64,000 bases of DNA from an uncultured Proteiniphilum sp. (GTDB taxonomy: Bacteria > Bacteroidota > Bacteroidia > Bacteroidales > Dysgonomonadaceae): contig CAZAFR010000003.1 in assembly GCA_964484665.1 (NCBI GenBank), forward strand, positions 28,516-92,515. Reading direction: 5' to 3'. The translations under genes and the position numbers were made by a program. The notes under the pieces are model-generated. The model was not told where the DNA came from. It searched no databases and saw nothing but the letters and a program-made list of their open reading frames with translations. Below are positions 1-64,000 of the stretch, piece by piece. The number at the start of each line of letters is the position of its first letter. Within the stretch, counting starts at the first letter, position 1.

Positions 1-225
1 AGAAGACTAGAACTAGCTTTCGAAGGAGTGAGATACTATGATTTGATGAGATGGGGAGAATTAGAAAGTGCTTTTAGTAAGGTGAAAAACATTCCTCTTG
101 AAAATGAAGGTAAACCCGTTGAATATAGTGCTATTTACCGTCCCGAAACTAAAGGTTACCTTCCAATTCCTGAGTCACAGGTTTTATTATCAGATGGTGT
201 TTTAAAACAAAATGAAGGTTGGTAA
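1..225 (+). CDS. RagB/SusD family protein, C-terminal end (gene starts before the window)
   Basis: Frame 1 from base 1 reads RRLELAFEGVRYYDLMRWG...IPESQV...LKQNEGW*, the typical SusD C-terminal motifs ERRxELAFEGxRxxDLxRW and LxQNxGW. Confidence 0.92.
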   Translation, partial: RRLELAFEGVRYYDLMRWGELESAFSKVKNIPLENEGKPVEYSAIYRPETKGYLPIPESQVLLSDGVLKQNEGW

Positions 226-247
226 AAATTTTTAAAACTTAAACTGA

Positions 248-1057
248 ATGAAAATGAAAAATATTATATTATTATTTGTCGCAGTGGTTGTAACTCTTGT
301 TTCTTGCGATCCTATAGAGAACAGGGACACATTACCTCCATTAGAAAATCCTGACAGAGTAGCTGAAATGATAAACCTAAAAGTGGAGAACACTTTTCCC
401 GGTGGAAACATTATAGCTCTAGGTGTAGATGAAGGGTTTCAGGTACATTGGGATGCAGAAGGCATAAACTCTTTTAAAAACAATGATACCATTCGATTAA
501 GAACTACAGGAGAGAAAACTATAATATGCAATGTTTTAACTAAAGGTGGTCAAGTTAGCATAGTAAGGACTGTAAATGTAACATCTGTACCAAATCTCGT
601 AGATGAACCACTTGCTTTTCTAATTGATTATTTTGGGGATGGAAAAACATGGGTATATGCTACTGATTATGGAGACGGTACACTGCATTGGTTCCTTTCG
701 GCACCATACTCATGGGAGGAAATTTGGTGGTTACCTATAGCAGATGGAGTTTCATCTGAAGATGGATTTCAAGCTGAATTGTTTTTTGAAAAAATTGATG
801 ATAAGTTATTCTTAACAGTAACAAATGCTCCTGGAGATGAACCACTTGTAAGTGAGTTTTTATTTAATTCTGAAGAGATGACCTTAACTGTTATCGATGA
901 TATATTCCCGGGAATGGATCATGCATACAAAGATACTTTTCAAGTTAAAATCCTTAATGAAAATGAATTGGCTCTATTTCAAGATGGTGCAGGTGCTGCT
1001 AAAAATACAGGTTGGACATGGAGATTCAAAAGGAAAGGATATAAATATCTAAATTGA
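248..1057 (+). CDS. PUL-associated lipoprotein, putative surface glycan-binding protein
   Basis: Hydrophobic signal ending in lipobox LVSC-D; lies directly after SusD; Trp-rich C-terminal half. Confidence 0.6.
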   Translation: MKMKNIILLFVAVVVTLVSCDPIENRDTLPPLENPDRVAEMINLKVENTFPGGNIIALGVDEGFQVHWDAEGINSFKNNDTIRLRTTGEKTIICNVLTKGGQVSIVRTVNVTSVPNLVDEPLAFLIDYFGDGKTWVYATDYGDGTLHWFLSAPYSWEEIWWLPIADGVSSEDGFQAELFFEKIDDKLFLTVTNAPGDEPLVSEFLFNSEEMTLTVIDDIFPGMDHAYKDTFQVKILNENELALFQDGAGAAKNTGWTWRFKRKGYKYLN

Positions 1058-1082
1058 AATAAAGCAAAATCGAAAATATAAA

Positions 1083-3383
1083 ATGAAAATAAAAAATTTA
1101 ATAGTTCTTACTATTTTAGTATTGTGTTCAACCCTGGCTATAAATGGACAAGGGAAAAATAATACTGCTAACATCGAAAAGGATTTCTTTCCTTTCTCAG
1201 TCTGGTACAGTGGTGGCAAAGCACGTGCACCAATGCTTAGTAAAATAACAGAATCCTCAGAAGCAGAGTGGAGAGCAGACCTGCAACAGATAAAAGATCT
1301 GGGATTTAATACAGTTAGAACTTGGGTTGAATGGGCAACTTGTGAGCCTGAACCGGGAAAATATAATTTTAAAAACCTGGAATTACTTATGAGTCTGGCT
1401 GAGGAAGTAGGTCTTAGAGTGTTTATACAGATATATGTCGACTCGGCACCCGATTGGGTAGCACATAATTTTCCTCATGCTCTTTTTGAGGCTCAAAGTG
1501 GGGATATTGTTGTACCACAATCAGCTCCCGGTGCTTGTATGGATAATAAGGAGGTCGAAGATGCCATTCTAAACTTCTATGCTGAGACTGCTAAGGTTGC
1601 AAATAAGTATCCCAATTTGTTTGGGTGGGACTTGTGGAGCGAACCTCATATTATCAACTGGGCTTCACTAGATTATGTGCCAAATATTCAGTTTTGTTTC
1701 TGCGATGGAACACAAAATAGATTCAGAAATTGGCTTAAAGACAAATACCAGACTCTTGAAAATTTAAATAGTGCCTGGTATCGAAATTTCACCGACTGGA
1801 ATCAGATTGAGGCACCTAGATTTAGTACAATTTTAAGTTATACAGATTTTATTGACTGGAAAACTTTTATTTACGAAAAGCTTGTGGGTGATATGCAAGC
1901 AAGGTATAATGCTATTAGAAAAGTTGATTCAACAAGTCTTATAACAGCTCATGCAGTTGGTGCATCTCTATTTCAGTCACCCCACGTTGGTGCAGGTGCT
2001 ACAGATGATTTTCTTATGGCTCGTCCATTGGACTATTATGGAGTGTCAATTTATCCAAAGCATAATAGGCCCGAGGGAGCATGGTCTACCACAACTCTAC
2101 GTACAGTGATGGATTTTACCAGAAGTGCTAATCGTGAAAGTGGGGGTTGGTTTGTTGGGGAATTACAAGCCGGTTTGGGTACTATATCTCTTTTAATTAG
2201 CGATCCGGTAACTTCAAATGATCACTCAATATGGGCATGGTCGGCAATTGCAAAAGGAGCTAAAGGTGTAAATATTTATGCATATTATCCAATGTCAACA
2301 GGTTATGAGGCCGGTGGATATGGTTTGATTAATCTTGACGGAACCTTAACAGAACGCTCTATAAATGCAGGTAAGATTGCTGATATTGTAAACAAAAATC
2401 AAAAACTTTTTCTAAATGGATTACCGGCAAAAGCTGAAGTGGGAATAGTGTATAACCCTTTGACTCAAATGGTGGGAGGAATGCAGAGACGAGATTATCC
2501 TGCTGCTATGAGTCAATCTTTAATAGGTTATTACCAATCTTTTGCAAATCATAATGTACCTGTGGATTTTATTCATAGGGAACATATTGAAAAGAAGGAG
2601 CTATCGCAATATAAGCTCATCATACTACCCTATCCTATTATGTTCACTAAGGAAGCTGCTGAAGGACTCAGAGAGTTTGTACAAAATGGAGGTTATGTTC
2701 TTGCTGAAGCAAGATTTGGATGGAATGATAATCGCGGATATGCGTCAGAAATTATTCCCGGTTTAGGTATGCATGATATATTTGGCGCCAGAGAAGATGA
2801 AGTAAGAATGCGAGAGAACGTTAATTTAACTTTAATAAAGGAGGAGCATCCTGTTCTTAAAGGATTCAATTCAGGCGATAAATTAAATGGTGCGTTGTAT
2901 TCTCAATCGGTAAAATTACTTGATAAAAGTAATGCAAAAGTTTTGGCCACTACTTCTGAAGGTGATCCTGCAATCGTAAGCTCAAATTACGGTAAAGGTG
3001 AAGCTATGCTTGCCGGTTCGTATCTAGGAATGGCAAATTTTAGTGAGATAGTACCAAATAACGATAAATTCTTCATAAATCTATTAGATTGGGCAAAAAT
3101 TGAACGTCCTTTTATTACTTCGCAAGATGGGAAAAGCAGCGATCAGGTTGAAGTCAGATTACAAAATACAGATAATGGATATATTCTTTTCTTAATTAAT
3201 CATAGTTTTAATAATGAGAAAATTGACATTGATCTGAAAGTTAATTCTGATGGTAATTTTCTTGTAAGAGATGTAATAAATGAAAAGAGTGAAAAAATAA
3301 AAAGTAGTGGCAATATTCTAAAGCTTAATTTATTAGCAAATAGTAGAAATGCCGGGGTTTTTGAAATTAATCGTGATGAATGA
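1083..3383 (+). CDS. GH42-like glycoside hydrolase (clan GH-A TIM barrel plus trimerisation domain), secreted
   Basis: Signal peptide; DLQQIKDLGFNTVRTWVEWATCEPEPGKYNF, APDWV, WDLWSEP (acid/base), CFC, GELQAG (nucleophile); C-terminal LIILPYP...GG trimerisation domain. Confidence 0.8.
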   Translation: MKIKNLIVLTILVLCSTLAINGQGKNNTANIEKDFFPFSVWYSGGKARAPMLSKITESSEAEWRADLQQIKDLGFNTVRTWVEWATCEPEPGKYNFKNLELLMSLAEEVGLRVFIQIYVDSAPDWVAHNFPHALFEAQSGDIVVPQSAPGACMDNKEVEDAILNFYAETAKVANKYPNLFGWDLWSEPHIINWASLDYVPNIQFCFCDGTQNRFRNWLKDKYQTLENLNSAWYRNFTDWNQIEAPRFSTILSYTDFIDWKTFIYEKLVGDMQARYNAIRKVDSTSLITAHAVGASLFQSPHVGAGATDDFLMARPLDYYGVSIYPKHNRPEGAWSTTTLRTVMDFTRSANRESGGWFVGELQAGLGTISLLISDPVTSNDHSIWAWSAIAKGAKGVNIYAYYPMSTGYEAGGYGLINLDGTLTERSINAGKIADIVNKNQKLFLNGLPAKAEVGIVYNPLTQMVGGMQRRDYPAAMSQSLIGYYQSFANHNVPVDFIHREHIEKKELSQYKLIILPYPIMFTKEAAEGLREFVQNGGYVLAEARFGWNDNRGYASEIIPGLGMHDIFGAREDEVRMRENVNLTLIKEEHPVLKGFNSGDKLNGALYSQSVKLLDKSNAKVLATTSEGDPAIVSSNYGKGEAMLAGSYLGMANFSEIVPNNDKFFINLLDWAKIERPFITSQDGKSSDQVEVRLQNTDNGYILFLINHSFNNEKIDIDLKVNSDGNFLVRDVINEKSEKIKSSGNILKLNLLANSRNAGVFEINRDE

Positions 3384-4356
3384 CAAAAAGATTATTTCAA
3401 TAGATATTGGAGGTACAAAGATATCCGGAGCGTTGTTTTCTTTTGATGGAAAAATTCATCAGTTCACTAAAGTATTATTGGAAGGGCGCTCCGGTAAAGA
3501 TGCCGGTAAACTTGTAATTGAATTATTAGACGAGCTTATTGCAGCTTCAGGAAATAATATTTTGAAGATTACCGGTATTGGAATATCTGTACCCGGCATA
3601 GTTTATTCTGAAGATGGCAGCGTTTGGGCACCTAATATTCCCGGTTGGGAAAAGTTTCCTCTGCAAAAAATAATAAAGGAACATCTGAATAACAATAAGA
3701 TTCATGTAATCATTGAATCAGACAGATCATGTTACTTATGTGGAGAACTATGGCAGGGTGCTGCAAAAGGCTCAAAAAATGCTGTTTATATTGGCGTTGG
3801 TACCGGAATAGGTGCAGGAATCATGATAGATAATAATCTTCTTCATGGCATCGGTGATATAGCTGGTTCTGTGGGGTGGATGGCTTTGCAATTACCTTAT
3901 AATGATCTGTACGACAGGTGCGGATGTTTTGAATATTATGCATCTGGCAACGGTATACACGAAAGGGCATCAGATTTAATCTTGCAAGACTCAGATTATA
4001 ACGGAGTTTTAAAAGATAAAGATATCAAAGACCTAACGACTAAAGATGTTTTTGAGGCTTTTGATAAGAATGATTCTATTGCTACCGAAGTTATAGGCAA
4101 AGCAGTGCAAATGTGGGGTATGGCAAGCGCTAATATTGTTAGCCTACTTAATCCTGAAAAAATTATCTGGGGCGGAGGTGTTTTTGGTCCTGCTGTAAAA
4201 TTGATTCCTGAGATATATAAGGAATCATGCAAATGGGCTCAACCTATAAGTATTAGGCAAGTTGAATATCTCCCTTCGGAATCTTCAGATGAAGCTGGGT
4301 TAAAAGGTGCGGCGTATTTAGTATTAAAACATATTTTTCATGAAACAATCATATAA
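3376..4356 (+). CDS. ROK family sugar kinase
   Basis: SIDIGGTKI, GISVPG, ESD, GVGTGIGAGI, CGCFEYYASG, GGG motifs. Start placed at ATG 3376, overlapping the GH42 stop. Confidence 0.9.
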   Translation: MNDKKIISIDIGGTKISGALFSFDGKIHQFTKVLLEGRSGKDAGKLVIELLDELIAASGNNILKITGIGISVPGIVYSEDGSVWAPNIPGWEKFPLQKIIKEHLNNNKIHVIIESDRSCYLCGELWQGAAKGSKNAVYIGVGTGIGAGIMIDNNLLHGIGDIAGSVGWMALQLPYNDLYDRCGCFEYYASGNGIHERASDLILQDSDYNGVLKDKDIKDLTTKDVFEAFDKNDSIATEVIGKAVQMWGMASANIVSLLNPEKIIWGGGVFGPAVKLIPEIYKESCKWAQPISIRQVEYLPSESSDEAGLKGAAYLVLKHIFHETII

Positions 4357-5509
4357 CAAAACTAAAGTATTTATTGCAGCATGTATTGGAATGTCGTTCT
4401 TTGGAATATCAATGATTGTCCTTGGATCGATTCTGCCCATTTTAGCCGCTAAATTCACTCTCAGCACCGCTCAAGCAACATCACTTGTGGCATTTTTGCC
4501 TATCGGGATGTTGATTGGCTCGGTGATATTTGGTCCCATTGTAGACCAACAAGGTTATAAGGGCCTTTTAATAATCAGTAGTTTATTGATATTGATAGGC
4601 TTAGAAGGTGTGGCATTTGTTGAGAATATACTATTAGTTCAACTTAGTATTTTTATCATCGGTTTCGGTGGTGGAATTCTAAATGGTTTAACTAATGCCT
4701 TAGTGTCTGTTGTGTACGATGATTCAAAGAGAAATTCAATGTTGAGTTTTCTGGGTGTATTTTATGGATTAGGGGCTTTAGGAATTCCGGTTCTGCTTAG
4801 TACTTTGTTGAAAAACTATACTCTACAACAAATTTTCTCCGGTATTGGTGTTGTCATGATGATACTTATACTATATTGTATAATAATTAAGTATCCTGAA
4901 GCGACACAAAAACAGGGATTTCCTATTTCAGCAGGATTTAAACTGTTAAAAAGAAAAGACTTATTACTATTGTCATTTATTCTGTTCTTTCAGAGTGGTA
5001 TAGAGGGAGTAGTTAATAATTGGACTGTTTTCTATCTTACTGATTTTGGCTTCTTGGATCATTCAAAAGCATTGCTTACTATAACAGTTATGACTGCAAG
5101 TTTAACAGTAGCACGAATTGTTCTTGTATCACTACTTAAAATATTTTCTCAGAATAGGATTTTGATAACAAGTGTATTGATAGCTATTGCGGGAGTATTG
5201 CTAATGATACAACCTAATTATGTTACTTCTCTTATAGGTATGATGCTAGTAGGATTTGGTATTGCATCCACATTTCCAATTATATTGGGAATAATTGGAA
5301 CAAAATTCCCAACTATGTCGGGTACCGCTTTCAGCGTAGCATTAGTTTTAGCTTTGTTGGGTAATAATATAATGAATAGCGTAACAGGCATTTGGCTGGA
5401 TAAAAGTGGTGCTTATGTTTACCCATTAATTCTAGTTATTTGCTTTGGAATTATATTATTAATTTTCGGACAAGTAAATAAACCAAATCAAACATTTACA
5501 AAGACTTAA
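4340..5509 (+). CDS. MFS sugar transporter (FucP/GlcP-like)
   Basis: About 12 hydrophobic segments; GPIVDQQGYK loop motif; FFQSGIEG..NNW; overlaps the ROK stop. Confidence 0.85.
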   Translation: MKQSYNKTKVFIAACIGMSFFGISMIVLGSILPILAAKFTLSTAQATSLVAFLPIGMLIGSVIFGPIVDQQGYKGLLIISSLLILIGLEGVAFVENILLVQLSIFIIGFGGGILNGLTNALVSVVYDDSKRNSMLSFLGVFYGLGALGIPVLLSTLLKNYTLQQIFSGIGVVMMILILYCIIIKYPEATQKQGFPISAGFKLLKRKDLLLLSFILFFQSGIEGVVNNWTVFYLTDFGFLDHSKALLTITVMTASLTVARIVLVSLLKIFSQNRILITSVLIAIAGVLLMIQPNYVTSLIGMMLVGFGIASTFPIILGIIGTKFPTMSGTAFSVALVLALLGNNIMNSVTGIWLDKSGAYVYPLILVICFGIILLIFGQVNKPNQTFTKT

Positions 5510-5585
5510 AGTCGATTTTATATATTTCTTTATCATTTATTTAAAAGAACAATAATAACTTAATAACAATTTAAATTAAACAATT

Positions 5586-6347
5586 ATGTTAGCAAAAGAG
5601 TGGTTAAAAAATGCATACGAGGTGATGAATAATATCGAAGACACCCAATTGGATAATGTAAGAAAAGCAGCTGAAATAATGGCTGACTCGATTGAAGCAG
5701 GACGTTGGGTGCACACCTTTGGATGTGGTCATGCAACAATTCCTGTAGAAGAAATGTATCCTCGTATTGGTGGTTTTGTAGGATTTCATCCGCTTGTTGA
5801 ACTCCCGCTTACCTTTTTTACTCAAATTAAGGGTCAAATGGGTATACATCAATTCCTGTTTTTGGAAAGAGCCGAAGGCTATGGAGTTGAAATTATGAAA
5901 AACTATGATTTCGATTCAAAAGATTGTATCTGGTTATTTTCACATACAGGAATAAATGCTGTAAATATTGATGTTGCCTTAGAAGCTAAAAAGAGAGGGA
6001 TGAAGGTGATTGTTTATGGATCTGCTGAACAAACTTCTGGTAAGAAACCACGCCATTCTTGTGGAAAGAACTTGTTTGAACTTGCCGATGTTATCGTGGA
6101 TTCTTGCGTACCACTGGAGGATGCATCTGTACCACTTAAAAATCATTTTGATAAAGTTGGTCCTCTTTCAACAATTGGTTTTATAACTTTAGTTTGGGTT
6201 ACAATAACTACTGTTGCTGAAATTCTTGCAGACAGAGGTGTAAAACTGTTTATTCATCCATCGCATAATATTCCGGGTGACACAACTGCTCATGATCGTC
6301 TTGATAATGCATTATCAGAGTACAAAAAACGAGTTAAGGTTTTATAA
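5586..6347 (+). CDS. SIS-domain sugar-phosphate protein, UPF0309 (NagS/SCO4393-like) family
   Basis: HTFGCGHA...YPRIGG, FSHTGIN, IVDSCVPLEDA and GPLSTI motifs in a single-SIS ~250-aa protein. Confidence 0.8.
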   Translation: MLAKEWLKNAYEVMNNIEDTQLDNVRKAAEIMADSIEAGRWVHTFGCGHATIPVEEMYPRIGGFVGFHPLVELPLTFFTQIKGQMGIHQFLFLERAEGYGVEIMKNYDFDSKDCIWLFSHTGINAVNIDVALEAKKRGMKVIVYGSAEQTSGKKPRHSCGKNLFELADVIVDSCVPLEDASVPLKNHFDKVGPLSTIGFITLVWVTITTVAEILADRGVKLFIHPSHNIPGDTTAHDRLDNALSEYKKRVKVL

Positions 6348-6404
6348 ATATACTTAGATTGTTTTTACAAAAAACTACAATTTACGTTATATTATAACTT
6401 GTAT

Positions 6405-6448
6405 ACAACCTCTTCCGAGGCAATTATTTGTCGGAAGAGGTTGTTTTA
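6405..6448 (+). terminator. Intrinsic terminator of the PUL operon
   Basis: Perfect 14-bp inverted repeat ACAACCTCTTCCGA / TCGGAAGAGGTTGT followed by T-rich sequence. Confidence 0.85.
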
Positions 6449-6542
6449 TTTTGATTCCGCTTTAACTATTTAGAAAATTATCACTATTTTTGTGAAAACC
6501 GATACAATCAAACAAATACTTATTATAAATACAAAATTTCTT

Positions 6543-7796
6543 ATGACATCCAGAAGACAATTTTTAAAAACATTAGGCGGGGTATCTCTACTGACTATTG
6601 TTCCCCGAAATGTTTTGGGGAGGGGCATGATTGCTCCAAGTGATCAGCTCACTAAAGGGATTATAGGTCTTGGGGGAATGGGTCGCGGACACATTCCTTA
6701 TGATAATACCAGGGTAGTTGCAATGTGTGATGTTGATAAAAATCATCTCTCTCAGGCAGCCGCATTGGTTAAAGACAAAATAAATCTTTATCATGACTTT
6801 AGAGATCTTATCATTGATAAGAATGTTGATATTGTTCATATTGCTACACCTCCTCACTGGCATGGAATTATGTCGGTTGAAGCTGCTAAAGCAGGTAAGG
6901 ATATTTTCTGCGAAAAGCCGATGACTCGCACAATTGGTGAAGGAAAAAGAGTTAGAGAGGCAATTAAACTGCACGGGAACATTTTCAGACTTAACACATG
7001 GTTTAGATTCAGAGGTCAGTTTTACGGACTGGGTACACCGGTAAAACCTCTTAAAAAACTAGTTGACAGCGGTATGCTTGGTTGGCCTCTTAAGGTTACC
7101 ATCAGTAAGCATACCGGTTTCGACTGGAAATTCTACTGGGTGGGTAAAACCGACCTTAAACCACAGCCTGTTCCTTCTGAACTAGATTATGATATGTGGT
7201 TGGGACCGGCCCCTTATAAGCCTTATAATGTCCATAGGGTACATCAGACTTTCAGAGGTTACTGGGATTACGATGGTGGCGGTCTTGGTGATATGGGACA
7301 GCATTATATTGATCCTGTACAATATATGCTTGGCAAAGATAATACTAGCCCTGTAAAGGTTGAAGTTGATGCCCCTCAGCAGCATTTTGATGCTGTAGGT
7401 ACATGGCGTAGCATAACTTACACATATGAGGACGGTTGTCAGATTGTACTTTGGGGTGGTGATTATGGTGAACAAAATACACCTTATATAGCAGGTCCAA
7501 AGGGTAATGTTTATAAAAACTTTGTTTGCGATATCCCGGATTGGGAAAAGAAACTGGCGGATTTCCCTGAACCAAAAGAACAAAACACTGATTTTATTGA
7601 AAGTATTCACAACAGGCAAAAGTATGCACTAAATGAGATAAACGGACATCGTTCAGCAACAATAGTAAATATGGGTGCTGTGGCTCTTCAACTTAATAGA
7701 ACACTGGAGTATGATCCGGTTAAGGAGATGTTTATCAACGATGAGGAAGCAAACAGATTTATTAATCAACCAATGCGTGCACCTTGGTCTATTTAA
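6543..7796 (+). CDS. Gfo/Idh/MocA family NAD(P)-dependent oxidoreductase with Tat signal
   Basis: MTSRRQFLK twin-arginine signal (start placed at 6543); GIIGLGGMG, IATPPHWH, CEKP, GGGLGDMGQHYID. Confidence 0.9.
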   Translation: MTSRRQFLKTLGGVSLLTIVPRNVLGRGMIAPSDQLTKGIIGLGGMGRGHIPYDNTRVVAMCDVDKNHLSQAAALVKDKINLYHDFRDLIIDKNVDIVHIATPPHWHGIMSVEAAKAGKDIFCEKPMTRTIGEGKRVREAIKLHGNIFRLNTWFRFRGQFYGLGTPVKPLKKLVDSGMLGWPLKVTISKHTGFDWKFYWVGKTDLKPQPVPSELDYDMWLGPAPYKPYNVHRVHQTFRGYWDYDGGGLGDMGQHYIDPVQYMLGKDNTSPVKVEVDAPQQHFDAVGTWRSITYTYEDGCQIVLWGGDYGEQNTPYIAGPKGNVYKNFVCDIPDWEKKLADFPEPKEQNTDFIESIHNRQKYALNEINGHRSATIVNMGAVALQLNRTLEYDPVKEMFINDEEANRFINQPMRAPWSI

Positions 7797-7814
7797 TTTA
7801 TAAATTTTGTAACA

Positions 7815-10800
7815 ATGAAAAATGTAAAAATAATTTTAATAAGTTTTTGTTTATCTTTAGTGGCTGGATTATATGCTCAGATGCCACAGGGGAGAACAAA
7901 AGCTACAATCGTTGCTGATGCACTTGCCCAACTTCCTGCAAACTCAAACAAAAAATATAATCAAACTATTGCAGACTTGGTTTCAACAGGTGAAGAGGGT
8001 CTAATTGACCTGATAAACAGATTACATGCACCGGGTCAAGGAAGTAATGAGACTGTTGAGTATGCTATTAGTGGATGGACTCACTACGTTGCCGGTGATA
8101 ACGCTTTGCGTACTGCTACTGCAAGCACATTCAGTAAAGCATTAAGCAGTCCTCTCGATAAGGATATTAAAGCTTATATTATCCGTCAGATTCGTACTAT
8201 TGGTAGTGATGATAATGTAGAGACTCTCTCCGGCTTCCTAACAGATGAATATCTGTCTGATCCTGCAGCACAAGCTCTTGCAAGCATAGGAACCACAAAA
8301 GCAAAAGCTACATTGTTGAGTTATCTTACTCCTTCTGCCTCTGAATTGATTAAATTGAATTTAATTAATGCTTTGGGACATACTGATTACAGTATTGCTG
8401 AACCGGTTATTTTAGGGATGCTGAATGATACTCAATCTGAAAAAATGCAACGGGTAATATTTGCTGCTTTGGGTAACCTTGGTACTAAGGAATCTTTAAA
8501 ATTGTTGCGTAATCAAGCTGAAAGGTCCGATTTTGCCTATCAAAAAAATAATGCAACTGAAGCGTATATCAACTTACTTGGCCGATTAAATATCAGTGAA
8601 CCTAAAACTGTAAAGAAGGAGGCTGAAAAATTACTCAAATCTGCTGACAAATTAAACAGACAAGACCTAAAAATATCTGCAACCAAAATACTCTTAACAC
8701 AGCCTTCAGCAGATGTTTCTAAGATACTTAATAGTGTAATTAAAGATGGCGATTTGACATATATTTCGGGTGTTCTAAATATATTTCCATTTGAAAATAA
8801 CACTAAATCTGTTCAACTAATAAAAAAGGAGATTACTTCAAACAAATCTCCTGAAGTGCAGACCGCACTGATTTACTGGTTAGGTAATAATCCGTCTGCA
8901 AATGCTACAGCACTCTTAACACCTCATGCAAGTTCATCTAACAAAATGGTGCAAAAGGCTGCTACGCTGGGACTGACTAAGGTTGGCGGTAACGATGCTT
9001 TAATATCGCTTGCAGGCTTACTTAAAAGCAGTGATGAGGCATCAGTTACTCTTGCCAAAAATGCTCTTATGAGTTTTGATGGTGATATAGCTTACACGCT
9101 TGCATCAGTATTTAACGACTCAGAAACAATAGGAAAAAAGGCTATCCTCGAACTGATCTCAAATCGTAAAATAGAGGGACAGTACAATTTAGTTTACAAC
9201 CAGATGTTTTCTGATGACAAAGAGGTTAAAGCAGTTGCAGCTAATACATTGAAGGATGTTTCTACAGATAAAAATCTTCCTGATCTGTTTACACTTCTTG
9301 AGCAGTCAGAAACGGAGTACGTTCCCGCCATTCAGCAAGCTATTAATGCTGCATTAAAAAAACTGCCTAATAACGAGCAGATAGAGATAGTAACCGACCG
9401 AATCAACAAATCTGCCAATAAGCATCTGTATTACAGTGCACTTGCAGGTATTGGCTCTTCCGATGCAATAGATAAAATCACTAATGCTTACAAAAACGAA
9501 TCAGGTTCAAACAAAGATGCTGCATTTGATGCACTTTCAAATATCAATTCATTTCACGTGATTTATCCTATGCTTGATATAGTTCGTTCAAGCAATAACA
9601 AACAGGAGATTGAGAAAGTTACAGATGCTATTATCGATGTTGTTAGCAGATCAAATGAAACAGGTGCTATTAAATATCTATACCTGAGAGAAGCAATGGA
9701 GTTTGCACAAAACGACCGACAGAAAAACAGTATACTCAAACAATTGGGTAGCACTGGTCAGTATCAAGCAATGCTCTTTGCCGCTTCTTTTATGGATGTT
9801 GCTGAGTTAAGTGAATCTGCAGCAATTACTGTTATGAATATCGGTATCTCTGATCCTTCATTCGCAGGTGAAGCAACAACCGCTGCTCTAAACAAAGCAG
9901 CTAAAACGCTATCTAACCCTGATGCAGATTATCAGCGTCAGTCGATTAACAAGTTCCTTGCTGAAAACCCAACTGATGGTGGTTTTGTTTCAATTTTCAA
10001 TGGTAAAAACCTTGATGGTTGGAAGGGTCTGGTTGCCAACCCCATAGAGAGGGCAAAAATGAGCAAGAAAGAGTTGGCTGCTGCTCAGGTAAAAGCTGAT
10101 CAGCAGATGGATATGGACTGGAAGGTTGAAGATGGTTTGATTATATTTGATGGTAAAGGTTATGATAATCTCTGCACAAAAAAACTGTATGGTGATTTTG
10201 AAATGTTGGTTGACTGGAAATTATATCCCGGTAATGAACCTGATGCAGGAATTTATCTTCGTGGTACTCCGCAAGTTCAAATATGGGATACAGCAAGAGT
10301 TAATGTTGGTGCACAGGTTGGTTCCGGTGGTCTCTATAATAACCAAGTACATATGAGTAAACCGCTTAAAGTGGCCGACCAGAAAGTGGGTGAATGGAAC
10401 AGCTTCCTTATAAAAATGGTGGGCGAGAGAGTATCTGTATGGCTAAATGGTGAACTAGTTACTGATAATGTAGTATTAGAAAATTTCTGGGACAGAACAC
10501 AACCCATTTTCCCCATTGAGCAGATTGAACTTCAGGCTCATGGCAGTAAAGTAGCATATCGCGATATATATATAAAGGAAATTCCTCGACCAGAGCCATT
10601 TACACTATCAAAAGAAGAAGAATCAGAAGGTTTTAAAATCCTTTTCGACGGTACAAACCTTGACCAATGGAACGGAAATAAAGATGACTACGCAGTTGAA
10701 AGCGGAACAATAACTGTTTATCCCGGTAAAAGTACTGGAGGAACCAGAAACTTATATACTAATGATCAGTTCGATAATTTTGTCTTCCGTTTCGAATTCA

Positions 10801-11207
10801 TGCTCACCCCAGGTGCAAACAATGGATTAGGTATCCGCACACCACTGGAAGGCGATGCTGCTTATGTTGGAATGGAACTTCAAATACTTGATAATGATGC
10901 ACCTATATATGAAAATCTACAGATATATCAGTATCACGGTTCAGTATATGGGGTAATACCTGCTAAAAGAGGAGCCTTGAAACCATTAGGTGAGTGGAAC
11001 TATGAGGAAGTTATTGCTGATGGTGATAATATTAAAGTCATCCTCAATGGTACCACAATCGTTGATGGAAATATCCGCGAAGCTTCAAAAAATGGCACTG
11101 TAGATGGTCGTGATCACCCGGGCTTACTTAACAAGACCGGTCACATCGGATTCCTCGGACATGGTTCTACGGTTAAATTCAAAAATATCCGAGTAAAAGA
11201 ACTTTAA
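7815..11207 (+). CDS. Secreted HEAT-repeat protein with two C-terminal DUF1080 (3-keto-glycoside hydrolase/hydratase-like) domains
   Basis: Signal peptide; about 700 aa of helical repeats (AAQALASIG, ALGNLG); then FNGKNLDGW...GEWN...GERVSVWLNG...IELQAHG and FDGTNLDQW...GEWN...GHIGFLGHG. Confidence 0.88.
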   Translation: MKNVKIILISFCLSLVAGLYAQMPQGRTKATIVADALAQLPANSNKKYNQTIADLVSTGEEGLIDLINRLHAPGQGSNETVEYAISGWTHYVAGDNALRTATASTFSKALSSPLDKDIKAYIIRQIRTIGSDDNVETLSGFLTDEYLSDPAAQALASIGTTKAKATLLSYLTPSASELIKLNLINALGHTDYSIAEPVILGMLNDTQSEKMQRVIFAALGNLGTKESLKLLRNQAERSDFAYQKNNATEAYINLLGRLNISEPKTVKKEAEKLLKSADKLNRQDLKISATKILLTQPSADVSKILNSVIKDGDLTYISGVLNIFPFENNTKSVQLIKKEITSNKSPEVQTALIYWLGNNPSANATALLTPHASSSNKMVQKAATLGLTKVGGNDALISLAGLLKSSDEASVTLAKNALMSFDGDIAYTLASVFNDSETIGKKAILELISNRKIEGQYNLVYNQMFSDDKEVKAVAANTLKDVSTDKNLPDLFTLLEQSETEYVPAIQQAINAALKKLPNNEQIEIVTDRINKSANKHLYYSALAGIGSSDAIDKITNAYKNESGSNKDAAFDALSNINSFHVIYPMLDIVRSSNNKQEIEKVTDAIIDVVSRSNETGAIKYLYLREAMEFAQNDRQKNSILKQLGSTGQYQAMLFAASFMDVAELSESAAITVMNIGISDPSFAGEATTAALNKAAKTLSNPDADYQRQSINKFLAENPTDGGFVSIFNGKNLDGWKGLVANPIERAKMSKKELAAAQVKADQQMDMDWKVEDGLIIFDGKGYDNLCTKKLYGDFEMLVDWKLYPGNEPDAGIYLRGTPQVQIWDTARVNVGAQVGSGGLYNNQVHMSKPLKVADQKVGEWNSFLIKMVGERVSVWLNGELVTDNVVLENFWDRTQPIFPIEQIELQAHGSKVAYRDIYIKEIPRPEPFTLSKEEESEGFKILFDGTNLDQWNGNKDDYAVESGTITVYPGKSTGGTRNLYTNDQFDNFVFRFEFMLTPGANNGLGIRTPLEGDAAYVGMELQILDNDAPIYENLQIYQYHGSVYGVIPAKRGALKPLGEWNYEEVIADGDNIKVILNGTTIVDGNIREASKNGTVDGRDHPGLLNKTGHIGFLGHGSTVKFKNIRVKEL

Positions 11208-11238
11208 AAGTCGACATTTTTCTACAGTAAATAATTTG

Positions 11239-11277
11239 ACGGGTGAGAAACTTAACAGTTTTTCACCCGTTTTTTTT
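11239..11277 (+). terminator. Intrinsic terminator
   Basis: ACGGGTGAGAAAC / GTTTTTCACCCGT stem (one G-U pair) followed by a T7 tract. Confidence 0.9.
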
Positions 11278-11299
11278 GTTCAAAGAGTACACATAAAAT

Positions 11300-11445
11300 A
11301 TACTTTACTTTTACTTAAGTCTAATTTAAGTCTAACCTGGTTCTAAGCCTCCTCTAATATTCCTTATATAAGAACGACTTATATAAGAAACAAGTAAGAA
11401 ACATATAAAAAAGAAATAGGATAAATGTTAGGATAAGTTAGGTTA
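11300..11445. repeat. Degenerate 11-bp-period array with dyad polarity
   Basis: CTAA at 11321, 11332, 11343, 11354; TA(A/G)(G/A) at 11384, 11395, 11406, 11417, then TAGG at 11429 and 11439. Confidence 0.65.
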
Positions 11446-11449
11446 CAAA

Positions 11450-11599
11450 TTATGTTGTGAATTTCATTCCTCCCCATACTGCCAATAGTCCAAGTATTAA
11501 ACTTGCCAAGGTGCATAATGCAAACAATCCCCATTGATTGGTCTCAATCAACCGTAAGTTCTCATATGCAAAGGAAGAGAATGTTGTATATCTTCCCAC
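11450..11599 (-). pseudogene. crcB: crcB (Fluc fluoride channel) 3' remnant
   Basis: Minus strand reads VGRYTTFSSFAYENLRLIETNQWGLFALCTLASLILGLLAVWGGMKFTT*, matching the CrcB GGxTTFSxFxxE motif and last TM helix. The N-terminal half is absent. Not in the ORF track. Confidence 0.8.
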
Positions 11600-11746
11600 A
11601 TTTGTGTGTAATTTTGTTGTTGGCAAAGATATTGATAAAAGTATATAATTAACAACAAAAGATCAATGTTTGCTAATATCAATTTGTTTTTGTGTTTTTA
11701 AATAAAAAATAACAGCCTATCACTACAGTTTACCGTAATTTTTGCA

Positions 11747-11754
11747 TAGATTTG
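11747..11754 (+). promoter_or_regulatory. Candidate Bacteroidetes -7 promoter box for the S-component operon
   Basis: TAGATTTG matches TAnnTTTG, 33 nt upstream of the ATG. Confidence 0.45.
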
Positions 11755-11786
11755 TAACTTACGTTAAATGATTAAAACAAAATGCT

Positions 11787-12296
11787 ATGGCTATGAATGC
11801 TAAACTTTACACTCTAGGCTTAAATAATGCAAAAACATACCTGATTGCTACGGTATTTGTTGTAGGTAATCTTTTGTTTCCTCAACTTGCACACTTAATT
11901 CCTCAGGGCGGATTTATTTTTCTGCCAATCTATTTCTTCACATTAATTGCTGCTTACAAGTATGGTATTCATGTAGGATTGCTAACAGCGATACTTTCGC
12001 CACTGGCTAACAGCATGCTTTTCGGTATGCCTCCTGTTGCTGTTCTTCCGGCAATTATGATCAAATCGGCTATCCTGGCTGTAGCTGCGGCAATGGCTGC
12101 CAAACATTTTGGAAAAATATCGTTGCTTGGTATTTTATTGGCAATACTTGCTTACCAGTTTATCGGAACGGGCATTGAATGGATTATGACACAAAACTTT
12201 ATGGTTGCTATTCAGGATTTTCGTATAGGCATTCCGGGAATGTTAATCCAGTTGATTGGGGGCTATTTTGTTCTAAAGGCTTTAGCTAAAGTCTAA
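11787..12296 (+). CDS. ECF-type S-component-like membrane protein
   Basis: About 170 aa, ~6 TM; PQLAHLIPQGG...LPIYFFTLIAAYKYG...GLLTAILSP...GMPP pattern. Confidence 0.75.
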   Translation: MAMNAKLYTLGLNNAKTYLIATVFVVGNLLFPQLAHLIPQGGFIFLPIYFFTLIAAYKYGIHVGLLTAILSPLANSMLFGMPPVAVLPAIMIKSAILAVAAAMAAKHFGKISLLGILLAILAYQFIGTGIEWIMTQNFMVAIQDFRIGIPGMLIQLIGGYFVLKALAKV

Positions 12297-12326
12297 ACTG
12301 ACTTTTATAGCTTTATTTTTATAAAA

Positions 12327-12728
12327 ATGATAAATACTAAATCATTTGAGGAAGTCATGCAACGATTTCGTGAAATTAAATTTCACGAGACTTTCGATAT
12401 GATAGTTGCAATTGCTAATGGCGGAATTATTCCAGCTGCAATTATTAACCAAAAGTTGAACATAGAGATACAACTATTAAAAATAAACTTGCGCGATCCC
12501 AACCAGAAGCCAAAGTACGATAGTCCTAAACTAATTTCTCCAATTGAATTTGAGTTTAAACATAAAAATATACTTTTAGTTGAAGATAGAGTCAAAACTG
12601 GAGCGACTGTACAATTCGCCATCGATCTTTTACATGGTGCCGGACAAATAAAAACATTCGCAGTAAACGGAAAAGCCGATTATTGCTTGTATGACGAGGC
12701 GTGCTTCAAATTTCCTTGGAATATATGA
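12327..12728 (+). CDS. Short type I phosphoribosyltransferase-like protein
   Basis: IVAIANGGIIPA and PRPP-loop ILLVEDRVKTGATV; only 133 aa. Confidence 0.8.
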   Translation: MINTKSFEEVMQRFREIKFHETFDMIVAIANGGIIPAAIINQKLNIEIQLLKINLRDPNQKPKYDSPKLISPIEFEFKHKNILLVEDRVKTGATVQFAIDLLHGAGQIKTFAVNGKADYCLYDEACFKFPWNI

Positions 12729-14635
12729 GAAGAGTTGCTATTTTGATCTTTTTCTGTTTATTAGCATTAAACCCTCTATTAAGCAATAACCCTTATTTTA
12801 TTAATTCCGACAAGTCAGATGGTTTAAATGATACTGTCAGACTAGATGAAGTAGTTGTTACCGGTTCAATGCCGAAAGTAAATCTTCGTAATGTGCCGAT
12901 GAGTATTTCAGTAATTTTCGAAAACAAAATTACTGAAAGAATGCAACCATCTCTCCTACCCTTGATTACAGAAGAGGTACCGGGACTTTTCATCTCAGAG
13001 CGAGGAGTTATGGGTTATGGTGTTGCAGCAGGAGCTGCAGGTGGAATGAGTATACGAGGTATAGGAGGGTCACCCACTTCGGGAGTTTTAATACTTATCG
13101 ACGGTCATCCGCAATATATGGGTCTGATGGGACATCCGTTGGCAGACAGTTACCAATCGATGATGACGGAACGTGTGGAAGTCGTTCGAGGACCCGCATC
13201 TGTGTTGTATGGCTCAAACGCTATGGGAGGTGTAATTAATATTATTACAAAAAAACAACAAGAAGATGGCAGCAATAATTCCGCACAGGTTTCCTATGGA
13301 AGTTACAACACACTTAGTGCAGAAGTTTCGTCAGGAATTAAAAGTGATCAATTTAACTTCAACAGCAGTATTGGATACAATCGCTCCGACGGTCATAGAG
13401 AGAATATGAATTTTGAACAGTTCAATGGTTATGCCAAAGTTGGTTATGATTTCATAGCCAACTGGAGTAGTTTTATCGACTTTAATCTGTCTAAAACCCT
13501 TAGCTCTAATCCCGGGACTGTCACAAGCCCTATTATTGATAATGATGCTAATATTTTAAGAGGAGCAGCTTCGGTAGTTTTAGAGAATGATTACATCAAC
13601 ACATCAGGAGCACTAAAGTTATTCTACAATTTCGGAACACATAAAATAAATGATGGCTATCTTGCGAGTTCATCGTTTATACCCGATTATCGTTTCAGAT
13701 CTAACGACCAAATGCTTGGAATATCAGCTTACCAGTCGTATAGCTTCTTTGATGGAAATGAAACAACTGCCGGAATCGATTTGCAGCGTTTTGGGGGTAA
13801 AGCATGGAACAAATTTCCCGAAGGACCTTCCAAAGATTCTACTCAGGTAGACATTCATATAAACAATATTGCTGGTTACCTGAATGTACAGCAAACGGTT
13901 ATGGATAATCGTTTAACAATGAATGCAGGTATTCGTCTTGATCATCACGAATTAAACGGGTCGGAATGGATACCTCAGTTTGGATTAAGTTTTACACCCA
14001 CAGCATACACTTGGTTAAAAGCAATCGTAAGCAAAGGATTTAGAAATCCTACTATTAGAGAACTGTATATGTTTCCTCCTCGAAATCCTAACCTACAAGC
14101 TGAGCGATTGATGAACTATGAGATTTCGTTAACTCAATTGATTCCTAATTCAGGCTTAACTTTAGGCCTAAACCTGTTCTATATTAAGGGAGATAATATA
14201 ATTCAGGTTCAGATGACTGAAGGAAGGCCATTAAATGTTAATTCTGGAGAGATAAAAAATAAAGGTTTTGAACTGACTGCCAATTATAATGCTACTAAAA
14301 ATCTAAGGTTCTCAGCAAACTACAGTCTATTGGATATGACTCATAAGATAATTGGAGCACCTAAACACAAGCTTTATGTAAGTGGTAATTATTCTATTGA
14401 TAGATGGAACTTCTCTACCGGTATGCAATATTTGGGAGATTTATATACAACAGTAAATCCGGAACCGATTACAGAAAAAGCATTACTGTGGAATGCAAGA
14501 GTTAACTTTAAAGTAATTGAATGGCTAAACATTTTTGCAAGAGGAGAAAATTTACTTGGTCAGGAATATGAAACAAATGCAGGTTACCCTATGCCTGGTG
14601 CAACCGTTTTCGGAGGATTACGGTTCGATTTATAA
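12725..14635 (+). CDS. TonB-dependent outer-membrane receptor
   Basis: LDEVVVTGS TonB-box region, ERVEVVRGPASVLYGSNAMGGVINIITKK plug motif, C-terminal GLRFDL. Start placed at 12725, overlapping the PRTase stop (ATGA). Confidence 0.93.
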   Translation: MRRVAILIFFCLLALNPLLSNNPYFINSDKSDGLNDTVRLDEVVVTGSMPKVNLRNVPMSISVIFENKITERMQPSLLPLITEEVPGLFISERGVMGYGVAAGAAGGMSIRGIGGSPTSGVLILIDGHPQYMGLMGHPLADSYQSMMTERVEVVRGPASVLYGSNAMGGVINIITKKQQEDGSNNSAQVSYGSYNTLSAEVSSGIKSDQFNFNSSIGYNRSDGHRENMNFEQFNGYAKVGYDFIANWSSFIDFNLSKTLSSNPGTVTSPIIDNDANILRGAASVVLENDYINTSGALKLFYNFGTHKINDGYLASSSFIPDYRFRSNDQMLGISAYQSYSFFDGNETTAGIDLQRFGGKAWNKFPEGPSKDSTQVDIHINNIAGYLNVQQTVMDNRLTMNAGIRLDHHELNGSEWIPQFGLSFTPTAYTWLKAIVSKGFRNPTIRELYMFPPRNPNLQAERLMNYEISLTQLIPNSGLTLGLNLFYIKGDNIIQVQMTEGRPLNVNSGEIKNKGFELTANYNATKNLRFSANYSLLDMTHKIIGAPKHKLYVSGNYSIDRWNFSTGMQYLGDLYTTVNPEPITEKALLWNARVNFKVIEWLNIFARGENLLGQEYETNAGYPMPGATVFGGLRFDL

Positions 14636-14732
14636 AGAATCGAATTTCTAAATGTTGATTCAAGAGGGTATAATAAATACCCGACATGATATTGTCTTAA
14701 ATGTAAACTGAAATATCAAAAAAATAAGTACT

Positions 14733-15674
14733 ATGGACAGACGGAATTTTTTACGTTCAATAGCCCTCACTGGTGCTGCTATTACGACTATAAAAGAGGC
14801 TGATGCCATGAGCATACTTTCACAATCGTTTCAAACCACTAACGCCGCTACTAACTATGATATGGTTGCTGTTATGGGTGGTGAGCCTGAAGTTATGTTT
14901 CGAAAGGCAATTGAAGAGATGGGAGGAATAAAGAAATTTATTAGTAAAGGAGATAAAGTGTGCATAAAGCCCAATATAGGTTGGGACCAACCTGTTGAAA
15001 TGGCTGCTAACACTAACCCAAAACTTATTACTGAAATAATAAAACAATGTTTTGATGCAGGTGCTGCTGAGATTAAGGTTTTTGATCATACTTGCGACGA
15101 TTGGCGCAAATCGTATGCTAATAGCGGTATAGAAGATGCTGCAAAAAAGGCTGGAGCAGAAGTTCTGCCTGCTCATCAGGAATCTTATTATAAAACTGTT
15201 TCTATACCAAAAGGCAGAAGCCTGAAGACTGCAAAAATCCATCAAGCAATTGTGGACAGTGATAAGTGGATAAATGTGCCCATTCTTAAAAATCATGGAG
15301 GAGCACAACTAACTATTTCCATGAAAAACTATATGGGGATAGTTTGGGATAGAGGATTTTTTCATGCAAACGACCTACAACAATGTATTGCCGATATTTG
15401 TACTTATGAAAAAAAGCCTGTTTTGAATATTGTTGATGCTTATCGACTTATGAAAACAAGCGGACCGAGAGGAAGATCGCTTTCAGATGTTGTACTATCA
15501 AAGGGATTGTTTATGTCGCAAGACATTGTTGCTGTTGACACTGCTGCTGCCAATTTTTTTAATCAAGCTCGCAAGATGCCTCTTGAAAATGTAACACATA
15601 TAGCAAAAGCACAGGAGCATGGATTAGGGACCATGGATCTTGAGAAGCTGAATATTAGAAGAATCAAAATATAA
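14733..15674 (+). CDS. DUF362 domain protein with Tat signal
   Basis: MDRRNFLR signal; GDKVCIKPNIGW, NTNP, INVPILKNH, TISMKNYMG, DIVAVD. Confidence 0.85.
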   Translation: MDRRNFLRSIALTGAAITTIKEADAMSILSQSFQTTNAATNYDMVAVMGGEPEVMFRKAIEEMGGIKKFISKGDKVCIKPNIGWDQPVEMAANTNPKLITEIIKQCFDAGAAEIKVFDHTCDDWRKSYANSGIEDAAKKAGAEVLPAHQESYYKTVSIPKGRSLKTAKIHQAIVDSDKWINVPILKNHGGAQLTISMKNYMGIVWDRGFFHANDLQQCIADICTYEKKPVLNIVDAYRLMKTSGPRGRSLSDVVLSKGLFMSQDIVAVDTAAANFFNQARKMPLENVTHIAKAQEHGLGTMDLEKLNIRRIKI

Positions 15675-15780
15675 TATTAATGTTAAGGTTTATTGATTCA
15701 TAGTAACCAATAACCCGATTTAATATCCTGTTGTGGTCATCTATTTAATCGAATGAAAAACTAATTGAAAGAAAAGCATT

Positions 15781-17385
15781 ATGCTAAAAAAAATTCGTGT
15801 AACGGTATCTGTTATAATTTTCGCTCTTATAACATTTTATTTCTTAGATTTTAGGGGATTTCTACCGGAAAGTTTAAATTTTTTGACAGAAATACAATTT
15901 ATCCCAGCACTTCTTTCTTTAAACGTAATCATATTACTGTCATTGATAGTACTTACGCTTCTTTTCGGAAGAGTCTACTGTTCTTCAATTTGTCCTTTGG
16001 GTGTATATCAGGACCTTGTTGCATGGTTGTCTAAGAAATTCAATAAAAAAAAGAGATACAAATTCATCAAAGCTAAAAACCTACTTCGCTGGAGTGTTTT
16101 AGGAGCAACGGTTGTTGCATTTATCATTGGGTTCAACTTTTTAGTTGGACTACTCGATCCATACGGAGCTTATGGCAGAATGGTAACTCATCTTTTCAGA
16201 CCTGGCTATCTGGCAGGGAACAACCTTCTGGAGACAATATTCACCTCATTCGGCAATTACACTTTTTATAAAGTAAGTATTTATATTTTGAGCGTTTCCT
16301 CAACAATAATAGCATTAATCACACTTGTGGTAATCAGCTATATGGCATGGACAGGAGGAAGAACATACTGCAACACTATTTGTCCAGTTGGAACAACACT
16401 CGGTCTCTTGAGTAAATACTCACTTTTCAAAGTTCAGTTTATTGACGAAAAATGCAATTTGTGTGGTCTCTGCGCTATGAAATGTAAAGCATCCTGTATC
16501 GACATAAAAAATAAAGAGATCGATTACAGCAGATGTGTTACCTGCTTCAACTGCATAGAAAGCTGTAACCGTGAAGCAATAAAATACAAGATAGTCCAAC
16601 GAAAAAAAGAAACTCTTGCCAATGCAATTCCGGCATATACTTATGAAAAAGAAGATTTAACATACAAATCATCATATCAAGATAAAACAGAGAAGTCTGA
16701 GTCGGCTCTCAAAACGGTAAACGAATCCAAACGTCGTTTTATATCTGCATCACTGATAACAGGACTCACAGCGGGGAAGCTACTAGCTCAACATGTTTCG
16801 GGTAACATCCTACCTAAAAAAGACCTTAAAAGGCAGGTGCCAATTGCACCTCCGGGAGCACTTTCTTTTGATCATCTAAAAGAAAAATGTATCTCTTGCC
16901 ATTTATGTGTAAGCAAATGCCCCTCTCACGTAATTAAACCTGCTCTCCTAGAGTACGGACTTGGAGGAATAATGCAACCTAAGCTTTATTTCGATCATGG
17001 ATTCTGTAACTATGATTGCACTATATGTGGAGATGTTTGTCCAACAGGCGCCATTCAACCTTTAACCGTTGAAGAAAAAAATCATACACAAATGGGACAG
17101 GTACAATTTATACTCGAAAATTGTATCGTCTACTGCGATGAAACAAGCTGTGGCGCTTGTTCAGAACACTGCCCTACCCAAGCCGTTCACATGGTTCCCT
17201 ATAAAGGGCATCTAACTATTCCTGAAATTGACCCTTCTATATGTATAGGTTGCGGTGGCTGTGAGTATGTCTGTCCAGCCATACCATACAAAGCTATTTA
17301 TGTAGAAGGAATCGATACACAGAATATCATCGAAATTAAACATGATGAAGTTGATGAAATTGTAATTGATGATTTTGGATTTTAA
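15781..17385 (+). CDS. Membrane polyferredoxin (NapH-like N-terminus fused to NapF-like C-terminus)
   Basis: GRVYCSSICPLG and GRTYCNTICPVG; multiple CxxCxxCxxxCP clusters; PPGA motif; internal KRRFIS. Confidence 0.88.
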   Translation: MLKKIRVTVSVIIFALITFYFLDFRGFLPESLNFLTEIQFIPALLSLNVIILLSLIVLTLLFGRVYCSSICPLGVYQDLVAWLSKKFNKKKRYKFIKAKNLLRWSVLGATVVAFIIGFNFLVGLLDPYGAYGRMVTHLFRPGYLAGNNLLETIFTSFGNYTFYKVSIYILSVSSTIIALITLVVISYMAWTGGRTYCNTICPVGTTLGLLSKYSLFKVQFIDEKCNLCGLCAMKCKASCIDIKNKEIDYSRCVTCFNCIESCNREAIKYKIVQRKKETLANAIPAYTYEKEDLTYKSSYQDKTEKSESALKTVNESKRRFISASLITGLTAGKLLAQHVSGNILPKKDLKRQVPIAPPGALSFDHLKEKCISCHLCVSKCPSHVIKPALLEYGLGGIMQPKLYFDHGFCNYDCTICGDVCPTGAIQPLTVEEKNHTQMGQVQFILENCIVYCDETSCGACSEHCPTQAVHMVPYKGHLTIPEIDPSICIGCGGCEYVCPAIPYKAIYVEGIDTQNIIEIKHDEVDEIVIDDFGF

Positions 17386-17414
17386 TACTCTAAAATAGAT
17401 TTATTGTTAAACAA

Positions 17415-17428
17415 TGTGATATATCACA
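17415..17428. promoter_or_regulatory. Perfect palindrome upstream of tolC, candidate operator
   Basis: TGTGATATATCACA (14-bp perfect palindrome), 31 nt upstream of the -7 box TACTTTTG at 17460-17467. Confidence 0.4.
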
Positions 17429-17496
17429 AAAAGGAGACGAATTTCATTTTTACTTTCCATACTTTTGTAATTGTATTAAAATGAAAAAATGAAAAA

Positions 17497-18675
17497 ATGA
17501 AAAGATTAAGTTTAACTCTCCTCTGTTTTGTGGTTTTTATGGGAAGTCATGCTCAAAGCAGTATAGAATATATATTACAAAAAATTGAAACAAACAACAC
17601 TACCTTACATTCTATACAAAAACAGATAGAAGCACAAAAATTAGAAAGTAAAACGGGTATTTATTTACCAAACCCTGAAGTTGAGTATAGTTATTTATGG
17701 GGTAGTCCGTCCGAAGTTGAGAATGAAAAGTCATTTACCATAACTCAATCAATGGATTTTCCTACTGCATACGCACACAGGAAAAAAATATCGAGCATGA
17801 AAAATCAAAACCTTGATATGTTTTACAATTCTGAAAGAATGAATGTGCTATTGCAGGCAAAACAATTGATTATCAATCTTTCATACTATAATGCTCTGTC
17901 AAAGGATTATGAAAACAGGATAGAGATTGCAAAGGAAGTTGCAGAATCATATCAGAAAATGTATGATAAAGGAGCAATTGACATTTTAGAGAGAAATCAA
18001 GTGTATATGGACCTTATGACACGTATAAATGACAAAGAGAAAATTGATATTGAAAGAAAGTCGTTATTAAATGAGCTAAAAGCATTTAATGGGGATAAAG
18101 ATATTCAATTTGACGAAACAGAAATACCCCACTCTCCTCTTCCTTTAAATTTTAATGAATGGTATTCAGAAGCAGAATCAAGAAGTCCTGTTATTCAATA
18201 TCTAAATCAACAGATTGAAATAAACAAACAACACATAAAACTCCATCAGGCACTTTCTTTACCTAAACTTTCCGCCGGATATCACGATGAAAGAATTTTG
18301 GGTGAAAAACTACAAGGTATAGCAATAGGTATCTCTATACCACTTTGGGAAAACAAAAATACAGTTAAACAAGCAAGAGCAGATGTAGTTTCGGGCGAAT
18401 CATCTTTAGAAGACAATAAGCTTCAATATTATAACAGGTTGCAAAACCTATTCAATAAATCTGTCGATTTGCAAAAAACTGCAGAGAAATATCGTCAAGC
18501 ACTTTCAACATATAATAGTCTTCCCATGTTAAGGAAAGCACTTGATACAGGTGAGATTAATCTTCTAAACTATCTGCTGCAAATAGAAAACTATTATGAT
18601 GCATATAACACTATGCTTGAAATAGAAAGGGATTATGCACTTGCAGTGGCAGAATTAACAGCTGTATCTTTGTAA
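17497..18675 (+). CDS. TolC family outer-membrane efflux protein (CzcC-like)
   Basis: Signal peptide; LPNPEVEY, QSMDFPTAY, LPKLSAGY, ISIPLWENK, GEINLLNYL motifs; helical coiled-coil character. Confidence 0.85.
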   Translation: MKRLSLTLLCFVVFMGSHAQSSIEYILQKIETNNTTLHSIQKQIEAQKLESKTGIYLPNPEVEYSYLWGSPSEVENEKSFTITQSMDFPTAYAHRKKISSMKNQNLDMFYNSERMNVLLQAKQLIINLSYYNALSKDYENRIEIAKEVAESYQKMYDKGAIDILERNQVYMDLMTRINDKEKIDIERKSLLNELKAFNGDKDIQFDETEIPHSPLPLNFNEWYSEAESRSPVIQYLNQQIEINKQHIKLHQALSLPKLSAGYHDERILGEKLQGIAIGISIPLWENKNTVKQARADVVSGESSLEDNKLQYYNRLQNLFNKSVDLQKTAEKYRQALSTYNSLPMLRKALDTGEINLLNYLLQIENYYDAYNTMLEIERDYALAVAELTAVSL

Positions 18676-18718
18676 GTTTTTTAACTATTTACGTACTTAT
18701 CGCATTTGATGACTTTAA

Positions 18719-18864
18719 TGAGCTATTGCAACTCAAAATTTAATTGAGTTTTGTAATATACCCTTGCGACTAACTTTAATAAAGATTGTATTAAAATTTT
18801 CAATAATAACAAAATTTATTATTTTTGGAGATAATAAATACTAGCTTTTGAGTTCAATAGCTCA
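18719..18864. repeat. 20-bp inverted repeat pair flanking a 107-bp core
   Basis: Left TGAGCTATTGCAACTCAAAA (18719-18738); right TTTTGAGTTCAATAGCTCA (18846-18864), the reverse complement with one base missing. Confidence 0.8.
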
Positions 18865-18899
18865 ATCAGATGAAATATCTATAAAAAATAAACCTTATT

Positions 18900-20183
18900 A
18901 TGATTATCAAGAAATTTACTCCGTTACTATTTTCATTTGTTTTTTTCAACATATGTTTAATGTTTCCTCAACAACGGAATGTTAATTATGATGAGGATAA
19001 AGTAAGTCCTTACTCACTTCCATCAATCTTAACATCTCAAAGTGGCATGATCATAAATAACGTGAATGATTGGGAAGAATTCAGAAGGCCCGAAATATTA
19101 TCTAGTTTTACTAATCATGTTTACGGTCGCATCCCCGGTGAACTTGATACAATGAAAGTGGAATTAACTGAACAGGGTGTTTTTTTAAATGGCAAAGCAA
19201 AACGTAAACAGATCATATTAACATTTATCAAAAACGGCAAAGTATTAAATGCAGAGATTTTAATCTATTTGCCCAACTCAGATAAGAAAGCACCTGTATT
19301 TTTGGGCTATAATTTTCAAGGGAATCATACCATATCAAACGACAAAGACATAAACATTACTAAATCGTGGGTGCCTATAAATCATGAGATAGGAGTTGAA
19401 TCTAATACAGCCGTTGAAGATTCGCGAGGAAGTATGAAAAAAAGATGGTCTGTTGAGAGAATTATAGAAGCCGGTTATGGTCTTGTCACATTATACCGGG
19501 GGGATATTGATCCCGATAAAAATGATTTTAGTGACGGCATCCATAATCTTTTCTACACAAAGGAGCAGACTAAACCTAAACCTGACGAATGGGGAACAAT
19601 TGCAGCGTGGAGTTGGGGACTATCAAGAGTTATGGATTATCTCGAAACAGATGAAGATATAGATAATAAAAAAGTAATTGTATTTGGTCACTCCAGATTA
19701 GGAAAAACCTCACTCTGGGCAGCAGCTACTGACAAGCGCTTTGCGGGTTGTATTTCAAACAATTCGGGAGCAATGGGAGCTGCTCTTTCAAGACGTAACT
19801 TTGGTGAAACTGTGGAAGTAATTAATACTACATTCCCTTACTGGTTTTGCGAAAACTTCAAGAAATACTCCAACAAAGAACATTTCTTGCCCATAGACCA
19901 ACATATGCTTATCTCACTGATTGCACCCCGTCCGGTATATGTTGCCAGTGCAACAGAGGATCTGTGGGCAGACCCTAAAGGTGAATTTTTATCAGCAAAA
20001 GAAGCTTCAGTAGTATACAATTTATATGGTATAACGGGACTCTCACCTATCAAGATGCCCGAACCGGATTGCCCGATCATTGATAAAGTTAGTTATCATC
20101 TTAGAACAGGTATACATGGTGTCACAGATTATGACTGGGAACAGTATATTAAATTTGCTAAGTTTAATAACCTATACAGGTAA
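18900..20183 (+). CDS. CE15 glucuronoyl-esterase-like alpha/beta hydrolase
   Basis: GHSRLGK nucleophile motif, WGTIAAWSWG, DQHMLISLIAPRPVYVASATEDLWADPKGEF, GIHGVTDYDW; signal peptide. Confidence 0.88.
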   Translation: MIIKKFTPLLFSFVFFNICLMFPQQRNVNYDEDKVSPYSLPSILTSQSGMIINNVNDWEEFRRPEILSSFTNHVYGRIPGELDTMKVELTEQGVFLNGKAKRKQIILTFIKNGKVLNAEILIYLPNSDKKAPVFLGYNFQGNHTISNDKDINITKSWVPINHEIGVESNTAVEDSRGSMKKRWSVERIIEAGYGLVTLYRGDIDPDKNDFSDGIHNLFYTKEQTKPKPDEWGTIAAWSWGLSRVMDYLETDEDIDNKKVIVFGHSRLGKTSLWAAATDKRFAGCISNNSGAMGAALSRRNFGETVEVINTTFPYWFCENFKKYSNKEHFLPIDQHMLISLIAPRPVYVASATEDLWADPKGEFLSAKEASVVYNLYGITGLSPIKMPEPDCPIIDKVSYHLRTGIHGVTDYDWEQYIKFAKFNNLYR

Positions 20184-20212
20184 ATCGTTTTGAATCATTC
20201 AACGATTTATTT
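20181..20212 (+). terminator. Probable intrinsic terminator after CE15
   Basis: TAAATCGTT / AACGATTTA stem with inner TGAAT/ATTCA, followed by T-rich sequence. Confidence 0.6.
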
Positions 20213-20343
20213 GTATCTAAGTTATAAAAATAAAATAGCTGTGATAATAAGCTGTGTATATAACAGTCCGATAAAAAAATAGTTCTGATATTAATAAAAA
20301 TGATTTAGATAACTAATGTTCCACTATATTCCAATATTATAAA

Positions 20344-21177
20344 TTATTTACATAATGCTCCCGCACCTAATATGCCAATGTTATTTAAATCAGAAGTCAA
20401 TATTTTTATCTTTTCAATAGATTTAGGATAAGGAAAATCTTTAAGATTATCGTACATAGATTTCTCAAACAAATTAAAAGACTGAGTAATTGACCCTCCC
20501 AAAATTATAGCTTGTGGATCAAGAATCAGCAGAATAATTTTTATCAAAACTGACATGTGTTTCCCATATTCATTATATATCTCTCTAGCGTTAGGATCAT
20601 TATTTTTTGCTTTTAAAGCTATGTCATATGCAGACTGACCATATTGTTCCATAAAAAATCTACTTCCGCAATAATGCTCAAGTATAGAATCAAGATAAGG
20701 TAATTCACCAAACTCTCCCGAACCGCAGTTTGAATCATAAAGCAAATGATTATCCTGAATAATTCCACCACCAACACCCGTACCTAATGTAATGCCTACA
20801 AAATTGCTAAACTCTTTTCCTTTGCCAAATATCTTTTCGCCGTATGCAAAACAATTTGCATCATTATCAATAAAAACAGGTACATTAAATTCATTCTCCA
20901 GAATTTGCTTCAAGTGAACTTCATCCCAGTCTTTTATATTCTGAACATTGTAAACTATACCTTTTTCCCTGTCAACAACACTCGGAACTCCAACTCCAAT
21001 AGCTGTAGTGTCGTCTGTAATAAGTTTATTAATACTTTGTTTAAGTACATTTAATGTAGTTTCGCCCCCTTCATGTGCTAAGGTATCTACTTTTTCCTGC
21101 ATTACAATTGAGTTACCCTCAATTCTTCCACTCACGATAGATGTACCACCGATATCAATTCCAAGATAATTCCTCAT
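20344..21177 (-). CDS. ROK family glucokinase-like protein
   Basis: GIDIGGT, GVGVPS, DNDANC, LGTGVGGG, GEFG, ILGGS motifs. Confidence 0.9.
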   Translation of the reverse strand: MRNYLGIDIGGTSIVSGRIEGNSIVMQEKVDTLAHEGGETTLNVLKQSINKLITDDTTAIGVGVPSVVDREKGIVYNVQNIKDWDEVHLKQILENEFNVPVFIDNDANCFAYGEKIFGKGKEFSNFVGITLGTGVGGGIIQDNHLLYDSNCGSGEFGELPYLDSILEHYCGSRFFMEQYGQSAYDIALKAKNNDPNAREIYNEYGKHMSVLIKIILLILDPQAIILGGSITQSFNLFEKSMYDNLKDFPYPKSIEKIKILTSDLNNIGILGAGALCK

Positions 21178-21789
21178 GTTAGTTTTTTATTTATTAAACA
21201 AATATTTTAATCTTTGCTACTATTGTTACTTTTATTTCATGCGTGAAATATTCAATTCATTATTACTATTAAAAGTTCATGCTTCAGTATGTAAACTTAT
21301 TAATCATTTTCATAAAATATGATTTTTTTAATAAATGTCTCGTTAAATTAAGGGTAATACTACAAAAATAAGCAAACTTTGTTATATTACAACAAAAGTA
21401 CATAATAGCATTTATACCCGGTTCTTTTTCAGTTACGCTAACAATCATAATATGCATTTTAATCAAAAAACAGTAATATTCGACATGACCGAATTTTTCA
21501 AAAAACAAAAATACAACAATGAATAAAACAATATATTTCTTCTGATAATCGATTTTTTAGAAAGTAGTGGTTATTAATACATTTTGTTTTATATACAAAT
21601 TGGATTTATCAAATTTAGAACATAAACTATCGCCTTTTAATATCTCAAATTGAAATATCATTAACATCCTATTCCACTACTCTTTACCTTAAGTATCAAA
21701 AATCATATATTCCACTTCTAAAAATAGATAGATGCAGCAATTAACATAATTTTAATGAAGTTTTAACACCAACTCAAATAAATATTCTG

Positions 21790-21797
21790 TAAGTTTG
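21790..21797 (+). promoter_or_regulatory. Candidate -7 promoter box of the decayed polysaccharide operon
   Basis: TAAGTTTG, about 217 nt upstream of the ATG at 22015. Confidence 0.45.
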
Positions 21798-22014
21798 TAT
21801 CACATATTTGAGAAAAAATCTTCGGCATTATCAAAAAAAGACAGTCGGTCGTAAAAAAACCACACAAACCAACAGCATGATGTAAGTCAATTACACACAA
21901 TGCTGCTAAATACCGATTATTTTATTTGTAGTTAGCTACCTCCATAGCATTATAGTGGGACAGGTATCCACGAAGTGTTTTTAAAAATCAAATGGTTAAT
22001 AACAATCATTATAT

Positions 22015-22521
22015 ATGGAAAATGAAGAAACAATATCATATTTCGATCCGAGAGTATGCATAATTGGTTCCAGCAAACACAGTCGACCTCTCGCCAAACT
22101 GTTCAGTACCAAATACCGAACAAGGTTATTTAATCTTGACAAACGCAACAATATAGAAACTATACGCAACTGCAACTTCTATATAGCAGTCGTCACCACC
22201 CCCAAGGAACTACAATATACAAGCGAAATCGTGGGAAGTGTGATCTCCAATGGCGACATAGTGATATTTGAGTCCACCTTATTACCCACGGTCACCAAAG
22301 ATCAATGTATCCCCATAATAGAAAAATTAAGCGGGTTATATTACAACCTGCAATTTTTTGTATGCATCAGAGAATTCACAGCCGACAAAATACTCAAACC
22401 ATCATTAGGCTGCTCACCAGAGGTATGCAAAATTGTTGATGAAATATATTCAACCGTAATAAACAAAAACATAGTAGATAACTACAACGAAGAGTACTCC
22501 ATATTAGCAGACCATAATTAA
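22015..22521 (+). CDS. Degenerate N-terminal domain of a UDP-glucose/GDP-mannose dehydrogenase family protein
   Basis: VCIIG...PLAKLFSTKY, NCNFYIAVVTTP, GDIVIFEST, CIPIIEKLSGL are recognisable. GxGxxG, the YSPER motif and the whole catalytic C-terminal half are missing. Confidence 0.72.
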   Translation: MENEETISYFDPRVCIIGSSKHSRPLAKLFSTKYRTRLFNLDKRNNIETIRNCNFYIAVVTTPKELQYTSEIVGSVISNGDIVIFESTLLPTVTKDQCIPIIEKLSGLYYNLQFFVCIREFTADKILKPSLGCSPEVCKIVDEIYSTVINKNIVDNYNEEYSILADHN

Positions 22522-22632
22522 TGTTAACGATATGCATGACAAGTGATCGCATGGTAATGATTCTATATGGATATTGATTTGAGGTTGGGTAGTAGATTTA
22601 TATATAGTGGGCGCCAGAAATGTTGGTGATTT

Positions 22633-22797
22633 ATCGTTGTTGGCGAAAAAAGTTTTATAGATATTGGAGCTAATACTATTCAATCTATAACAATAGGAAA
22701 CAATTGTACTGTTGGTGGTGGTTCAATAATTATTAAGGATATTCCTGAAAATTCAACTGTTGTAGGGAATCCAGGGAAGATTATAAATAGAAAATAA
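22633..22797 (+). pseudogene. PglD/NeuD-type hexapeptide acetyltransferase, 3' remnant
   Basis: Reads IVVGEKSFIDIGANTIQSITIGNNCTVGGGSIIIKDIPENSTVVGNPGKIINRK*; in-frame TGA immediately upstream, no start codon. Not in the ORF track. Confidence 0.82.
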
Positions 22798-22901
22798 TTT
22801 CTTGCTTTCGTTTTAAATTTAAAAGATAATTTTTTATTAAGGTGTCATCAATATAATTTGCCGGTAAAATGAAAATAAGATGTGTGCTATAATAGAACAA
22901 A

Positions 22902-24074
22902 ATGAAGAAAAAAAGAATATACCTCTCACTGGCTCAGATGGGAGGACATGAAAAAACATTTATTAATGAAGCGTTCAACACCAATTGGGTGGTTCCACTT
23001 GGACCTAATGTGGATGGTTTTGAGGAGGATTTAAAAAAGTATTTGGGTAATAATAATTGTGTAGTAGCACTCAACTCGGGCACGTCGGCCATTCACTTGG
23101 CTTTGGTGCAGCTGGGTGTTGTGCGTGATGATGAGGTGATTTGCCAGAGTTTCACGTTTTCGGCTTCGGCTAATCCTATCGTGTATCAAGGAGGTAGACC
23201 TGTGTTTGTGGATAGTGAACCGGATACGTGGAATATGTCGCCTGAGTATCTTAGAGTGGCTATTGAGGATAGAATCGCAGTGACGGGCAGAAAGCCAAAA
23301 GCAATTATTCCGGTGCATTTGTATGGTATGCCTGCTAAGATGGATGAGATTATGGCTATTGCTGATGAGTATGAAATTCCGGTGCTGGAGGATGCGGCAG
23401 AGGCGTTGGGATCAGAGTTTAAGAGTAAAAAGTGTGGTACGTTTGGTGATTTTGCGTGTCTTTCATTTAATGGTAATAAGATGATTACTACATCTGGGGG
23501 TGGAGCTTTGGTATGCCGTACAAAGGAATGTGCGGATGAGACTAAGTATTTTGCTACTCAGGCAAGGGATGATGTTCCGTATTATCAGCATTCGCATATT
23601 GGTTATAATTATCGCTTAAGTAATATTAGCGCAGGTATTGGTAGGGGACAAATGATGGTTCTGGATGATCATGTGGCTCGCAGAAGAGCAATTAATAGTC
23701 TTTATCGTGAGCTGTTAAGGGATATTCCGGGAATCTCATTTCACACTAACCCGTCGTCGGAGTACAATTCTAATTATTGGCTAACGTGTATCATTGTGGA
23801 TCCGGATGTGGCGGGTTTTACTCGCAAGGAGTTGTATTATGCTATGGAGAAAGAGAATATTGAAACTCGTTTACTCTGGAAACCAATGCATTTGCAGCCG
23901 GTATTCCAGAAGTATGAGTTCTATGGTAATGGCACTTCAGAGCGCCTATTTGACCATGGCCTTTGCTTGCCTTCGGGCTCTATCCTCACGGATAATGATA
24001 TTCACAGAATTGTGGGTGTGATTGAAGACGTGTGGAGCGCTAAGAAAAGTTCTTTATCTTCTACTTCCGCTTAA
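22902..24074 (+). CDS. DegT/DnrJ/EryC1/StrS sugar aminotransferase (PglE/EpsN-like)
   Basis: SGTSAIHLAL, IIPVHLYG, EDAAEALG, SFNGNKMITTSGGG (PLP lysine), GYNYRLSN, LCLPSG. Confidence 0.95.
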   Translation: MKKKRIYLSLAQMGGHEKTFINEAFNTNWVVPLGPNVDGFEEDLKKYLGNNNCVVALNSGTSAIHLALVQLGVVRDDEVICQSFTFSASANPIVYQGGRPVFVDSEPDTWNMSPEYLRVAIEDRIAVTGRKPKAIIPVHLYGMPAKMDEIMAIADEYEIPVLEDAAEALGSEFKSKKCGTFGDFACLSFNGNKMITTSGGGALVCRTKECADETKYFATQARDDVPYYQHSHIGYNYRLSNISAGIGRGQMMVLDDHVARRRAINSLYRELLRDIPGISFHTNPSSEYNSNYWLTCIIVDPDVAGFTRKELYYAMEKENIETRLLWKPMHLQPVFQKYEFYGNGTSERLFDHGLCLPSGSILTDNDIHRIVGVIEDVWSAKKSSLSSTSA

Positions 24075-24737
24075 TGCAATCATTATGTAATAGAGTAGTG
24101 TTGCTAATGAACTGAGTGCGGCAACAACGTATGTGTAACCAGCCCATCGCAACGCATCTGTTGCTTGGGCATGATTACTTGAATCGGTGATGCCGGCATT
24201 ACTTAACCATCTTAAAGCTCTATTTGTGGCATTTTTTTCTACAGGTAGTGTAACAAAACTAAATAGGGTTGATAGTCCAAAAACTACTATCCCAAACCAG
24301 AGTAGAAAGGGGAACGTTTGTACGAGTATGATGCCTAGTAATAATACCCACATTACCCATTTTGAGGTAGATGAGATGATGGGTACTAGAGCAGAACGCA
24401 TTTTTAAGGGTGCATATCCTTGTGCATGTTGTAGTGCGTGCCCGGTTTCGTGTGCTGCAACTGCAGCGGCGGCTACACTATTACTACCATAGACTGGTTC
24501 GCTAAGGTTGATTGTTTTCTTTAGGGGATTGTAGTGGTCGGTAAGCTGTCCGCGTGTTGAGATTACCTGCACGTCGTATATTCCATTTTCGTGCAACATC
24601 TTTTCTGCTACTTCTTTGCCGGTCATCCCATTTCTTAATGGGATTTTGGAGTATTTTTTAAAACGATTTTGTAGTCTAGATTGCACTATCCATCCTAAGA
24701 GTGCAATGCCAATGAATATTATCCAAATTAAAGCCAT
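24054..24737 (-). CDS. Neutral zinc metallopeptidase (YugP-like)
   Basis: GQLTDHYNP, AAHETGHALQH, TLPVEKNATNRA, AGYTYV. Confidence 0.92.
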   Translation of the reverse strand: MALIWIIFIGIALLGWIVQSRLQNRFKKYSKIPLRNGMTGKEVAEKMLHENGIYDVQVISTRGQLTDHYNPLKKTINLSEPVYGSNSVAAAAVAAHETGHALQHAQGYAPLKMRSALVPIISSTSKWVMWVLLLGIILVQTFPFLLWFGIVVFGLSTLFSFVTLPVEKNATNRALRWLSNAGITDSSNHAQATDALRWAGYTYVVAALSSLATLLYYIMIALSGSRR

Positions 24738-24827
24738 AAAGTTTTTTATTTGTCTATTTTATATTTTTATTGTTGTAATAGCTAACCTGATAAGAGCAAA
24801 AACCATACCATTATTTGTTTGTTGATT

Positions 24828-26087
24828 TTATCTGATGATTGTTTGTGCTCTATCGGGACCAACTGAAACAATTGATATTGGTACCTCTAATTCTGTTTCA
24901 AGAAAGGTTATATAGTTGTTGAACTCTTCGGGAAATTCGTCTTCAGACTGCACCTTTGACATATCGGTTTCCCAGCCGGGTAGTTCTACATAAACTGGTT
25001 CTATTCCTTGGGATATATCAAATGGGAGGTCTTCCGTTTCTTTTCCGTTTACTTTATAGGTGACGCATGCTTTGATTGTTTTAAAGCTATCTAGTACGTC
25101 GCTTTTCATCATTACTAATTTGGTGACTCCGTTTAGCATGATGGTGTATCTTAATGCTACGAGATCGATCCAACCACAACGTCGTGGGCGTCCGGTGACT
25201 GATCCATATTCGTTACCATTGTCACGTAATGCTTGTCCGTCTTCATCAAAGAGTTCTGTTGGGAAGGGACCACTGCCTACTCTTGTACAGTATGCTTTAA
25301 AAATTCCAAACACTTCTCCTATTCGTTGTGGTGATATGCCTAAGCCTGTGCAAGCTCCTGCACATATTGTGTTTGATGATGTAACAAAAGGATATGAACC
25401 AAAATCAATATCTAGCATTGATCCTTGTGCTCCTTCTGCAAGTACTGAGCCGTCTTCTTTAAGATGTTTGTTGATATATAATTCGCTATCTATTAGCTGA
25501 TATTCTTTCATTTTTTCTATTCCGGCAAACCACTCTTTTTCGAGGGATTCTATATCATAGTCGATATTGTAACTATCGAGCATCCTTTTGTGACGTGCTA
25601 CTGCTTTCTGGTATTTTTCGTTGAAGTTATGTAATAAATCACCTACTCGGAGGCCGTTACGCCCGATTTTATCTGTATATGAGGGCCCAATTCCTCTTCC
25701 GGTTGTTCCTATCTTGTTCTCTCCCATTGATGTTTCTGAAGCTGCGTCAAGCAACCTATGTGTAGGGAGGATAAGATGTGCTTTCTTTGAGATGCATAGT
25801 CGGTCGGTTAGTATATGGCCACTTTCTTCAAGTGCTTCAACTTCTTGTTTAAAAAGGGCAGGGTCTATCACTACTCCGTTGCCTATGATATTCATTTTAC
25901 CTTTTTGAAAGATACCTGATGGTATTGATTTCAAAATATATTTCTGATTTTCAAACTCCAATGTATGTCCTGCATTTGGACCACCTTGAAATCGTGCTAC
26001 AATTTCGTAGTTTGGTGTGAGAACATCAACAATTTTACCTTTTCCTTCATCTCCCCACTGGAGTCCTAAAATAACATCAACTTTCAT
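24828..26087 (-). CDS. purA: Adenylosuccinate synthetase
   Basis: GLQWGDEGKGK, GGPNAGHT, EGAQG, KAYCTRVGSGPFPTE, TGRPRRCGW, SVGPDR. Confidence 0.99.
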   Translation of the reverse strand: MKVDVILGLQWGDEGKGKIVDVLTPNYEIVARFQGGPNAGHTLEFENQKYILKSIPSGIFQKGKMNIIGNGVVIDPALFKQEVEALEESGHILTDRLCISKKAHLILPTHRLLDAASETSMGENKIGTTGRGIGPSYTDKIGRNGLRVGDLLHNFNEKYQKAVARHKRMLDSYNIDYDIESLEKEWFAGIEKMKEYQLIDSELYINKHLKEDGSVLAEGAQGSMLDIDFGSYPFVTSSNTICAGACTGLGISPQRIGEVFGIFKAYCTRVGSGPFPTELFDEDGQALRDNGNEYGSVTGRPRRCGWIDLVALRYTIMLNGVTKLVMMKSDVLDSFKTIKACVTYKVNGKETEDLPFDISQGIEPVYVELPGWETDMSKVQSEDEFPEEFNNYITFLETELEVPISIVSVGPDRAQTIIR

Positions 26088-26144
26088 TTTTTAAATTTTA
26101 TTATGGATGTAATGGTTCATCCAATTTTCAGTTTAATTATTTAA

Positions 26145-26660
26145 TTATTTTTTGTTTTTATTCTTATTTTTATTATTAACGGTACTTGTAAGTTTTCGTA
26201 GTTGCATCTTTTTTGCATGGTTACATTTGCTGCATACTCCGTAAATATACATGCTGTAATAACTGACATTGAATTTTTTTATCTTCTTTAGCTGAGCTGC
26301 TGTAAGTATATCATCGTTTTTCATTTCCCATACTTCTCCACAGATAGTGCATATCAGATGGTTATGATTTTCATTGCCATAAGCTCTTTCGTAATTTGAG
26401 ATGTTACCACCAAATTGATGTTTTATTACAAGACCGCAATCTAACAGTAAGTCGATTGTATTGTATAGAGTGGCTCGACTTACTCTGAAGTTTACTTCAA
26501 TCATGGATTTGTATAGTGTATCCATATCAAAATGCCCTTTGGTGGAATATATGTGATCGAGTATGGCAAACCTTTCGGGAGTTTTACGATGCTTGTGCAA
26601 AGTAAGGTACTCCGTAAATTCATCTTTGACTTGTTTTCTCAATTTCAAATTGGCTTCCAT
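26145..26660 (-). CDS. fur: Fur family transcriptional regulator
   Basis: RKTPERFAIL, VSRATLYNT, HNHLICTICG, GVCSKC; adjacent to purA as is usual in Bacteroidales. Confidence 0.9.
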   Translation of the reverse strand: MEANLKLRKQVKDEFTEYLTLHKHRKTPERFAILDHIYSTKGHFDMDTLYKSMIEVNFRVSRATLYNTIDLLLDCGLVIKHQFGGNISNYERAYGNENHNHLICTICGEVWEMKNDDILTAAQLKKIKKFNVSYYSMYIYGVCSKCNHAKKMQLRKLTSTVNNKNKNKNKK

Positions 26661-26763
26661 AATTACAAAATTATTCTATTTTTTCTACTTTCCTATGTTT
26701 TGACCATCATTTTATTAAAGGAATTTTAATGAATTGATTGCGTTAGGCTTTTATAACTGAATT

Positions 26764-28215
26764 TTATTTTATTGTCTCCGAATGATAGAAAAACGCAGGG
26801 GTGCAAATTTCACTTTCATTGTGGAAGGAGTCTGAGGCGGTGACAAAATAGTAGTATGCCTTATCATTATCTTCAGCTGTGAAATATAATGCTGTTTCTC
26901 GCAATCCTGTAGCTATTATGTTTTCTGCTATATCTCTATCAAAATTATCTGTTTCACTTCTGTAAACGTTGTAGGTTACTCTGCTATTGTCTATCTTTTC
27001 CCATTTTAATTCGAATAGTCCATTTGATAGTTTTTCTGCTCGCAAGTCTATTGGCGTATCGGGTATCGAGTCGGACAACCATGTCATCGGGGGGAGCTTT
27101 GAAGGGTATTTATATTTTTCTTCTAATTTATTGAGTATACCTTTGTAGTTAGATAGTATATTTTTTGTGCGAAAATATGCTTGACCGTTAACTTGTTTTT
27201 CTCTTGAATAATCTACTTGCTCTATTATATCTTTTGAGCTCCAGCCTAATTCTATCATCTGGAATGCACCGAGCCCGGGGACTAAAATTCTATTATTACT
27301 GTTGAGTGCCCAGTCGTCGAGGTAAGGATAAAACAATTCATCTTTGTAATACATCATTGGGTAGAGGGCATCATGCTTGCCTGCTTTCATCCATTTGCCG
27401 GCATCTTGGAAAACAGTTTCTAGTGCTGTCCAACCTCTGCCTCGTTCATTTATAGTTCTGTATCGCCCTAAAGGAGAGCTGCTTACTTGTACCCATGGCT
27501 TTTGTTTCTTTATCAAGTCGTATACTCTAGTCACGAATCGTGTTATATTGTTTCTTCTCCAATCTGCGCGGGATTGTCCTTCACCATAAAGTCGGTAGAG
27601 TCCGTCGTCGGGAAATTTTCCTCTGTTGTCAGGGTATCTTATATAATCAAAATGAATTCCATCAACATCGTAATTGGATATTATCTCTTCAACAATGGAA
27701 ATGAGATAATCGTCTGTTCTGGGGTGACCGGGGTCAAGAAACCACTCTCCTTTGAACTTTTTTGTGATGGAGGGATTCTTTTTTACGACTGATTTTGAGC
27801 CTAAACTTTTAACATAGCGATCTCCTCCTAAGGGATAGGTTACTAACCAAGCGTGGCATTCAATTCCTCTTTTATGTGACTCTTCGATTACAAAGGCTAG
27901 TGGATCAAAATCAGGTGCTCCGGGACGTTTAGGTGCTATTATTGACGACATAGGCTCTATATCAGATTTATAGAATACTTCTCCACGTGCACGGGTTTGA
28001 AACATTATAGTATTGAAGTTGTATTTCTTCAATGAATCTAATATGGATACAAGTTCTTTTTTTTGAACTTCCTGATTTGTTCTGTTTGTTGGCCAATCTA
28101 GGCCATAGTTTGTGGTTAGCCAAACAGCTCTCACTTCCGTAGCAGGTATTTCGGAGAGGATTACATCAACCGAACTAAATAACAACAGAATGAGCAAAAT
28201 AAATATTTTGTTCAT
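26764..28215 (-). CDS. GHL10/DUF187 (YngK-like) glycoside hydrolase with C-terminal FN3-like domain
   Basis: EVRAVWLTT...LDWP, FDPLAF...HKRGIECHAW, YDVDGIHFDYIRYP, WRRNNIT. Confidence 0.88.
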   Translation of the reverse strand: MNKIFILLILLLFSSVDVILSEIPATEVRAVWLTTNYGLDWPTNRTNQEVQKKELVSILDSLKKYNFNTIMFQTRARGEVFYKSDIEPMSSIIAPKRPGAPDFDPLAFVIEESHKRGIECHAWLVTYPLGGDRYVKSLGSKSVVKKNPSITKKFKGEWFLDPGHPRTDDYLISIVEEIISNYDVDGIHFDYIRYPDNRGKFPDDGLYRLYGEGQSRADWRRNNITRFVTRVYDLIKKQKPWVQVSSSPLGRYRTINERGRGWTALETVFQDAGKWMKAGKHDALYPMMYYKDELFYPYLDDWALNSNNRILVPGLGAFQMIELGWSSKDIIEQVDYSREKQVNGQAYFRTKNILSNYKGILNKLEEKYKYPSKLPPMTWLSDSIPDTPIDLRAEKLSNGLFELKWEKIDNSRVTYNVYRSETDNFDRDIAENIIATGLRETALYFTAEDNDKAYYYFVTASDSFHNESEICTPAFFYHSETIK

Positions 28216-28349
28216 TAACTCTAAAATATATTTATAATAATATTATCACAAATTTAATGTAAAAATGGAGTCAATTTGATTATTTTTATATTGTTAACAG
28301 TCTAAAAGTTTGAGTATAAACTTGCGCTTCAAAGAAATTTAATTTTCGG

Positions 28350-28357
28350 TATATTTG
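28350..28357 (+). promoter_or_regulatory. -7 promoter box for upxY
   Basis: TATATTTG, 28 nt upstream of the ATG. Confidence 0.55.
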
Positions 28358-28385
28358 TAGTCTGAGAAAAATGTAATAAACTATT

Positions 28386-28889
28386 ATGACGAAAAAGAGA
28401 TGGCTTGCTGTTTACGTTAAAATGCATCACGAAAAGAAAGTAAGAGATAGATTAACTAATTTGGGTATCGAAAACTTTCTACCGATTCAAGTTGAAATAA
28501 GGCAGTGGAGCGATAGGAAGAAAAAAATAGAGAGGGTACTTACTCCAATGATGATATTTGTGAGGGTTAACTCGGAGGAACAGCATATTGTTATTGCTCA
28601 GCCATCGGTACTTCGTTTTTTGGTATTACGTGGCGAGCATGCTCCTGCTGTGATTCCTGAAAAACAAATGGATAATTTTAGATTCATGCTTAATTTTTCA
28701 GAAGAGTCGATAAACTTTACTACCGATGATCTTAAACAAGGTGAGAAGGTGAAAGTAATTAAAGGTCCTCTTTCCGGACTAGAGGGTGAGTTGGTTAACC
28801 TCGAAGATAAATCGAGTATTGTAATTAGAATTAATCAACTTGGGTGTGCTATGGTGGAGATGAATGGTTGTATGGTTAAGAAACTATAG
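28386..28889 (+). CDS. upxY: UpxY family (NusG paralog) transcription antiterminator
   Basis: WLAVYVKMHHEKKV, FLPIQ...QWSDRKK, MIFVR, PAVIPEKQM, KOW GEKVKVIKGPLSGLEGEL. Confidence 0.93.
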   Translation: MTKKRWLAVYVKMHHEKKVRDRLTNLGIENFLPIQVEIRQWSDRKKKIERVLTPMMIFVRVNSEEQHIVIAQPSVLRFLVLRGEHAPAVIPEKQMDNFRFMLNFSEESINFTTDDLKQGEKVKVIKGPLSGLEGELVNLEDKSSIVIRINQLGCAMVEMNGCMVKKL

Positions 28890-28977
28890 GTCTTTTAAAA
28901 CAAAATAGACTGTATCAGAATAGATAATAAGCTTTTGAGATTTGAAAATCAGAAGAGGTTTTAAGGTAGGAGTACAA

Positions 28978-29015
28978 ATAAAAAGGGGATGAAATCACAT
29001 TATGATACATCCCCT
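28978..29015 (-). terminator. Intrinsic terminator of ompA between convergent genes
   Basis: AGGGGATG / CATCCCCT stem (28984-28991 / 29008-29015) with an A-tract on the left, which is the U-tract for the minus strand. Confidence 0.75.
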
Positions 29016-29058
29016 CCTACATAATATTATTCAATAAGAAATATGTTGCTTTATATTC

Positions 29059-29739
29059 TTAATGCGCTTGCTCTTGTGCATCTTTTATCATCTTGGCATT
29101 TGGAAGGATAATTACTTCAACACGTCGATTTTCTGTTCTTCCGGCAGCTGTGCTATTGTCAGCTATTGGCTGAGAAGATCCAAATCCTTCGTAAGACATA
29201 CGTAAACCCGATACGCCTTTGGAGTTTAAATAGTTATAGACTGATTCTGCACGTCGCACTGATAGTGGATTGTTAATTGCATCGCTACCTGTGCTGTCGG
29301 TGTGACCATAGATCTCTACATCGGTATCCGGGTTGTTCTGCAATGATGTTGCAAACTTGTCAAGTGCTACTCTTGATGGGGTGCTTAATGTACTTGAATT
29401 GGTTGCAAAAAGAATGCCCGATTCAAAAGTGACTTTAATTGCTTCTCCTTCATTTACTTTTTCTACTTGTGCTCCTTCAATTTGCTCAAGTTCGGCGGCT
29501 TGTTTATCCATTTTGTTACCAATAATTGCGCCTGCTGCACCTCCTACAATGGCACCTATGCTAGCCCCAATAGTAGCTCCTTTACCGCCACCGGCAATAG
29601 CTCCTACTCCAGCGCCTAGGGCTGCACCAGAGCCCAATCCTATTGCGCCTCCTTTGATAGTTTGGTTTGCTCCACAACCTGATAAAATCAAAGAGCCTCC
29701 TAGCAATACAATTGCCAATAATTTAGAAAATTGTTTCAT
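29059..29739 (-). CDS. OmpA family lipoprotein with glycine zipper
   Basis: Lipobox LSGC; Gly/Ala zipper; GHTDSTGSDAINNPLSVRRA, NRRVE. Confidence 0.93.
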   Translation of the reverse strand: MKQFSKLLAIVLLGGSLILSGCGANQTIKGGAIGLGSGAALGAGVGAIAGGGKGATIGASIGAIVGGAAGAIIGNKMDKQAAELEQIEGAQVEKVNEGEAIKVTFESGILFATNSSTLSTPSRVALDKFATSLQNNPDTDVEIYGHTDSTGSDAINNPLSVRRAESVYNYLNSKGVSGLRMSYEGFGSSQPIADNSTAAGRTENRRVEVIILPNAKMIKDAQEQAH

Positions 29740-29785
29740 AGTTAGTTTTTTGTTTTGATGAATTATATTTAAATAAAATAGTTTC

Positions 29786-30109
29786 TTAATCGAACAAATT
29801 TAGGGTGTCGCAATATGCCAGTTCTCCGGCTACAATCAATTCTATCTGTTCATCCGTATAATCCCTAATATTGTCTTTCCGGGCGTTATCAAAGATATAA
29901 TCCAATAATTCGTCTTCGTCAATTTCAATCTCTAATTCTTCACTCGCATCAAGAAATCCCTTATCTTCATAAAACTCATAAATCAAATCAACTATATAGT
30001 TGATTTCGTCATCGGAAAACTCATCCTTCATTTCTTCCGGGAGATACTCTTGAATAAATCTTAGGGAATCTTCTTCGTCATATTCAAGTTCTTTCTTTAC
30101 TTCGCTCAT
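29786..30109 (-). CDS. Highly acidic hypothetical protein
   Basis: 107 aa, 38 D/E versus 8 K/R by hand count; co-directional between yidC and ompA. Confidence 0.75.
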   Translation of the reverse strand: MSEVKKELEYDEEDSLRFIQEYLPEEMKDEFSDDEINYIVDLIYEFYEDKGFLDASEELEIEIDEDELLDYIFDNARKDNIRDYTDEQIELIVAGELAYCDTLNLFD

Positions 30110-30180
30110 AACAAAACTTTTTAGATGTGTATTAAGTTAAAACAATTATTTAAAAAATATGTTCATGCAGTTTTTATTAC

Positions 30181-32163
30181 CTATTTACGATAATTTCTTT
30201 TTGCATTTTGCTTTGCTTGCTCACGAGCTTGCTTTTCTTGTTGCTTTTGAGCTTCTTCCAAACGAGCCATAAATCCTGATTTCTTTTTAGGTTTCTTTTT
30301 ATTCTCTTCTAGTTGAGCAAGGATTTTTTCTTCATTTATTGTTTTCTTCATTATAGTCATGATAACTATTGTAATTAATGTAGATAGAAAATAATAGTAG
30401 TTTAATCCTGCCGGATAGGAGTTCAAGATGAAAAACATGAATATACTCATAAACAATGGCATGTTTTTCATACCGGGCATTGTTTGCTGCCCAGTATCCA
30501 TAGCTGCCATATTGTATCTTGTGTATATAACGTTTGTTACTGTCATTAATAAGCAGAATATGCTAATGTGGTTGCCTAAAAATCTGGTTATAATTGGGAT
30601 GTTACCGCTCCATGAAATTAAAGAGTCATAAGCTGAAAGGTCATTTGTCCATAGAAAACTTTGCTGACGCAATTCTATTGCTGATGGAAAGAAGAAAAAC
30701 AGTGCCATCAGTACAGGCATTTGAATAAGCATGGGAAGACAACCACTCATTGGACTTACTCCTGCTTTGTTGTATAGGTCCATGGTAGCCTGTTGTCTCT
30801 TCATCATCATGTCTTGGTCTTGCCCCGGATATTTATTCTCAATTTCCAGTATCTGCGGGCGTAATACTCGCATCCTAGCAGAGGATATATAAGACTTATA
30901 TGTTAAAGGTGATATGATGATTTTCACCATGAGTGTCAATATAAGAATAATAAGTCCCATGTTCCAGTTTAGATCGAGAAAGAAGTTAAATACGGGTATT
31001 ACAAACCATTTGTTGACCCAGCTAAGCCATTTGTAACCTAGACTTACTATCTCTTGAAGTTCGAGTTTATCGGAACTACTTACAGCACCTTCATTGTAGG
31101 CTTTAAGTGTAGTATAATGTACGGGTCCAAAATAATATTTGAATCCTGCACTTACAAGATCACTTTCGGGACTAATTTGCACAGGAGCCCAAACTTCTGC
31201 TTTGTAGTTTTTTATATATTCAGAATCAGTGAGTAATGTTGAAGTTAAAATAGTGTTATTAAATGGCTTATCGCCTATAATAATTGCGGAGAAGTACTGA
31301 TCTTTAAATGCAAACCACTTGATTGGTTCCGAAAGTTCTTTTTGATCGTTTTTTGATTCACTTAGTCTACTATAATCCTGTTTATCAAATTTATAGTGTA
31401 TGCGTGAATAACGATTCTCAAATGCACGACCCTTTTCCTGTTGTCTTACCTTTTGCTCCCAATAGAGTCTGAAGTTGGTTAGACTTTCAGGATGTAACCC
31501 ATTTCTCATACCTGATACTCGAATATCAAAATCAAGCATATATTCATCATCGGCAAGAGTGTATATTAAATCAATAAACTGTTCGGCGTTGCTCTGTAAA
31601 CGCATTATTACCGATTTACCGTCTGCACTTCGTATTGGAGTAAAAAGCTCGTCTTCGGTTGATATTCGTAAACTATTACGATTGAATAACTCAAGGTTGA
31701 AACGAGATTCTTCGTCATTGGCAAAAAGAAATAAGCTATCACCTGAATATTGCAAGAATTCTTTTAGTTGAACTGATTGTATCTTTCCACCGTGAGTGTT
31801 TAATCGTAGTTTTAATTTTTCATTCTCCAGAACAATTATTTCTTCTTTGAGGGTTGCTTCGACTATCAAACTTGAATCTCTTGATGTGGAATCAGCTACT
31901 ACTTCATTTTGTAAAATGCCGGTACTAAAGAAATCTGACACATTTGAACCTTTATCAATGTCAGAATCATTATTAAGAGAATTGTTGTTCTTTTGTAGCT
32001 CCAACTCTGTTGCAGCCTCAACACGTTGTTTGTTAACTAATGCAATAGAATCATGCAGACGTCGTTGTTCTGCTATTTGCTCCTGACTAGGTCTGTTGTA
32101 TATAGTGAAAACAACTATAATCGCCGTAATCAACAGTAAACCTATAACTGTATTTTTATCCAT
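30181..32163 (-). CDS. yidC: Membrane protein insertase YidC
   Basis: MDKNTVIG, YFGP, NMGLIILILT..VK, GCLPMLIQMPV, AGLNYYY. Confidence 0.97.
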   Translation of the reverse strand: MDKNTVIGLLLITAIIVVFTIYNRPSQEQIAEQRRLHDSIALVNKQRVEAATELELQKNNNSLNNDSDIDKGSNVSDFFSTGILQNEVVADSTSRDSSLIVEATLKEEIIVLENEKLKLRLNTHGGKIQSVQLKEFLQYSGDSLFLFANDEESRFNLELFNRNSLRISTEDELFTPIRSADGKSVIMRLQSNAEQFIDLIYTLADDEYMLDFDIRVSGMRNGLHPESLTNFRLYWEQKVRQQEKGRAFENRYSRIHYKFDKQDYSRLSESKNDQKELSEPIKWFAFKDQYFSAIIIGDKPFNNTILTSTLLTDSEYIKNYKAEVWAPVQISPESDLVSAGFKYYFGPVHYTTLKAYNEGAVSSSDKLELQEIVSLGYKWLSWVNKWFVIPVFNFFLDLNWNMGLIILILTLMVKIIISPLTYKSYISSARMRVLRPQILEIENKYPGQDQDMMMKRQQATMDLYNKAGVSPMSGCLPMLIQMPVLMALFFFFPSAIELRQQSFLWTNDLSAYDSLISWSGNIPIITRFLGNHISIFCLLMTVTNVIYTRYNMAAMDTGQQTMPGMKNMPLFMSIFMFFILNSYPAGLNYYYFLSTLITIVIMTIMKKTINEEKILAQLEENKKKPKKKSGFMARLEEAQKQQEKQAREQAKQNAKRNYRK

Positions 32164-32176
32164 TAACTCCTTAATA

Positions 32177-33847
<1,671 letters not shown>

Positions 33848-33931
33848 TTAGAACAATGGGTAACGATAGTTTATCAATATTATAATTTTGAAAAGATATA
33901 ACATTAAGAAAAATCAAATTATTACGTAAAA

Positions 33932-34603
33932 TTACATCGAAACGAGATTCATATCTTCGCATTTCATAATTTTACCGGGAAAGGCCTGAACAATGGAATA
34001 GTTGTGTGTTGACATAATCACTGCTGTGCCCCTTTTTGAAATATCTTGAAGTAAAGATACAATCTGGCTACCAGTTTCAGGGTCTAAGTTACCAGTTGGT
34101 TCATCTGCTAATATTAAGGCAGGAGAATTAAGTAGTGCTCTTGCAATTACCACTCTTTGTTGTTCTCCACCTGATAATTCATGAGGCATTTTATAGGCTT
34201 TATTCTGCATACCCACCAAGATGAGCACTTCATTAATGCGATCTTTAATTTCACGTTTATTCTTCCAATCTGTTGCACGAAGTACGAATTCTAGATTCTT
34301 CTCAACGGTACGATCAACAAGTAGTTGAAAATCCTGAAATACGATTCCAATCTTTCTTCTTAAAAATGGTATAAGCTTTCGTTTAATATTTACAAGTTCG
34401 TAATCGAAAACGCGTGCACTACCAGCTTCAATAGGTAACTCAGCATACATACTTTTCATGAGTGTGCTTTTACCTGATCCCACTTTTCCAATTATATACA
34501 AGAAATCACCACGATTTACTGTTAGATTTACATTTCTAAGAATAATGTTCTCATCGCGATTTAATTGTACATTTGAGTAGTTTACGATCTGTTCTTTAAT
34601 CAT
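33932..34603 (-). CDS. ftsE: FtsE-like ABC ATPase
   Basis: GKVGSGKST, RRKIGIVFQDFQLL, LSGGEQQR, ILADEPTGNLD. Confidence 0.8.
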   Translation of the reverse strand: MIKEQIVNYSNVQLNRDENIILRNVNLTVNRGDFLYIIGKVGSGKSTLMKSMYAELPIEAGSARVFDYELVNIKRKLIPFLRRKIGIVFQDFQLLVDRTVEKNLEFVLRATDWKNKREIKDRINEVLILVGMQNKAYKMPHELSGGEQQRVVIARALLNSPALILADEPTGNLDPETGSQIVSLLQDISKRGTAVIMSTHNYSIVQAFPGKIMKCEDMNLVSM

Positions 34604-35067
34604 TATTTAATAAATTGTATCGACAACGGATATTTCCAATACTCACCGTTGTTGGCTTTCACGGTTGCCATGATAACCAAAATCATATAAAAAATGCCTA
34701 CAAGTACGGCGATGGGTATACCTATTATAGTGATTGCAGCTACTGCTGCATATATTACAAAACTAATCATGAAGTTCAGAATGTTCTTACCGTGCAAATC
34801 AACATTTGAATTATTTTCCTTATTGGCTATCCACATGAGAATTGGTATTATAAAACCGGCAAACGGAAGTATAATTCCTGCAAATTGTGTTATATGCATC
34901 AGCATGATATATGTATTCTCAGTCATACCAAAAAGGGGATTTTTTATAGAACTGAAGGATGTGCTTTCGTCATTCAATATCTTCTCTTTTTCACGTTGAT
35001 ATTCTTCTTCCGTAATACTCCCTTTTTCTCTTAATTCATCTAAAATCTTTAAATCTTCGTATTTCAT
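34603..35067 (-). CDS. DUF4870 membrane protein with N-terminal SHOCT-like motif
   Basis: LDELREKGSITEEEYQREKEKIL; MLMHITQ, HGKNILNF, YWKYPLSI. Confidence 0.8.
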   Translation of the reverse strand: MKYEDLKILDELREKGSITEEEYQREKEKILNDESTSFSSIKNPLFGMTENTYIMLMHITQFAGIILPFAGFIIPILMWIANKENNSNVDLHGKNILNFMISFVIYAAVAAITIIGIPIAVLVGIFYMILVIMATVKANNGEYWKYPLSIQFIK

Positions 35068-35172
35068 AAATATAAGTATTTTGAAATTAGTGATATATTA
35101 TTTCAACCGGTTCTTGTCTCTCAACCTAGTGTAGTAAATATTATTCTACACAAAGATATGTTTTTTCTCTAA

Positions 35173-35556
35173 TTATCGCCTTTTTCGTAAAAGAATTATC
35201 ACAAGTACTGTTGCCACAAGCGATCCTAAAATATCTGCTATCCAGTCGCCTAATTCAGCGCTGCGTGATACGAAGAAGTATTTTTGTAATAATTCTATAA
35301 TACCACCATATATAATCGGTACTATAAGCCCCCAAAACAGCCATTTGGTTAAACTAGGATTTTTATTGTGTAATTTATTGTAATCATATAAAGAAACTGC
35401 TGATAAAAGAAAAAACATACCAAAGTGAACTATTTTATCCCAAGAAATTCCAGCAGGCATATCAGGAACCTTATCGGAAGGAATTAAACATGTGCCTATA
35501 AAAATTAGGACACCTACTATCAGAGGTAATAAAGTAAAACGTATCAAGGTTTTCAT
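35173..35556 (-). CDS. VanZ family membrane protein
   Basis: DKIVHFGMF, GGIIELLQ, RSAELGDWIADILG. Confidence 0.88.
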   Translation of the reverse strand: MKTLIRFTLLPLIVGVLIFIGTCLIPSDKVPDMPAGISWDKIVHFGMFFLLSAVSLYDYNKLHNKNPSLTKWLFWGLIVPIIYGGIIELLQKYFFVSRSAELGDWIADILGSLVATVLVIILLRKRR

Positions 35557-35763
35557 AATTGAAATTTCAATGCTCGTTGATTGGTTGCAAAGATAATATC
35601 ATTTTAATTTAATGAAATAATTTATCTTAATTACATACGATATTTATAAACATATAACTAAAAGAAAGGATTGATTTAAGGAAAAAGTTGTTTCTTTGTC
35701 TAAATAAGTATTTAGATGATAGCAATACTTACGTATGGCAACAAATTAATTTTAAGAGTGAAG

Positions 35764-37443
35764 ATGAGAAAATATATTCTATTAGTACTGTTTTGTATCT
35801 CAACAATACATATTTCTGCACAATCAACATTTCCCGAAGAAAATCAACGTTATTTTGATATCAACAAGAACATCGATATTTTTAATTCAATATTGAAAGA
35901 GCTGGACTTATTTTATGTGGATAGCATAGAAGTAGACAATCTTGTACAGGGAACTATTGAGAATATGCTATCACAACTAGATCCTTATACGGAATATTAT
36001 TCTGAGGAGAACATAGGAGAACTGCAATTTATGACTACCGGCGAATATGCCGGAATTGGGGCTATCATTTCGTATAAAGATGGTAGAGTTATTGTTAATG
36101 AGCCTTATGAAGGTATGCCTGCTGCAAAAGCGGGACTTAAAGCAGGAGATGCTATACTTCAAATTGATGATGAGGATACACGTAATGCTACAGTAAAAGA
36201 GGTAAGTAATAAGCTAAAAGGAACTCCAGGAACTACTATTGAGTTGCTTATTGATAGACCAAGTGAAAAAGAGAATATTACGATTAATGTTATTCGTGAG
36301 AAAATTGAGATGGATCCTGTAACATATTCAGGTATATTTGATGATAATATTGGATATTTTCACTTTGGTAGCTTTACTTCCGGTAGTGCTAACAGAGTGA
36401 AAGAAACAGTGCAAGGACTTAAAAATAAGGGAGCTAATTCACTTATCATGGATCTTCGTGGTAATGGGGGCGGAATACTAGACGAAGCTGTAAATGTAGT
36501 TAATCTTTTTGTTCCTAAAGGTGAGGAAATTGTGTCAACAAGGGGTAAGGTTACTCAATGGGATAGAAGTTATTTCACTCAAGAGCAACCTTTAGATGAA
36601 ATAATTCCAATAGTAGTACTTATCGATACGGGCTCTGCATCTGCATCTGAAATTGTTGCAGGTGGACTGCAAGACCTTGATCGGGCAGTAATTATAGGCA
36701 ACCGCTCTTTTGGTAAGGGTTTAGTGCAAACTCCCCGTGACCTGCCTTACGGTGGAAATATGAAAATTACTACCTCCAAATATTATATTCCAAGTGGGCG
36801 TGGCATTCAGTCTCTGGATTATTCTCATAGAAATATTGATGGCAGTGTTGCTCGTGTTCCTGATTCGCTAACGAACGTATTTCATACCCGTAGTGGGCGT
36901 ATTGTACGTGATGGTGGAGGCATAACACCAGACATAATTATACCTCAAACGACTGGTGGAACAATTGCTTATTACCTTATGGCTGATAACATTATCTTTG
37001 ACTTTGTTACGGAATGGGTGCAAGATCACGATAATATTTCTTCTCCGGATCTGTTTGCTTTGTCTGACAATGATTATGAGTCTTTTAAGGATTTCGTCAA
37101 AACAAAGAATTTTGAATATGACAAAATGAGTGGAAGGTCATTAAATCAATTGAAGAATATTATGGAGCTTGAAGGATACTTAGATGTTGCCTCGGATGAA
37201 TTTAAAGCGCTTGAAGCAAAGCTACATCCTGATCTTAATAGGGACCTTGAATTGTTTAAAGATTTAATCAAAAATATGATAGAATCTGAAATAGTACAAA
37301 GATATTATTACAAAAAAGGAGTTTTGTTACATCAACTAGCTGGTGATAAAGTTTTTGAAAAGGCTATTGAAGTTATTAAAAACCCTGAGGTTTATAATGC
37401 ATTATTAGAGCCATTAACAGAAAACGTGCCTGATAGGTCATAA
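35764..37443 (+). CDS. S41A C-terminal processing peptidase
   Basis: LDPYTEY, PDZ domain (GLKAGD), DLRGNGGG, SASASEIVAG, SFGKGLVQ. Start placed at 35764. Confidence 0.95.
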   Translation: MRKYILLVLFCISTIHISAQSTFPEENQRYFDINKNIDIFNSILKELDLFYVDSIEVDNLVQGTIENMLSQLDPYTEYYSEENIGELQFMTTGEYAGIGAIISYKDGRVIVNEPYEGMPAAKAGLKAGDAILQIDDEDTRNATVKEVSNKLKGTPGTTIELLIDRPSEKENITINVIREKIEMDPVTYSGIFDDNIGYFHFGSFTSGSANRVKETVQGLKNKGANSLIMDLRGNGGGILDEAVNVVNLFVPKGEEIVSTRGKVTQWDRSYFTQEQPLDEIIPIVVLIDTGSASASEIVAGGLQDLDRAVIIGNRSFGKGLVQTPRDLPYGGNMKITTSKYYIPSGRGIQSLDYSHRNIDGSVARVPDSLTNVFHTRSGRIVRDGGGITPDIIIPQTTGGTIAYYLMADNIIFDFVTEWVQDHDNISSPDLFALSDNDYESFKDFVKTKNFEYDKMSGRSLNQLKNIMELEGYLDVASDEFKALEAKLHPDLNRDLELFKDLIKNMIESEIVQRYYYKKGVLLHQLAGDKVFEKAIEVIKNPEVYNALLEPLTENVPDRS

Positions 37444-38319
37444 AGATACTTTTGCTACGATAATACCTGTACAAGAATCTCTGTTACCACAGTAATCACT
37501 GAGAGTCTGCTCATCGATGATTACTTGGTTCACAACTGAGGAGGCGTGAATAAACCTAAGCTCTCCGTTACTTCGATAAGCAAACCCCACATGGGTGACA
37601 TCAAGACCCTTTATTTTAGTAGTAAAACCTATCATCGACATATGTGGTATAAGTGGTTCGGCTATAGCTATTTTATCTTTCGGTAGATAATAAAAACCTT
37701 CTCTTTCATTAATTTGTTTTTCTACTTTAACAATTTCTTTCAAAAGGTTATCATCACTTTTTAATTGCTTATAAGAATCTTGGTGTTCAGACATAAAATT
37801 TATTTCTTTACTATCATTTATTCCACCAATTTCTTCAGAGATATTTTTTAAAACACCATTTTTTTCATTTTCATGTAGCCAGTCGCTAGTGTAGTGAAGA
37901 CGCGATTGATAACCTAATATTTCGCCATCTCGATATCTGATTGATTGAAGCTTGGAGATAAAAGTGTCAAAAGTAGGTTCTTCATCAATAACTGTTAACG
38001 TTAAAGCAATTACATTTTCCACAAAAGTGAAGCAATCAAGTTCACGAAGATTCACGGTTAACACTTCTAAATCGTTCTTATCCAAAGTATGAGCCACATA
38101 AGGTTTCCCTAGAAAATATGTAGCAGTTTTTTCCAAAATAACTTCTTTGGAATCAGAGCTCCAGGATTCAATATATTTAATATAATCATCAAAAACATGT
38201 TTATCATCCAGAATAGCAAGCCCCTTTGGTTGAGCCGATAAATTGCCTGCTAAAAATACAATAGTCAAGACTAGGAAAAATGAAATCTCCCCAATACCAA
38301 ATTTTTTTCCCATAATCAT
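37438..38319 (-). CDS. DUF1460 NlpC/P60-like N-acetylmuramoyl-L-alanine amidase-like protein
   Basis: FLGKPYVAHTL, LDCFTFVE, RYRDG, RLHYTSDW, LDVTHVG, IHASS. Confidence 0.88.
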   Translation of the reverse strand: MIMGKKFGIGEISFFLVLTIVFLAGNLSAQPKGLAILDDKHVFDDYIKYIESWSSDSKEVILEKTATYFLGKPYVAHTLDKNDLEVLTVNLRELDCFTFVENVIALTLTVIDEEPTFDTFISKLQSIRYRDGEILGYQSRLHYTSDWLHENEKNGVLKNISEEIGGINDSKEINFMSEHQDSYKQLKSDDNLLKEIVKVEKQINEREGFYYLPKDKIAIAEPLIPHMSMIGFTTKIKGLDVTHVGFAYRSNGELRFIHASSVVNQVIIDEQTLSDYCGNRDSCTGIIVAKVSL

Positions 38320-38341
38320 AAACTTTAAATAATTATTGCTT

Positions 38342-39409
38342 TTATCTATTAACTCTCGACAACAGATAATAATCCATTATTGTCATTGATGCCATAGCTT
38401 CTACAATTGGAACAGCACGGGGCAGTACACAAGGATCATGTCTACCTCTTGCCTTTATTATTATATTCTTACCGTTAATATCCACTGTCCGCTGTTCCAT
38501 GAGGATAGTAGATACCGGTTTAAATGCAACACGAAAATAAATATCCTGTCCATTAGAAATACCCGCCTGAATTCCACCTGAATAATTAGTTCTGGTCTTT
38601 ATAACTCCATTAGAGTCATAAAAAGAATCATTTACTTCGGAACCTTTTTTTGAAACATTAAAGCCCATTCCGTATTCGAATCCTTTAACCGCATTAATAC
38701 TTAGCATTGCAGCGCCTAAGGCGGCATGAAGCTTTCCAAATACCGGTTCTCCGAGTCCTACAGGTACACCTTTAATCACACATGTTATTATCCCCCCAAT
38801 TGTATCTCCTTTAGAACGTACTTCCTGTATCAACTTTATCATTTGCTCAGCTATTTCAGCATCAGGACAACGCACGATATTGTCATCGATTTTTGAGAGA
38901 TCATATAACCTGTAGTCATTTTCCAAACCTATATGCCCTACCTGTGAAGTATAAGCTTTTATATCGATATCCACACTATTTAGGTAGAGCTGAGCTACTG
39001 CACCTCCCACAATTCGTGCAATTGTTTCACGAGCAGAAGAACGTCCTCCACCTCTGTAATCACGAATTCCGTATTTTTGTTGATATGTATAATCAGCATG
39101 TGATGGCCTATAGGCATTCTTAATATTACTATAATCAGCAGGCTGTTGATTTTCGTTTTTTACAAGAAAGCCAATTGGAGCGCCTGTTGTCTTTCCTTCA
39201 AATATACCTGAAAGAAACTCAACTTCATCAGATTCTACACGTGGAGTAGTAATACGTGACTGTCCCGGTCTGCGCCTATTAAGTTCGTTTTGAATGAAAT
39301 CTATGTCCAATTCTAAACCGGGAGGACAGCCATCAATAACCCCTCCCACACCAGCACCATGAGATTCACCAAAAGATGTGAGCCTGTATAATGTTCCAAA
39401 TGTATTCAT
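38342..39409 (-). CDS. aroC: Chorismate synthase
   Basis: [40 protein letters not shown]. Confidence 0.99.
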
Positions 39410-39412
39410 ATA

Positions 39413-39985
39413 TTAACAGTTTCCACAACCACACTGTTCTCCATTGTCTTTACCGGAACCTTTAGATCCACAATCGCAAGAGTCACAGCCACATCCTCCA
39501 CATGAAGATAGCGCAGCTATCTCTTCTGGGGATGCATCTCTTACTCCTAATACTTTACCTGTAAAATACATATTCTCTCCTGCCAGCGGATGGTTAAAAT
39601 CCATTGTTACAATACTGTCATCTATTTTTACAACCGAACCCATCAATTTATTACCGGATGAATCCATCATTGGTATCACATTGCCTTCAAATAGTACCTC
39701 ATTATCAATCTTTCCATCAATTTCAAAGATCGTTTTAGGCAGTTCCACTATTTGATCATCATCATATTCACCGTAAGCATCATCTGGAGTTAATTGAAAA
39801 GTGAATTCTTCGCCCTGCTCCAGACCCTCTATCTGTTTTTCAAAAGCATCAAGCATCATGTTGGTTCCAAAAATAAATTCCATTGGCTGTTCTGCAGTAG
39901 CTTGTTCCATTAGTTCAATATCATCTCCTTCTCCCACATTTAGGTCATAGGAAAGCGATATATACTTGTTTTCAGAAATTTTCAT
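39413..39985 (-). CDS. slyD: FKBP-type peptidyl-prolyl isomerase (SlyD-like) with Cys-rich tail
   Basis: DFNHPLAG; C-terminal CGGCGCDSCDCG...CGCGNC. Confidence 0.85.
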   Translation of the reverse strand: MKISENKYISLSYDLNVGEGDDIELMEQATAEQPMEFIFGTNMMLDAFEKQIEGLEQGEEFTFQLTPDDAYGEYDDDQIVELPKTIFEIDGKIDNEVLFEGNVIPMMDSSGNKLMGSVVKIDDSIVTMDFNHPLAGENMYFTGKVLGVRDASPEEIAALSSCGGCGCDSCDCGSKGSGKDNGEQCGCGNC

Positions 39986-40045
39986 TGAGTTTTTATATTA
40001 AATGATTTATACTATTTGAATAATAATAACAAATGTAATTGAAGT

Positions 40046-41218
40046 TTATTTATTAACAACGTTTTTGAGATTATTGAGAGCCTTTTCAAGTACAATTCTG
40101 GGAGTACCAACATTTAACCTCATAAAACCCTCACCCCCGGGACCAAACATTGTTCCATCATTTAGTGCAAGTCCGGCTTCCTCAACAAATAGCTTAACAA
40201 GATCCGGCTGTTTTAGCATCAGAGATGAACAATCAAGCCACACCAAAAATGAAGCCTCTGGTAGCATTGCTTTTATTTGTGGAATATTCTTTTTTAAATA
40301 ACTATCTACAAAGTCAACATTTCCCTGAACATATTCAATCATCTGATCGAGCCAATCGCCGCATTCGTCATAAGCAACCCTGGTAGCGGTATAAGCAAAA
40401 AGTGTTCCTTCATCCAGACCTCTGGGTTTTATATAACTTAGATACTTATCTCTTATTATTTTATTTGTAATAACCGCAAATGAACTAACTATCCCTGCAA
40501 TATTAAAAGTCTTACTGGGGGCCATAAGTGTAATGCTATTATTATCTGCCTTAGAAGACACTTTTGCAAATGGAGTATGTGTGAAGCCGGGTAAAGTTAT
40601 ATCAGAGTGAATCTCATCGGAAATAACCAGAACATTATTGTCGTAACATATCTCAGCAAGCTCTTCGAGCTCTTCGGGAAGCCATACTCTACCTGACGGG
40701 TTATGTGGATTGCACAAAATAAGCATCTTGCACTGTTTTTCTGCTACAATTGTTCGTAATCCATTAAAATCCATTCTGTATCTACCATTATCTTCAATTA
40801 ATGGATTATTAATTATTTTTCTGCCTAACGATGTACTTACAATTCTGAAAGGATGATATACAGGTGGTTGTATTATTATATTATCGCCTTTTTGAGTAAA
40901 TTCATCAATTGCGAAAGCAAAACCTTTGACAACTCCGGGTAAATAAATTATATCATCTTTCCTAACTTTCCAGTCATGTCGATTTTTCAACCAGTTAATG
41001 ATCGAATTTATATAGGGTTCTGATTGAATTGTATAACCAAACAACCCATGCTCCACTCTTTTCATCAAAGCTTCTGTTATTGGAGGTGGCGACTTAAAAT
41101 CCATATCAGCAACCCACAATGGAATAATATTGTCACGTCCAAAGACTGTTGTTAAATTTTCAAGCTTCACACTATCGGTGTTTGACCGATCGATAATTTC
41201 GTCAAAATTATATTTCAT
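40046..41218 (-). CDS. MalY/PatB family PLP-dependent C-S lyase
   Basis: PLWVADMDF, LCNPHNPSGRVW, SDEIH, APSKTFNIAG. Confidence 0.93.
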   Translation of the reverse strand: MKYNFDEIIDRSNTDSVKLENLTTVFGRDNIIPLWVADMDFKSPPPITEALMKRVEHGLFGYTIQSEPYINSIINWLKNRHDWKVRKDDIIYLPGVVKGFAFAIDEFTQKGDNIIIQPPVYHPFRIVSTSLGRKIINNPLIEDNGRYRMDFNGLRTIVAEKQCKMLILCNPHNPSGRVWLPEELEELAEICYDNNVLVISDEIHSDITLPGFTHTPFAKVSSKADNNSITLMAPSKTFNIAGIVSSFAVITNKIIRDKYLSYIKPRGLDEGTLFAYTATRVAYDECGDWLDQMIEYVQGNVDFVDSYLKKNIPQIKAMLPEASFLVWLDCSSLMLKQPDLVKLFVEEAGLALNDGTMFGPGGEGFMRLNVGTPRIVLEKALNNLKNVVNK

Positions 41219-41258
41219 CTTAAATTTGATAATTACAAATCTAGTTACAATTCATCCT

Positions 41259-42101
41259 CTAATAATAAACACTCTCGATTACTCTTTTGTCGCGTGCTCT
41301 TTTGCCTCCGAAATTAAGAGACTCAAAAGCCAATCCCAATACAAATTGATGTGAATTTAATTTGGTGATCAATTCGTTTACATCGGTTGTATAATAGTCC
41401 CACATATAACCTGTGCGTATTGTTATATTTTTAACAGGTAAATCAACAGTAAAATAGTTACGTAAAGCCAACTGATTATGAAATGAGCCTAAATGTATAG
41501 TTCCATTGTTATTTCCAAGAGTAAATATCTCATAGTAAGAATGTCCATACTCGGGACAAAAAAACATACCTACAAAAGGAGTTGTTAGCTGCCATCTAAA
41601 AGTTATATTACGCCAGTAATATAACGCCATTACGGACAAATTTAAATTAATGTATGTCTTAAGCGATCCCGGATTATTACTGTTTCTAACATTATATATG
41701 CCACCCAATGATGCTTCTGGTCCACCTCCCCCCAATAGTCGTAAATTCTCTAAAGTACATAGAGGGTAAAAGCCATTAAGATTATAGTACAGGCTACCCC
41801 AGTATTCCGACGAAGATGAAGTGGGATTTTTTGTGATTGCTGTTTGTATTCTAAACTGATTCTGAATCAGAGCTTCTCTCCCAAACATTTTTGATTCTTT
41901 CAACCTGTCATGAATAAGAGAGATTGCAATACCATCGTATGTTATCGGAGATAAATAGCTGTCATCTAAATAAGCTTTGCCTATTCCTATGAGTGTAGAT
42001 TGATTTACCGACCTAATGGTTTTTTGAGTAATGGACTCCTGTGAAAAAAGAAGACAACAATAACTTAAACATATATAGACTATAAAAGGAATCCTTTTCA
42101 T
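41259..42101 (-). CDS. DUF3316-like outer-membrane protein
   Basis: Signal peptide; DSYLSPITYDG, F.PEYGHSYYEIF, SFHNQ; alternating beta-strand pattern. Confidence 0.65.
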   Translation of the reverse strand: MKRIPFIVYICLSYCCLLFSQESITQKTIRSVNQSTLIGIGKAYLDDSYLSPITYDGIAISLIHDRLKESKMFGREALIQNQFRIQTAITKNPTSSSSEYWGSLYYNLNGFYPLCTLENLRLLGGGGPEASLGGIYNVRNSNNPGSLKTYINLNLSVMALYYWRNITFRWQLTTPFVGMFFCPEYGHSYYEIFTLGNNNGTIHLGSFHNQLALRNYFTVDLPVKNITIRTGYMWDYYTTDVNELITKLNSHQFVLGLAFESLNFGGKRARDKRVIESVYY

Positions 42102-42138
42102 TTACTCATCTGTTTTCATATGTATGGCATTAATGCCA

Positions 42139-44874
42139 TTAATCAAATAGCTTCATCTGTCCGGAGATTTCATCTCTTAAATCAGAATTTGATATATTTT
42201 CGTTCCCGTTTTCCGCATTATCTTCTCCTATTTCAACTTTTGTAGATTCATCCTCTTTAGGAGTTTCAGGAAACCGTGTAGGTTCAAGTTCCTCAACAGT
42301 TTCTACTTCAAAATTAGAGATTCGTTTTCCTTTTGCTTTATAGCTTTTTGCACCAATAAACTCTTCGGCATCCAGCTCAATTGGTTCACGGAAATCATCA
42401 CTACCGCCAAAGATAGCTTTTACCCTTGGGAATACTTCATCAGTAAGCAATAATAATCGAGATTCTTCATTTTCTCCCATAAAATTAAGAGTCTTTTCAG
42501 TGGCATCCATTGTAAAGCGTTTGAGATAAGCATAGCCCTGATCTGCATCAAAGAGAGCGGCAGTCCATATTTTATCTTGATCAAATTTCTCAACAATTAG
42601 CACATCATCGGGAAAGTGATTCGAAAGATCGAAACTGGATGTGTAGAAGTCTCCATTTTTAGTTATTACCAAAATTGTATCATCTCCTTGAAATTCGCCA
42701 AGAAATTTACCATCACCCTCATAATTGAGTCTGAAAACATCCGGATCATACCAAACTTTCCTGCCACCAAGTGTAGAAATACCTTTTTGTCTTAATTGAA
42801 TACGGTGAACTTCTGCTTTTGTGAGTATATTCCCAATAGTTCCTCGTCCCCTTATTTCGATCTCACTAAAATCTTTTTCAAACTGAAGAATACGTAGACG
42901 AGGTTTCGGTTTTAACATCACTTTAATAGTTTCAGCTTCTCCATTGGGGTTAGCGCTAAAGTATGCAATTCGTGATCCCGGCTTTTTTTTAGTCAGGTCA
43001 TATTCTTTATCTCGAGTAACACTTGTTACTGCAAATCTTTTAATATAGTGGGGTGATGTTCTACCATCCCGATATACGACGTTATAAATAGTGCGTTTGT
43101 CGTTCTTCTTAAAAACATTTGCGTAAAGTATTCCCTTACCAACAAACATCTTTTCACTCACTTTCACTACTTTGTATTTTCCATCTTTAAAAAAGATGAT
43201 GACATCGTCTAAATCTGAGCAGTTACAAACAAACTCATCTTTTTTCAATCCTGTACCAATGAATCCTTCTTCTCTGTTTATATATAGTTTTTCATTTGCT
43301 TCTACCACTTTAGCTGCTTCTATATTTTCAAAGCTGCGTATTTCTGTCTTTCGAGGATAAGCTTTTCCATAACGTTCTTTAAGCATTATATACCAGGATA
43401 TTGTGTAGTCAATGAGATTGTCAAGATTATGATTAATCTCATCAATTTCTTCAAGAAGCTTGGCTATCAGTTCATCAGATTTACTCACATTAAATTTCAG
43501 AATACGTGCCATCTTTATCTCCATCAGCTTTAGTATATCGTCACGGTTAATTTCCCTGATGAAGGTTGATTTAAAAGGATCAAGACGTTTATCGATATGT
43601 GATACTGCAATATCTATATTTTTAGCATCTTCAAATTCTTTGTCTTTGTATATTCGCTCTTCTATAAATATTTTCTCTAATGATGCGAAAAAATGAGACT
43701 CCTGTTTCTCTCTTTTTTCAATCTCCAGCTCTTTCTTGAGCAATTCCTTAGTGTTGTCAACCGATGCCCTTAAGACGTGACTTACTGTGAGAAAATGAGG
43801 CTTATCATTATCAATAACGCAACAATTGGGAGATATACTTATCTCGCAGTCTGTGAAGGCATATAATGCATCTATTGTCTTGTCTGATGACACTCCCGAT
43901 GCAAGCTGCACGTGTATTTCGACATTCTGAGCGGTGATATCATCAACTCTTTTAATTTTTATTTTGCCTTTCTCGTTTGCTTTCAGAATTGAGTCAACTA
44001 ATCCGGATGTGGTTCTTCCATATGGGACATCTTTTATAACAAGTGTCTTATTATCTAGTTTAGAAATAGTAGTGCGTACTTTAACAGAACCACCTCGCTC
44101 CCCATCATTATATTTTTCTATGTCAATATAACCTCCTGTTTGAAAATCAGGGAAGAGTTTAAACGATTTGCCCTTAAGATAAGAAACAGCTGCATCACAC
44201 AATTCATTAAAATTGTGAGGTAAAATTTTTGAAGAAAGGCCTACTGCAATACCTTCAGCTCCTTGTGCCAATAATAATGGAAATTTTGCAGGAAGAGTGA
44301 CCGGTTCTTTATTACGACCGTCATACGATGGCTTCCATTCGGTAGTCTTAGGATTAAACAATACCTCAAGAGCAAATTTATTTAGTCTTGCTTCAATATA
44401 CCGAGGTGCTGCAGCACTATCACCGGTTAGTATGTTACCCCAGTTACCCTGGCAGTCTACCAACAGATCTTTTTGTCCTAACTGAACCAATGCATCACCG
44501 ATAGATGCATCACCATGAGGGTGAAACTGCATCGTATTACCGATAATATTGGCCACTTTGTTATAACGACCATCATCCATTCGTTTCATGGAATGCAAAA
44601 TCCGTCGCTGAACCGGCTTCAATCCATCTGACAAATGCGGTACCGCGCGCTCAAGTATTACATACGAGGCGTAATCCAAAAACCAGTTCTGATACATTTT
44701 TGACAAGTTTAGTGTACTATCATCACTTAACCGTACAGGAACTCTTGAGTTTGGAGTGGCGCCTGAGTAAAAACTTTTCTCTAACTGGTCTTCCTGCTGC
44801 TTTTTAATATCATCGCTTTGCAGGGCATCGTCATTTTCTATAATATCGTCGTTGTTAATCTGTTTAGAAGACAT
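42139..44874 (-). CDS. parC: DNA topoisomerase IV subunit A
   Basis: DGLKPVQRRILHSM, HPHGDASI, AAAPRYIEARL (active Tyr); Bacteroidetes ParC-type C-terminus. Confidence 0.93.
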   Translation of the reverse strand: MSSKQINNDDIIENDDALQSDDIKKQQEDQLEKSFYSGATPNSRVPVRLSDDSTLNLSKMYQNWFLDYASYVILERAVPHLSDGLKPVQRRILHSMKRMDDGRYNKVANIIGNTMQFHPHGDASIGDALVQLGQKDLLVDCQGNWGNILTGDSAAAPRYIEARLNKFALEVLFNPKTTEWKPSYDGRNKEPVTLPAKFPLLLAQGAEGIAVGLSSKILPHNFNELCDAAVSYLKGKSFKLFPDFQTGGYIDIEKYNDGERGGSVKVRTTISKLDNKTLVIKDVPYGRTTSGLVDSILKANEKGKIKIKRVDDITAQNVEIHVQLASGVSSDKTIDALYAFTDCEISISPNCCVIDNDKPHFLTVSHVLRASVDNTKELLKKELEIEKREKQESHFFASLEKIFIEERIYKDKEFEDAKNIDIAVSHIDKRLDPFKSTFIREINRDDILKLMEIKMARILKFNVSKSDELIAKLLEEIDEINHNLDNLIDYTISWYIMLKERYGKAYPRKTEIRSFENIEAAKVVEANEKLYINREEGFIGTGLKKDEFVCNCSDLDDVIIFFKDGKYKVVKVSEKMFVGKGILYANVFKKNDKRTIYNVVYRDGRTSPHYIKRFAVTSVTRDKEYDLTKKKPGSRIAYFSANPNGEAETIKVMLKPKPRLRILQFEKDFSEIEIRGRGTIGNILTKAEVHRIQLRQKGISTLGGRKVWYDPDVFRLNYEGDGKFLGEFQGDDTILVITKNGDFYTSSFDLSNHFPDDVLIVEKFDQDKIWTAALFDADQGYAYLKRFTMDATEKTLNFMGENEESRLLLLTDEVFPRVKAIFGGSDDFREPIELDAEEFIGAKSYKAKGKRISNFEVETVEELEPTRFPETPKEDESTKVEIGEDNAENGNENISNSDLRDEISGQMKLFD

Positions 44875-44962
44875 ATGTCAATTAAATAAACAGATGTTTA
44901 CCACCTTTTACCGGCAGCATACATCGTTTTCAGTGGTGTAAATTATTTGCTTAAAAATCGCT

Positions 44963-44970
44963 CAAAGATA
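44963..44970 (-). promoter_or_regulatory. -7 promoter box for parC
   Basis: Reverse complement is TATCTTTG. Confidence 0.5.
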
Positions 44971-45124
44971 TGAAAAATGAGGTTAATTCCAAAATGGAAT
45001 AATATCTATAAAAGAGATGATAAATGCCACATTAAAACTGAAAATAAAGTTATAATAGTTTTTACTAACAGAAATTTATATATTTTTGTTGAATAACTAC
45101 GGAATAACAACAAACAATTTATCT

Positions 45125-46039
45125 ATGGGATTTTTTAGAATACCGAAGAAAATAATAAAATCGTTGCTGATATTTTTTATTGCGTCTTTTATTTTAGCAT
45201 GTGGAAGCGTTCCTTTCACTGGCAGAAAACAATTACAACTAGTTTCAAGCGATGAAGTTATAGCTTTGAGTTTACAACAATATCAGGAATTTATGCGAAC
45301 CGCTCCTGTTGAACGGGGTACAGCAGATGCTCAAATGGTAAACCGTGTTGGGAATAAAATAGCGAAGGCAGTAGAAACTTTTTATGCAAGCAATGGGTAC
45401 GAATCTGAAAATGCTAATTATGCATGGGAATTTAATCTTGTATCAGAAAAAAATGTAAATGCTTTTGCAATGCCGGGTGGCAAAGTCGTAGTTTACTCAG
45501 GACTACTACCTGTTACACAGACAGAAGAAGCTCTTGCAGTTGTTATGGGTCACGAAATCGCACATGTTATTGCAAGGCACTCAAATGAAAGATTGAGCCA
45601 GCAAGTAGCTTTACAGTATGGAAGCACTGTAGCAGGGGGTCTGCTCGGCAATTCTGAATCAACTCGTCAAATTGCCACTACTGTATTCGGTCTGGGTGCT
45701 CAATACGGAGTTATGATGCCTTATGCACGAAAACAGGAGCTGGAAGCTGATGAAATAGGTGTTATCATTATGGCAATTGCAGGATATGATCCCAGAGTTG
45801 CTATTCCTTTTTGGACGAGAATGGCTGAAGCATCTGCAGGCGCAGGAGGTCTCGAGATTTTGAGTACTCACCCTGCTGATAGCAAAAGAATTGAAAAACT
45901 GATTGCTATTATGCCAACAGCTCTTCAATACTACAAAGGTTCGGGCGTTCAAAATGAAACTACCGAACCTATTAAAACAAAAACTCCGGTGTCTGTTGAG
46001 ACAAACAAAAGCAAGACCTCGGAAAAATGGACATTCTAG
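45125..46039 (+). CDS. M48 family metallopeptidase, lipoprotein
   Basis: Lipobox ILAC; NAFAMPGGK, GHEIAH, ELEAD, LSTHP. Start placed at 45125. Confidence 0.93.
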   Translation: MGFFRIPKKIIKSLLIFFIASFILACGSVPFTGRKQLQLVSSDEVIALSLQQYQEFMRTAPVERGTADAQMVNRVGNKIAKAVETFYASNGYESENANYAWEFNLVSEKNVNAFAMPGGKVVVYSGLLPVTQTEEALAVVMGHEIAHVIARHSNERLSQQVALQYGSTVAGGLLGNSESTRQIATTVFGLGAQYGVMMPYARKQELEADEIGVIIMAIAGYDPRVAIPFWTRMAEASAGAGGLEILSTHPADSKRIEKLIAIMPTALQYYKGSGVQNETTEPIKTKTPVSVETNKSKTSEKWTF

Positions 46040-46494
46040 CCCCTCAACCGATTCAGGGATTGTACTAAAGTTTCATCCGCACCTATTTTCCTGATAGCAA
46101 GTATGGTAAGAATGATGGCTATTACAGGCATTATTATGCCTACACCAATTTTATTAAAAAGGACATCTTCTACTGTGTATACTTTGTGAAACACAAAGCC
46201 GAAAAATAGATAGAAACCTATCATCAAGATAATATTGAAGATTGATAGCCTTATCTGTAATATCCTTTTTTTATATAAAAAGATAGTTATCAAAGCTAAA
46301 ACAGAACTACTTAAGCTAAGAGCAAAAAGTCCCCATGTCGAGTCATTAAGTATTCCGTTTAAATATACACCCATAGCCTCAAAAACAACCTCATCGCTAT
46401 AATTATAATGAAAAGTAGCCAAAGGAGTAGCAGACGCAACAAGCATTGCTGCAGCAGCTAAAACAAGAAAAACTGTTTGAATACGTTGAAGCAT
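46036..46494 (-). CDS. DUF4293 membrane protein
   Basis: MLQRIQTVFL, YKKRILQ, AIRKIGADETLVQSLNRLR. Confidence 0.85.
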   Translation of the reverse strand: MLQRIQTVFLVLAAAAMLVASATPLATFHYNYSDEVVFEAMGVYLNGILNDSTWGLFALSLSSSVLALITIFLYKKRILQIRLSIFNIILMIGFYLFFGFVFHKVYTVEDVLFNKIGVGIIMPVIAIILTILAIRKIGADETLVQSLNRLRG

Positions 46495-46497
46495 AAA

Positions 46498-46830
46498 TCA
46501 GAACAAATCTTTTTCTTTAGAAGGGTTACGATAATATATCTCATTCATTCTCCATTCTTCAGTAGCAAGTAAAGAAGGTTTTGGAAGTTTTTCGTAAAAT
46601 TTGGATATCTCTATTTGCTCATGATTTTCAAATACCTCTTCCAAATTATCACTGTATGAAGCAAATTCCTGTAATTTTGAATCAAGATCTTGTTTCATAT
46701 CTATACTAATCTGATTAGCTCTTTTCCCAATAATTCTAACCATCTCATAAACATTTCCAACCGGTTCGGCTAATTTCATAACGTCACGCGTTTCTGTATT
46801 TGAGTTAGCAGCTATTTTTCTGTAATCCAT
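46498..46830 (-). CDS. rpoZ: RNA polymerase omega subunit
   Basis: GNVYE...KRANQI, LEEVFEN.EQIEISKFYEKLPKP; Bacteroidetes bamD-rpoZ-DUF4293 synteny. Confidence 0.9.
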   Translation of the reverse strand: MDYRKIAANSNTETRDVMKLAEPVGNVYEMVRIIGKRANQISIDMKQDLDSKLQEFASYSDNLEEVFENHEQIEISKFYEKLPKPSLLATEEWRMNEIYYRNPSKEKDLF

Positions 46831-46855
46831 ATTTTATTTAAATGTTTAATTTTTC

Positions 46856-47671
46856 TTATGTAGTAGGTAAAACATCGATTTTGCTTTGGGCTTCCTTATA
46901 ATATCCCGCAGCTTCTTTAAGATACTTCCCATTAGGGAAAGTATTAGTATAGTTGTAATATTCATCAACAACCATTCTATAACGCTCAGGTTGTGTCTGT
47001 AAAGTACTCCTTTGTGCAAATTCATACCTGGCACGCAAAATAGTTATCTGATACTCTTCCATATATACTGAATAAGGATAACTTTTCATAGCTTCCCTAG
47101 CAGTAATAACAGCTGATTCATAATTATTTCCCATATAATTACCGAGATTTAAATAGAGTTCGGCTGCTTGTAATTCTTTATAAGCTAATTTTTCCTGAAG
47201 CTCAAAAAGATAATTCTTTGCCTGCTCAGCCCGTTCAGTCTGTGGATACCTATCAATATATTTTTGAAATTCGGCTATTGCCGTGTAAGTTTTTGTTTGA
47301 TCCAGTTTTGCATCCGGTGAATCAAGATACATCCCATAAGCGGAATAGAATAATGCTGACTCGGTATATTCTCCTTTTGGGTATGTGTTGTAATATGTTG
47401 TAAAAACCTCTGTGGCTGAATAATAATCTCTTGAATTGTAATGACTCTGTGCTAAAAGATACAATGATTCTTCTGCTTGTGCAGTTCCTTTCATAAAAGG
47501 AACCAACTCTTCAAGTAACGTTATACTACGACTATACTTACCCTCTTCAAAATATTTTTTTGCATAACTGTACTTCAAATCTCTATCAGTACTTTTCAAT
47601 ATTTTATTATATTCACTACATGAACCTAAGGCCAAAGCAAACATCAAATAAAAGATAAGTCTATTTTTCAT
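46856..47671 (-). CDS. bamD: Outer-membrane protein assembly factor BamD
   Basis: Lipobox LGSC; EYNKILKS, TPR helices, LDQTKT, LQEKL. Start placed at 47671. Confidence 0.92.
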   Translation of the reverse strand: MKNRLIFYLMFALALGSCSEYNKILKSTDRDLKYSYAKKYFEEGKYSRSITLLEELVPFMKGTAQAEESLYLLAQSHYNSRDYYSATEVFTTYYNTYPKGEYTESALFYSAYGMYLDSPDAKLDQTKTYTAIAEFQKYIDRYPQTERAEQAKNYLFELQEKLAYKELQAAELYLNLGNYMGNNYESAVITAREAMKSYPYSVYMEEYQITILRARYEFAQRSTLQTQPERYRMVVDEYYNYTNTFPNGKYLKEAAGYYKEAQSKIDVLPTT

Positions 47672-47696
47672 CTCGTTACAAGTCATTTTAAGTCTG

Positions 47697-47704
47697 CAAA
47701 TTTA
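47697..47704 (-). promoter_or_regulatory. -7 promoter box for the bamD-rpoZ operon
   Basis: Reverse complement is TAAATTTG. Confidence 0.45.
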
Positions 47705-47751
47705 CTGAATCTTTCTCATTTATAGGTATGCAAACCTAATTTTATTCTATT

Positions 47752-49263
47752 TTAGGATTTATTTGAAACAAATTCTAGGATACTATTTACATATCTTCGA
47801 TCATTTGCCAGTTTTGGAACTTTATTCTGACCACCAATTTTTTCTCTCTGTTGCATCCAATTATAGAATACATCCTTTTCAATTAATCTTACAATAGGAG
47901 CATCTAATGAGAGATTATATGAACGTTTCGCTTCATAATCAGAATTAAGTCTCTTGAGACTTTCATCCAATAGATGAGTAAATTCTTTCAAATCTTTCGG
48001 CTCAGTTTCAAATTCAATTAACCATTCATGAGCACCATTATGGGTTTCTGAAAAATAAATTGGAGCTACAGTATATTCAGTAACCTTAGCACCTGTCTTA
48101 CTACAAATTTCCTGAATTGCCCTATCAGCATTTTCAACAATAAGCTCTTCACCAAAAGCATTAATAAATTGCTTGGTACGTCCTGTTAATTTAAAAAGAT
48201 ATGGGTTGACAGATGAAAACTCTACAGTATCACCAATTTTATATCGCCACAAACCACCACTGGTAGTAATTAGCATTGCATACTGTTTTCCTACTTTAAC
48301 TCCTTCTAATGGTACAACTTCAGGATTATCTTTATCCCACTCGCCAACAGGTATAAATTCATAATATACCTGGTTATCTAAAATCAACAGCAAATCACTC
48401 GATTCAGGCGAAAACTGAACGCCAAAAAATCCCTCTGAGGCATTATAAGTTTCCCAATAGTTTATTTTATCAGGTGAAATAATTTTGTCAAACTGCTCTC
48501 TGAATGGAAGAAAACTTACTCCGCCATGAAAAAACACTTCAATATTAGGCCATAAATCAATAATTGACTTACCAGTATCTTTAACAATTTTTTTTAGTAA
48601 AACCAACATCCATGAAGGCACACCTATAAGTGCACGAATATCCATTTTTATTGAATATTCAGTAAGCTTCTCCAGTTTTTCTTCCCAGTCCGGTAATAGT
48701 GCAATCTCTTCGGGTGTTCTTCTTTTTTTTACAACTTTGGGCAAATTCATCATCAATATTGCTGATATATCGCCAGTGTATATACTGTTACCAATACGAT
48801 TAACTTGCTGACTGCCACCCATCACAAGGGTTTTACCTAATACAAATGCAGTTTTTGGATAATGTGCTGCATAGATTCCAAGCATTTGATAACCTGCTCG
48901 ATAATTTCCATTATAAAGCGACTCGTTTGTTACCGGAATATACTTGCTTTTATCCTCCGTTGTGCCGGAAGACATTGCAAACCACTTTATCGGAGTATCC
49001 CAGAGTACATTTTTCTCTTTTTCTACAATTATCTTTTCAAGGTATGGTTTTAAATCCTCATAAGAAATCACAGGTACTTTTTTATTGAATTCGTAATAAT
49101 CGCTTATATTTCCGAAATCATTTTTTTTACCGTATAGTGTATTTCTTCCATGTTCCAGTAGATATTGAAATGTTCGTTGTTGGGTCCCAAGTGGATCTTC
49201 TAAGAAATTCTCCACTGGTCTATAGTATGAGTTAAGTATCGATCTAACTATTTTTTGAATCAT
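47752..49263 (-). CDS. GH3 auxin-responsive-like acyl-adenylate/amido synthetase family protein
   Basis: AMSSGTT..KSKYIP, ETYNASEGF, GGLWRYKIGD, TGRTK, GGQNKVPKL. Confidence 0.92.
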   Translation of the reverse strand: MIQKIVRSILNSYYRPVENFLEDPLGTQQRTFQYLLEHGRNTLYGKKNDFGNISDYYEFNKKVPVISYEDLKPYLEKIIVEKEKNVLWDTPIKWFAMSSGTTEDKSKYIPVTNESLYNGNYRAGYQMLGIYAAHYPKTAFVLGKTLVMGGSQQVNRIGNSIYTGDISAILMMNLPKVVKKRRTPEEIALLPDWEEKLEKLTEYSIKMDIRALIGVPSWMLVLLKKIVKDTGKSIIDLWPNIEVFFHGGVSFLPFREQFDKIISPDKINYWETYNASEGFFGVQFSPESSDLLLILDNQVYYEFIPVGEWDKDNPEVVPLEGVKVGKQYAMLITTSGGLWRYKIGDTVEFSSVNPYLFKLTGRTKQFINAFGEELIVENADRAIQEICSKTGAKVTEYTVAPIYFSETHNGAHEWLIEFETEPKDLKEFTHLLDESLKRLNSDYEAKRSYNLSLDAPIVRLIEKDVFYNWMQQREKIGGQNKVPKLANDRRYVNSILEFVSNKS

Positions 49264-49347
49264 TCTTTACTTGAAAATTGTGACACAAAGGTATACAGGA
49301 GTTTCAATAATCAGAAAAATAAATTCACAATTAAATAAAAATTCTAA

Positions 49348-50049
49348 TTAACCTATTCGGCTTATTTTACGTAGCCTATCTTCATCAATTATTTTTATTT
49401 TTCTACCATCAACTGCAATAATACGTTCATTAACAAAATTTGAGAGTGTCCTTATCGCATTAGAAGTGGTCATGTTTGATAGGCTTGCAAGATCTTCTCG
49501 AGCCAAATAAATATTTATCGTAGCACCATCTTCTTCAAGCCCATAACTTTCTTTAAGGAATATTAATGATTCGGCTAGACGTCCGCGAACATGTTTTTGC
49601 GTAAGGTTCACCACCCTTTGGTCTGCTATTCCTAAGTCAACCGACAACATTTGAATAAAAAACATTGCTAGGTCTCCATTTTCGCGAAGGAATCTCTCAA
49701 TTAGCTCCATCGGAATCATGCAAACAGTACAAGACTCAAAAGCAGATGCTGCCGTGACATATGGTTCTCTTGCAAAATAAGCACGATAACCAAAATACAT
49801 AACAGGTCGTATTATTCTGATTATCTGACTCCTCCCACCTACCCCACTTTTGTAGATTTTTACCTTTCCTTTAAAAAGGCACATTAGGTCTTTAGGACTT
49901 TCATCCTCAATATAGATGAGTTCATTTTTCTTATAATTAATAATTCGAGCATTCTCACGCAAAAGATTGCGCTCAACATCTGACAACATTCTCCAAATTT
50001 CGGGTAACGTTGAAGACAAGTCTATTACTTCTTTACTCTTTCCAGGCAT
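49348..50049 (-). CDS. Crp/Fnr family transcriptional regulator
   Basis: cNMP-binding domain (GKVKIYK), LTQKHVRGRLAESL, HTH REDLASLSNMTTSNAIRTLS. Confidence 0.93.
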   Translation of the reverse strand: MPGKSKEVIDLSSTLPEIWRMLSDVERNLLRENARIINYKKNELIYIEDESPKDLMCLFKGKVKIYKSGVGGRSQIIRIIRPVMYFGYRAYFAREPYVTAASAFESCTVCMIPMELIERFLRENGDLAMFFIQMLSVDLGIADQRVVNLTQKHVRGRLAESLIFLKESYGLEEDGATINIYLAREDLASLSNMTTSNAIRTLSNFVNERIIAVDGRKIKIIDEDRLRKISRIG

Positions 50050-50077
50050 AAATGTTATAGAACTATGTTCTAGAACA

Positions 50078-50085
50078 CAAATATA
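50078..50085 (-). promoter_or_regulatory. -7 promoter box for the crp/fnr gene
   Basis: Reverse complement is TATATTTG, 28 nt upstream of the start. Confidence 0.5.
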
Positions 50086-50192
50086 TAAGTTTTTTTTAGT
50101 AAGTAAAAAAATAAGATATTTTTTTTGAAAAAAAATTCTGTTAAATATGTGATACTATAATATAAAACAGATCGTGATATTTAAAAAAAACG

Positions 50193-50200
50193 TAAGTTTG
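50193..50200 (+). promoter_or_regulatory. -7 promoter box for the DUF5686 gene
   Basis: TAAGTTTG just upstream of the ATG. Confidence 0.45.
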
Positions 50201-50207
50201 CATATCA

Positions 50208-52358
50208 ATGAAGAGAGAAAAATTAATACAAACTATACTTTTTTTGTTAATTTCACTAAGCTGTTTTGCATCTAGCCCTTTACGGCAAGATTCAATACTT
50301 ATTAGAGTTATGAACGCAGCAGAAAAATATAACGATCTGGTGGAAAGTTATTCCGCTGAGGTCTATACTCGATCATATGTAGAAACGAAGAAAAAAAACC
50401 TCCTTTACAAATATACTCATGTTATACCAAAGTTTGTACTCCACGATCCACACAACGACACAGTACTTATTGAGACAATAAGTAACTTCAGATTCGATTT
50501 CCCAAATAATTATGTTCAAGATATTAAACATGTGTCGGGTACGCTTACAAACAAAAAAGATATCGAATCTATTCCCTTTAAACTTATAAACGTTAATATA
50601 TATGGTGAAACCACAAACGATGAAAGTTTTTTTATGCCTTTGCGTTTCAGTACTGCAAAATATTACAGATATGAGTTAACTAAAACTTTTACGGAAAATA
50701 ATAAAATCTATTATTATTTTCACTACACTCCAATTTATGAAAACCCTAAATTGCTAGAAGGTTTTTTTATTGTAGAAAGAGGTACTTGGAGAGTGATTTT
50801 TTTTAGGGGTGAAGGTATAGATATATTTTCAGATTACTCGTTTGAAATGACTATGGGAAATGAATGGATAACAAATTATCTTCCCGTAAATTTCACAATT
50901 TATCAAACCACTTCTTATCTAGGAAACGTTCTTGCAGCAAGACATCTTGCAAGTATTGATTACACTGATATTAAACTAAGGAAAGTAACAGAACCTGTTA
51001 GGTCTCTTAATATTAGTGATTTCTATAAAATACGTCTCGATTCTGTACCCGTTCGAAGTGATACAATTTTTTGGAACACTCATAGGCCTATTCCTCTACA
51101 AGCCCAAGAAAAAGAGGTTATGCTTGGATATATGCAACGTGTAAATGAAAAGGAACGTTGCAGAGCTAATGGCGATACTATAATGGACAATAAAATTGCA
51201 CAACAGTTTGCTCAGCGTATGGTTATGAACTCTAGCTATAAATACAAATCGATGAGACTGGGATATTCAGGACTTTTGAATCCTTTAATGATTGGGTATT
51301 CAACAAAAGACGGGATAACGTATCGTCAAAGGTTGTCTTTTAATATCGACTTAAAAAGCAACCGTACTGTCAACATCTATGCTTTCGCGGGGTATATGTT
51401 TCACAGAAAAGAAATCTTTACTGATCTCACTACAACATGGATTTACAATCCGTTTCGACTTAGTAGTGCTGCAATTTCTATTGGTAATGGTACCCCTACA
51501 TACAGCTCAATATTTGTAGATCAGATTCAGGATAGTCTTAAAAATAAAGGGCTATCATTCGAAGATATTTCTCTTAATTACTATAAGGATTACTACATTA
51601 AGTTGTATAATACTACAGAGATAACTAATGGCTTGCTCCTTCAAACCGGTATCGATTATCATATCAGAAAAAGTAAAAACAAAACTACTAATCTACGTTC
51701 TACAAGTTCTGAAATTGAACCTATTGAAAATATGTTCGGTATAAAAAGATCCTTTGCTCCTTTTATACGTCTAAGCTGGACTCCCAGACAATACTACAGA
51801 TATGAAGGGAGACAAAAAATTTATGTCAGGTCATCATTCCCTACTTTTAAGCTTGAATTATCGCGTAGCTTTCAGGATGTTCTTGGTAGTACTTCTGAAT
51901 ATAACCGTATTGAGTTGGATATTAATCAAAAGATACCAATAGGACTTATGAATTCATTTCAATATCATTTAGGTGCAGGAGGGTTCATTAATCAAAAGAC
52001 TGAGTATTTTGCTGATTTTGTATATTTCGCAAAGAACAATTTCCCGGAAACTTGGAATGACGGATTGGGTGGCATATTTAACCTGCTTAGCAGAGATTTG
52101 TATAACGCTTCTGATTCTTATATTCAGGCACACATCATGTTAGAAACTCCATTTCTGATTTTAAAAAATATTTCTTTTGTATCTGATTTTGCTGATAAGG
52201 AAAGAGTTTATATTAGCCAATTGTACACCCCTCAGATTATATCATATACTGAGTTCGGGTATGGAATTGGTAACCGTTATTTTAATGCGGGAATTTTTTC
52301 CTCATTTCACAAAAAATATTTTAGTCATATTGGAGTACGTGCAGCGTTTGAATTTTGA
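50208..52358 (+). CDS. DUF5686-like outer-membrane beta-barrel protein
   Basis: Signal peptide; Y-rich; YTEFGYGIGN; C-terminal F (AFEF). Confidence 0.7.
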   Translation: MKREKLIQTILFLLISLSCFASSPLRQDSILIRVMNAAEKYNDLVESYSAEVYTRSYVETKKKNLLYKYTHVIPKFVLHDPHNDTVLIETISNFRFDFPNNYVQDIKHVSGTLTNKKDIESIPFKLINVNIYGETTNDESFFMPLRFSTAKYYRYELTKTFTENNKIYYYFHYTPIYENPKLLEGFFIVERGTWRVIFFRGEGIDIFSDYSFEMTMGNEWITNYLPVNFTIYQTTSYLGNVLAARHLASIDYTDIKLRKVTEPVRSLNISDFYKIRLDSVPVRSDTIFWNTHRPIPLQAQEKEVMLGYMQRVNEKERCRANGDTIMDNKIAQQFAQRMVMNSSYKYKSMRLGYSGLLNPLMIGYSTKDGITYRQRLSFNIDLKSNRTVNIYAFAGYMFHRKEIFTDLTTTWIYNPFRLSSAAISIGNGTPTYSSIFVDQIQDSLKNKGLSFEDISLNYYKDYYIKLYNTTEITNGLLLQTGIDYHIRKSKNKTTNLRSTSSEIEPIENMFGIKRSFAPFIRLSWTPRQYYRYEGRQKIYVRSSFPTFKLELSRSFQDVLGSTSEYNRIELDINQKIPIGLMNSFQYHLGAGGFINQKTEYFADFVYFAKNNFPETWNDGLGGIFNLLSRDLYNASDSYIQAHIMLETPFLILKNISFVSDFADKERVYISQLYTPQIISYTEFGYGIGNRYFNAGIFSSFHKKYFSHIGVRAAFEF

Positions 52359-52378
52359 GGCTTAAATTCATATCTTTG
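52347..52378 (+). promoter_or_regulatory. Canonical Bacteroidetes promoter for ispE
   Basis: TTTG (52347-52350), N20, TATCTTTG (52371-52378). Confidence 0.75.
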
Positions 52379-52394
52379 CAAAAAATATTTATAG

Positions 52395-53231
52395 ATGGTC
52401 TGTTTCCCGAACGCAAAAATCAATTTAGGATTACAAATCGTTTCTAGCCGACCGGACGGTTATCATAACATAGAAACTATTTTTTATCCAATCGGCTTGA
52501 AAGATGCTCTGGAGATTGTAGTTACTACTAAATCAACTGAATCTTTATTAAACAAAAAGTACCGCTTTTTCCCTCATGGAGATATAATTAATGGGAAAAC
52601 TAATGATAACCTCGTGATCAAAGCATTGCAACTGATCTCGCAGGAGAAGGATATTCCATCTATTGATATTCATCTTCTAAAAAAAATACCTTCCGGCGCA
52701 GGACTTGGAGGCGGTTCTTCTGACGCAGCTTTTATGTTAAAGTTGTTAAATGATACATTCATTCTTAATTATTCAATAGATGATTTAATGAGGCTTGCTT
52801 CAAAAATAGGTGCTGATTGTCCTTTTTTTATACATAATAAACCTTTGCTGGCAACAGGAATTGGTAATGAACTGGAAGATATTGATCTTGACTTGAGCAA
52901 CTATTATCTGATGCTTGTAAAACCGGATATCTCAGTGTCTACAAAAGACGCTTACGCAATGGTCACTCCTCGAGATCCAGAGTTTTCTTTAAAGGAAATC
53001 ATCGCAAAGCCATTAACGAAATGGAATGAGCTAATGAAAAATGATTTTGAAGCACCAATATTTAAAAAGCATCCCGAAATTTGTAATATTAAAAATCAAT
53101 TATTTGAAATGGGAGCATTGTATTCTTCTATGAGTGGATCGGGCTCATCTGTTTATGGCATTTTTAAAAATAAGCCTGATTGTGAAAAAAAATTCAATAA
53201 CTATTTTGTTTGGTGTGGTAAACTCTCTTAG
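52395..53231 (+). CDS. ispE: 4-diphosphocytidyl-2-C-methyl-D-erythritol kinase
   Basis: PNAKINLGL, GYHNIET, KKIPSGAGLGGGSSDAA, MSGSGS. Confidence 0.97.
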   Translation: MVCFPNAKINLGLQIVSSRPDGYHNIETIFYPIGLKDALEIVVTTKSTESLLNKKYRFFPHGDIINGKTNDNLVIKALQLISQEKDIPSIDIHLLKKIPSGAGLGGGSSDAAFMLKLLNDTFILNYSIDDLMRLASKIGADCPFFIHNKPLLATGIGNELEDIDLDLSNYYLMLVKPDISVSTKDAYAMVTPRDPEFSLKEIIAKPLTKWNELMKNDFEAPIFKKHPEICNIKNQLFEMGALYSSMSGSGSSVYGIFKNKPDCEKKFNNYFVWCGKLS

Positions 53232-53251
53232 TGTATAATAGTAAAACAAAT

Positions 53252-55795
53252 ATGAGAAAAAGTCAATTTTTATTAGTGGCAATAGGATTGCTGTTTGTAA
53301 TCAATCTGCAGGCACAGAATACGTTTATGCCTGAAAAGCTACACTCTTTTGGTCCTATCGGACTTCAAAAACCAATTCTCCTTGATAGTGTTAACTTGAA
53401 TAACACACCATTTTCTGATGAAATATTATTGTCTTATTCAGTGGTTTTCCCCGAGCAAGCACGTTTCACAACAGAATTAACACCGGACAGTTCGGGATTC
53501 TTCCACTTGGAGAGACCTGATGACGGCCGGGCTTTCCAATTGTTGTCAGTTTACGTAAGTAGCGACAGGTACGGAAGAGGAAAGCTTACTGTAACATCAC
53601 CTAATCCATTGGAGTTGTGGGTGGATGATGTAAAAAGAGCTACTAAAACTCAACTGAACGACAGTATTCACCATTCTGGTTCCGTGGATACGTATCTAAA
53701 CGGATTCACAAATAACCAAAGGATAGTTGTTAAGTTACTGACTTCCGCTGATGATAGTATCAAACCGGCTGTAAAAATTGATATAAGGCCTGAAGAAATC
53801 GATTCGCTACTGAATTACACTTTTAATGATACTAATAAAAGAAGAATAAATATTAAAGATATTCTTGAGGGTAAGCGAGTAAATAATGCATCTATTTCAC
53901 CAAGTGGTCGTTTTGTACTGCTAACTCTAAGAGAAACTCTGCCGGGAGGTAAAAACTTGGATTTCATTGAGATTTATGACTCAAAGCAAAATCAAACTAT
54001 AATCTCAGAGTCTGCAAATAAACAAGATATTAAATGGATGCCGGAATCTGATCTACTTTATTATGTTGATGATATTAGTGATAAAAGAAATATATATACA
54101 CTAAATCCGCTTACAAAAGAAACTATCCTTCTGGCTGAAGGGTTGCCCAAAGAAAGCTTTTATATTGCTCCGGATGAAAAATCACTATTTTTCTCATCAG
54201 AAGAAACAATATCGGCTGCTAGTCCCGCCGGATTAAAGCGACTAATTGGTATAGATGACCGTCAAGCAAGTTATAGGGAGCGTAGCTTTCTTTACAAATA
54301 TTTTCTGGACACTGGACTCACTCAGCAACTCACTTTCGGTAAGCAGTCGGCTTTTCTAAACGATATCACTATTGATTCGAGGTACTTATTATTTTCAACA
54401 TCCGAAGAGGATCTTTCTGAACGTCCGTTTAGCAAAAGTTCTCTCTATATGTTGGATCTTAATACAATGTCGGTTGATACAATTTGGAAAGATCAACCTT
54501 TCTCATACTCGGCACAGTTTTCTCCTGATGGAAAAAAACTTTTAATCCATGGTGCTCCTGAAGCATTTGATGGTATCGGATTGAATATTAATCCTGACCA
54601 AATTGCAAATAGCTATGATACTCAGTCATTTATAATGGATCTGGAGACTAAAAAAATTGATCCTGTCACTAAGGACTTTAACCCAACCATATCAGCTCAA
54701 ATATGGAATCCACAGGATAATTATATCTATTACAGGGTTGAAGAAGGTGACAGAGTTAATATGTATCGCTATTCTCAGAGTAACAGAAAATTCGAAAAAC
54801 TGCCTCTCAAAGAAGATGTTATACGTTCTTTCAGTATTGCCAAAAATGCAGCTTGGGCTACTTATACAGGTGTAAGCACGTCAAATTCAAACAGGAGTTA
54901 TCTGTTGAATCTGAAAAATATGAAGTCAACTCTTTTATCTGACCCTTATGCAGAAAGATTAAACACAATTAATCTTGGAGAGGTGAACGACTGGAATTTC
55001 ACATCTTCTTATGGAGATGAAATAGAAGGGCGTTATTATCTTCCTCCAAACTTTGATCCTGAAAAAAAATATCCACTGATTGTTTATTATTATGGTGGAA
55101 CCAGTCCAACTTCACGTGTTTTCGAGAGTACATATCCTTTGCATGTTTATGCTGCACAAGATTATGTGGTTTATACTATGCAACCAAGTGGTACAACAGG
55201 CTACGGTCAGGAGTTCTCTGCTCGCCATGTAAATGCATGGGGTGACCGGACTGCTGAGGAAATTATCGAAGGAGTGAAGAAATTTGTTAATGAACATTCA
55301 TTTGTTGATAGTACCAAAATTGGTAATATAGGAGCATCTTATGGTGGTTTTATGACTCAGTACCTGATTACTAAAACTGATTTGTTCTCTGCATCAGTAT
55401 CACATGCCGGAATCAGTAATATCACAAGCTACTGGGGTGAAGGCTACTGGGGTTACTCATACAGTGCTGGCGCAAGTGCCGGTAGCTTCCCATGGAATAA
55501 TAGGGAGTTGTATGTAAAACAGAGTCCGCTATTCAACGCAGACAAAATAAACACTCCGTTGTTATTACTACACGGTACTGCAGATACTAACGTTCCTATT
55601 GGCGAAAGCATTCAAATGTACACTGCTTTAAAACTATTGAATAAACCTGTTGAGTTTATTCAGGTAATTGGTGAAAACCATGCTATCTATGATTATGATA
55701 AACGTATTGCTTGGAATAATGCTATCTATGCTTGGTTTGCAAAGTGGTTAAAAGATGATTCAAGATGGTGGGATTCTATGTATCCTGGCGAATAA
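53252..55795 (+). CDS. S9 family peptidase (acylaminoacyl-peptidase-like, beta-propeller plus catalytic domain)
   Basis: YGQEF, GASYGGF, LLLHGTADTNVP, ENH; signal peptide. Start placed at 53252. Confidence 0.93.
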   Translation: MRKSQFLLVAIGLLFVINLQAQNTFMPEKLHSFGPIGLQKPILLDSVNLNNTPFSDEILLSYSVVFPEQARFTTELTPDSSGFFHLERPDDGRAFQLLSVYVSSDRYGRGKLTVTSPNPLELWVDDVKRATKTQLNDSIHHSGSVDTYLNGFTNNQRIVVKLLTSADDSIKPAVKIDIRPEEIDSLLNYTFNDTNKRRINIKDILEGKRVNNASISPSGRFVLLTLRETLPGGKNLDFIEIYDSKQNQTIISESANKQDIKWMPESDLLYYVDDISDKRNIYTLNPLTKETILLAEGLPKESFYIAPDEKSLFFSSEETISAASPAGLKRLIGIDDRQASYRERSFLYKYFLDTGLTQQLTFGKQSAFLNDITIDSRYLLFSTSEEDLSERPFSKSSLYMLDLNTMSVDTIWKDQPFSYSAQFSPDGKKLLIHGAPEAFDGIGLNINPDQIANSYDTQSFIMDLETKKIDPVTKDFNPTISAQIWNPQDNYIYYRVEEGDRVNMYRYSQSNRKFEKLPLKEDVIRSFSIAKNAAWATYTGVSTSNSNRSYLLNLKNMKSTLLSDPYAERLNTINLGEVNDWNFTSSYGDEIEGRYYLPPNFDPEKKYPLIVYYYGGTSPTSRVFESTYPLHVYAAQDYVVYTMQPSGTTGYGQEFSARHVNAWGDRTAEEIIEGVKKFVNEHSFVDSTKIGNIGASYGGFMTQYLITKTDLFSASVSHAGISNITSYWGEGYWGYSYSAGASAGSFPWNNRELYVKQSPLFNADKINTPLLLLHGTADTNVPIGESIQMYTALKLLNKPVEFIQVIGENHAIYDYDKRIAWNNAIYAWFAKWLKDDSRWWDSMYPGE

Positions 55796-55810
55796 AAAAT
55801 AACAAGGTTT

Positions 55811-56587
55811 ATGGAAAATCTATTAGAAAAAGTAAAAAATATTGCACACGAAGTGGGTGAGTATCTCAAAAATGAGCAACAATCACTGAGTAAAAAGGAT
55901 ATTGAGCTAAAGGGTAATCGTGATTATGTGACTTATATCGATAAAGAAGCTGAAAACAGGTTGGTGAAAAAACTAAAAGCTATATTCCCAAATAGTGGTT
56001 TCTTAGTAGAGGAACAGACTGTTGAGTATGTAGAAACAGAATACACATGGATTATTGACCCTCTGGATGGTACAACAAACTATGTTCATGGCAACTCTCC
56101 CTATTCAGTAAGTATTGCTCTAAAACAGCGAGATAAAATTGTCCTTGGTGTCGTTTATGATCCTTTGGCAGATCAGATGTTTAGTGCAATTTCAAAGGGT
56201 AAAGCTTACTTAAATGATAATTTGATTAAAGTGAGCGGACATACAACTCTTAAAAATGCATATATAGGTTTCGGGATTCCATATACGTTGGATGAGTTTG
56301 GTGAGCAAGTACTGAAAAATGCATTTGAACAGTTCCGTAATTCCAGCTTTCGCATAAAAGGGTCAGCTGCTATAGAGTTATGTTATGTTGCTGCAGGTAT
56401 AAGCGATACATATTTTCATTCAGGTCTGTCACCGTGGGATGTTGCTGCAGGTGCTTTCATTTTAGAATGTGCAGGTGGCAAGTGTACCGACTTTTCAGGG
56501 GGTAGCAATTACCTGTTTGGCAAAGAAATGGTAGCTTCAAATGGTGTTATTCATAAGGAAATTATGAAATATATTATTCGGAAATAA
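55811..56587 (+). CDS. suhB: Inositol monophosphatase family protein
   Basis: WIIDPLDGTTNYVHG, GSAAIELCYVA, WDVAAG. Confidence 0.9.
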   Translation: MENLLEKVKNIAHEVGEYLKNEQQSLSKKDIELKGNRDYVTYIDKEAENRLVKKLKAIFPNSGFLVEEQTVEYVETEYTWIIDPLDGTTNYVHGNSPYSVSIALKQRDKIVLGVVYDPLADQMFSAISKGKAYLNDNLIKVSGHTTLKNAYIGFGIPYTLDEFGEQVLKNAFEQFRNSSFRIKGSAAIELCYVAAGISDTYFHSGLSPWDVAAGAFILECAGGKCTDFSGGSNYLFGKEMVASNGVIHKEIMKYIIRK

Positions 56588-56590
56588 CCT

Positions 56591-57385
56591 ATGGACAATC
56601 AAACTATCACAACTGCATTTCTGTTAACTATCTTTGCCGGCTTATCTACCGGAATTGGTAGTTTTATTGCGTTTATAGCTAAACGTACTAACACAAACTT
56701 TCTGAGTTTTGCATTGGGCTTGTCTGCCGGTGTAATGATTTATGTATCATTTATGGAAATGTTGCCTCAATCACTTCACTCTTTGACGGAAGAGTTTGGT
56801 GATAAGACTGGGATGTTATATATGATTCTTGGATTCTTTGGTGGAATTATTCTAATTGCACTTATCGACTTCCTTATACCCAAGGATAGTAACCCTCATG
56901 AAATGCATGGCGTTGAAGAGATGAAAAGAATAAATGGCTTGAAACAGACAGGTATCATTACTGCAATAACCATTGCAATACATAACTTTCCGGAAGGGAT
57001 TGCAACTTTCATGTCAGCACTTACTTCAATTGAAATAGCAATACCAATTACTGCTGCTATAGCTATCCATAATATCCCTGAAGGAATTGCTGTAGCTGTT
57101 CCCATTTACCATTCAACCGGCAGTAAGAAAAAGGCGTTTTGGCTTTCATTTGCTTCTGGATTAGCAGAACCTATTGGTGCACTAATCGCTTACCTTTTTC
57201 TTATGCCTTTCTGGAGTCCAACACTAAATGCATATGTACTCTCGGCAGTTTCTGGTATTATGGTTTATATTTCACTTGACGAACTTTTACCAAGCGCAGA
57301 AAAATATGGTAAACATCACCTCTCTATAATAGGATTGGTAATGGGTATGGCAATAATGGCTCTTAGTCTATATTTGTTCATTTGA
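56591..57385 (+). CDS. zupT: ZIP family zinc transporter
   Basis: AGLSTGIG, HNFPEG, HNIPEG, SGLAEPIGA, DELLP. Confidence 0.95.
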   Translation: MDNQTITTAFLLTIFAGLSTGIGSFIAFIAKRTNTNFLSFALGLSAGVMIYVSFMEMLPQSLHSLTEEFGDKTGMLYMILGFFGGIILIALIDFLIPKDSNPHEMHGVEEMKRINGLKQTGIITAITIAIHNFPEGIATFMSALTSIEIAIPITAAIAIHNIPEGIAVAVPIYHSTGSKKKAFWLSFASGLAEPIGALIAYLFLMPFWSPTLNAYVLSAVSGIMVYISLDELLPSAEKYGKHHLSIIGLVMGMAIMALSLYLFI

Positions 57386-57444
57386 ATGAATTAAGATATC
57401 TTTGTTTTAGATTTTTATATAATATTTACTCAACACATAATGTG

Positions 57445-58005
57445 ATGAAAACAGACTTAAAACAAATTGGCGAACGTATCAAAGGATTACGTGAAGCATT
57501 GGATTATTCACCTACAGAAATGGCGGAAAAACTCGAAGTTGATTTAGAAGATTATTTACATTTCGAAGAAGGAGAAAAGGATATCTCAGTTTCTTTTCTG
57601 CAGCGTATTGAAAGAGAGTTCAACGTTGATATCTCTACTTTAATGTTTGGTACAGAACCGCGTATGAACTCATACTTTATAACTAGGAAAGATAAAGGAT
57701 TGTCGGTTGAAAGGGTATCTGCTTATAAATACCAGTCGCTCACTTCAGGATTCACTAATAACGTGGCCGAAATTTTTGAAGTGACAGTTGAACCTAAGTC
57801 TCCTGATATAGATTTTTATAAAAATATCCATGCAGGACAGGAGTTTAATATGGTACTGGAGGGAAGCATGATGATAAATATCAACGGTAAAAACCTCATT
57901 CTGGGTCGTGGAGATAGCATTTATTTTGATTCCTCACTTCCTCATGGAATGAAAGCGCTTAACGGTAAGCCGGTAAAATTTCTTGCCGTGATATTATATC
58001 CTTAA
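57445..58005 (+). CDS. XRE-family HTH regulator with cupin domain
   Basis: IGERIKGLRE HTH; HAGQEF, GDSIYFDSSLPHGM. Start placed at 57445. Confidence 0.92.
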   Translation: MKTDLKQIGERIKGLREALDYSPTEMAEKLEVDLEDYLHFEEGEKDISVSFLQRIEREFNVDISTLMFGTEPRMNSYFITRKDKGLSVERVSAYKYQSLTSGFTNNVAEIFEVTVEPKSPDIDFYKNIHAGQEFNMVLEGSMMININGKNLILGRGDSIYFDSSLPHGMKALNGKPVKFLAVILYP

Positions 58006-58028
58006 CTAAGATTATTTAAAAGGTTATC

Positions 58029-59684
58029 ATGATAGAAAAATTTGTAAAAAGAACAGAATTTACATCTCACAAAGATTTTATCGAAAACTACAACATAGAC
58101 GTACCTGAAAACTTCAATTTCGCGTACGATGTAGTTGACGAATGGGCAAAAACAAACCCAAACAAACGGGCTCTTTGCTGGACTAACGACAAAGGGGCTC
58201 ATCGGGACCTTTCATTTGGAGAAATGAAAAGTCTCTCTGATAAAACAGCATCGTTCTTACAGTCACTCGGCATAGGCAAAGGTGATTTGGTTATGCTTAT
58301 TTTACAACGCAGTTTAGAATTCTGGCAAACTATTATTGCACTTCATAAGATTGGTGCAATTGCAATCCCTGCAACTCATTTACTAACAGATAAAGATATC
58401 GTATATCGTAATAATGCAGCGGGTGTGAAGGCTATCTTGGCCACAGAAGATGATGATCTTATAGAACATGTGAATTTGGCTATGAAAGATTCACCAACTG
58501 TTAAGTATCGCATAAAGATTGGAAAAAACATTCCTAAAGGATGGATTGATTTTCACAAAGGCATTGAGGAGGCTACTGCATTTCATAGGCCGGAGAAAGT
58601 CAATAAGAATGATGACATAATGCTTCTGTACTTCACTTCAGGAACAACAGGTCAGCCCAAAATGGTAGTGCACGACTATACATATCCATTGGGTCACATA
58701 ACCACAGCAAAATATTGGCACAATCTCAACGAAAATAGTATTCATCTTACTGTTGCAGATACTGGCTGGGCAAAAGCAGTGTGGGGTAAATTATATGGTC
58801 AGTGGATTGTTGGTGCCTGTGTATTTGTTTACGATTTCAAAGGACGGTTTATTCCTAAAGATATGCTTAATATAATTTCGAAATATAAGGTAACATCTTT
58901 TTGTGCACCTCCTACAATCTATCGCTTTCTAATTAGAGAGGATTTAAGTAAATACGATCTCTCATCTCTTGAATATTGCACAACTGCTGGTGAAGCACTA
59001 AATCCGTCAGTATTCAAAACATTTTATGACCACACAGGAATTAAAATGATGGAAGCATTCGGCCAAACTGAGACGGCACCCACAATTATTACATTCCCGT
59101 GGATTGAACCAAAACCGGGAGCCATGGGCGTTCCAAATCCATTATATAATATGGATCTAATTACATATGATGGTCGCAGTGCTGAAGATGGCGAACAGGG
59201 TGAGATTGTGTTTCATACAGATAAAAAACGACCATTGTCTCTTTTCAAAGGTTATTACAAAGATGAAGAACTCACCAAACAGGTGTATGTCGATAACATA
59301 TATCATACAGGAGATATGGCTTGGCGCGATGAAGATGGCTTCTACTGGTTTGTTGGCCGCACAGATGATGTAATCAAGAGTTCTGGATACCGCATTGGGC
59401 CGTTCGAAGTAGAGAGTGCAGTTATGACTCACCCTGCTGTTGTAGAATGTGCAATTACAGGCGTTCCTGATGAAATTAGAGGTCAAGTCATTAAAGCAAC
59501 TATCGTTCTTGCAGATGAGTATAAGTCTCAGTCAGGGGATGACTTAGCTAAAGAAATACAAGATCATGTTAAGAACGTAACCGCACCTTATAAATATCCA
59601 CGAGTAATTGAGTTTGTTGATGAACTGCCTAAAACAATTAGTGGTAAAATTAGGAGAGTGGAAATCAGAAGTAAAAATAAATAG
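58029..59684 (+). CDS. AMP-forming acyl-CoA synthetase (medium-chain/acetate type)
   Basis: YFTSGTTGQPK, AGEAL, FGQTET, YHTGD, GRTDDVIKSSGYRIGP, KTISGK. Confidence 0.93.
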   Translation: MIEKFVKRTEFTSHKDFIENYNIDVPENFNFAYDVVDEWAKTNPNKRALCWTNDKGAHRDLSFGEMKSLSDKTASFLQSLGIGKGDLVMLILQRSLEFWQTIIALHKIGAIAIPATHLLTDKDIVYRNNAAGVKAILATEDDDLIEHVNLAMKDSPTVKYRIKIGKNIPKGWIDFHKGIEEATAFHRPEKVNKNDDIMLLYFTSGTTGQPKMVVHDYTYPLGHITTAKYWHNLNENSIHLTVADTGWAKAVWGKLYGQWIVGACVFVYDFKGRFIPKDMLNIISKYKVTSFCAPPTIYRFLIREDLSKYDLSSLEYCTTAGEALNPSVFKTFYDHTGIKMMEAFGQTETAPTIITFPWIEPKPGAMGVPNPLYNMDLITYDGRSAEDGEQGEIVFHTDKKRPLSLFKGYYKDEELTKQVYVDNIYHTGDMAWRDEDGFYWFVGRTDDVIKSSGYRIGPFEVESAVMTHPAVVECAITGVPDEIRGQVIKATIVLADEYKSQSGDDLAKEIQDHVKNVTAPYKYPRVIEFVDELPKTISGKIRRVEIRSKNK

Positions 59685-59712
59685 AATAAATAATTCAAAA
59701 TAAAATAAATAT

Positions 59713-60594
59713 ATGAAAAAAGCATATGTATTCCCCGGGCAAGGAGCTCAGTTCGTGGGAATGGGGAAAGATTTATACGAAACATCAGCAATTGCAAAAG
59801 AAATGTTCGAAAAAGCAAATGAGATTATAGGCTTCAGAATAACTGATCTGATGTTCTCTGGAACTGATGAAGATTTAAAACAAACAAAAGTAACACAGCC
59901 GGCAATATTTCTTCACTCTGTGATATTATCAAAAACTCTGGGAGAGGAATTCAAACCCGACATGACAGCAGGACATTCTCTTGGTGAATTCTCGGCTCTT
60001 GTAGCTGCCGGAGCTCTTTCTTTTGAAGATGGACTTAAACTGGTATATGCTCGTGCACTTGCCATGCAGAAAGCATGTGAAGCAAACCCATCTACAATGG
60101 CTGCTATTATTGCTCTACCTGATGAAAAAGTTGAGGAAATTTGTGCCTCCATTAATGATGTGGTTGTACCGGCAAATTATAATTGTCCCGGACAAGTAGT
60201 TATCTCCGGAACAATAAGTGGTATAGAAAAAGCTTGTGAATTGATGAAAGAGGCCGGCGCTAAACGTGCACTGCCTCTAAAAGTGGGTGGTGCATTTCAC
60301 TCTCCATTAATGGAGTCGGCACGTGTGAAACTTTCTGATGCTATCGTAGCTACTAATTTCACTACTCCCACTTGTCCTGTCTATCAAAATGTTTCTACAA
60401 AAGGGGAGACAAATCCTAAAGTAATAAAGGATAATCTAATTGCTCAGCTTACGACTTCTGTAAAATGGACTCAATCAGTACAGAATATGATTGCTGATGG
60501 CGCAACTGAATTTGTAGAACTTGGTCCAGGTAGTGTACTTCAGGGATTAATTTCAAAAATTGATAAAAGTGTAGCAGTTTCAGGGAAACAATAA
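59713..60594 (+). CDS. fabD: Malonyl-CoA:ACP transacylase
   Basis: FPGQGAQ, TQPA, GHSLGE, GAFHS, ELGPG. Confidence 0.98.
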   Translation: MKKAYVFPGQGAQFVGMGKDLYETSAIAKEMFEKANEIIGFRITDLMFSGTDEDLKQTKVTQPAIFLHSVILSKTLGEEFKPDMTAGHSLGEFSALVAAGALSFEDGLKLVYARALAMQKACEANPSTMAAIIALPDEKVEEICASINDVVVPANYNCPGQVVISGTISGIEKACELMKEAGAKRALPLKVGGAFHSPLMESARVKLSDAIVATNFTTPTCPVYQNVSTKGETNPKVIKDNLIAQLTTSVKWTQSVQNMIADGATEFVELGPGSVLQGLISKIDKSVAVSGKQ

Positions 60595-60717
60595 AATATA
60601 TTGTTTCCCAATTAAAAGTCCGATATAGTGTTTAAGCTTTCTTAGCAACGTTTATTTGTTAAAAAGGATATTAGAAAATACATTTGTTTCTAACAACCAT
60701 AACTAAAAAAGATTTAT

Positions 60718-61419
60718 ATGAAAAGATATGTAATTATTTTCGCTATTTTCTCTTGCATAATACTATCAGTACAAGCACAGGAAAACTTTTTCGATGCTCC
60801 TGATTTTAGACAAATAGAGCGTAATATAAAAGAACCTACTTCCTCATTTTATTATCCAAATCTAATGAAAAAATATATGAATGGAGATAATAAAATAACA
60901 CGTGATGAAAGTAGACACCTCTATTTCGGTTATGTGTATCAACAAAGCTATGAACCGACTGATACTTCTTCTTATAACAATTTGTTAGCTAAGACGCTTG
61001 CCAAAGGTGTTTTCACTTCTGCTGATTATAATGATATTTTACAATATTCTAGTGCACTCCTTCTTAAGGATCCATTTAACCTGAGAGCATTAAATGCTAA
61101 GCTTTTAGTATATGCTCAACAGGATGACTCTGAAGAGTATAAAAAAGTAGCACAACAGAGAAAAGTTGTACAGGATGCAATTGTGAGCACAGGGGACGGA
61201 ATGTCAGATGCAACTCCTTTTTATGTAATCAAAGTATCTCATGAGTACGATATACTACCCTTCTTAGGATACACTTATGGGGGAGTAGATAAAATCATTA
61301 AGAATAAAAAAGTAAATTATCTTTCTCTGGGCGAAAATCGCTTTGGTGTCGATAGGGTTTATTTTAATATTTCACCGGTGATTGATTATATTAGTTCACA
61401 TGGGGGAGGAAAAATGTAA
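60718..61419 (+). CDS. DUF4919-like secreted protein
   Basis: Signal peptide; YYPNLM..Y, HLYFGY, STGDG...TPFYVI..SHEY. Confidence 0.7.
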   Translation: MKRYVIIFAIFSCIILSVQAQENFFDAPDFRQIERNIKEPTSSFYYPNLMKKYMNGDNKITRDESRHLYFGYVYQQSYEPTDTSSYNNLLAKTLAKGVFTSADYNDILQYSSALLLKDPFNLRALNAKLLVYAQQDDSEEYKKVAQQRKVVQDAIVSTGDGMSDATPFYVIKVSHEYDILPFLGYTYGGVDKIIKNKKVNYLSLGENRFGVDRVYFNISPVIDYISSHGGGKM

Positions 61420-61440
61420 AACATACTCCATAAATAACTT

Positions 61441-61480
61441 AAAGCTCGCTTAACAAATAGTAAAGCGGGCTTTTTATTTT
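61441..61480. terminator. Bidirectional intrinsic terminator between convergent genes
   Basis: AAAGCTCGCTT / AAGCGGGCTTT stem followed by TTTATTTT. Confidence 0.8.
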
Positions 61481-62537
61481 AAAACCATTTTTTTCTTTTA
61501 AAATACCAGAGCATACCTATTACAATCAACAGCATCACTACCCATACAATAAAATATGCGTGCGGCATATGAAGTTCAGGCATATTATCAAAATTCATTC
61601 CGTACACACCAACGATAAAGGTAAGAGGTATAAATATTACTGAAAAAACTGTTAGAAGTGCCATAATGTCGTTCAGCTTGGTACTCATTGAAGAGTGATA
61701 AATATTTAACTCATCATACAAAATCTCGTGGTAATAATCCAGTAGTTCCACCGCTTGGTTTATGTTATCATGAAGCTCTTTAAAGTATTTATGATTTTTT
61801 GGAGGAATAAATTCACTATCCATCTTTACGAGGCTTGTAATCATTTCCCTAGCAGGTTTTATATAATGTCCAAGATCACTTAGTTCACGTTTATACAGGT
61901 TGATTACTTTCAACGTTCCTCTGTCAGGACTGAGAACCATTTTATTTTCTAACTCCTCAATTTTTTCACCATGAACGCCCAAAATAAAAATGTAATTATC
62001 AATTACTACATCAAGCAGAGCAAATGCCAGATAATCGGCTCCCATAGATCTGAATCTTTTATTATGCTTTTTAAGACGCTCTTTAACAGGATTAAACAGA
62101 CTACTTTCTTCTTCCTGAAAAGTAATCAGCCAATTATTTATCACTATGATGCTAAGATTATCTATTGACACCTCGTGCAGCAATTCGTCAAATTGCATCA
62201 TTTTGATTGATACAAAAAAGCCATTGTCAAACTCTTCCGTCTGTGGACGTGTCCCCGGTTCCATAACATCAGATAAAATCTCCGCAGGTATTTGTATACT
62301 ATCTGCAAGTTCAGCCATCAACTTCTCATTGTGTAATCCATCAATATTAAGCCAAATAAGTTTGTCTTCATATTGCTTAAGTTCTTCTACTGAATGAATT
62401 ATTATTTCCTGTGTATCTTCAGCATTGATATCAAAAACAGTCATCTGTACTTTCTTAGAACGATGCTGCCCTCGAAATTTTAATTCGTGAGGCGATAGCC
62501 CTATATCTTCCTTACGTTTTAGCGGTATCTTGACCAT
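61479..62537 (-). CDS. corA: Magnesium/cobalt transporter CorA
   Basis: WLNIDGLH, ADYLAFALLD, GVYGMNF, MPEL. Start placed at 62537. Confidence 0.96.
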   Translation of the reverse strand: MVKIPLKRKEDIGLSPHELKFRGQHRSKKVQMTVFDINAEDTQEIIIHSVEELKQYEDKLIWLNIDGLHNEKLMAELADSIQIPAEILSDVMEPGTRPQTEEFDNGFFVSIKMMQFDELLHEVSIDNLSIIVINNWLITFQEEESSLFNPVKERLKKHNKRFRSMGADYLAFALLDVVIDNYIFILGVHGEKIEELENKMVLSPDRGTLKVINLYKRELSDLGHYIKPAREMITSLVKMDSEFIPPKNHKYFKELHDNINQAVELLDYYHEILYDELNIYHSSMSTKLNDIMALLTVFSVIFIPLTFIVGVYGMNFDNMPELHMPHAYFIVWVVMLLIVIGMLWYFKRKKWF

Positions 62538-62691
62538 AATTAAGGGTTTACATTGTATTACGAAAAAATATGATGCAATATACAATTTTTATGTAACAAA
62601 CATTATTAGCTCAACAAAATAGTGATGATGTTGAGCTAACAAAAAAAACAGTATTTTCAAGAAAGAAATAGGTAAGATGATACCCGCAACC

Positions 62692-63828
62692 TTACTTATC
62701 AGTTAAGAAATTAACTGCTGACGAAAAAACTCTCTTAAATGCTGAATTTACTGCCGTTTTGTTGACACTATTAATAGGGAACGGATTTTCGTGCGAATAT
62801 GAAAAATCAAAATCTAGTAACTGAATATTTGCTTCACTGCTTGCTACACCTAATGCTTCACGTATACCTTTATATGGAATAACTGTATCTTTGGCAAGAG
62901 CTATTCCCTTTATCTTTTTGTCTAAAGATGTAAAGAAGTTTTCGCGTTCAGATTGATTTCTCTCCTGTGAAATCATACTAAAAAAGGCTTCAAAGGCATC
63001 ATCTTGCTGCCAGTTAGTACTTGTTTCATTATCAGTTTTCTCGTTTCCAAAGTAATGTATATAGTAATCCTGTATTTTTTCAAAAGCCGGCTTATCCATG
63101 ATACTCCTTGAAGTGCCTTGCATAGAGTTAAATATACTGCCACCACAGAACATAAAGAGTTTGGTGTTAGCGTAATAGTTTTTTTGATTTGCCATTAATG
63201 CAACTTGAGAAAGAAATGCACCTATTGAGTATGCAAATATGTCAATCTTGGTTCCTTCTTTAAAAAGAGGATGTTTGCCGGTTTTGATCTCCTCAAATAG
63301 AGTTGTAAGATCAGCCCATGTCTGTCTTCCCGAAATATAGAACCGCTCGGGGCGTTGACTCAAACGATTGCTTAATGCAACGTTTGCAAAGCTCATTGAA
63401 CGGTCATTGTTATATCTTTCTCTTCTAAAATTAAGCAGATTCATCATTGTCCTTGGATTTGACCATGACAATGGTGCACGGTTTATATGAAAAGCAATAG
63501 GAAAAAGTATTATCGGTTTCCCGCTGTTGTAACATAAATACTCTGCCCATGTCAAATATTTACTCCAGTTTCTTTCGTTTAAACCATGCAATAAAAGAAT
63601 TGCTTCACCATTATCATATTTGTTTCTTCCAGCCGGAGTAAACACAGGGTACTCAAAAGAGATATTCTCATATATAGAGTCATCTATTATCGTATAATCA
63701 TTCTTTACTTTAGTAGATTTGCTGTTGAAGTTGAAAAACTTCACATCTATGTTTGTCTCATCCAGATGAATATCTTTCCCTTGTTTAAAACATTTAGTTA
63801 ATTCGTTATACCTTTTACAATAATCCAT
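62692..63828 (-). CDS. DUF6051-like alpha/beta-hydrolase-fold protein
   Basis: LLLHGLNERNWSKY, FPIAFHINR, AYSIGA nucleophile-elbow-like motif, SHENPFP. Start placed at 63828. Confidence 0.75.
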   Translation of the reverse strand: MDYCKRYNELTKCFKQGKDIHLDETNIDVKFFNFNSKSTKVKNDYTIIDDSIYENISFEYPVFTPAGRNKYDNGEAILLLHGLNERNWSKYLTWAEYLCYNSGKPIILFPIAFHINRAPLSWSNPRTMMNLLNFRRERYNNDRSMSFANVALSNRLSQRPERFYISGRQTWADLTTLFEEIKTGKHPLFKEGTKIDIFAYSIGAFLSQVALMANQKNYYANTKLFMFCGGSIFNSMQGTSRSIMDKPAFEKIQDYYIHYFGNEKTDNETSTNWQQDDAFEAFFSMISQERNQSERENFFTSLDKKIKGIALAKDTVIPYKGIREALGVASSEANIQLLDFDFSYSHENPFPINSVNKTAVNSAFKRVFSSAVNFLTDK

Positions 63829-64000
63829 AATAAATGAGGTGTTCGTTCTATTCGATAAATTCAAAGAAACATACTTTTAAATATGATTACAAAAGGAAGG
63901 GAAAACCGCCTAAAAAATGTGGCTAAAATAAACATGTGGGGTGAAATCAGTTATACAGGGACGAAATTGTTTTGGTTTATCTTTAATAAAAATCTATTTT

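Follow-up and report, generated by a model that had tools for sequence, protein, structure and literature searches.

The start of the window (the 64,000-nucleotide stretch of DNA that was analysed) is the distal half of a SusC/SusD polysaccharide utilisation locus (PUL) controlled by an ECF sigma and anti-sigma factor, and carries a ROK-MFS-SIS cassette which, by sequence comparison, is a conserved unit paired either with a distinct GH42-like clade or with GH9. Gene content and homology suggest, if still tentatively, that the locus targets beta-linked GlcN/GlcNAc glycans by means of its lipoprotein/SusCD, GH42-like, MFS, ROK and SIS proteins. Partly de-N-acetylated chitin or chitosan-type oligosaccharides, for example those of fungal walls, would be the most likely target. 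The locus belongs to a Fermentimonas-like bacterium of the Dysgonomonadaceae.

Organisation of the locus

The features of the locus are as follows, with those upstream of the window given in window-equivalent coordinates:
-6853..-6260, ECF sigma factor (Pfam Sigma70_r4_2)
-6168..-4984, FecR anti-sigma factor (Pfam FecR)
-4857..-1381, SusC (Pfam Plug, STN and CarboxypepD_reg)
1..225, + strand, 3' end of a SusD-like gene (Pfam SusD_RagB, 9e-13)
248..1057, + strand, surface lipoprotein of 269 aa in the SusE/F position (lipobox, Cys20)
1083..3383, + strand, secreted GH42-like glycoside hydrolase of 766 aa (Pfam Glyco_hydro_42, 1.8e-44; GH42M, 1.3e-20)
3349..4356, + strand, atypical ROK-family sugar kinase of 335 aa, or 326 aa from the Met at 3376 (Pfam ROK, 4e-48)
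4340..5509, + strand, MFS permease of 389 aa, weakly TsgA/FHS-like (Pfam MFS_1, 3e-28)
5586..6347, + strand, single-domain SIS protein of 253 aa, UPF0309/PRK02947, 'group II' subfamily (Pfam SIS_2, 3.5e-40)
6405..6452, + strand, intrinsic terminator closing the operon (14-bp stem, ~10-nt loop, U-tract)

The locus begins outside the window, where an ECF sigma factor, a FecR anti-sigma factor and an STN-domain SusC are encoded 1.4-6.9 kb upstream. The claim that this is a PUL is supported. The complete SusD-like gene (530 aa) starts 1367 nt before the window and matches the Pfam families SusD-like_3/SusD_RagB. The six ORFs, from the SusD 3' end through the lipoprotein, GH42-like, ROK and MFS genes to the SIS gene, all lie on the + strand where they had been predicted. 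Their positions and the folding agree with the original prediction of a co-directional block of overlapping or tightly spaced genes, closed by one terminator at 6405. The GH42-like and ROK genes overlap by 35 nt (8 nt if the ROK begins at the family-consensus Met, 3376) and the ROK and MFS genes by 17 nt, while the remaining gaps in the block are 22, 25 and 76 nt. Folding places a G+C-rich hairpin of 14 bp at 6405-6444, followed by UUUUAUUUU, with a dG of -31.3 kcal/mol (z -5.28; 0/200 shuffles as stable). A consensus scan for terminators gave no match; the loop of ~10 nt is beyond the limit of the scan.

The lipoprotein matches no Pfam or NCBIfam family and has only 27 homologues. Its AF2 model, built on a 21-sequence alignment (pLDDT 82.9), is matched best in Foldseek by 7kv7, the SGBP-B of Bacteroides fluxus (E 6e-11, prob 1.0). 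The protein, which would consist of an Ig/PKD-like domain and a beta-sandwich, thus probably binds glycans at the cell surface. That the nearest fold is a beta-glucan-binding SGBP counts against the amino-sugar reading.

The ROK-MFS-SIS cassette and its sister loci

Of 80 related loci in the Bacteroidota and Ignavibacteriota, nearly all share the gene order ROK-MFS-SIS, and the few exceptions, mostly at contig ends, are without the MFS or the ROK. The predicted association of a GH42 gene with this cassette recurs in five Dysgonomonadaceae arrangements, two rearranged ones (41-45 % identity, GC-rich contigs) and one MFS-GH42 fusion. Every cassette-type SIS gene within the genus adjoins a GH42-like gene, and in Proteiniphilum a GH18 gene is found directly before the GH42-like-ROK-MFS-SIS block. 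Within 9 kb of the SIS gene in 90 loci, GH9 (14), SusC (13), creatininase-type amidohydrolase (8), CE4 (7), NagA-like (5), GH42-like (5), GH18 (4) and DUF5009 (3) genes were counted. GH42-like and GH9 genes share none of the 90 loci, which at an expected overlap of 0.8 is not statistically meaningful alone.

The lipoprotein is kept beside orthologous SusC and SusD proteins in Limibacterium (74, 80 and 75 % identity for SusC, SusD and lipoprotein, respectively), Marinilabilia (73, 73 and 64 %) and Prolixibacter (60, 66 and 53 %). The Limibacterium locus encodes a GH42-like protein and a creatininase-type amidohydrolase, while those of Marinilabilia and Prolixibacter both incorporate ROK-MFS-SIS-GH9-NagA-DUF5009, followed by GH18 in the former; in the latter, the locus as read is without GH18, and GH20 lies close by. 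The sister-locus NagA reaches the equivalog cut-off (228 vs 225.65 bits), the DUF5009 proteins resemble the GlcN N-acetyltransferase NagX, and the GH18 proteins are ChiD-like. The replacement of the GH42-like gene by GH9, NagA, NagX-like and chitinase-like GH18 genes in these Marinilabiliales sets points to beta-linked GlcN/GlcNAc glycans and not galactosides. An amino-sugar theme is supported for the cassette neighbourhoods (true NagA, CE4 N-deacetylase-like proteins, NagX-like DUF5009, ChiD-like GH18, GH20 and NagB). It stems from the sister loci; the window locus itself encodes no deacetylase, NagA, GH18 or GH20, which counts against the amino-sugar reading. The cassette GH9 proteins have endoglucanases as their nearest PDB relatives (1e-32) and do not specifically resemble the known GH9 glucosaminidase, and both points count against the amino-sugar reading.

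The GH42-like hydrolase

An N-terminal signal peptide is visible in the translation of the GH42-like protein, so that hydrolysis would be periplasmic. The sugar route, which had been predicted to be intracellular, is therefore so for the ROK and SIS steps only. The active-site set comprises the acid/base E187, preceded by Ser186, the nucleophile E360 and the Zn-type Cys152/205/207. In a MAFFT alignment of 112 GH42-like representatives, the residue before the acid/base Glu is Ser in 18 near-clade members (WSE), Asn in 66 rows and the solved GH42s (NE), and Asp in five (DE). The window enzyme belongs, on this alignment, to a distinct 'S-E clade', in which the Asn of the N-E motif is replaced by Ser throughout. 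Distant members of this clade (41-45 % identity) remain with ROK, SIS and MFS genes in other gene orders, and in the natural protein P0245 an MFS of the window type (33 % identity, 3e-31) is fused to an S-E clade GH42-like domain.

The position of the N-E Asn is occupied in GlmA by Asp178, which is essential for GlcN recognition (PMC6566704). The proposed analogy to GlmA can be retained as a working model, considering that the clade has lost this Asn, but not as family membership, for which the protein, at 36.9 bits, falls far short of the 1500 of the GlmA equivalog. The closest solved relative is 9ta3 (1.4e-30), with GlmA (5gsm) at just 1e-6. No compensating acidic residue was identified for the Ser at the N-E position, and its difference from the Asp of GlmA counts against the amino-sugar reading.

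The databases label the protein as a beta-galactosidase, and an ordinary beta-galactoside PUL, with the downstream genes processing the hexose, would accord with the Pfam GH42 and GH42M matches, the source annotations and the presence of both catalytic Glu residues. This is nevertheless very unlikely, as the S-E clade is without the N-E Asn, and the Trp(+8) and E-x-x-H galactosidase motifs are absent from the window protein (pairwise HMMER alignment with two solved GH42s, with which the multiple alignment agrees). Furthermore, in orthologous PULs it is replaced by GH9, a family active only on gluco-configured substrates, no Leloir genes are linked, and ROK proteins do not form a galactokinase family.

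The ROK kinase and the MFS permease

The ROK protein lies below every NCBIfam equivalog cut-off. The catalytic Asp is present, but neither the ExGH motif nor the Zn-binding Cys/His motif survives: 75 aligned cassette ROKs read 'GA.GW' in place of 'GExGH' and retain just one Cys of CxCGxxGC. Its best PDB match is the glucokinase 2qm1 (2.6e-35), and this nearest solved relative counts against the amino-sugar reading. The MFS protein scores 62 bits against NCBIfam TsgA, under the cut-off, and its gene always lies between or beside those of the ROK and SIS; it is proposed to import the released sugar.

The glucokinase neighbours of the ROK, in both PDB and NCBIfam, would suit a neutral beta-glucoside route. 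Here the GH42-like or GH9 enzyme frees glucose from cello- or beta-glucan oligosaccharides, and the cassette encodes a glucose permease, a glucokinase and a hexose-6-phosphate isomerase. The endoglucanase-like GH9s, a GH3 gene between the GH42-like and ROK genes of one locus, the SGBP-B-like lipoprotein fold and the SIS fold of sugar-phosphate isomerases are in line with this. However, no GH specific to beta-glucan (GH16, 17, 30 or 158) is encoded in the annotated cassette loci, and true NagA, NagX-like, GH18, GH20 and CE4 proteins are found instead. The loss of the glucose-binding ExGH motif and the Zn motif, the failure of the SIS relative NagS to bind Glc-6P or Fru-6P, and the redundancy of a dedicated PGI-like step likewise make this route improbable.

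The SIS protein and amino-sugar metabolism

The SIS protein scores 227.7 bits against NCBIfam NF002805 (PRK02947; cut-off 135), matches the PDB entries 3cvj (6e-25) and NagS 9eol (2e-22), and is 75-83 % identical between Bacteroidota orders. The catalytic His49, Arg60, the Glu of the LER motif, Asp179 and a C-terminal Asn are conserved. Dehydration of GlcNAc-6P to 6P-chromogen I, as by NagS, could be expected from the shared family (PRK02947) and the conservation of all NagS-essential residues (H53, R64, E94 and D179, plus N228, in NagS numbering). However, the subgroup alignment places the window protein (~30 % identity) in another subgroup, marked by PRxGG, S54A, S91L and a longer 78-90 loop. 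NagS orthologues share 58.7 % identity or more, occur solely in the Streptomycetaceae and show linkage to dmdR1, while homologues of 26-36 % identity, taken from three other genera, proved inactive as NagS both in vitro and in vivo (PMC12680351). The NagS product is also toxic and not a catabolic intermediate. NagS orthology was thus rejected, and a NagS-type route carries very little probability.

The genome holds NagA, NagB (405.8 bits) and, elsewhere, a canonical MurQ (C15, 307.9 bits), which is present in every genome of the genus, and NagB is enriched in PRK02947-positive genomes (32/32 vs 184/369). The proposed non-NagAB route is thus not supported, and a second GlcN-6P deaminase would be redundant, which counts against the amino-sugar reading. 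The earlier interpretation thus holds as to the PUL, its recurrence, the amino-sugar context and the GlmA-like model, but loses the NagS-like dehydratase and the independence from NagAB.

The constant company of NagB would also be expected if the SIS protein feeds NagB in cell-wall salvage. In this scenario the PUL and cassette import de-N-acetylated or modified muropeptide sugars (GlcN, muramic acid, possibly muramic delta-lactam), and a MurQ-like C3 lyase/etherase acts on the 6-phosphate to yield GlcN-6P or GlcNAc-6P for NagB/NagA. UPF0309 is placed next to MurQ, both acting by C2-deprotonation and beta-elimination (PMC12680351), and creatininase-family (cyclic-amide) hydrolases recur next to the cassette. 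Porin_10 and an SLT lytic transglycosylase follow 27-29 cassette loci, but these come from one clade with fixed synteny and represent roughly one event. The cassette CE4s are nearest to the N-deacetylases PdaB, PdaA, PgdA and NodB, the first three of which act on peptidoglycan or spore cortex, but score far under the cut-offs (66 vs 237 bits). Considering also the MurQ already encoded in each genome, that GH9, GH42-like and ChiD-like GH18 enzymes are not known muramidases, and that the locus is without an amidase or peptidase for stem peptides, cell-wall salvage is unlikely, though it retains some probability.

Proposed pathway and comparison with known systems

The context of the sister loci and cassettes supports the amino-sugar reading and the analogy to GlmA. 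The SGBP-like lipoprotein and SusD would bind the glycan and SusC would bring in oligomers. The periplasmic GH42-like enzyme may then act as a glucosaminidase-type exo-beta-hexosaminidase, the role of GH9 or GH9-CE4 in the sister loci and of GlmA in the Thermococcales. The amino sugar released would enter via the MFS permease and be phosphorylated at O6 by the atypical ROK kinase, and the UPF0309 SIS protein would convert the resulting 6-phosphate through removal of the C2 proton from the open-chain sugar. A deaminating isomerisation to fructose-6-P and ammonium, analogous to GlmD or NagB-II, is favoured for this step; nearly as likely, an atypical amino-sugar 6-phosphate would be converted to a compound on which the NagA and NagB encoded in the genome can act.

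[quoted passage not shown] GlmA is likewise a TIM-barrel enzyme with GH42-type domain organisation and no Asn ahead of the acid/base Glu, and CE4 deacetylases are fused to or paired with a glycosidase in the sister loci. The window hydrolase differs in being GH42-like rather than GH35, periplasmic, and with Ser instead of Asp. The Thermococcales GlcN kinase is ADP-dependent and GlmD is a two-SIS GlmS-type protein, whereas the window encodes a ROK and a single-domain UPF0309 protein within a SusC/D PUL. The nag clusters of the Shewanella/Xanthomonas type (NagP permease, NagK kinase, NagA, SIS-type NagB-II, NagX) similarly do without a PTS and combine an MFS permease with a cytoplasmic kinase and a SIS enzyme, to which the sister PULs add true NagA and NagX-like DUF5009. 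The window locus differs in having SIS_2/UPF0309 and not a two-domain PF01380 NagB-II, a kinase without the canonical ROK sugar and Zn motifs, and neither NagA nor NagX. The MurT-MurK-MurQ operon of Tannerella forsythia resembles it as a three-gene set of inner-membrane transporter, sugar 6-kinase and SIS-fold lyase for amino-sugar salvage in the Bacteroidota, but the sequence of MurK does not make it a ROK, MurQ belongs to TIGR00274 and the genes are ordered differently. With the characterised GH42 beta-galactosidases (9ta3, 4oif, 1kwg) the window hydrolase shares the TIM barrel, GH42M, both catalytic Glu residues and the Zn Cys cluster; unlike them it is a secreted protein with Ser before the acid/base and with linked amino-sugar genes, and it differs from the two aligned in its galactose-site motifs. 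NagS (SCO4393, the Streptomyces GlcNAc-6P dehydratase; PMC12680351) has the family and fold of the window SIS protein, but another gene context.

An anaerobic consortium degrading fungal biomass was enriched in Fermentimonas and Proteiniphilum (PMC12997835), and the ecology of these genera fits an amino-sugar reading based on fungal walls.

Anatomy of the polysaccharide utilisation locus

Six co-directional open reading frames (ORFs) are encoded on the plus strand at the start of the window, as placed in the original prediction, and ORF calls together with comparison against Pfam and NCBIfam identified these as follows:

1-225, +, C-terminus of SusD (Pfam SusD_RagB, 9e-13)
248-1057, +, lipoprotein (ORF)
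1083-3383, +, GH42-like hydrolase (Pfam Glyco_hydro_42, 1.8e-44, and GH42M, 1.3e-20)
3349-4356, +, ROK kinase (Pfam ROK, 4e-48, 164.8 bits)
4340-5509, +, MFS permease (Pfam MFS_1, 3e-28)
5586-6347, +, SIS protein (Pfam SIS_2, 3.5e-40; NCBIfam NF002805, PRK02947/UPF0309, 227.7 bits)

The GH42-like and ROK genes overlap by 35 nt, or by 8 nt if the ROK protein starts at the consensus methionine (3376), while the ROK/MFS overlap is 17 nt. The predicted terminator at 6405 is real, as a 14-bp hairpin forms at 6405-6444 with UUUUAUUUU after it (dG -31.3 kcal/mol, z -5.3). A consensus scan, which was blind to this hairpin because of its long loop, had indicated no terminator at approximately 6405, a result overturned by direct folding.

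The DNA upstream of the window (G000:C3:28516-92515 in the window's own genome), read as locus L002, encodes an ECF sigma factor, a FecR anti-sigma factor, SusC (STN and Plug domains) and the remainder of SusD. With these regulators and the SusC/SusD pair upstream and a GH42-like CAZyme downstream, the genes form a complete, sigma/anti-sigma-controlled polysaccharide utilisation locus (PUL). The prediction of a PUL thus holds, but not that of intracellular hydrolysis, since the GH42-like protein carries a signal peptide and hydrolysis would therefore be periplasmic. The lipoprotein, for which 27 homologues were found, is predicted to be a binding protein in the SusE/F position rather than an enzyme; its alignment-based AF2 model (pLDDT 82.9) matches SGBP-B of Bacteroides beta-glucan PULs (7kv7, E 6e-11).

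The PUL lies between two sets of oxidative (3-keto) glycoside pathway genes (window positions 6492-11207, plus strand, and L002:1-10990, equivalent to G000:C3:10516-21505). The downstream flank includes a TAT-signal GFO/IDH/MocA oxidoreductase resembling the glycoside 3-dehydrogenase BT_2158 (138 bits, below cut-off) and a HEAT-repeat protein of 1130 aa that carries a 3-keto-disaccharide hydrolase domain, and the upstream flank another SusD, three to four GFO/IDH/MocA proteins and a xylose-isomerase-like TIM barrel. Elsewhere in the window are encoded a glucuronyl-esterase-like protein (18900-20183), a second, shorter ROK protein (20344-21177, minus strand) and a GHL10-family protein (26764-28215).

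Conservation and distribution of the ROK-MFS-SIS cassette

The SIS protein has more than 5000 homologues, with identities of 75-83% across the Bacteroidales, Cytophagales, Chitinophagales and Ignavibacteriales, and of 74-93% among the 80 loci read. The closest relatives are encoded in Fermentimonas MAGs (SIS 93%, GH42-like 87-90% identity). Using tblastn over 80 genome loci, the ROK (41-71%), MFS (33-81%) and SIS genes were found in one shared order almost everywhere, and ROK-MFS-SIS is thus a conserved unit, hereafter the cassette. Its distribution is patchy: the SIS family occurs in six of the nineteen genomes of the same genus (a set which includes Proteiniphilum, e.g. G018) and in 32 of 401 high-quality Bacteroidota genomes (~8%, both subgroups), while it was absent from 12/12 other Bacteroidales families sampled and from every control genome, B. 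thetaiotaomicron among them. Within the genus, a GH42-like gene adjoins every cassette-type SIS. No description of the cassette was found in the literature on UPF0309 or on Bacteroidota chitosan, GH9 and GlcN-kinase pathways.

By its motifs, the cassette ROK is atypical among the ROK sugar kinases. The catalytic Asp ('SDR..GE') is kept, but where canonical members such as glucokinase, NagK and NanK have both the ExGH sugar-binding and CxCGxxGC/H zinc motifs, the former is replaced by 'GA.GW' and the latter is reduced to a single Cys in 75/75 cassette ROKs. Both motifs are present in the other ROK of the window's genome (contig C37).

Some variation in the surroundings of the cassette was observed. 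The complete Proteiniphilum genome G018 carries an insert of ~2 kb between the MFS and SIS genes (G018:C1:895196-898213; L107:11196-14213), which a metagenomic copy (L089), identical in other respects, lacks. In a Rikenellaceae/Muribaculaceae-type clade (L083-L086 and ~23 of the loci L036-L081) the synteny is fixed, with the NAD-salvage genes pncB and pncA preceding the cassette and a Porin_10 outer-membrane protein and SLT lytic transglycosylase following it.

Amino-sugar genes in the cassette neighbourhood

Neighbouring genes were clustered and annotated, after which a tblastn panel was applied over 90 SIS loci, with counts taken within 9 kb. The cassette recurrently keeps company with amino-sugar genes. 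An amide hydrolase is not a constant companion, lying beside the SIS gene in ~20/90 loci.

Genes within 9 kb of the SIS gene (number of 90 loci)
GH9, often fused to CE4 or with CE4 next: 14
CE4: 7
Creatininase-family amidohydrolase: 8
NagA-like: 5
GH18: 4
DUF5009: 3
DeoR: 3
SusC: 13
NagB: 17, one Bacteroides lineage
Porin_10 / SLT: 27-29, one clade
GH42-like: 5, none with GH9

On NCBIfam comparison, the amidohydrolase of Prolixibacter is a true NagA (228 bits; cut-off 225.65). The remaining families scored below their cut-offs, with DUF5009 resembling the transmembrane GlcN N-acetyltransferase NagX, the GH18s resembling ChiD-like chitinases rather than ENGases, and the CE4s nearest to the N-deacetylases PdaB, PdaA, PgdA and NodB. 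The cassette GH9s matched no solved or curated glucosaminidase, only endoglucanases and cellobiosidases.

The PUL itself has counterparts in other Bacteroidota. In Prolixibacter bellariivorans the order is ECF-FecR-SusC-SusD-lipoprotein-ROK-MFS-SIS-GH9-NagA-DUF5009, with GH20 and GH35 just upstream, and in Marinilabilia salmonicolor it is SusC-SusD-lipoprotein-ROK-MFS-SIS-GH9-NagA-DUF5009-GH18. As their SusC (60-73% identity to the window), SusD (66-73%) and lipoprotein (53-64%) are orthologous to those of the window, one uptake machinery is associated with GH9 in one taxonomic order and with the GH42-like hydrolase in another; the two hydrolases are exchanged on an orthologous PUL skeleton. 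Limibacterium (SusC/SusD/lipoprotein 74/80/75%) has the arrangement of the window plus a creatininase-type gene after SIS. In a second PUL type (Proteiniphilum, G018 and G011), SusC and SusD are 43 and 37% identical, respectively, and GH18 directly precedes GH42-like-ROK-MFS-SIS. Even distant members of the hydrolase clade (41-45% identity, on contigs with a GC of 0.60) accompany ROK, SIS and MFS, in the orders GDSL-GH42-ROK-SIS-MFS and SIS-GH42-ROK-MFS. The synteny mapping proposed with the original prediction thus bears out the GH42-ROK-MFS-SIS association, which recurs in distant clade members, in other gene orders.

The kinase and SIS genes adjoin the GH42-like gene, whereas only the sister loci have deacetylases (CE4, NagA, creatininase-type) as neighbours, and genes of these types are unlinked to the PUL in the window's genome. 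Unlinked genes whose homologues lie beside the cassette elsewhere include a GH9-CE4 fusion (G000:C18:4276-6825; 849 aa, signal peptide) and a creatininase-family amidohydrolase (G000:C37:11967-12722). Neither co-varies with SIS in the genus, as the amidohydrolase is present in 17/19 genomes and the GH9-CE4 fusion is uncorrelated. In another genome of the genus, an 80-aa remnant of a cassette SIS (68% identity, 30% coverage) lies directly 5' of a GH9-CE4 fusion (G014:C13:75812-78601; L109:9812-12598), which looks like a decayed SIS-GH9-CE4 arrangement.

The GH42-like hydrolase

The GH42-like protein matches the Pfam families GH42 (153 bits) and GH42M (74 bits), both above cut-off. It has no characterised close relative, with a best PDB match of 1.4e-30, and the single-sequence AlphaFold model was unusable (pLDDT 36.7). 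From 1.84 billion representatives, 3914 relatives were recovered. When 112 sequences were aligned with MAFFT, Cys152/205/207, the acid/base E187 and the nucleophile E360 proved conserved. The residue before the acid/base Glu is Ser186 in the clade of the window protein (18 rows), Asn in 66 rows, solved GH42s included, and Asp in five; among the 82 representatives assigned to the S-E or N-E class, E187 and E360 are kept in at least 90%. With Ser186, the window protein lacks the N-E motif of GH42 beta-galactosidases. Pairwise HMMER alignment to 9ta3 further places a Leu at the galactose-site Trp, eight residues after the nucleophile, and a Gly/Tyr opposite the His of E-K-F-H, both consistent with the MAFFT alignment; Trp(+8) and E-x-x-H, galactose-site motifs of GH42 structures, are visible in two PDB rows only. 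The same pairwise register had placed an Asp ('ASLDY') at the acid/base position. This was wrong, as the 112-sequence alignment backs the gapless correspondence of 'GWDLWSEP' with 'MWHVNNEY'.

In the archaeal exo-beta-glucosaminidase GlmA, recognition of GlcN requires Asp178, which takes the place of the galactosidase Asn (PMC6566704). The original prediction drew an analogy to this enzyme, which serves as a working model given the loss of the galactosidase Asn at the Asp178 position. The analogy does not extend to membership of the GlmA family (GH35, NF041127), where the cut-off is 1500 bits and the window protein scores 36.9 (5gsm, E 1e-6), and where GlmA has Asp before the acid/base Glu the window protein has Ser, with D-E occurring in five representatives of the wider GH42-like family. 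No published account of the S-E clade was found in the literature.

Several S-E clade members lack a signal peptide; the hydrolase would therefore be cytoplasmic in some organisms, where the permease would import the glycoside. In one metagenomic representative (P0245, 1137 aa) a cassette-type MFS (33% identity, E 3e-31) is fused to an S-E clade GH42-like domain. This may be a natural fusion, although as one predicted protein it is possibly a gene-calling artefact.

The SIS protein and its relation to NagS, NagB and MurQ

The SIS protein belongs to UPF0309/PRK02947 (NF002805, 227.7 bits; cut-off 135), its solved relatives being 3cvj (6e-25) and NagS (9eol, 2e-22). The residues H53, R64, E94 and D179, on which NagS depends, and N228 are all conserved in pairwise and multiple alignments, but they do not discriminate NagS because they are invariant across all subgroups. 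A wider SIS alignment separated group I, with NagS, 3cvj and a Bacteroidota subfamily beside GH20, from group II, which comprises the cassette SIS, GH42-linked GC-rich homologues and others and is marked by PRxGG/S, Leu/Met at position 91 and a longer 78-90 loop. In the window protein the NagS substrate contacts S54 and S91 are Ala and Leu, respectively, and G227 is His. NagS binds only GlcNAc-6P and ManNAc-6P, and its activity is restricted to orthologues from Streptomycetaceae that share at least 58.7% identity, with homologues at 26-36% inactive (PMC12680351). Those orthologues are encoded divergently from dmdR1, whereas the window protein (~30% identity) is found in a Bacteroidales genome in a ROK-MFS context, and the proposed NagS-like dehydratase function is not supported.

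The proposal of a non-NagAB route in place of NagA and NagB fared no better, as the window's genome also carries NagA (281.8 bits), NagB (405.8 bits) and MurQ (307.9 bits), the last as a separate gene (G000:C15:27439-28188). Displacement of NagB by the SIS protein was likewise rejected: among the 401 Bacteroidota genomes, a NagB-family match is present in 32/32 PRK02947-positive and 184/369 negative genomes (Fisher 8e-10, kinship ignored). With the NagS features missing, NagA, NagB and MurQ present and NagB in 32/32 positive genomes, the SIS protein is neither NagS nor a replacement of NagB or MurQ. In NCBIfam it matches only PRK02947 and not MurQ (TIGR00274), and identity of the cassette with MurTKQ was rejected because MurK is not a ROK protein and MurQ is encoded separately.

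The highest-scoring PRK02947 matches (genus g51) represent a different subfamily, beside GH20. A UPF0309 subfamily with group I motifs, 33-34% identical to the window SIS, adjoins GH20 in G276:C9:98779-99492 and G204:C1:540076-540765 (L101 and L102), in a genus with only weak NagB-family matches, and may stand in for NagB there. The MurQ gene of the window's genome adjoins a distant DUF5009/NagX-like gene (24.6% identity; G000:C15:27439-30232), and this pair may form a separate cell-wall sugar recycling cluster.

Proposed route and implications

The locus is read as an amino-sugar PUL with a catabolic route built on non-orthologous, uncharacterised enzymes, of which the GH42-like, ROK and SIS proteins all retain their predicted catalytic residues. 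The substrate would be a beta-linked GlcN/GlcNAc glycan, on which the GH42-like protein would act as an exo-beta-glucosaminidase-type enzyme. The cassette would then import and phosphorylate the released amino sugar, and the SIS protein may convert the 6-phosphate by C2-proton chemistry. Deamination to Fru-6P is the favoured SIS step, with feeding of NagA or NagB a close second. Against this reading, the cassette GH9s look like endoglucanases, Ser rather than the Asp of GlmA precedes the acid/base Glu, and NagB is already present in the genome. We consider it a tentative proposal, and a rather doubtful one, that group II SIS proteins catalyse an amino-sugar-6P reaction distinct from NagA deacetylation, NagB deamination, MurQ ether cleavage and NagS dehydration, with the S-E clade representing a new glycosidase specificity. 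Taken by itself, a new SIS reaction is possible but unlikely.

In the current view, NagA and NagB, along with MurQ, AgaS and NagB-II, account for bacterial hexosamine catabolism. The SIS protein, the most conserved of the cassette, is found in genomes already holding NagA, NagB and MurQ, and PULs of predicted chitin type combine the cassette with GH9(-CE4) or with a divergent GH42-like hydrolase. Were the SIS reaction new, it would open an additional way into hexosamine catabolism, carried on a mobile ROK-MFS-SIS cassette, and the S-E clade may prove the first GH42-related exo-beta-glucosaminidase, functionally equivalent to the GH9-CE4 enzymes. To our knowledge, most descriptions of a deacetylate-then-cleave route for chitin and chitosan so far concern hyperthermophilic archaea; should the model be right, anaerobic Bacteroidota also follow it. 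Confirmation would assign functions to thousands of 'beta-galactosidase' and 'sugar isomerase domain' proteins, extend the GH42 clan by a new specificity and be relevant to how fungal and bacterial necromass is turned over in digesters and guts. Fermentimonas and Proteiniphilum are enriched in an anaerobic consortium degrading fungal biomass (PMC12997835), an ecology compatible with an amino-sugar glycan as substrate.

Follow-up and report, generated by a model that had tools for sequence, protein, structure and literature searches.

A conserved Bacteroidales operon combines a solitary S-component and a mini-phosphoribosyltransferase with a predicted LarA-like, Tat-exported DUF362 protein

A stretch of 64,000 nucleotides from an uncultured Proteiniphilum sp. 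(contig CAZAFR010000003.1; hereafter the window) carries side by side the genes for a small membrane protein, a phosphoribosyltransferase (PRTase), a TonB-dependent receptor, a DUF362 protein and a polyferredoxin, and raises the question of which small molecule such a combination would handle. In the reading preferred here, to which we assign a probability of about 0.45, LarA-type enzymes would receive a niacin-derived, nickel-pincer-type cofactor, or its base, through the permease, PRTase and receptor.

An ORF check of the window confirmed the five co-directional genes of the initial annotation, all on the + strand and at the positions it had given (Table 1). The intergenic distances are 30, -4, 97 and 106 nt, the TGA of the PRTase gene and the ATG of the receptor gene overlapping as ATGA; a longer GTG frame from 12701 is a mechanical ORF call only, and the ATG was taken as the receptor start. 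On its 5' side the operon region is bounded by a strong predicted terminator, which belongs to the preceding unit, and a search within the operon gave no convincing + strand candidate. A putative promoter box, TAGATTTG, was named after TAnnTTTG, which we take to be the -7 consensus of Bacteroides promoters. It lies 33 nt upstream of the S-component ATG, and many related loci have a -7 box at the equal position, in short, AT-rich leaders among which no conserved structure was seen. The arrangement is found again in dozens of genomes spread over many families of the Bacteroidales, which is far beyond chance, and on the strength of gene order and sequence it is a real operon conserved in this order. 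A TolC-like gene follows in only 3 of the 73 loci described below (the window and its close relatives L037 and L076), and its product is probably a co-directional neighbour outside the system.

Table 1. Features of the operon region (positions in the window)
Feature	Coordinates	Strand	Basis
Predicted intrinsic terminator of upstream unit	11238..11271	+	15-bp stem, 6 GC pairs, then T-run
Putative Bacteroidetes-type -7 promoter box TAGATTTG (TAnnTTTG)	11747..11754	+	read from sequence
S-component, 169 aa membrane protein	11787..12296	+	Pfam ECF_trnsprt below cut-off, and predicted fold
Mini type-I PRTase, 133 aa	12327..12728	+	PF00156
TonB-dependent receptor, 636 aa from ATG at 12725	12725..14635	+	Plug and barrel domains
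DUF362 protein, 313 aa, MDRRNFL twin-arginine leader	14733..15674	+	PF04015
NapH-NapG fusion polyferredoxin, 534 aa	15781..17385	+	motif and hydropathy scan
TolC-like outer-membrane efflux protein	17497..18675	+	PF02321

Gene neighbourhoods were surveyed in 73 well-flanked loci holding the S-component, and the expected co-conservation of the genes was borne out. The PRTase gene adjoins that of the S-component in 32 of the 73 loci. PRTase and Tat-exported DUF362 occur together in 26/28 loci, and the PRTase was found neither with an exported Fe-S aldo/keto reductase (AKR-Fer4) nor, among the 73 loci, with TM1506. These two proteins replace the PRTase and DUF362 in a sister cassette, and the two cassettes are mutually exclusive, no mixing being seen in the 73 loci. 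The S-component tree likewise splits cleanly by partner into two separate clades, the window's protein belonging to the P/D clade, while the polyferredoxin is always accompanied by an exported redox enzyme, DUF362 or AKR-Fer4. Operons of TM1506/DUF1893, an aldo/keto reductase and a 5TM protein were described by Iyer, Zhang, Rogozin and Aravind 2011 (PMC3239186). They correspond to the sister cassette and have the same S-component family, TonB receptor and polyferredoxin; the window differs from them in its PRTase and DUF362, which stand where they have TM1506 and AKR-Fer4. The earlier statement that no characterised pathway has the composition of the window is supported.

The S-component scored 18.1 bits against Pfam ECF_trnsprt (PF12822; cut-off 30.7), and a homologous subfamily that passes this cut-off (46-53 bits) aligned to it in hhalign at 99.2% (E 3e-19). 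Genes for DUF362 and polyferredoxin adjoin those of three S-component subfamilies, which are homologous by hhalign (99.2% and 95.5%). A Foldseek search of the PDB with the AF2 model (pLDDT 86.5) gave RibU, YkoE, FolT, ThiT and PanT as best matches (TM about 0.6), and the top 12 matches were all S-components (probability at least 0.93, TM 0.51-0.65). Judged by this model, the protein has the six-helix fold of ECF S-components. Its invariant residues are H36, G42, P47, F50, T52, G80-M81-P82, Q124 and P150-G151. A profile search for EcfT (PF02361) gave no match in the genome, which is 99.5% complete, while the same profile matched 11 of 14 control genomes; the S-component is therefore solitary, as had been proposed from the window. 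The fold is that of RibU, ThiT, FolT, NiaX, BioY and BtuM, of which BioY and BtuM similarly work without an EcfAA'T module and BtuM, like the window's protein, may pair with a TonB receptor. Unlike BtuM, with its cobalt-ligating Cys, the window's S-component has no Cys, and it differs from known S-components in its score below the Pfam cut-off and in its unprecedented partners, a PRTase or TM1506 together with an exported redox enzyme. It is predicted to act in the inner membrane as a permease for a small molecule of niacin-like or pincer type. A related subfamily is named 'niacin transporter' in one source; this name, the description of NPN as a derivative of nicotinic-acid mononucleotide (PMC11770544) and a mononucleotide-forming PRTase speak for cofactor supply.

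The PRTase scored 50.4 bits against PF00156 (cut-off 26.3) and contains the PRPP loop ILLVEDRVKTGAT, features which place it among the type-I phosphoribosyltransferases; the predicted reaction is that of a base with PRPP to give a mononucleotide. Its nearest solved relatives, the archaeal purine PRTases of P. horikoshii (1vdm) and S. solfataricus (GpT, 4trb), share with it the type-I core, the PRPP loop and a C-terminal F-x-(F/Y)-P-W. It differs from both in its small size, in an invariant Cys126 and N-x-R-D, in its constant place beside the S-component, and in Lys90, which aligns with their Asp directly before T-G in the PRPP loop. This Asp has a catalytic role in 6-oxopurine PRTases. Relatives from Bacteroidales have K/R at this position, two distant relatives have V, and the invariant residues are N54, R56, D57, A117-D118-Y119, E124 and C126. 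Assignment as a 6-oxopurine PRTase (Hpt/Gpt/Xpt) was rejected, with Lys in place of Asp and a best NCBIfam score, for XPRT, of 35.9 against a cut-off of 138.

Purine enzymes as the nearest solved and named relatives would suit a fusion of two unrelated units, in which S-component and PRTase salvage, for example, xanthine, guanine or nicotinate, and receptor, DUF362 and polyferredoxin form a separate periplasmic redox system. The S-component and PRTase do occur as a pair alone (L052, L062, L070, L071, L079 and L104), as do DUF362-polyferredoxin pairs, but two independent units would hardly give the 26/28 association of the PRTase with DUF362, its complete avoidance of AKR-Fer4 or an S-component tree divided by partner. 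An exported partner enzyme, DUF362 or AKR-Fer4, is moreover encoded somewhere in 27 of 29 S-component genomes (OR 20, p 3e-8), including those whose S-component locus holds only TM1506. A scan of the genome for PRTase motifs, by a weak regular-expression method, gave Apt-, Upp- and PyrE-like genes and none of Hpt/Gpt type, in line with purine salvage; against this stand the Lys in place of the Asp of 6-oxopurine PRTases and the confinement of the S-component/PRTase pair to about 5-10% of Bacteroidales, a limit not expected of a housekeeping pair. On balance two fused units are improbable. The possible lack of a canonical Hpt, which would leave room for a plain purine role of the PRTase, is in itself an observation that counts against cofactor supply.

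The receptor matched Plug PF07715 (71 bits) and barrel PF00593 (124 bits), and is by this plug and 22-strand barrel architecture a TonB-dependent receptor. Its best matches, far below threshold, are BtuB and heme receptors. Identification as BtuB was rejected, TIGR01779 giving 132 bits (cut-off 600) and an Rfam search for riboswitches giving no match in the window. The initial annotation had looked to co-occurrence of all five genes; this holds for the core and fails for the receptor, which is present in 24 of the 73 loci. In a locus of the same genus (L037) the receptor is in fragments and the remaining operon intact. The receptor is thus an optional scavenging module. The same receptor family serves PRTase and TM1506 cassettes, with 47-55% identity.

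The DUF362 protein scored 162 bits against PF04015. Its leader, MDRRNFLRSIALTGAAITT, has a twin-arginine motif of the S/T-R-R-x-F-L-K type followed by a hydrophobic stretch; among 72 orthologues, R3, R4 and F6 each reach a conservation of at least 97%. DUF362 and Lar_N belong to one Pfam clan (PMC11770544), and the top 13 PDB matches of the DUF362 model in Foldseek were all LarA or LarA-like NPN enzymes (E 8e-6 to 3e-4), with a model pLDDT of only 60.6. In the same 72 orthologues the motif H188-x9-K198-x12-H211 is likewise conserved to at least 97%. In LarA1, H174 is catalytic, K184 tethers NPN and H200 is a Ni-ligand (PMC11770544); the His-Lys spacing is equal in the two proteins. The His and Lys of a DUF362 paralogue and a LarA homologue fall at the same Lar_N positions, a correspondence in HMM coordinates and not a residue-level structural alignment. 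An hhalign comparison of DUF362 with LarA homologues was not significant, which, with the low confidence of the model, counts against cofactor supply. Thus DUF362 resembles the LarA superfamily in clan, predicted fold and conserved His...Lys...His, and has orthologues adjoining larC-larE-larB, whereas it is about 100 residues shorter than LarA, gives no scoring Lar_N match, is Tat-exported and is always paired with a membrane polyferredoxin. It is predicted to be a Tat-exported, LarA-like periplasmic enzyme, and sequence and model together suggest use of an NPN-type cofactor; to the Tat export and redox role proposed before, both of which stand, a putative likeness to LarA (from Foldseek and the conserved motif) is now added. 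Its constant pairing with the polyferredoxin implies that it carries out net redox chemistry and not racemisation, and the Tat signal implies cofactor loading in the cytoplasm. The substrate is probably a 2-hydroxy or carbonyl compound. A comparable arrangement is MsrPQ (YedYZ), a Tat-exported, cofactor-loaded periplasmic enzyme with a dedicated membrane electron carrier, although its proteins and cofactors are unrelated to those found here.

The polyferredoxin has four N-terminal TM segments, with CxxxCP at residues 67 and 197, and a pair of cluster motifs (225 and 252) predicted to face the cytoplasm. An internal twin-arginine segment, KRRFISASL, lies near residue 317, and beyond it come four further [4Fe-4S] motifs (370, 409, 448 and 488) predicted to be periplasmic. 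NapH and NapG models scored 73 and 59 bits, both below cut-off. This organization is that of the polytopic polyferredoxin of the delta-proteobacterium MLMS-1, which is inserted by both Sec and Tat (Tooke et al. 2017, PMC5449189) and has the same 4 TM segments, 2 CxxxCP motifs, 2 cytoplasmic clusters, internal twin-arginine TM segment and 4 periplasmic clusters; in the window the topology is a prediction. The protein is accordingly classed by its motifs as a NapH-NapG fusion of the dual Sec/Tat type (PMC5449189), in place of the NapH/NapF-like protein first supposed, and is predicted to connect quinol or quinone electrically with the periplasm. The partner of the NapGH quinol dehydrogenase is nitrate reductase, while here it is DUF362 or AKR-Fer4. 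The proposal that exported DUF362 would be fed by the membrane polyferredoxin is supported.

LarC and LarE were not found in the window's genome, and its sole LarB match, a weak one, is probably PurE; where the LarB/LarE/LarC pathway would be expected, permease and PRTase are found. The same genome has, in addition, a gene for a cytoplasmic LarA homologue in which the H-x9-K-x15-H spacing is exact. Among 301 Bacteroidales genomes, DUF362 was found in 32 of the 47 with LarC (OR 5.3, p 5e-7; counts ignore shared ancestry). In about 16 of the genomes with both, the genes are adjacent, larC-larE-larB-wbqC being divergent from DUF362-polyferredoxin, and none of the S-component subfamilies was found in these larCEB-linked loci. 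LarC is absent from all 32 S-component genomes, that of the window among them; at the order level the overlap is 0/29 against 47/301 (p 0.012, shared ancestry being ignored). None of the 40 AKR-Fer4 genomes has LarC either, so that lineage structure explains part of this exclusivity. The cytoplasmic LarA-homologue family tracks LarC (40/62; OR 60, p 1e-26, again regardless of ancestry). The PRTase-type S-component was present in 5 of 22 LarC-less carriers of the LarA homologue and in 8 of 232 other LarC-less genomes (OR 8.2, p 0.0025, with the same disregard of ancestry), and the other, non-PRTase clade in 0 of the 22. In L073 and L221 an S-component relative lies inside a hexuronate operon of the cytoplasmic LarA homologue, which has its own MFS sugar-acid transporter and no exported enzyme; in L052, S-component and PRTase lie 6 kb from a cytoplasmic LarA homologue. 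Neither source was seen in 17 LarA-homologue genomes, which have neither LarC nor S-component, or in 59 of 105 DUF362 genomes, without LarC and without an S-component detectable by this query, only some of which have the third subfamily; these genomes count against cofactor supply.

The link between this S-component family and LarA-clan genes could also mean that the S-component imports nickel, or another metal, for LarA-type enzymes, with the receptor taking up a nickel chelate. Lar(MN)QO, a nickel ECF transporter in the lar locus of Lactiplantibacillus plantarum, was reportedly described by Desguin et al. in 2014, and TonB receptors commonly import metal chelates. Such a role is very improbable given that the relatives in fold and sequence are group-II vitamin S-components (RibU, ThiT, FolT, 'NiaX') and not of the CbiM/NikM type, that nickel by itself would serve no purpose in a genome lacking LarB, LarE and LarC, and that the neighbouring PRTase suggests an organic base.

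A more serious rival is the chain of the initial annotation, in which a scarce small molecule enters by the receptor or a porin, is reduced or oxidised in the periplasm by DUF362 with electrons exchanged with quinones through the polyferredoxin, is taken up by the S-component and is trapped by the PRTase, TM1506 being the trapping enzyme in the sister cassette. A solitary S-component with a trapping enzyme is the usual scheme of vitamin uptake by facilitated transport. The conserved core of exported enzyme, polyferredoxin and S-component in three S-component subfamilies, the exported enzymes of the 27/29 genomes, TM1506-only loci included, and the receptor family common to both cassettes all agree with it, and two hydride-transfer enzymes (LarA-like and AKR) in one slot suggest a shared reaction type and one substrate class. 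The sister cassette, whose aldo/keto reductase and TM1506 have no obvious special cofactor, is likewise an observation against cofactor supply. Cofactor supply is nevertheless favoured because DUF362 orthologues adjoin larCEB, because S-component genomes never have larC, because the PRTase-type S-component is enriched in LarA-homologue genomes without larC, because an S-component relative sits in a LarA-homologue operon without a periplasmic enzyme, and because the PRTase is without the purine-type catalytic Asp. Processing before import leaves unexplained why the larCEB-adjacent pairs never have an S-component, why S-component genomes without larC yet keep LarA-type residues, and both the enrichment and the operon just named; no candidate substrate suits all its four steps. 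It explains less and is judged unlikely, and the earlier interpretation as a whole is partly supported.

With the permease cargo, the PRTase base and the direction of electron flow as we infer them, cofactor supply would proceed as follows. The uptake genes would be the supply line for the cofactor of the DUF362 enzyme and not for its substrate. The optional receptor would capture a pincer-type compound from the cell's surroundings, the solitary S-component would carry it across the inner membrane, and the mini-PRTase would add ribose-5-phosphate to the base, both trapping it and regenerating the mononucleotide. This would be loaded onto DUF362 before export, and also onto the cytoplasmic LarA homologue of the genome; DUF362 would then be exported via Tat, folded and cofactor-loaded, and coupled by the NapH-NapG polyferredoxin to the membrane quinone pool. 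LarB acts on NaAD in the known pathway, which thus has no free pincer base at any stage, and a free-base substrate of the PRTase is therefore hypothetical; this, and the many S-component-DUF362-polyferredoxin operons without a PRTase, are observations against cofactor supply.

That DUF362 is a new class of nickel-pincer enzyme, periplasmic and quinone-coupled, and that bacteria lacking larBCE salvage the pincer cofactor or its base from neighbours, is as a joint claim tentative, with the odds against it. If true, the cofactor would serve in net redox catalysis tied to respiration and not in racemisation, and its dedicated salvage route would consist of a TonB receptor, a solitary S-component of NiaX-like kind and a mini-PRTase to re-ribosylate the base. 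Anaerobic communities would then share the nickel-pincer cofactor in the manner of a vitamin.

Five co-directional open reading frames were identified on the + strand, at the positions assigned to them in the initial annotation; these are listed in the table together with a related set of genes described below. The intergenic gaps are short (30, -4, 97 and 106 nt), the ATG of the receptor sharing bases with the stop codon of the phosphoribosyltransferase (PRTase) gene in an ATGA overlap, and no convincing terminator interrupts the operon on the + strand, all as originally described. A strong terminator at 11238-11271 ends the upstream unit. A Bacteroidetes -7 box, TAGATTTG, was located at 11747-11754, 33 nt 5' of the first ATG, and it recurs in related loci. 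An A-rich box (TAAATAAAAAATAACA, 11699-11716), approximately 30-45 nt 5' of the -7 box, is kept in family-level relatives (loci L075-L078 and L085), not beyond, and may serve as an operator or belong to the promoter. The 580-nt spacer 5' of the operon also holds a hydrophobic 58-codon ORF on the - strand (11450-11626), which may have arisen by chance or be what is left of a membrane-protein gene. No riboswitch or leader RNA in the window matched Rfam at gathering or permissive thresholds, and the leaders of related loci are short, AT-rich and unconserved. A solitary TolC-like outer-membrane factor without adjoining RND or MFP genes is situated 3' of the operon (17497-18675); it was rejected as an operon member because it is not conserved with the operon and is kept there only in the closest relatives.

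Coordinates of the operon genes and of the S2 genes of related loci
Feature	Locus	Position	Strand	Remarks
S-component-like protein	window	11787-12296	+	169 aa; Pfam ECF_trnsprt 18.1 bits (cut-off 30.7)
Type-I PRTase	window	12327-12728	+	133 aa; PF00156, 50 bits
TonB-dependent receptor	window	12725-14635	+	Plug and barrel domains
DUF362 protein	window	14733-15674	+	162 bits; twin-arginine leader MDRRNFL
Polyferredoxin	window	15781-17385	+	534 aa
S2	L188	10745-11257		
S2	L190	10625-11143		
S2	L192	10680-11189		
S2	L193	10803-11306		
S2	L195-L197			

By its named relatives, the source organism falls among Fermentimonas, Proteiniphilum and Petrimonas. Of 301 sampled Bacteroidales, 29 have the S-component; phylum-wide, it was found in 7 of 401 genomes. 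In total, 116 S-component loci were gathered with as much as 20 kb of flanking sequence and their neighbours scored by tblastn, the neighbour counts resting on the 73 loci with enough flank. PRTase genes were present in 32 of these and TM1506/DUF1893 genes in 22, never both. The PRTase occurs at 26 of the 28 DUF362 loci, while TM1506 pairs with a Tat-exported aldo/keto reductase bearing a 4Fe-4S domain (AKR-Fer4; 9/13). Polyferredoxin was identified in 38 of the 73, each time with an exported DUF362 or AKR-Fer4 protein. In the tree of S-components, those of the PRTase/DUF362 type and those of the TM1506/AKR type form two cleanly separated clades. Lack of co-conservation of the five genes would, by the initial annotation's own account, have counted against its proposal; in the 73-locus survey they are co-conserved, with the receptor as an optional member (24/73). 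The system is real, modular and uncharacterised. At L037, a locus of the same genus, two short fragments of the receptor are left between PRTase and DUF362 (12147-12526; query residues 35-109 and 580-632) and the other four genes are intact, which suggests that the optional receptor module was lost recently. One locus of the PRTase-type clade, L052, mixes both cassette types: between its PRTase and TonB receptor lies a Tat-exported aldo/keto reductase (L052:7000-7995) that lacks the Fe-S domain. In several TM1506/AKR-cassette loci (L038:18560-19183, L061, L114, L122, L129, L140 and L144) a Flavodoxin_4 protein with a signal peptide is encoded 5' of the polyferredoxin and may be an additional periplasmic electron carrier.

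The AlphaFold model of the S-component (pLDDT 86.5) best matched RibU, YkoE, FolT, ThiT and PanT; sequence searches against the PDB with the S-component and with DUF362 returned nothing useful. EcfT was sought genome-wide rather than in the window only and was absent from this 99.5% complete genome; the S-component is thus solitary, as first proposed, and a canonical ECF transporter is ruled out. The TonB receptor shows only distant likeness to BtuB or heme receptors, and on this ground, together with the lack of a B12 riboswitch and of Cys in the S-component, a cobalamin/BtuM reading was rejected. A distant S-component subfamily (hhalign 99.2%, E 3e-19, at 27% identity; above the Pfam cut-off), labelled "niacin transporter" in one source, is the first gene of an S-component-DUF362-polyferredoxin operon in three of seven contexts, where DUF362 shares the Tat leader and the His-Lys-His motif of the window's protein. 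The third subfamily, S2, comprises small membrane proteins of about 170 aa with no Pfam match. Its remote homology to the window's family was detected through the distant subfamily as intermediate (hhalign 95.5%, E 1.4e-8), direct profile comparison of the two not being significant. S2 is always divergent from DUF362-polyferredoxin and occurs in eight further genomes, all without LarC. A WbqC-like gene follows S2 at L188.

Among solved structures, the PRTase is closest to 1vdm and 4trb, two purine PRTases from archaea. Its PRPP loop (EDRVKTGAT) has Lys at the position of Asp in these two structures, and N54, R56, D57, A-D-Y 117-119, E124 and C126 are invariant in the family. A profile search returned close relatives only and no new gene context. 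A crude PRPP-loop motif scan of the genome, a weak method, revealed Apt-, Upp-, PyrE-, ComF- and Prs-like genes and no Hpt/Gpt-type PRTase; if the latter absence is true, this mini-PRTase is the only candidate 6-oxopurine PRTase of the organism. That the operon represents an unrelated base-salvage pair joined to a redox pair is considered improbable.

DUF362 and the N-terminal domain of LarA belong to one Pfam clan (PMC11770544). The top 13 PDB matches of the DUF362 model, which is of low confidence (pLDDT 60.6), were all LarA or nickel-pincer enzymes. Across 72 DUF362 orthologues from all contexts, the motif H188-x9-K198-x12-H211 is conserved at 97% or more; in LarA1, H174 is the catalytic His, K184 the cofactor tether and H200 the nickel ligand (PMC11770544). 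In Lar_N Pfam matches the His and Lys of a DUF362 paralogue and of a LarA homologue fall on the same model positions. Since direct profile comparison of DUF362 with LarA homologues was not significant, the apparent equivalence of the two motifs is suggestive, and unproven. A role of the S-component in nickel uptake is very improbable. The polyferredoxin is of the NapH-NapG fusion class, which requires both Sec and Tat (PMC5449189): it has four TM helices and carries two CxxxCP motifs, then two cluster motifs, and four more of these after an internal KRRFISASL segment. The exported DUF362-polyferredoxin pair is present in approximately one third of sampled Bacteroidales.

LarA depends on the nickel-pincer nucleotide (NPN), made by LarB, LarE and LarC. 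Among the 301 Bacteroidales, DUF362 was found in 105 genomes, LarC in 47 and both in 32 (OR 5.3, p 5e-7; uncorrected for phylogeny). The two are contig neighbours in about 16 genomes, and the order larC-larE-larB-wbqC, divergent from DUF362-polyferredoxin, was confirmed with Pfam. The WbqC-like gene (PF08889) is regularly last in this cluster (L167-L174; e.g. L171:12873-13520); that of the window's genome lies in a housekeeping context and was set aside as uninformative. LarC is absent from all 32 S-component genomes (order-level overlap 0, p 0.012; uncorrected for phylogeny), and the window's genome has neither LarC nor LarE, its sole LarB match being weak and probably PurE. No S-component-like ORF was detected at any larCEB-linked DUF362 locus; therefore, the slot beside DUF362-polyferredoxin holds either cofactor biosynthesis genes or a small vitamin-type permease, which is the classic biosynthesis-versus-salvage pattern. 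Lineage structure contributes to this exclusivity, since all 40 AKR-Fer4 genomes also lack LarC. Neither LarC nor a window-type S-component was found in 59 of the 105 DUF362 genomes, only some of which carry S2.

Outside the window, the same genome encodes a 430-aa cytoplasmic LarA homologue (G000:C2:27077-28369) with H151-x9-K161-x15-H177, the exact H-x9-K-x15-H spacing. Its neighbours are uxaC-like, 6-phosphogluconate-dehydrogenase-like, SDR and kinase genes, a hexuronate/gluconate context, and it may be a gluconate/mannonate-type epimerase needing an external source of cofactor. This family occurs in 62 of the 301 genomes, 40 of them with LarC (OR 60, p 1e-26; uncorrected for phylogeny). 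The PRTase-type S-component was present in 5 of the 22 LarC-less carriers versus 8 of 232 other LarC-less genomes (OR 8.2, p 0.0025; uncorrected for phylogeny), and the TM1506-type clade in none of the 22; 17 carriers have neither LarC nor S-component. At L052 the S-component, PRTase, exported reductase and receptor adjoin a LarA-homologue cluster, 6 kb from the cytoplasmic homologue. At L073 and L221 the distant-subfamily S-component lies within the LarA-homologue operon itself, beside that operon's own MFS sugar-acid transporter.

The initial annotation had envisaged a substrate processed in the periplasm and then imported. Exported enzyme, electron wire and permease do form the conserved core, an exported partner enzyme is present in 27 of 29 S-component genomes, and the same slot is held by two different hydride-transfer enzymes; however, the lar-related patterns and the cytoplasmic LarA-homologue operons with an S-component are left unexplained, and we regard this model as plausible but less likely than the one that follows. 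Most of the facts are explained by cofactor supply, to which we tentatively assign a probability of about 0.45, the TM1506 and AKR-Fer4 proteins of the sister cassette being outside its reach. Receptor, S-component and PRTase would supply a niacin-derived pincer-type cofactor, or its hypothetical free base, to the LarA-clan enzymes of genomes unable to make it. NPN being a mononucleotide, this form would be restored by the PRTase. The putative cofactor would be loaded onto DUF362 in the cytoplasm, before export, which fits the use of the Tat pathway, and the polyferredoxin would connect the exported enzyme to quinones.

Iyer et al. drew attention to the sister cassette in 2011, describing TM1506 together with an aldo/keto reductase and a 5TM protein (PMC3239186); it is the same as the TM1506/AKR version found here, and no function was given to it then. 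This is the only prior record. The families of the operon are all known, while their combination and the suggested function are new. Neither the function of DUF362 nor nickel-pincer cofactor salvage was the subject of any paper found in full-text literature searches. B12, thiamine and queuosine precursors are exchanged between microbes. If S-component, PRTase and TonB receptor serve in salvage, such exchange would be evidenced for the first time for the nickel-pincer cofactor or a precursor, and LarA homologues in genomes without larBCE would be explained. If DUF362 uses this cofactor, its reach would grow from cytoplasmic racemases to periplasmic enzymes linked to the respiratory chain. Functions would thereby be provided for four widespread families, DUF362, the mini-PRTase, the window's S-component family and the fused polyferredoxin, which at present have generic names or no function.
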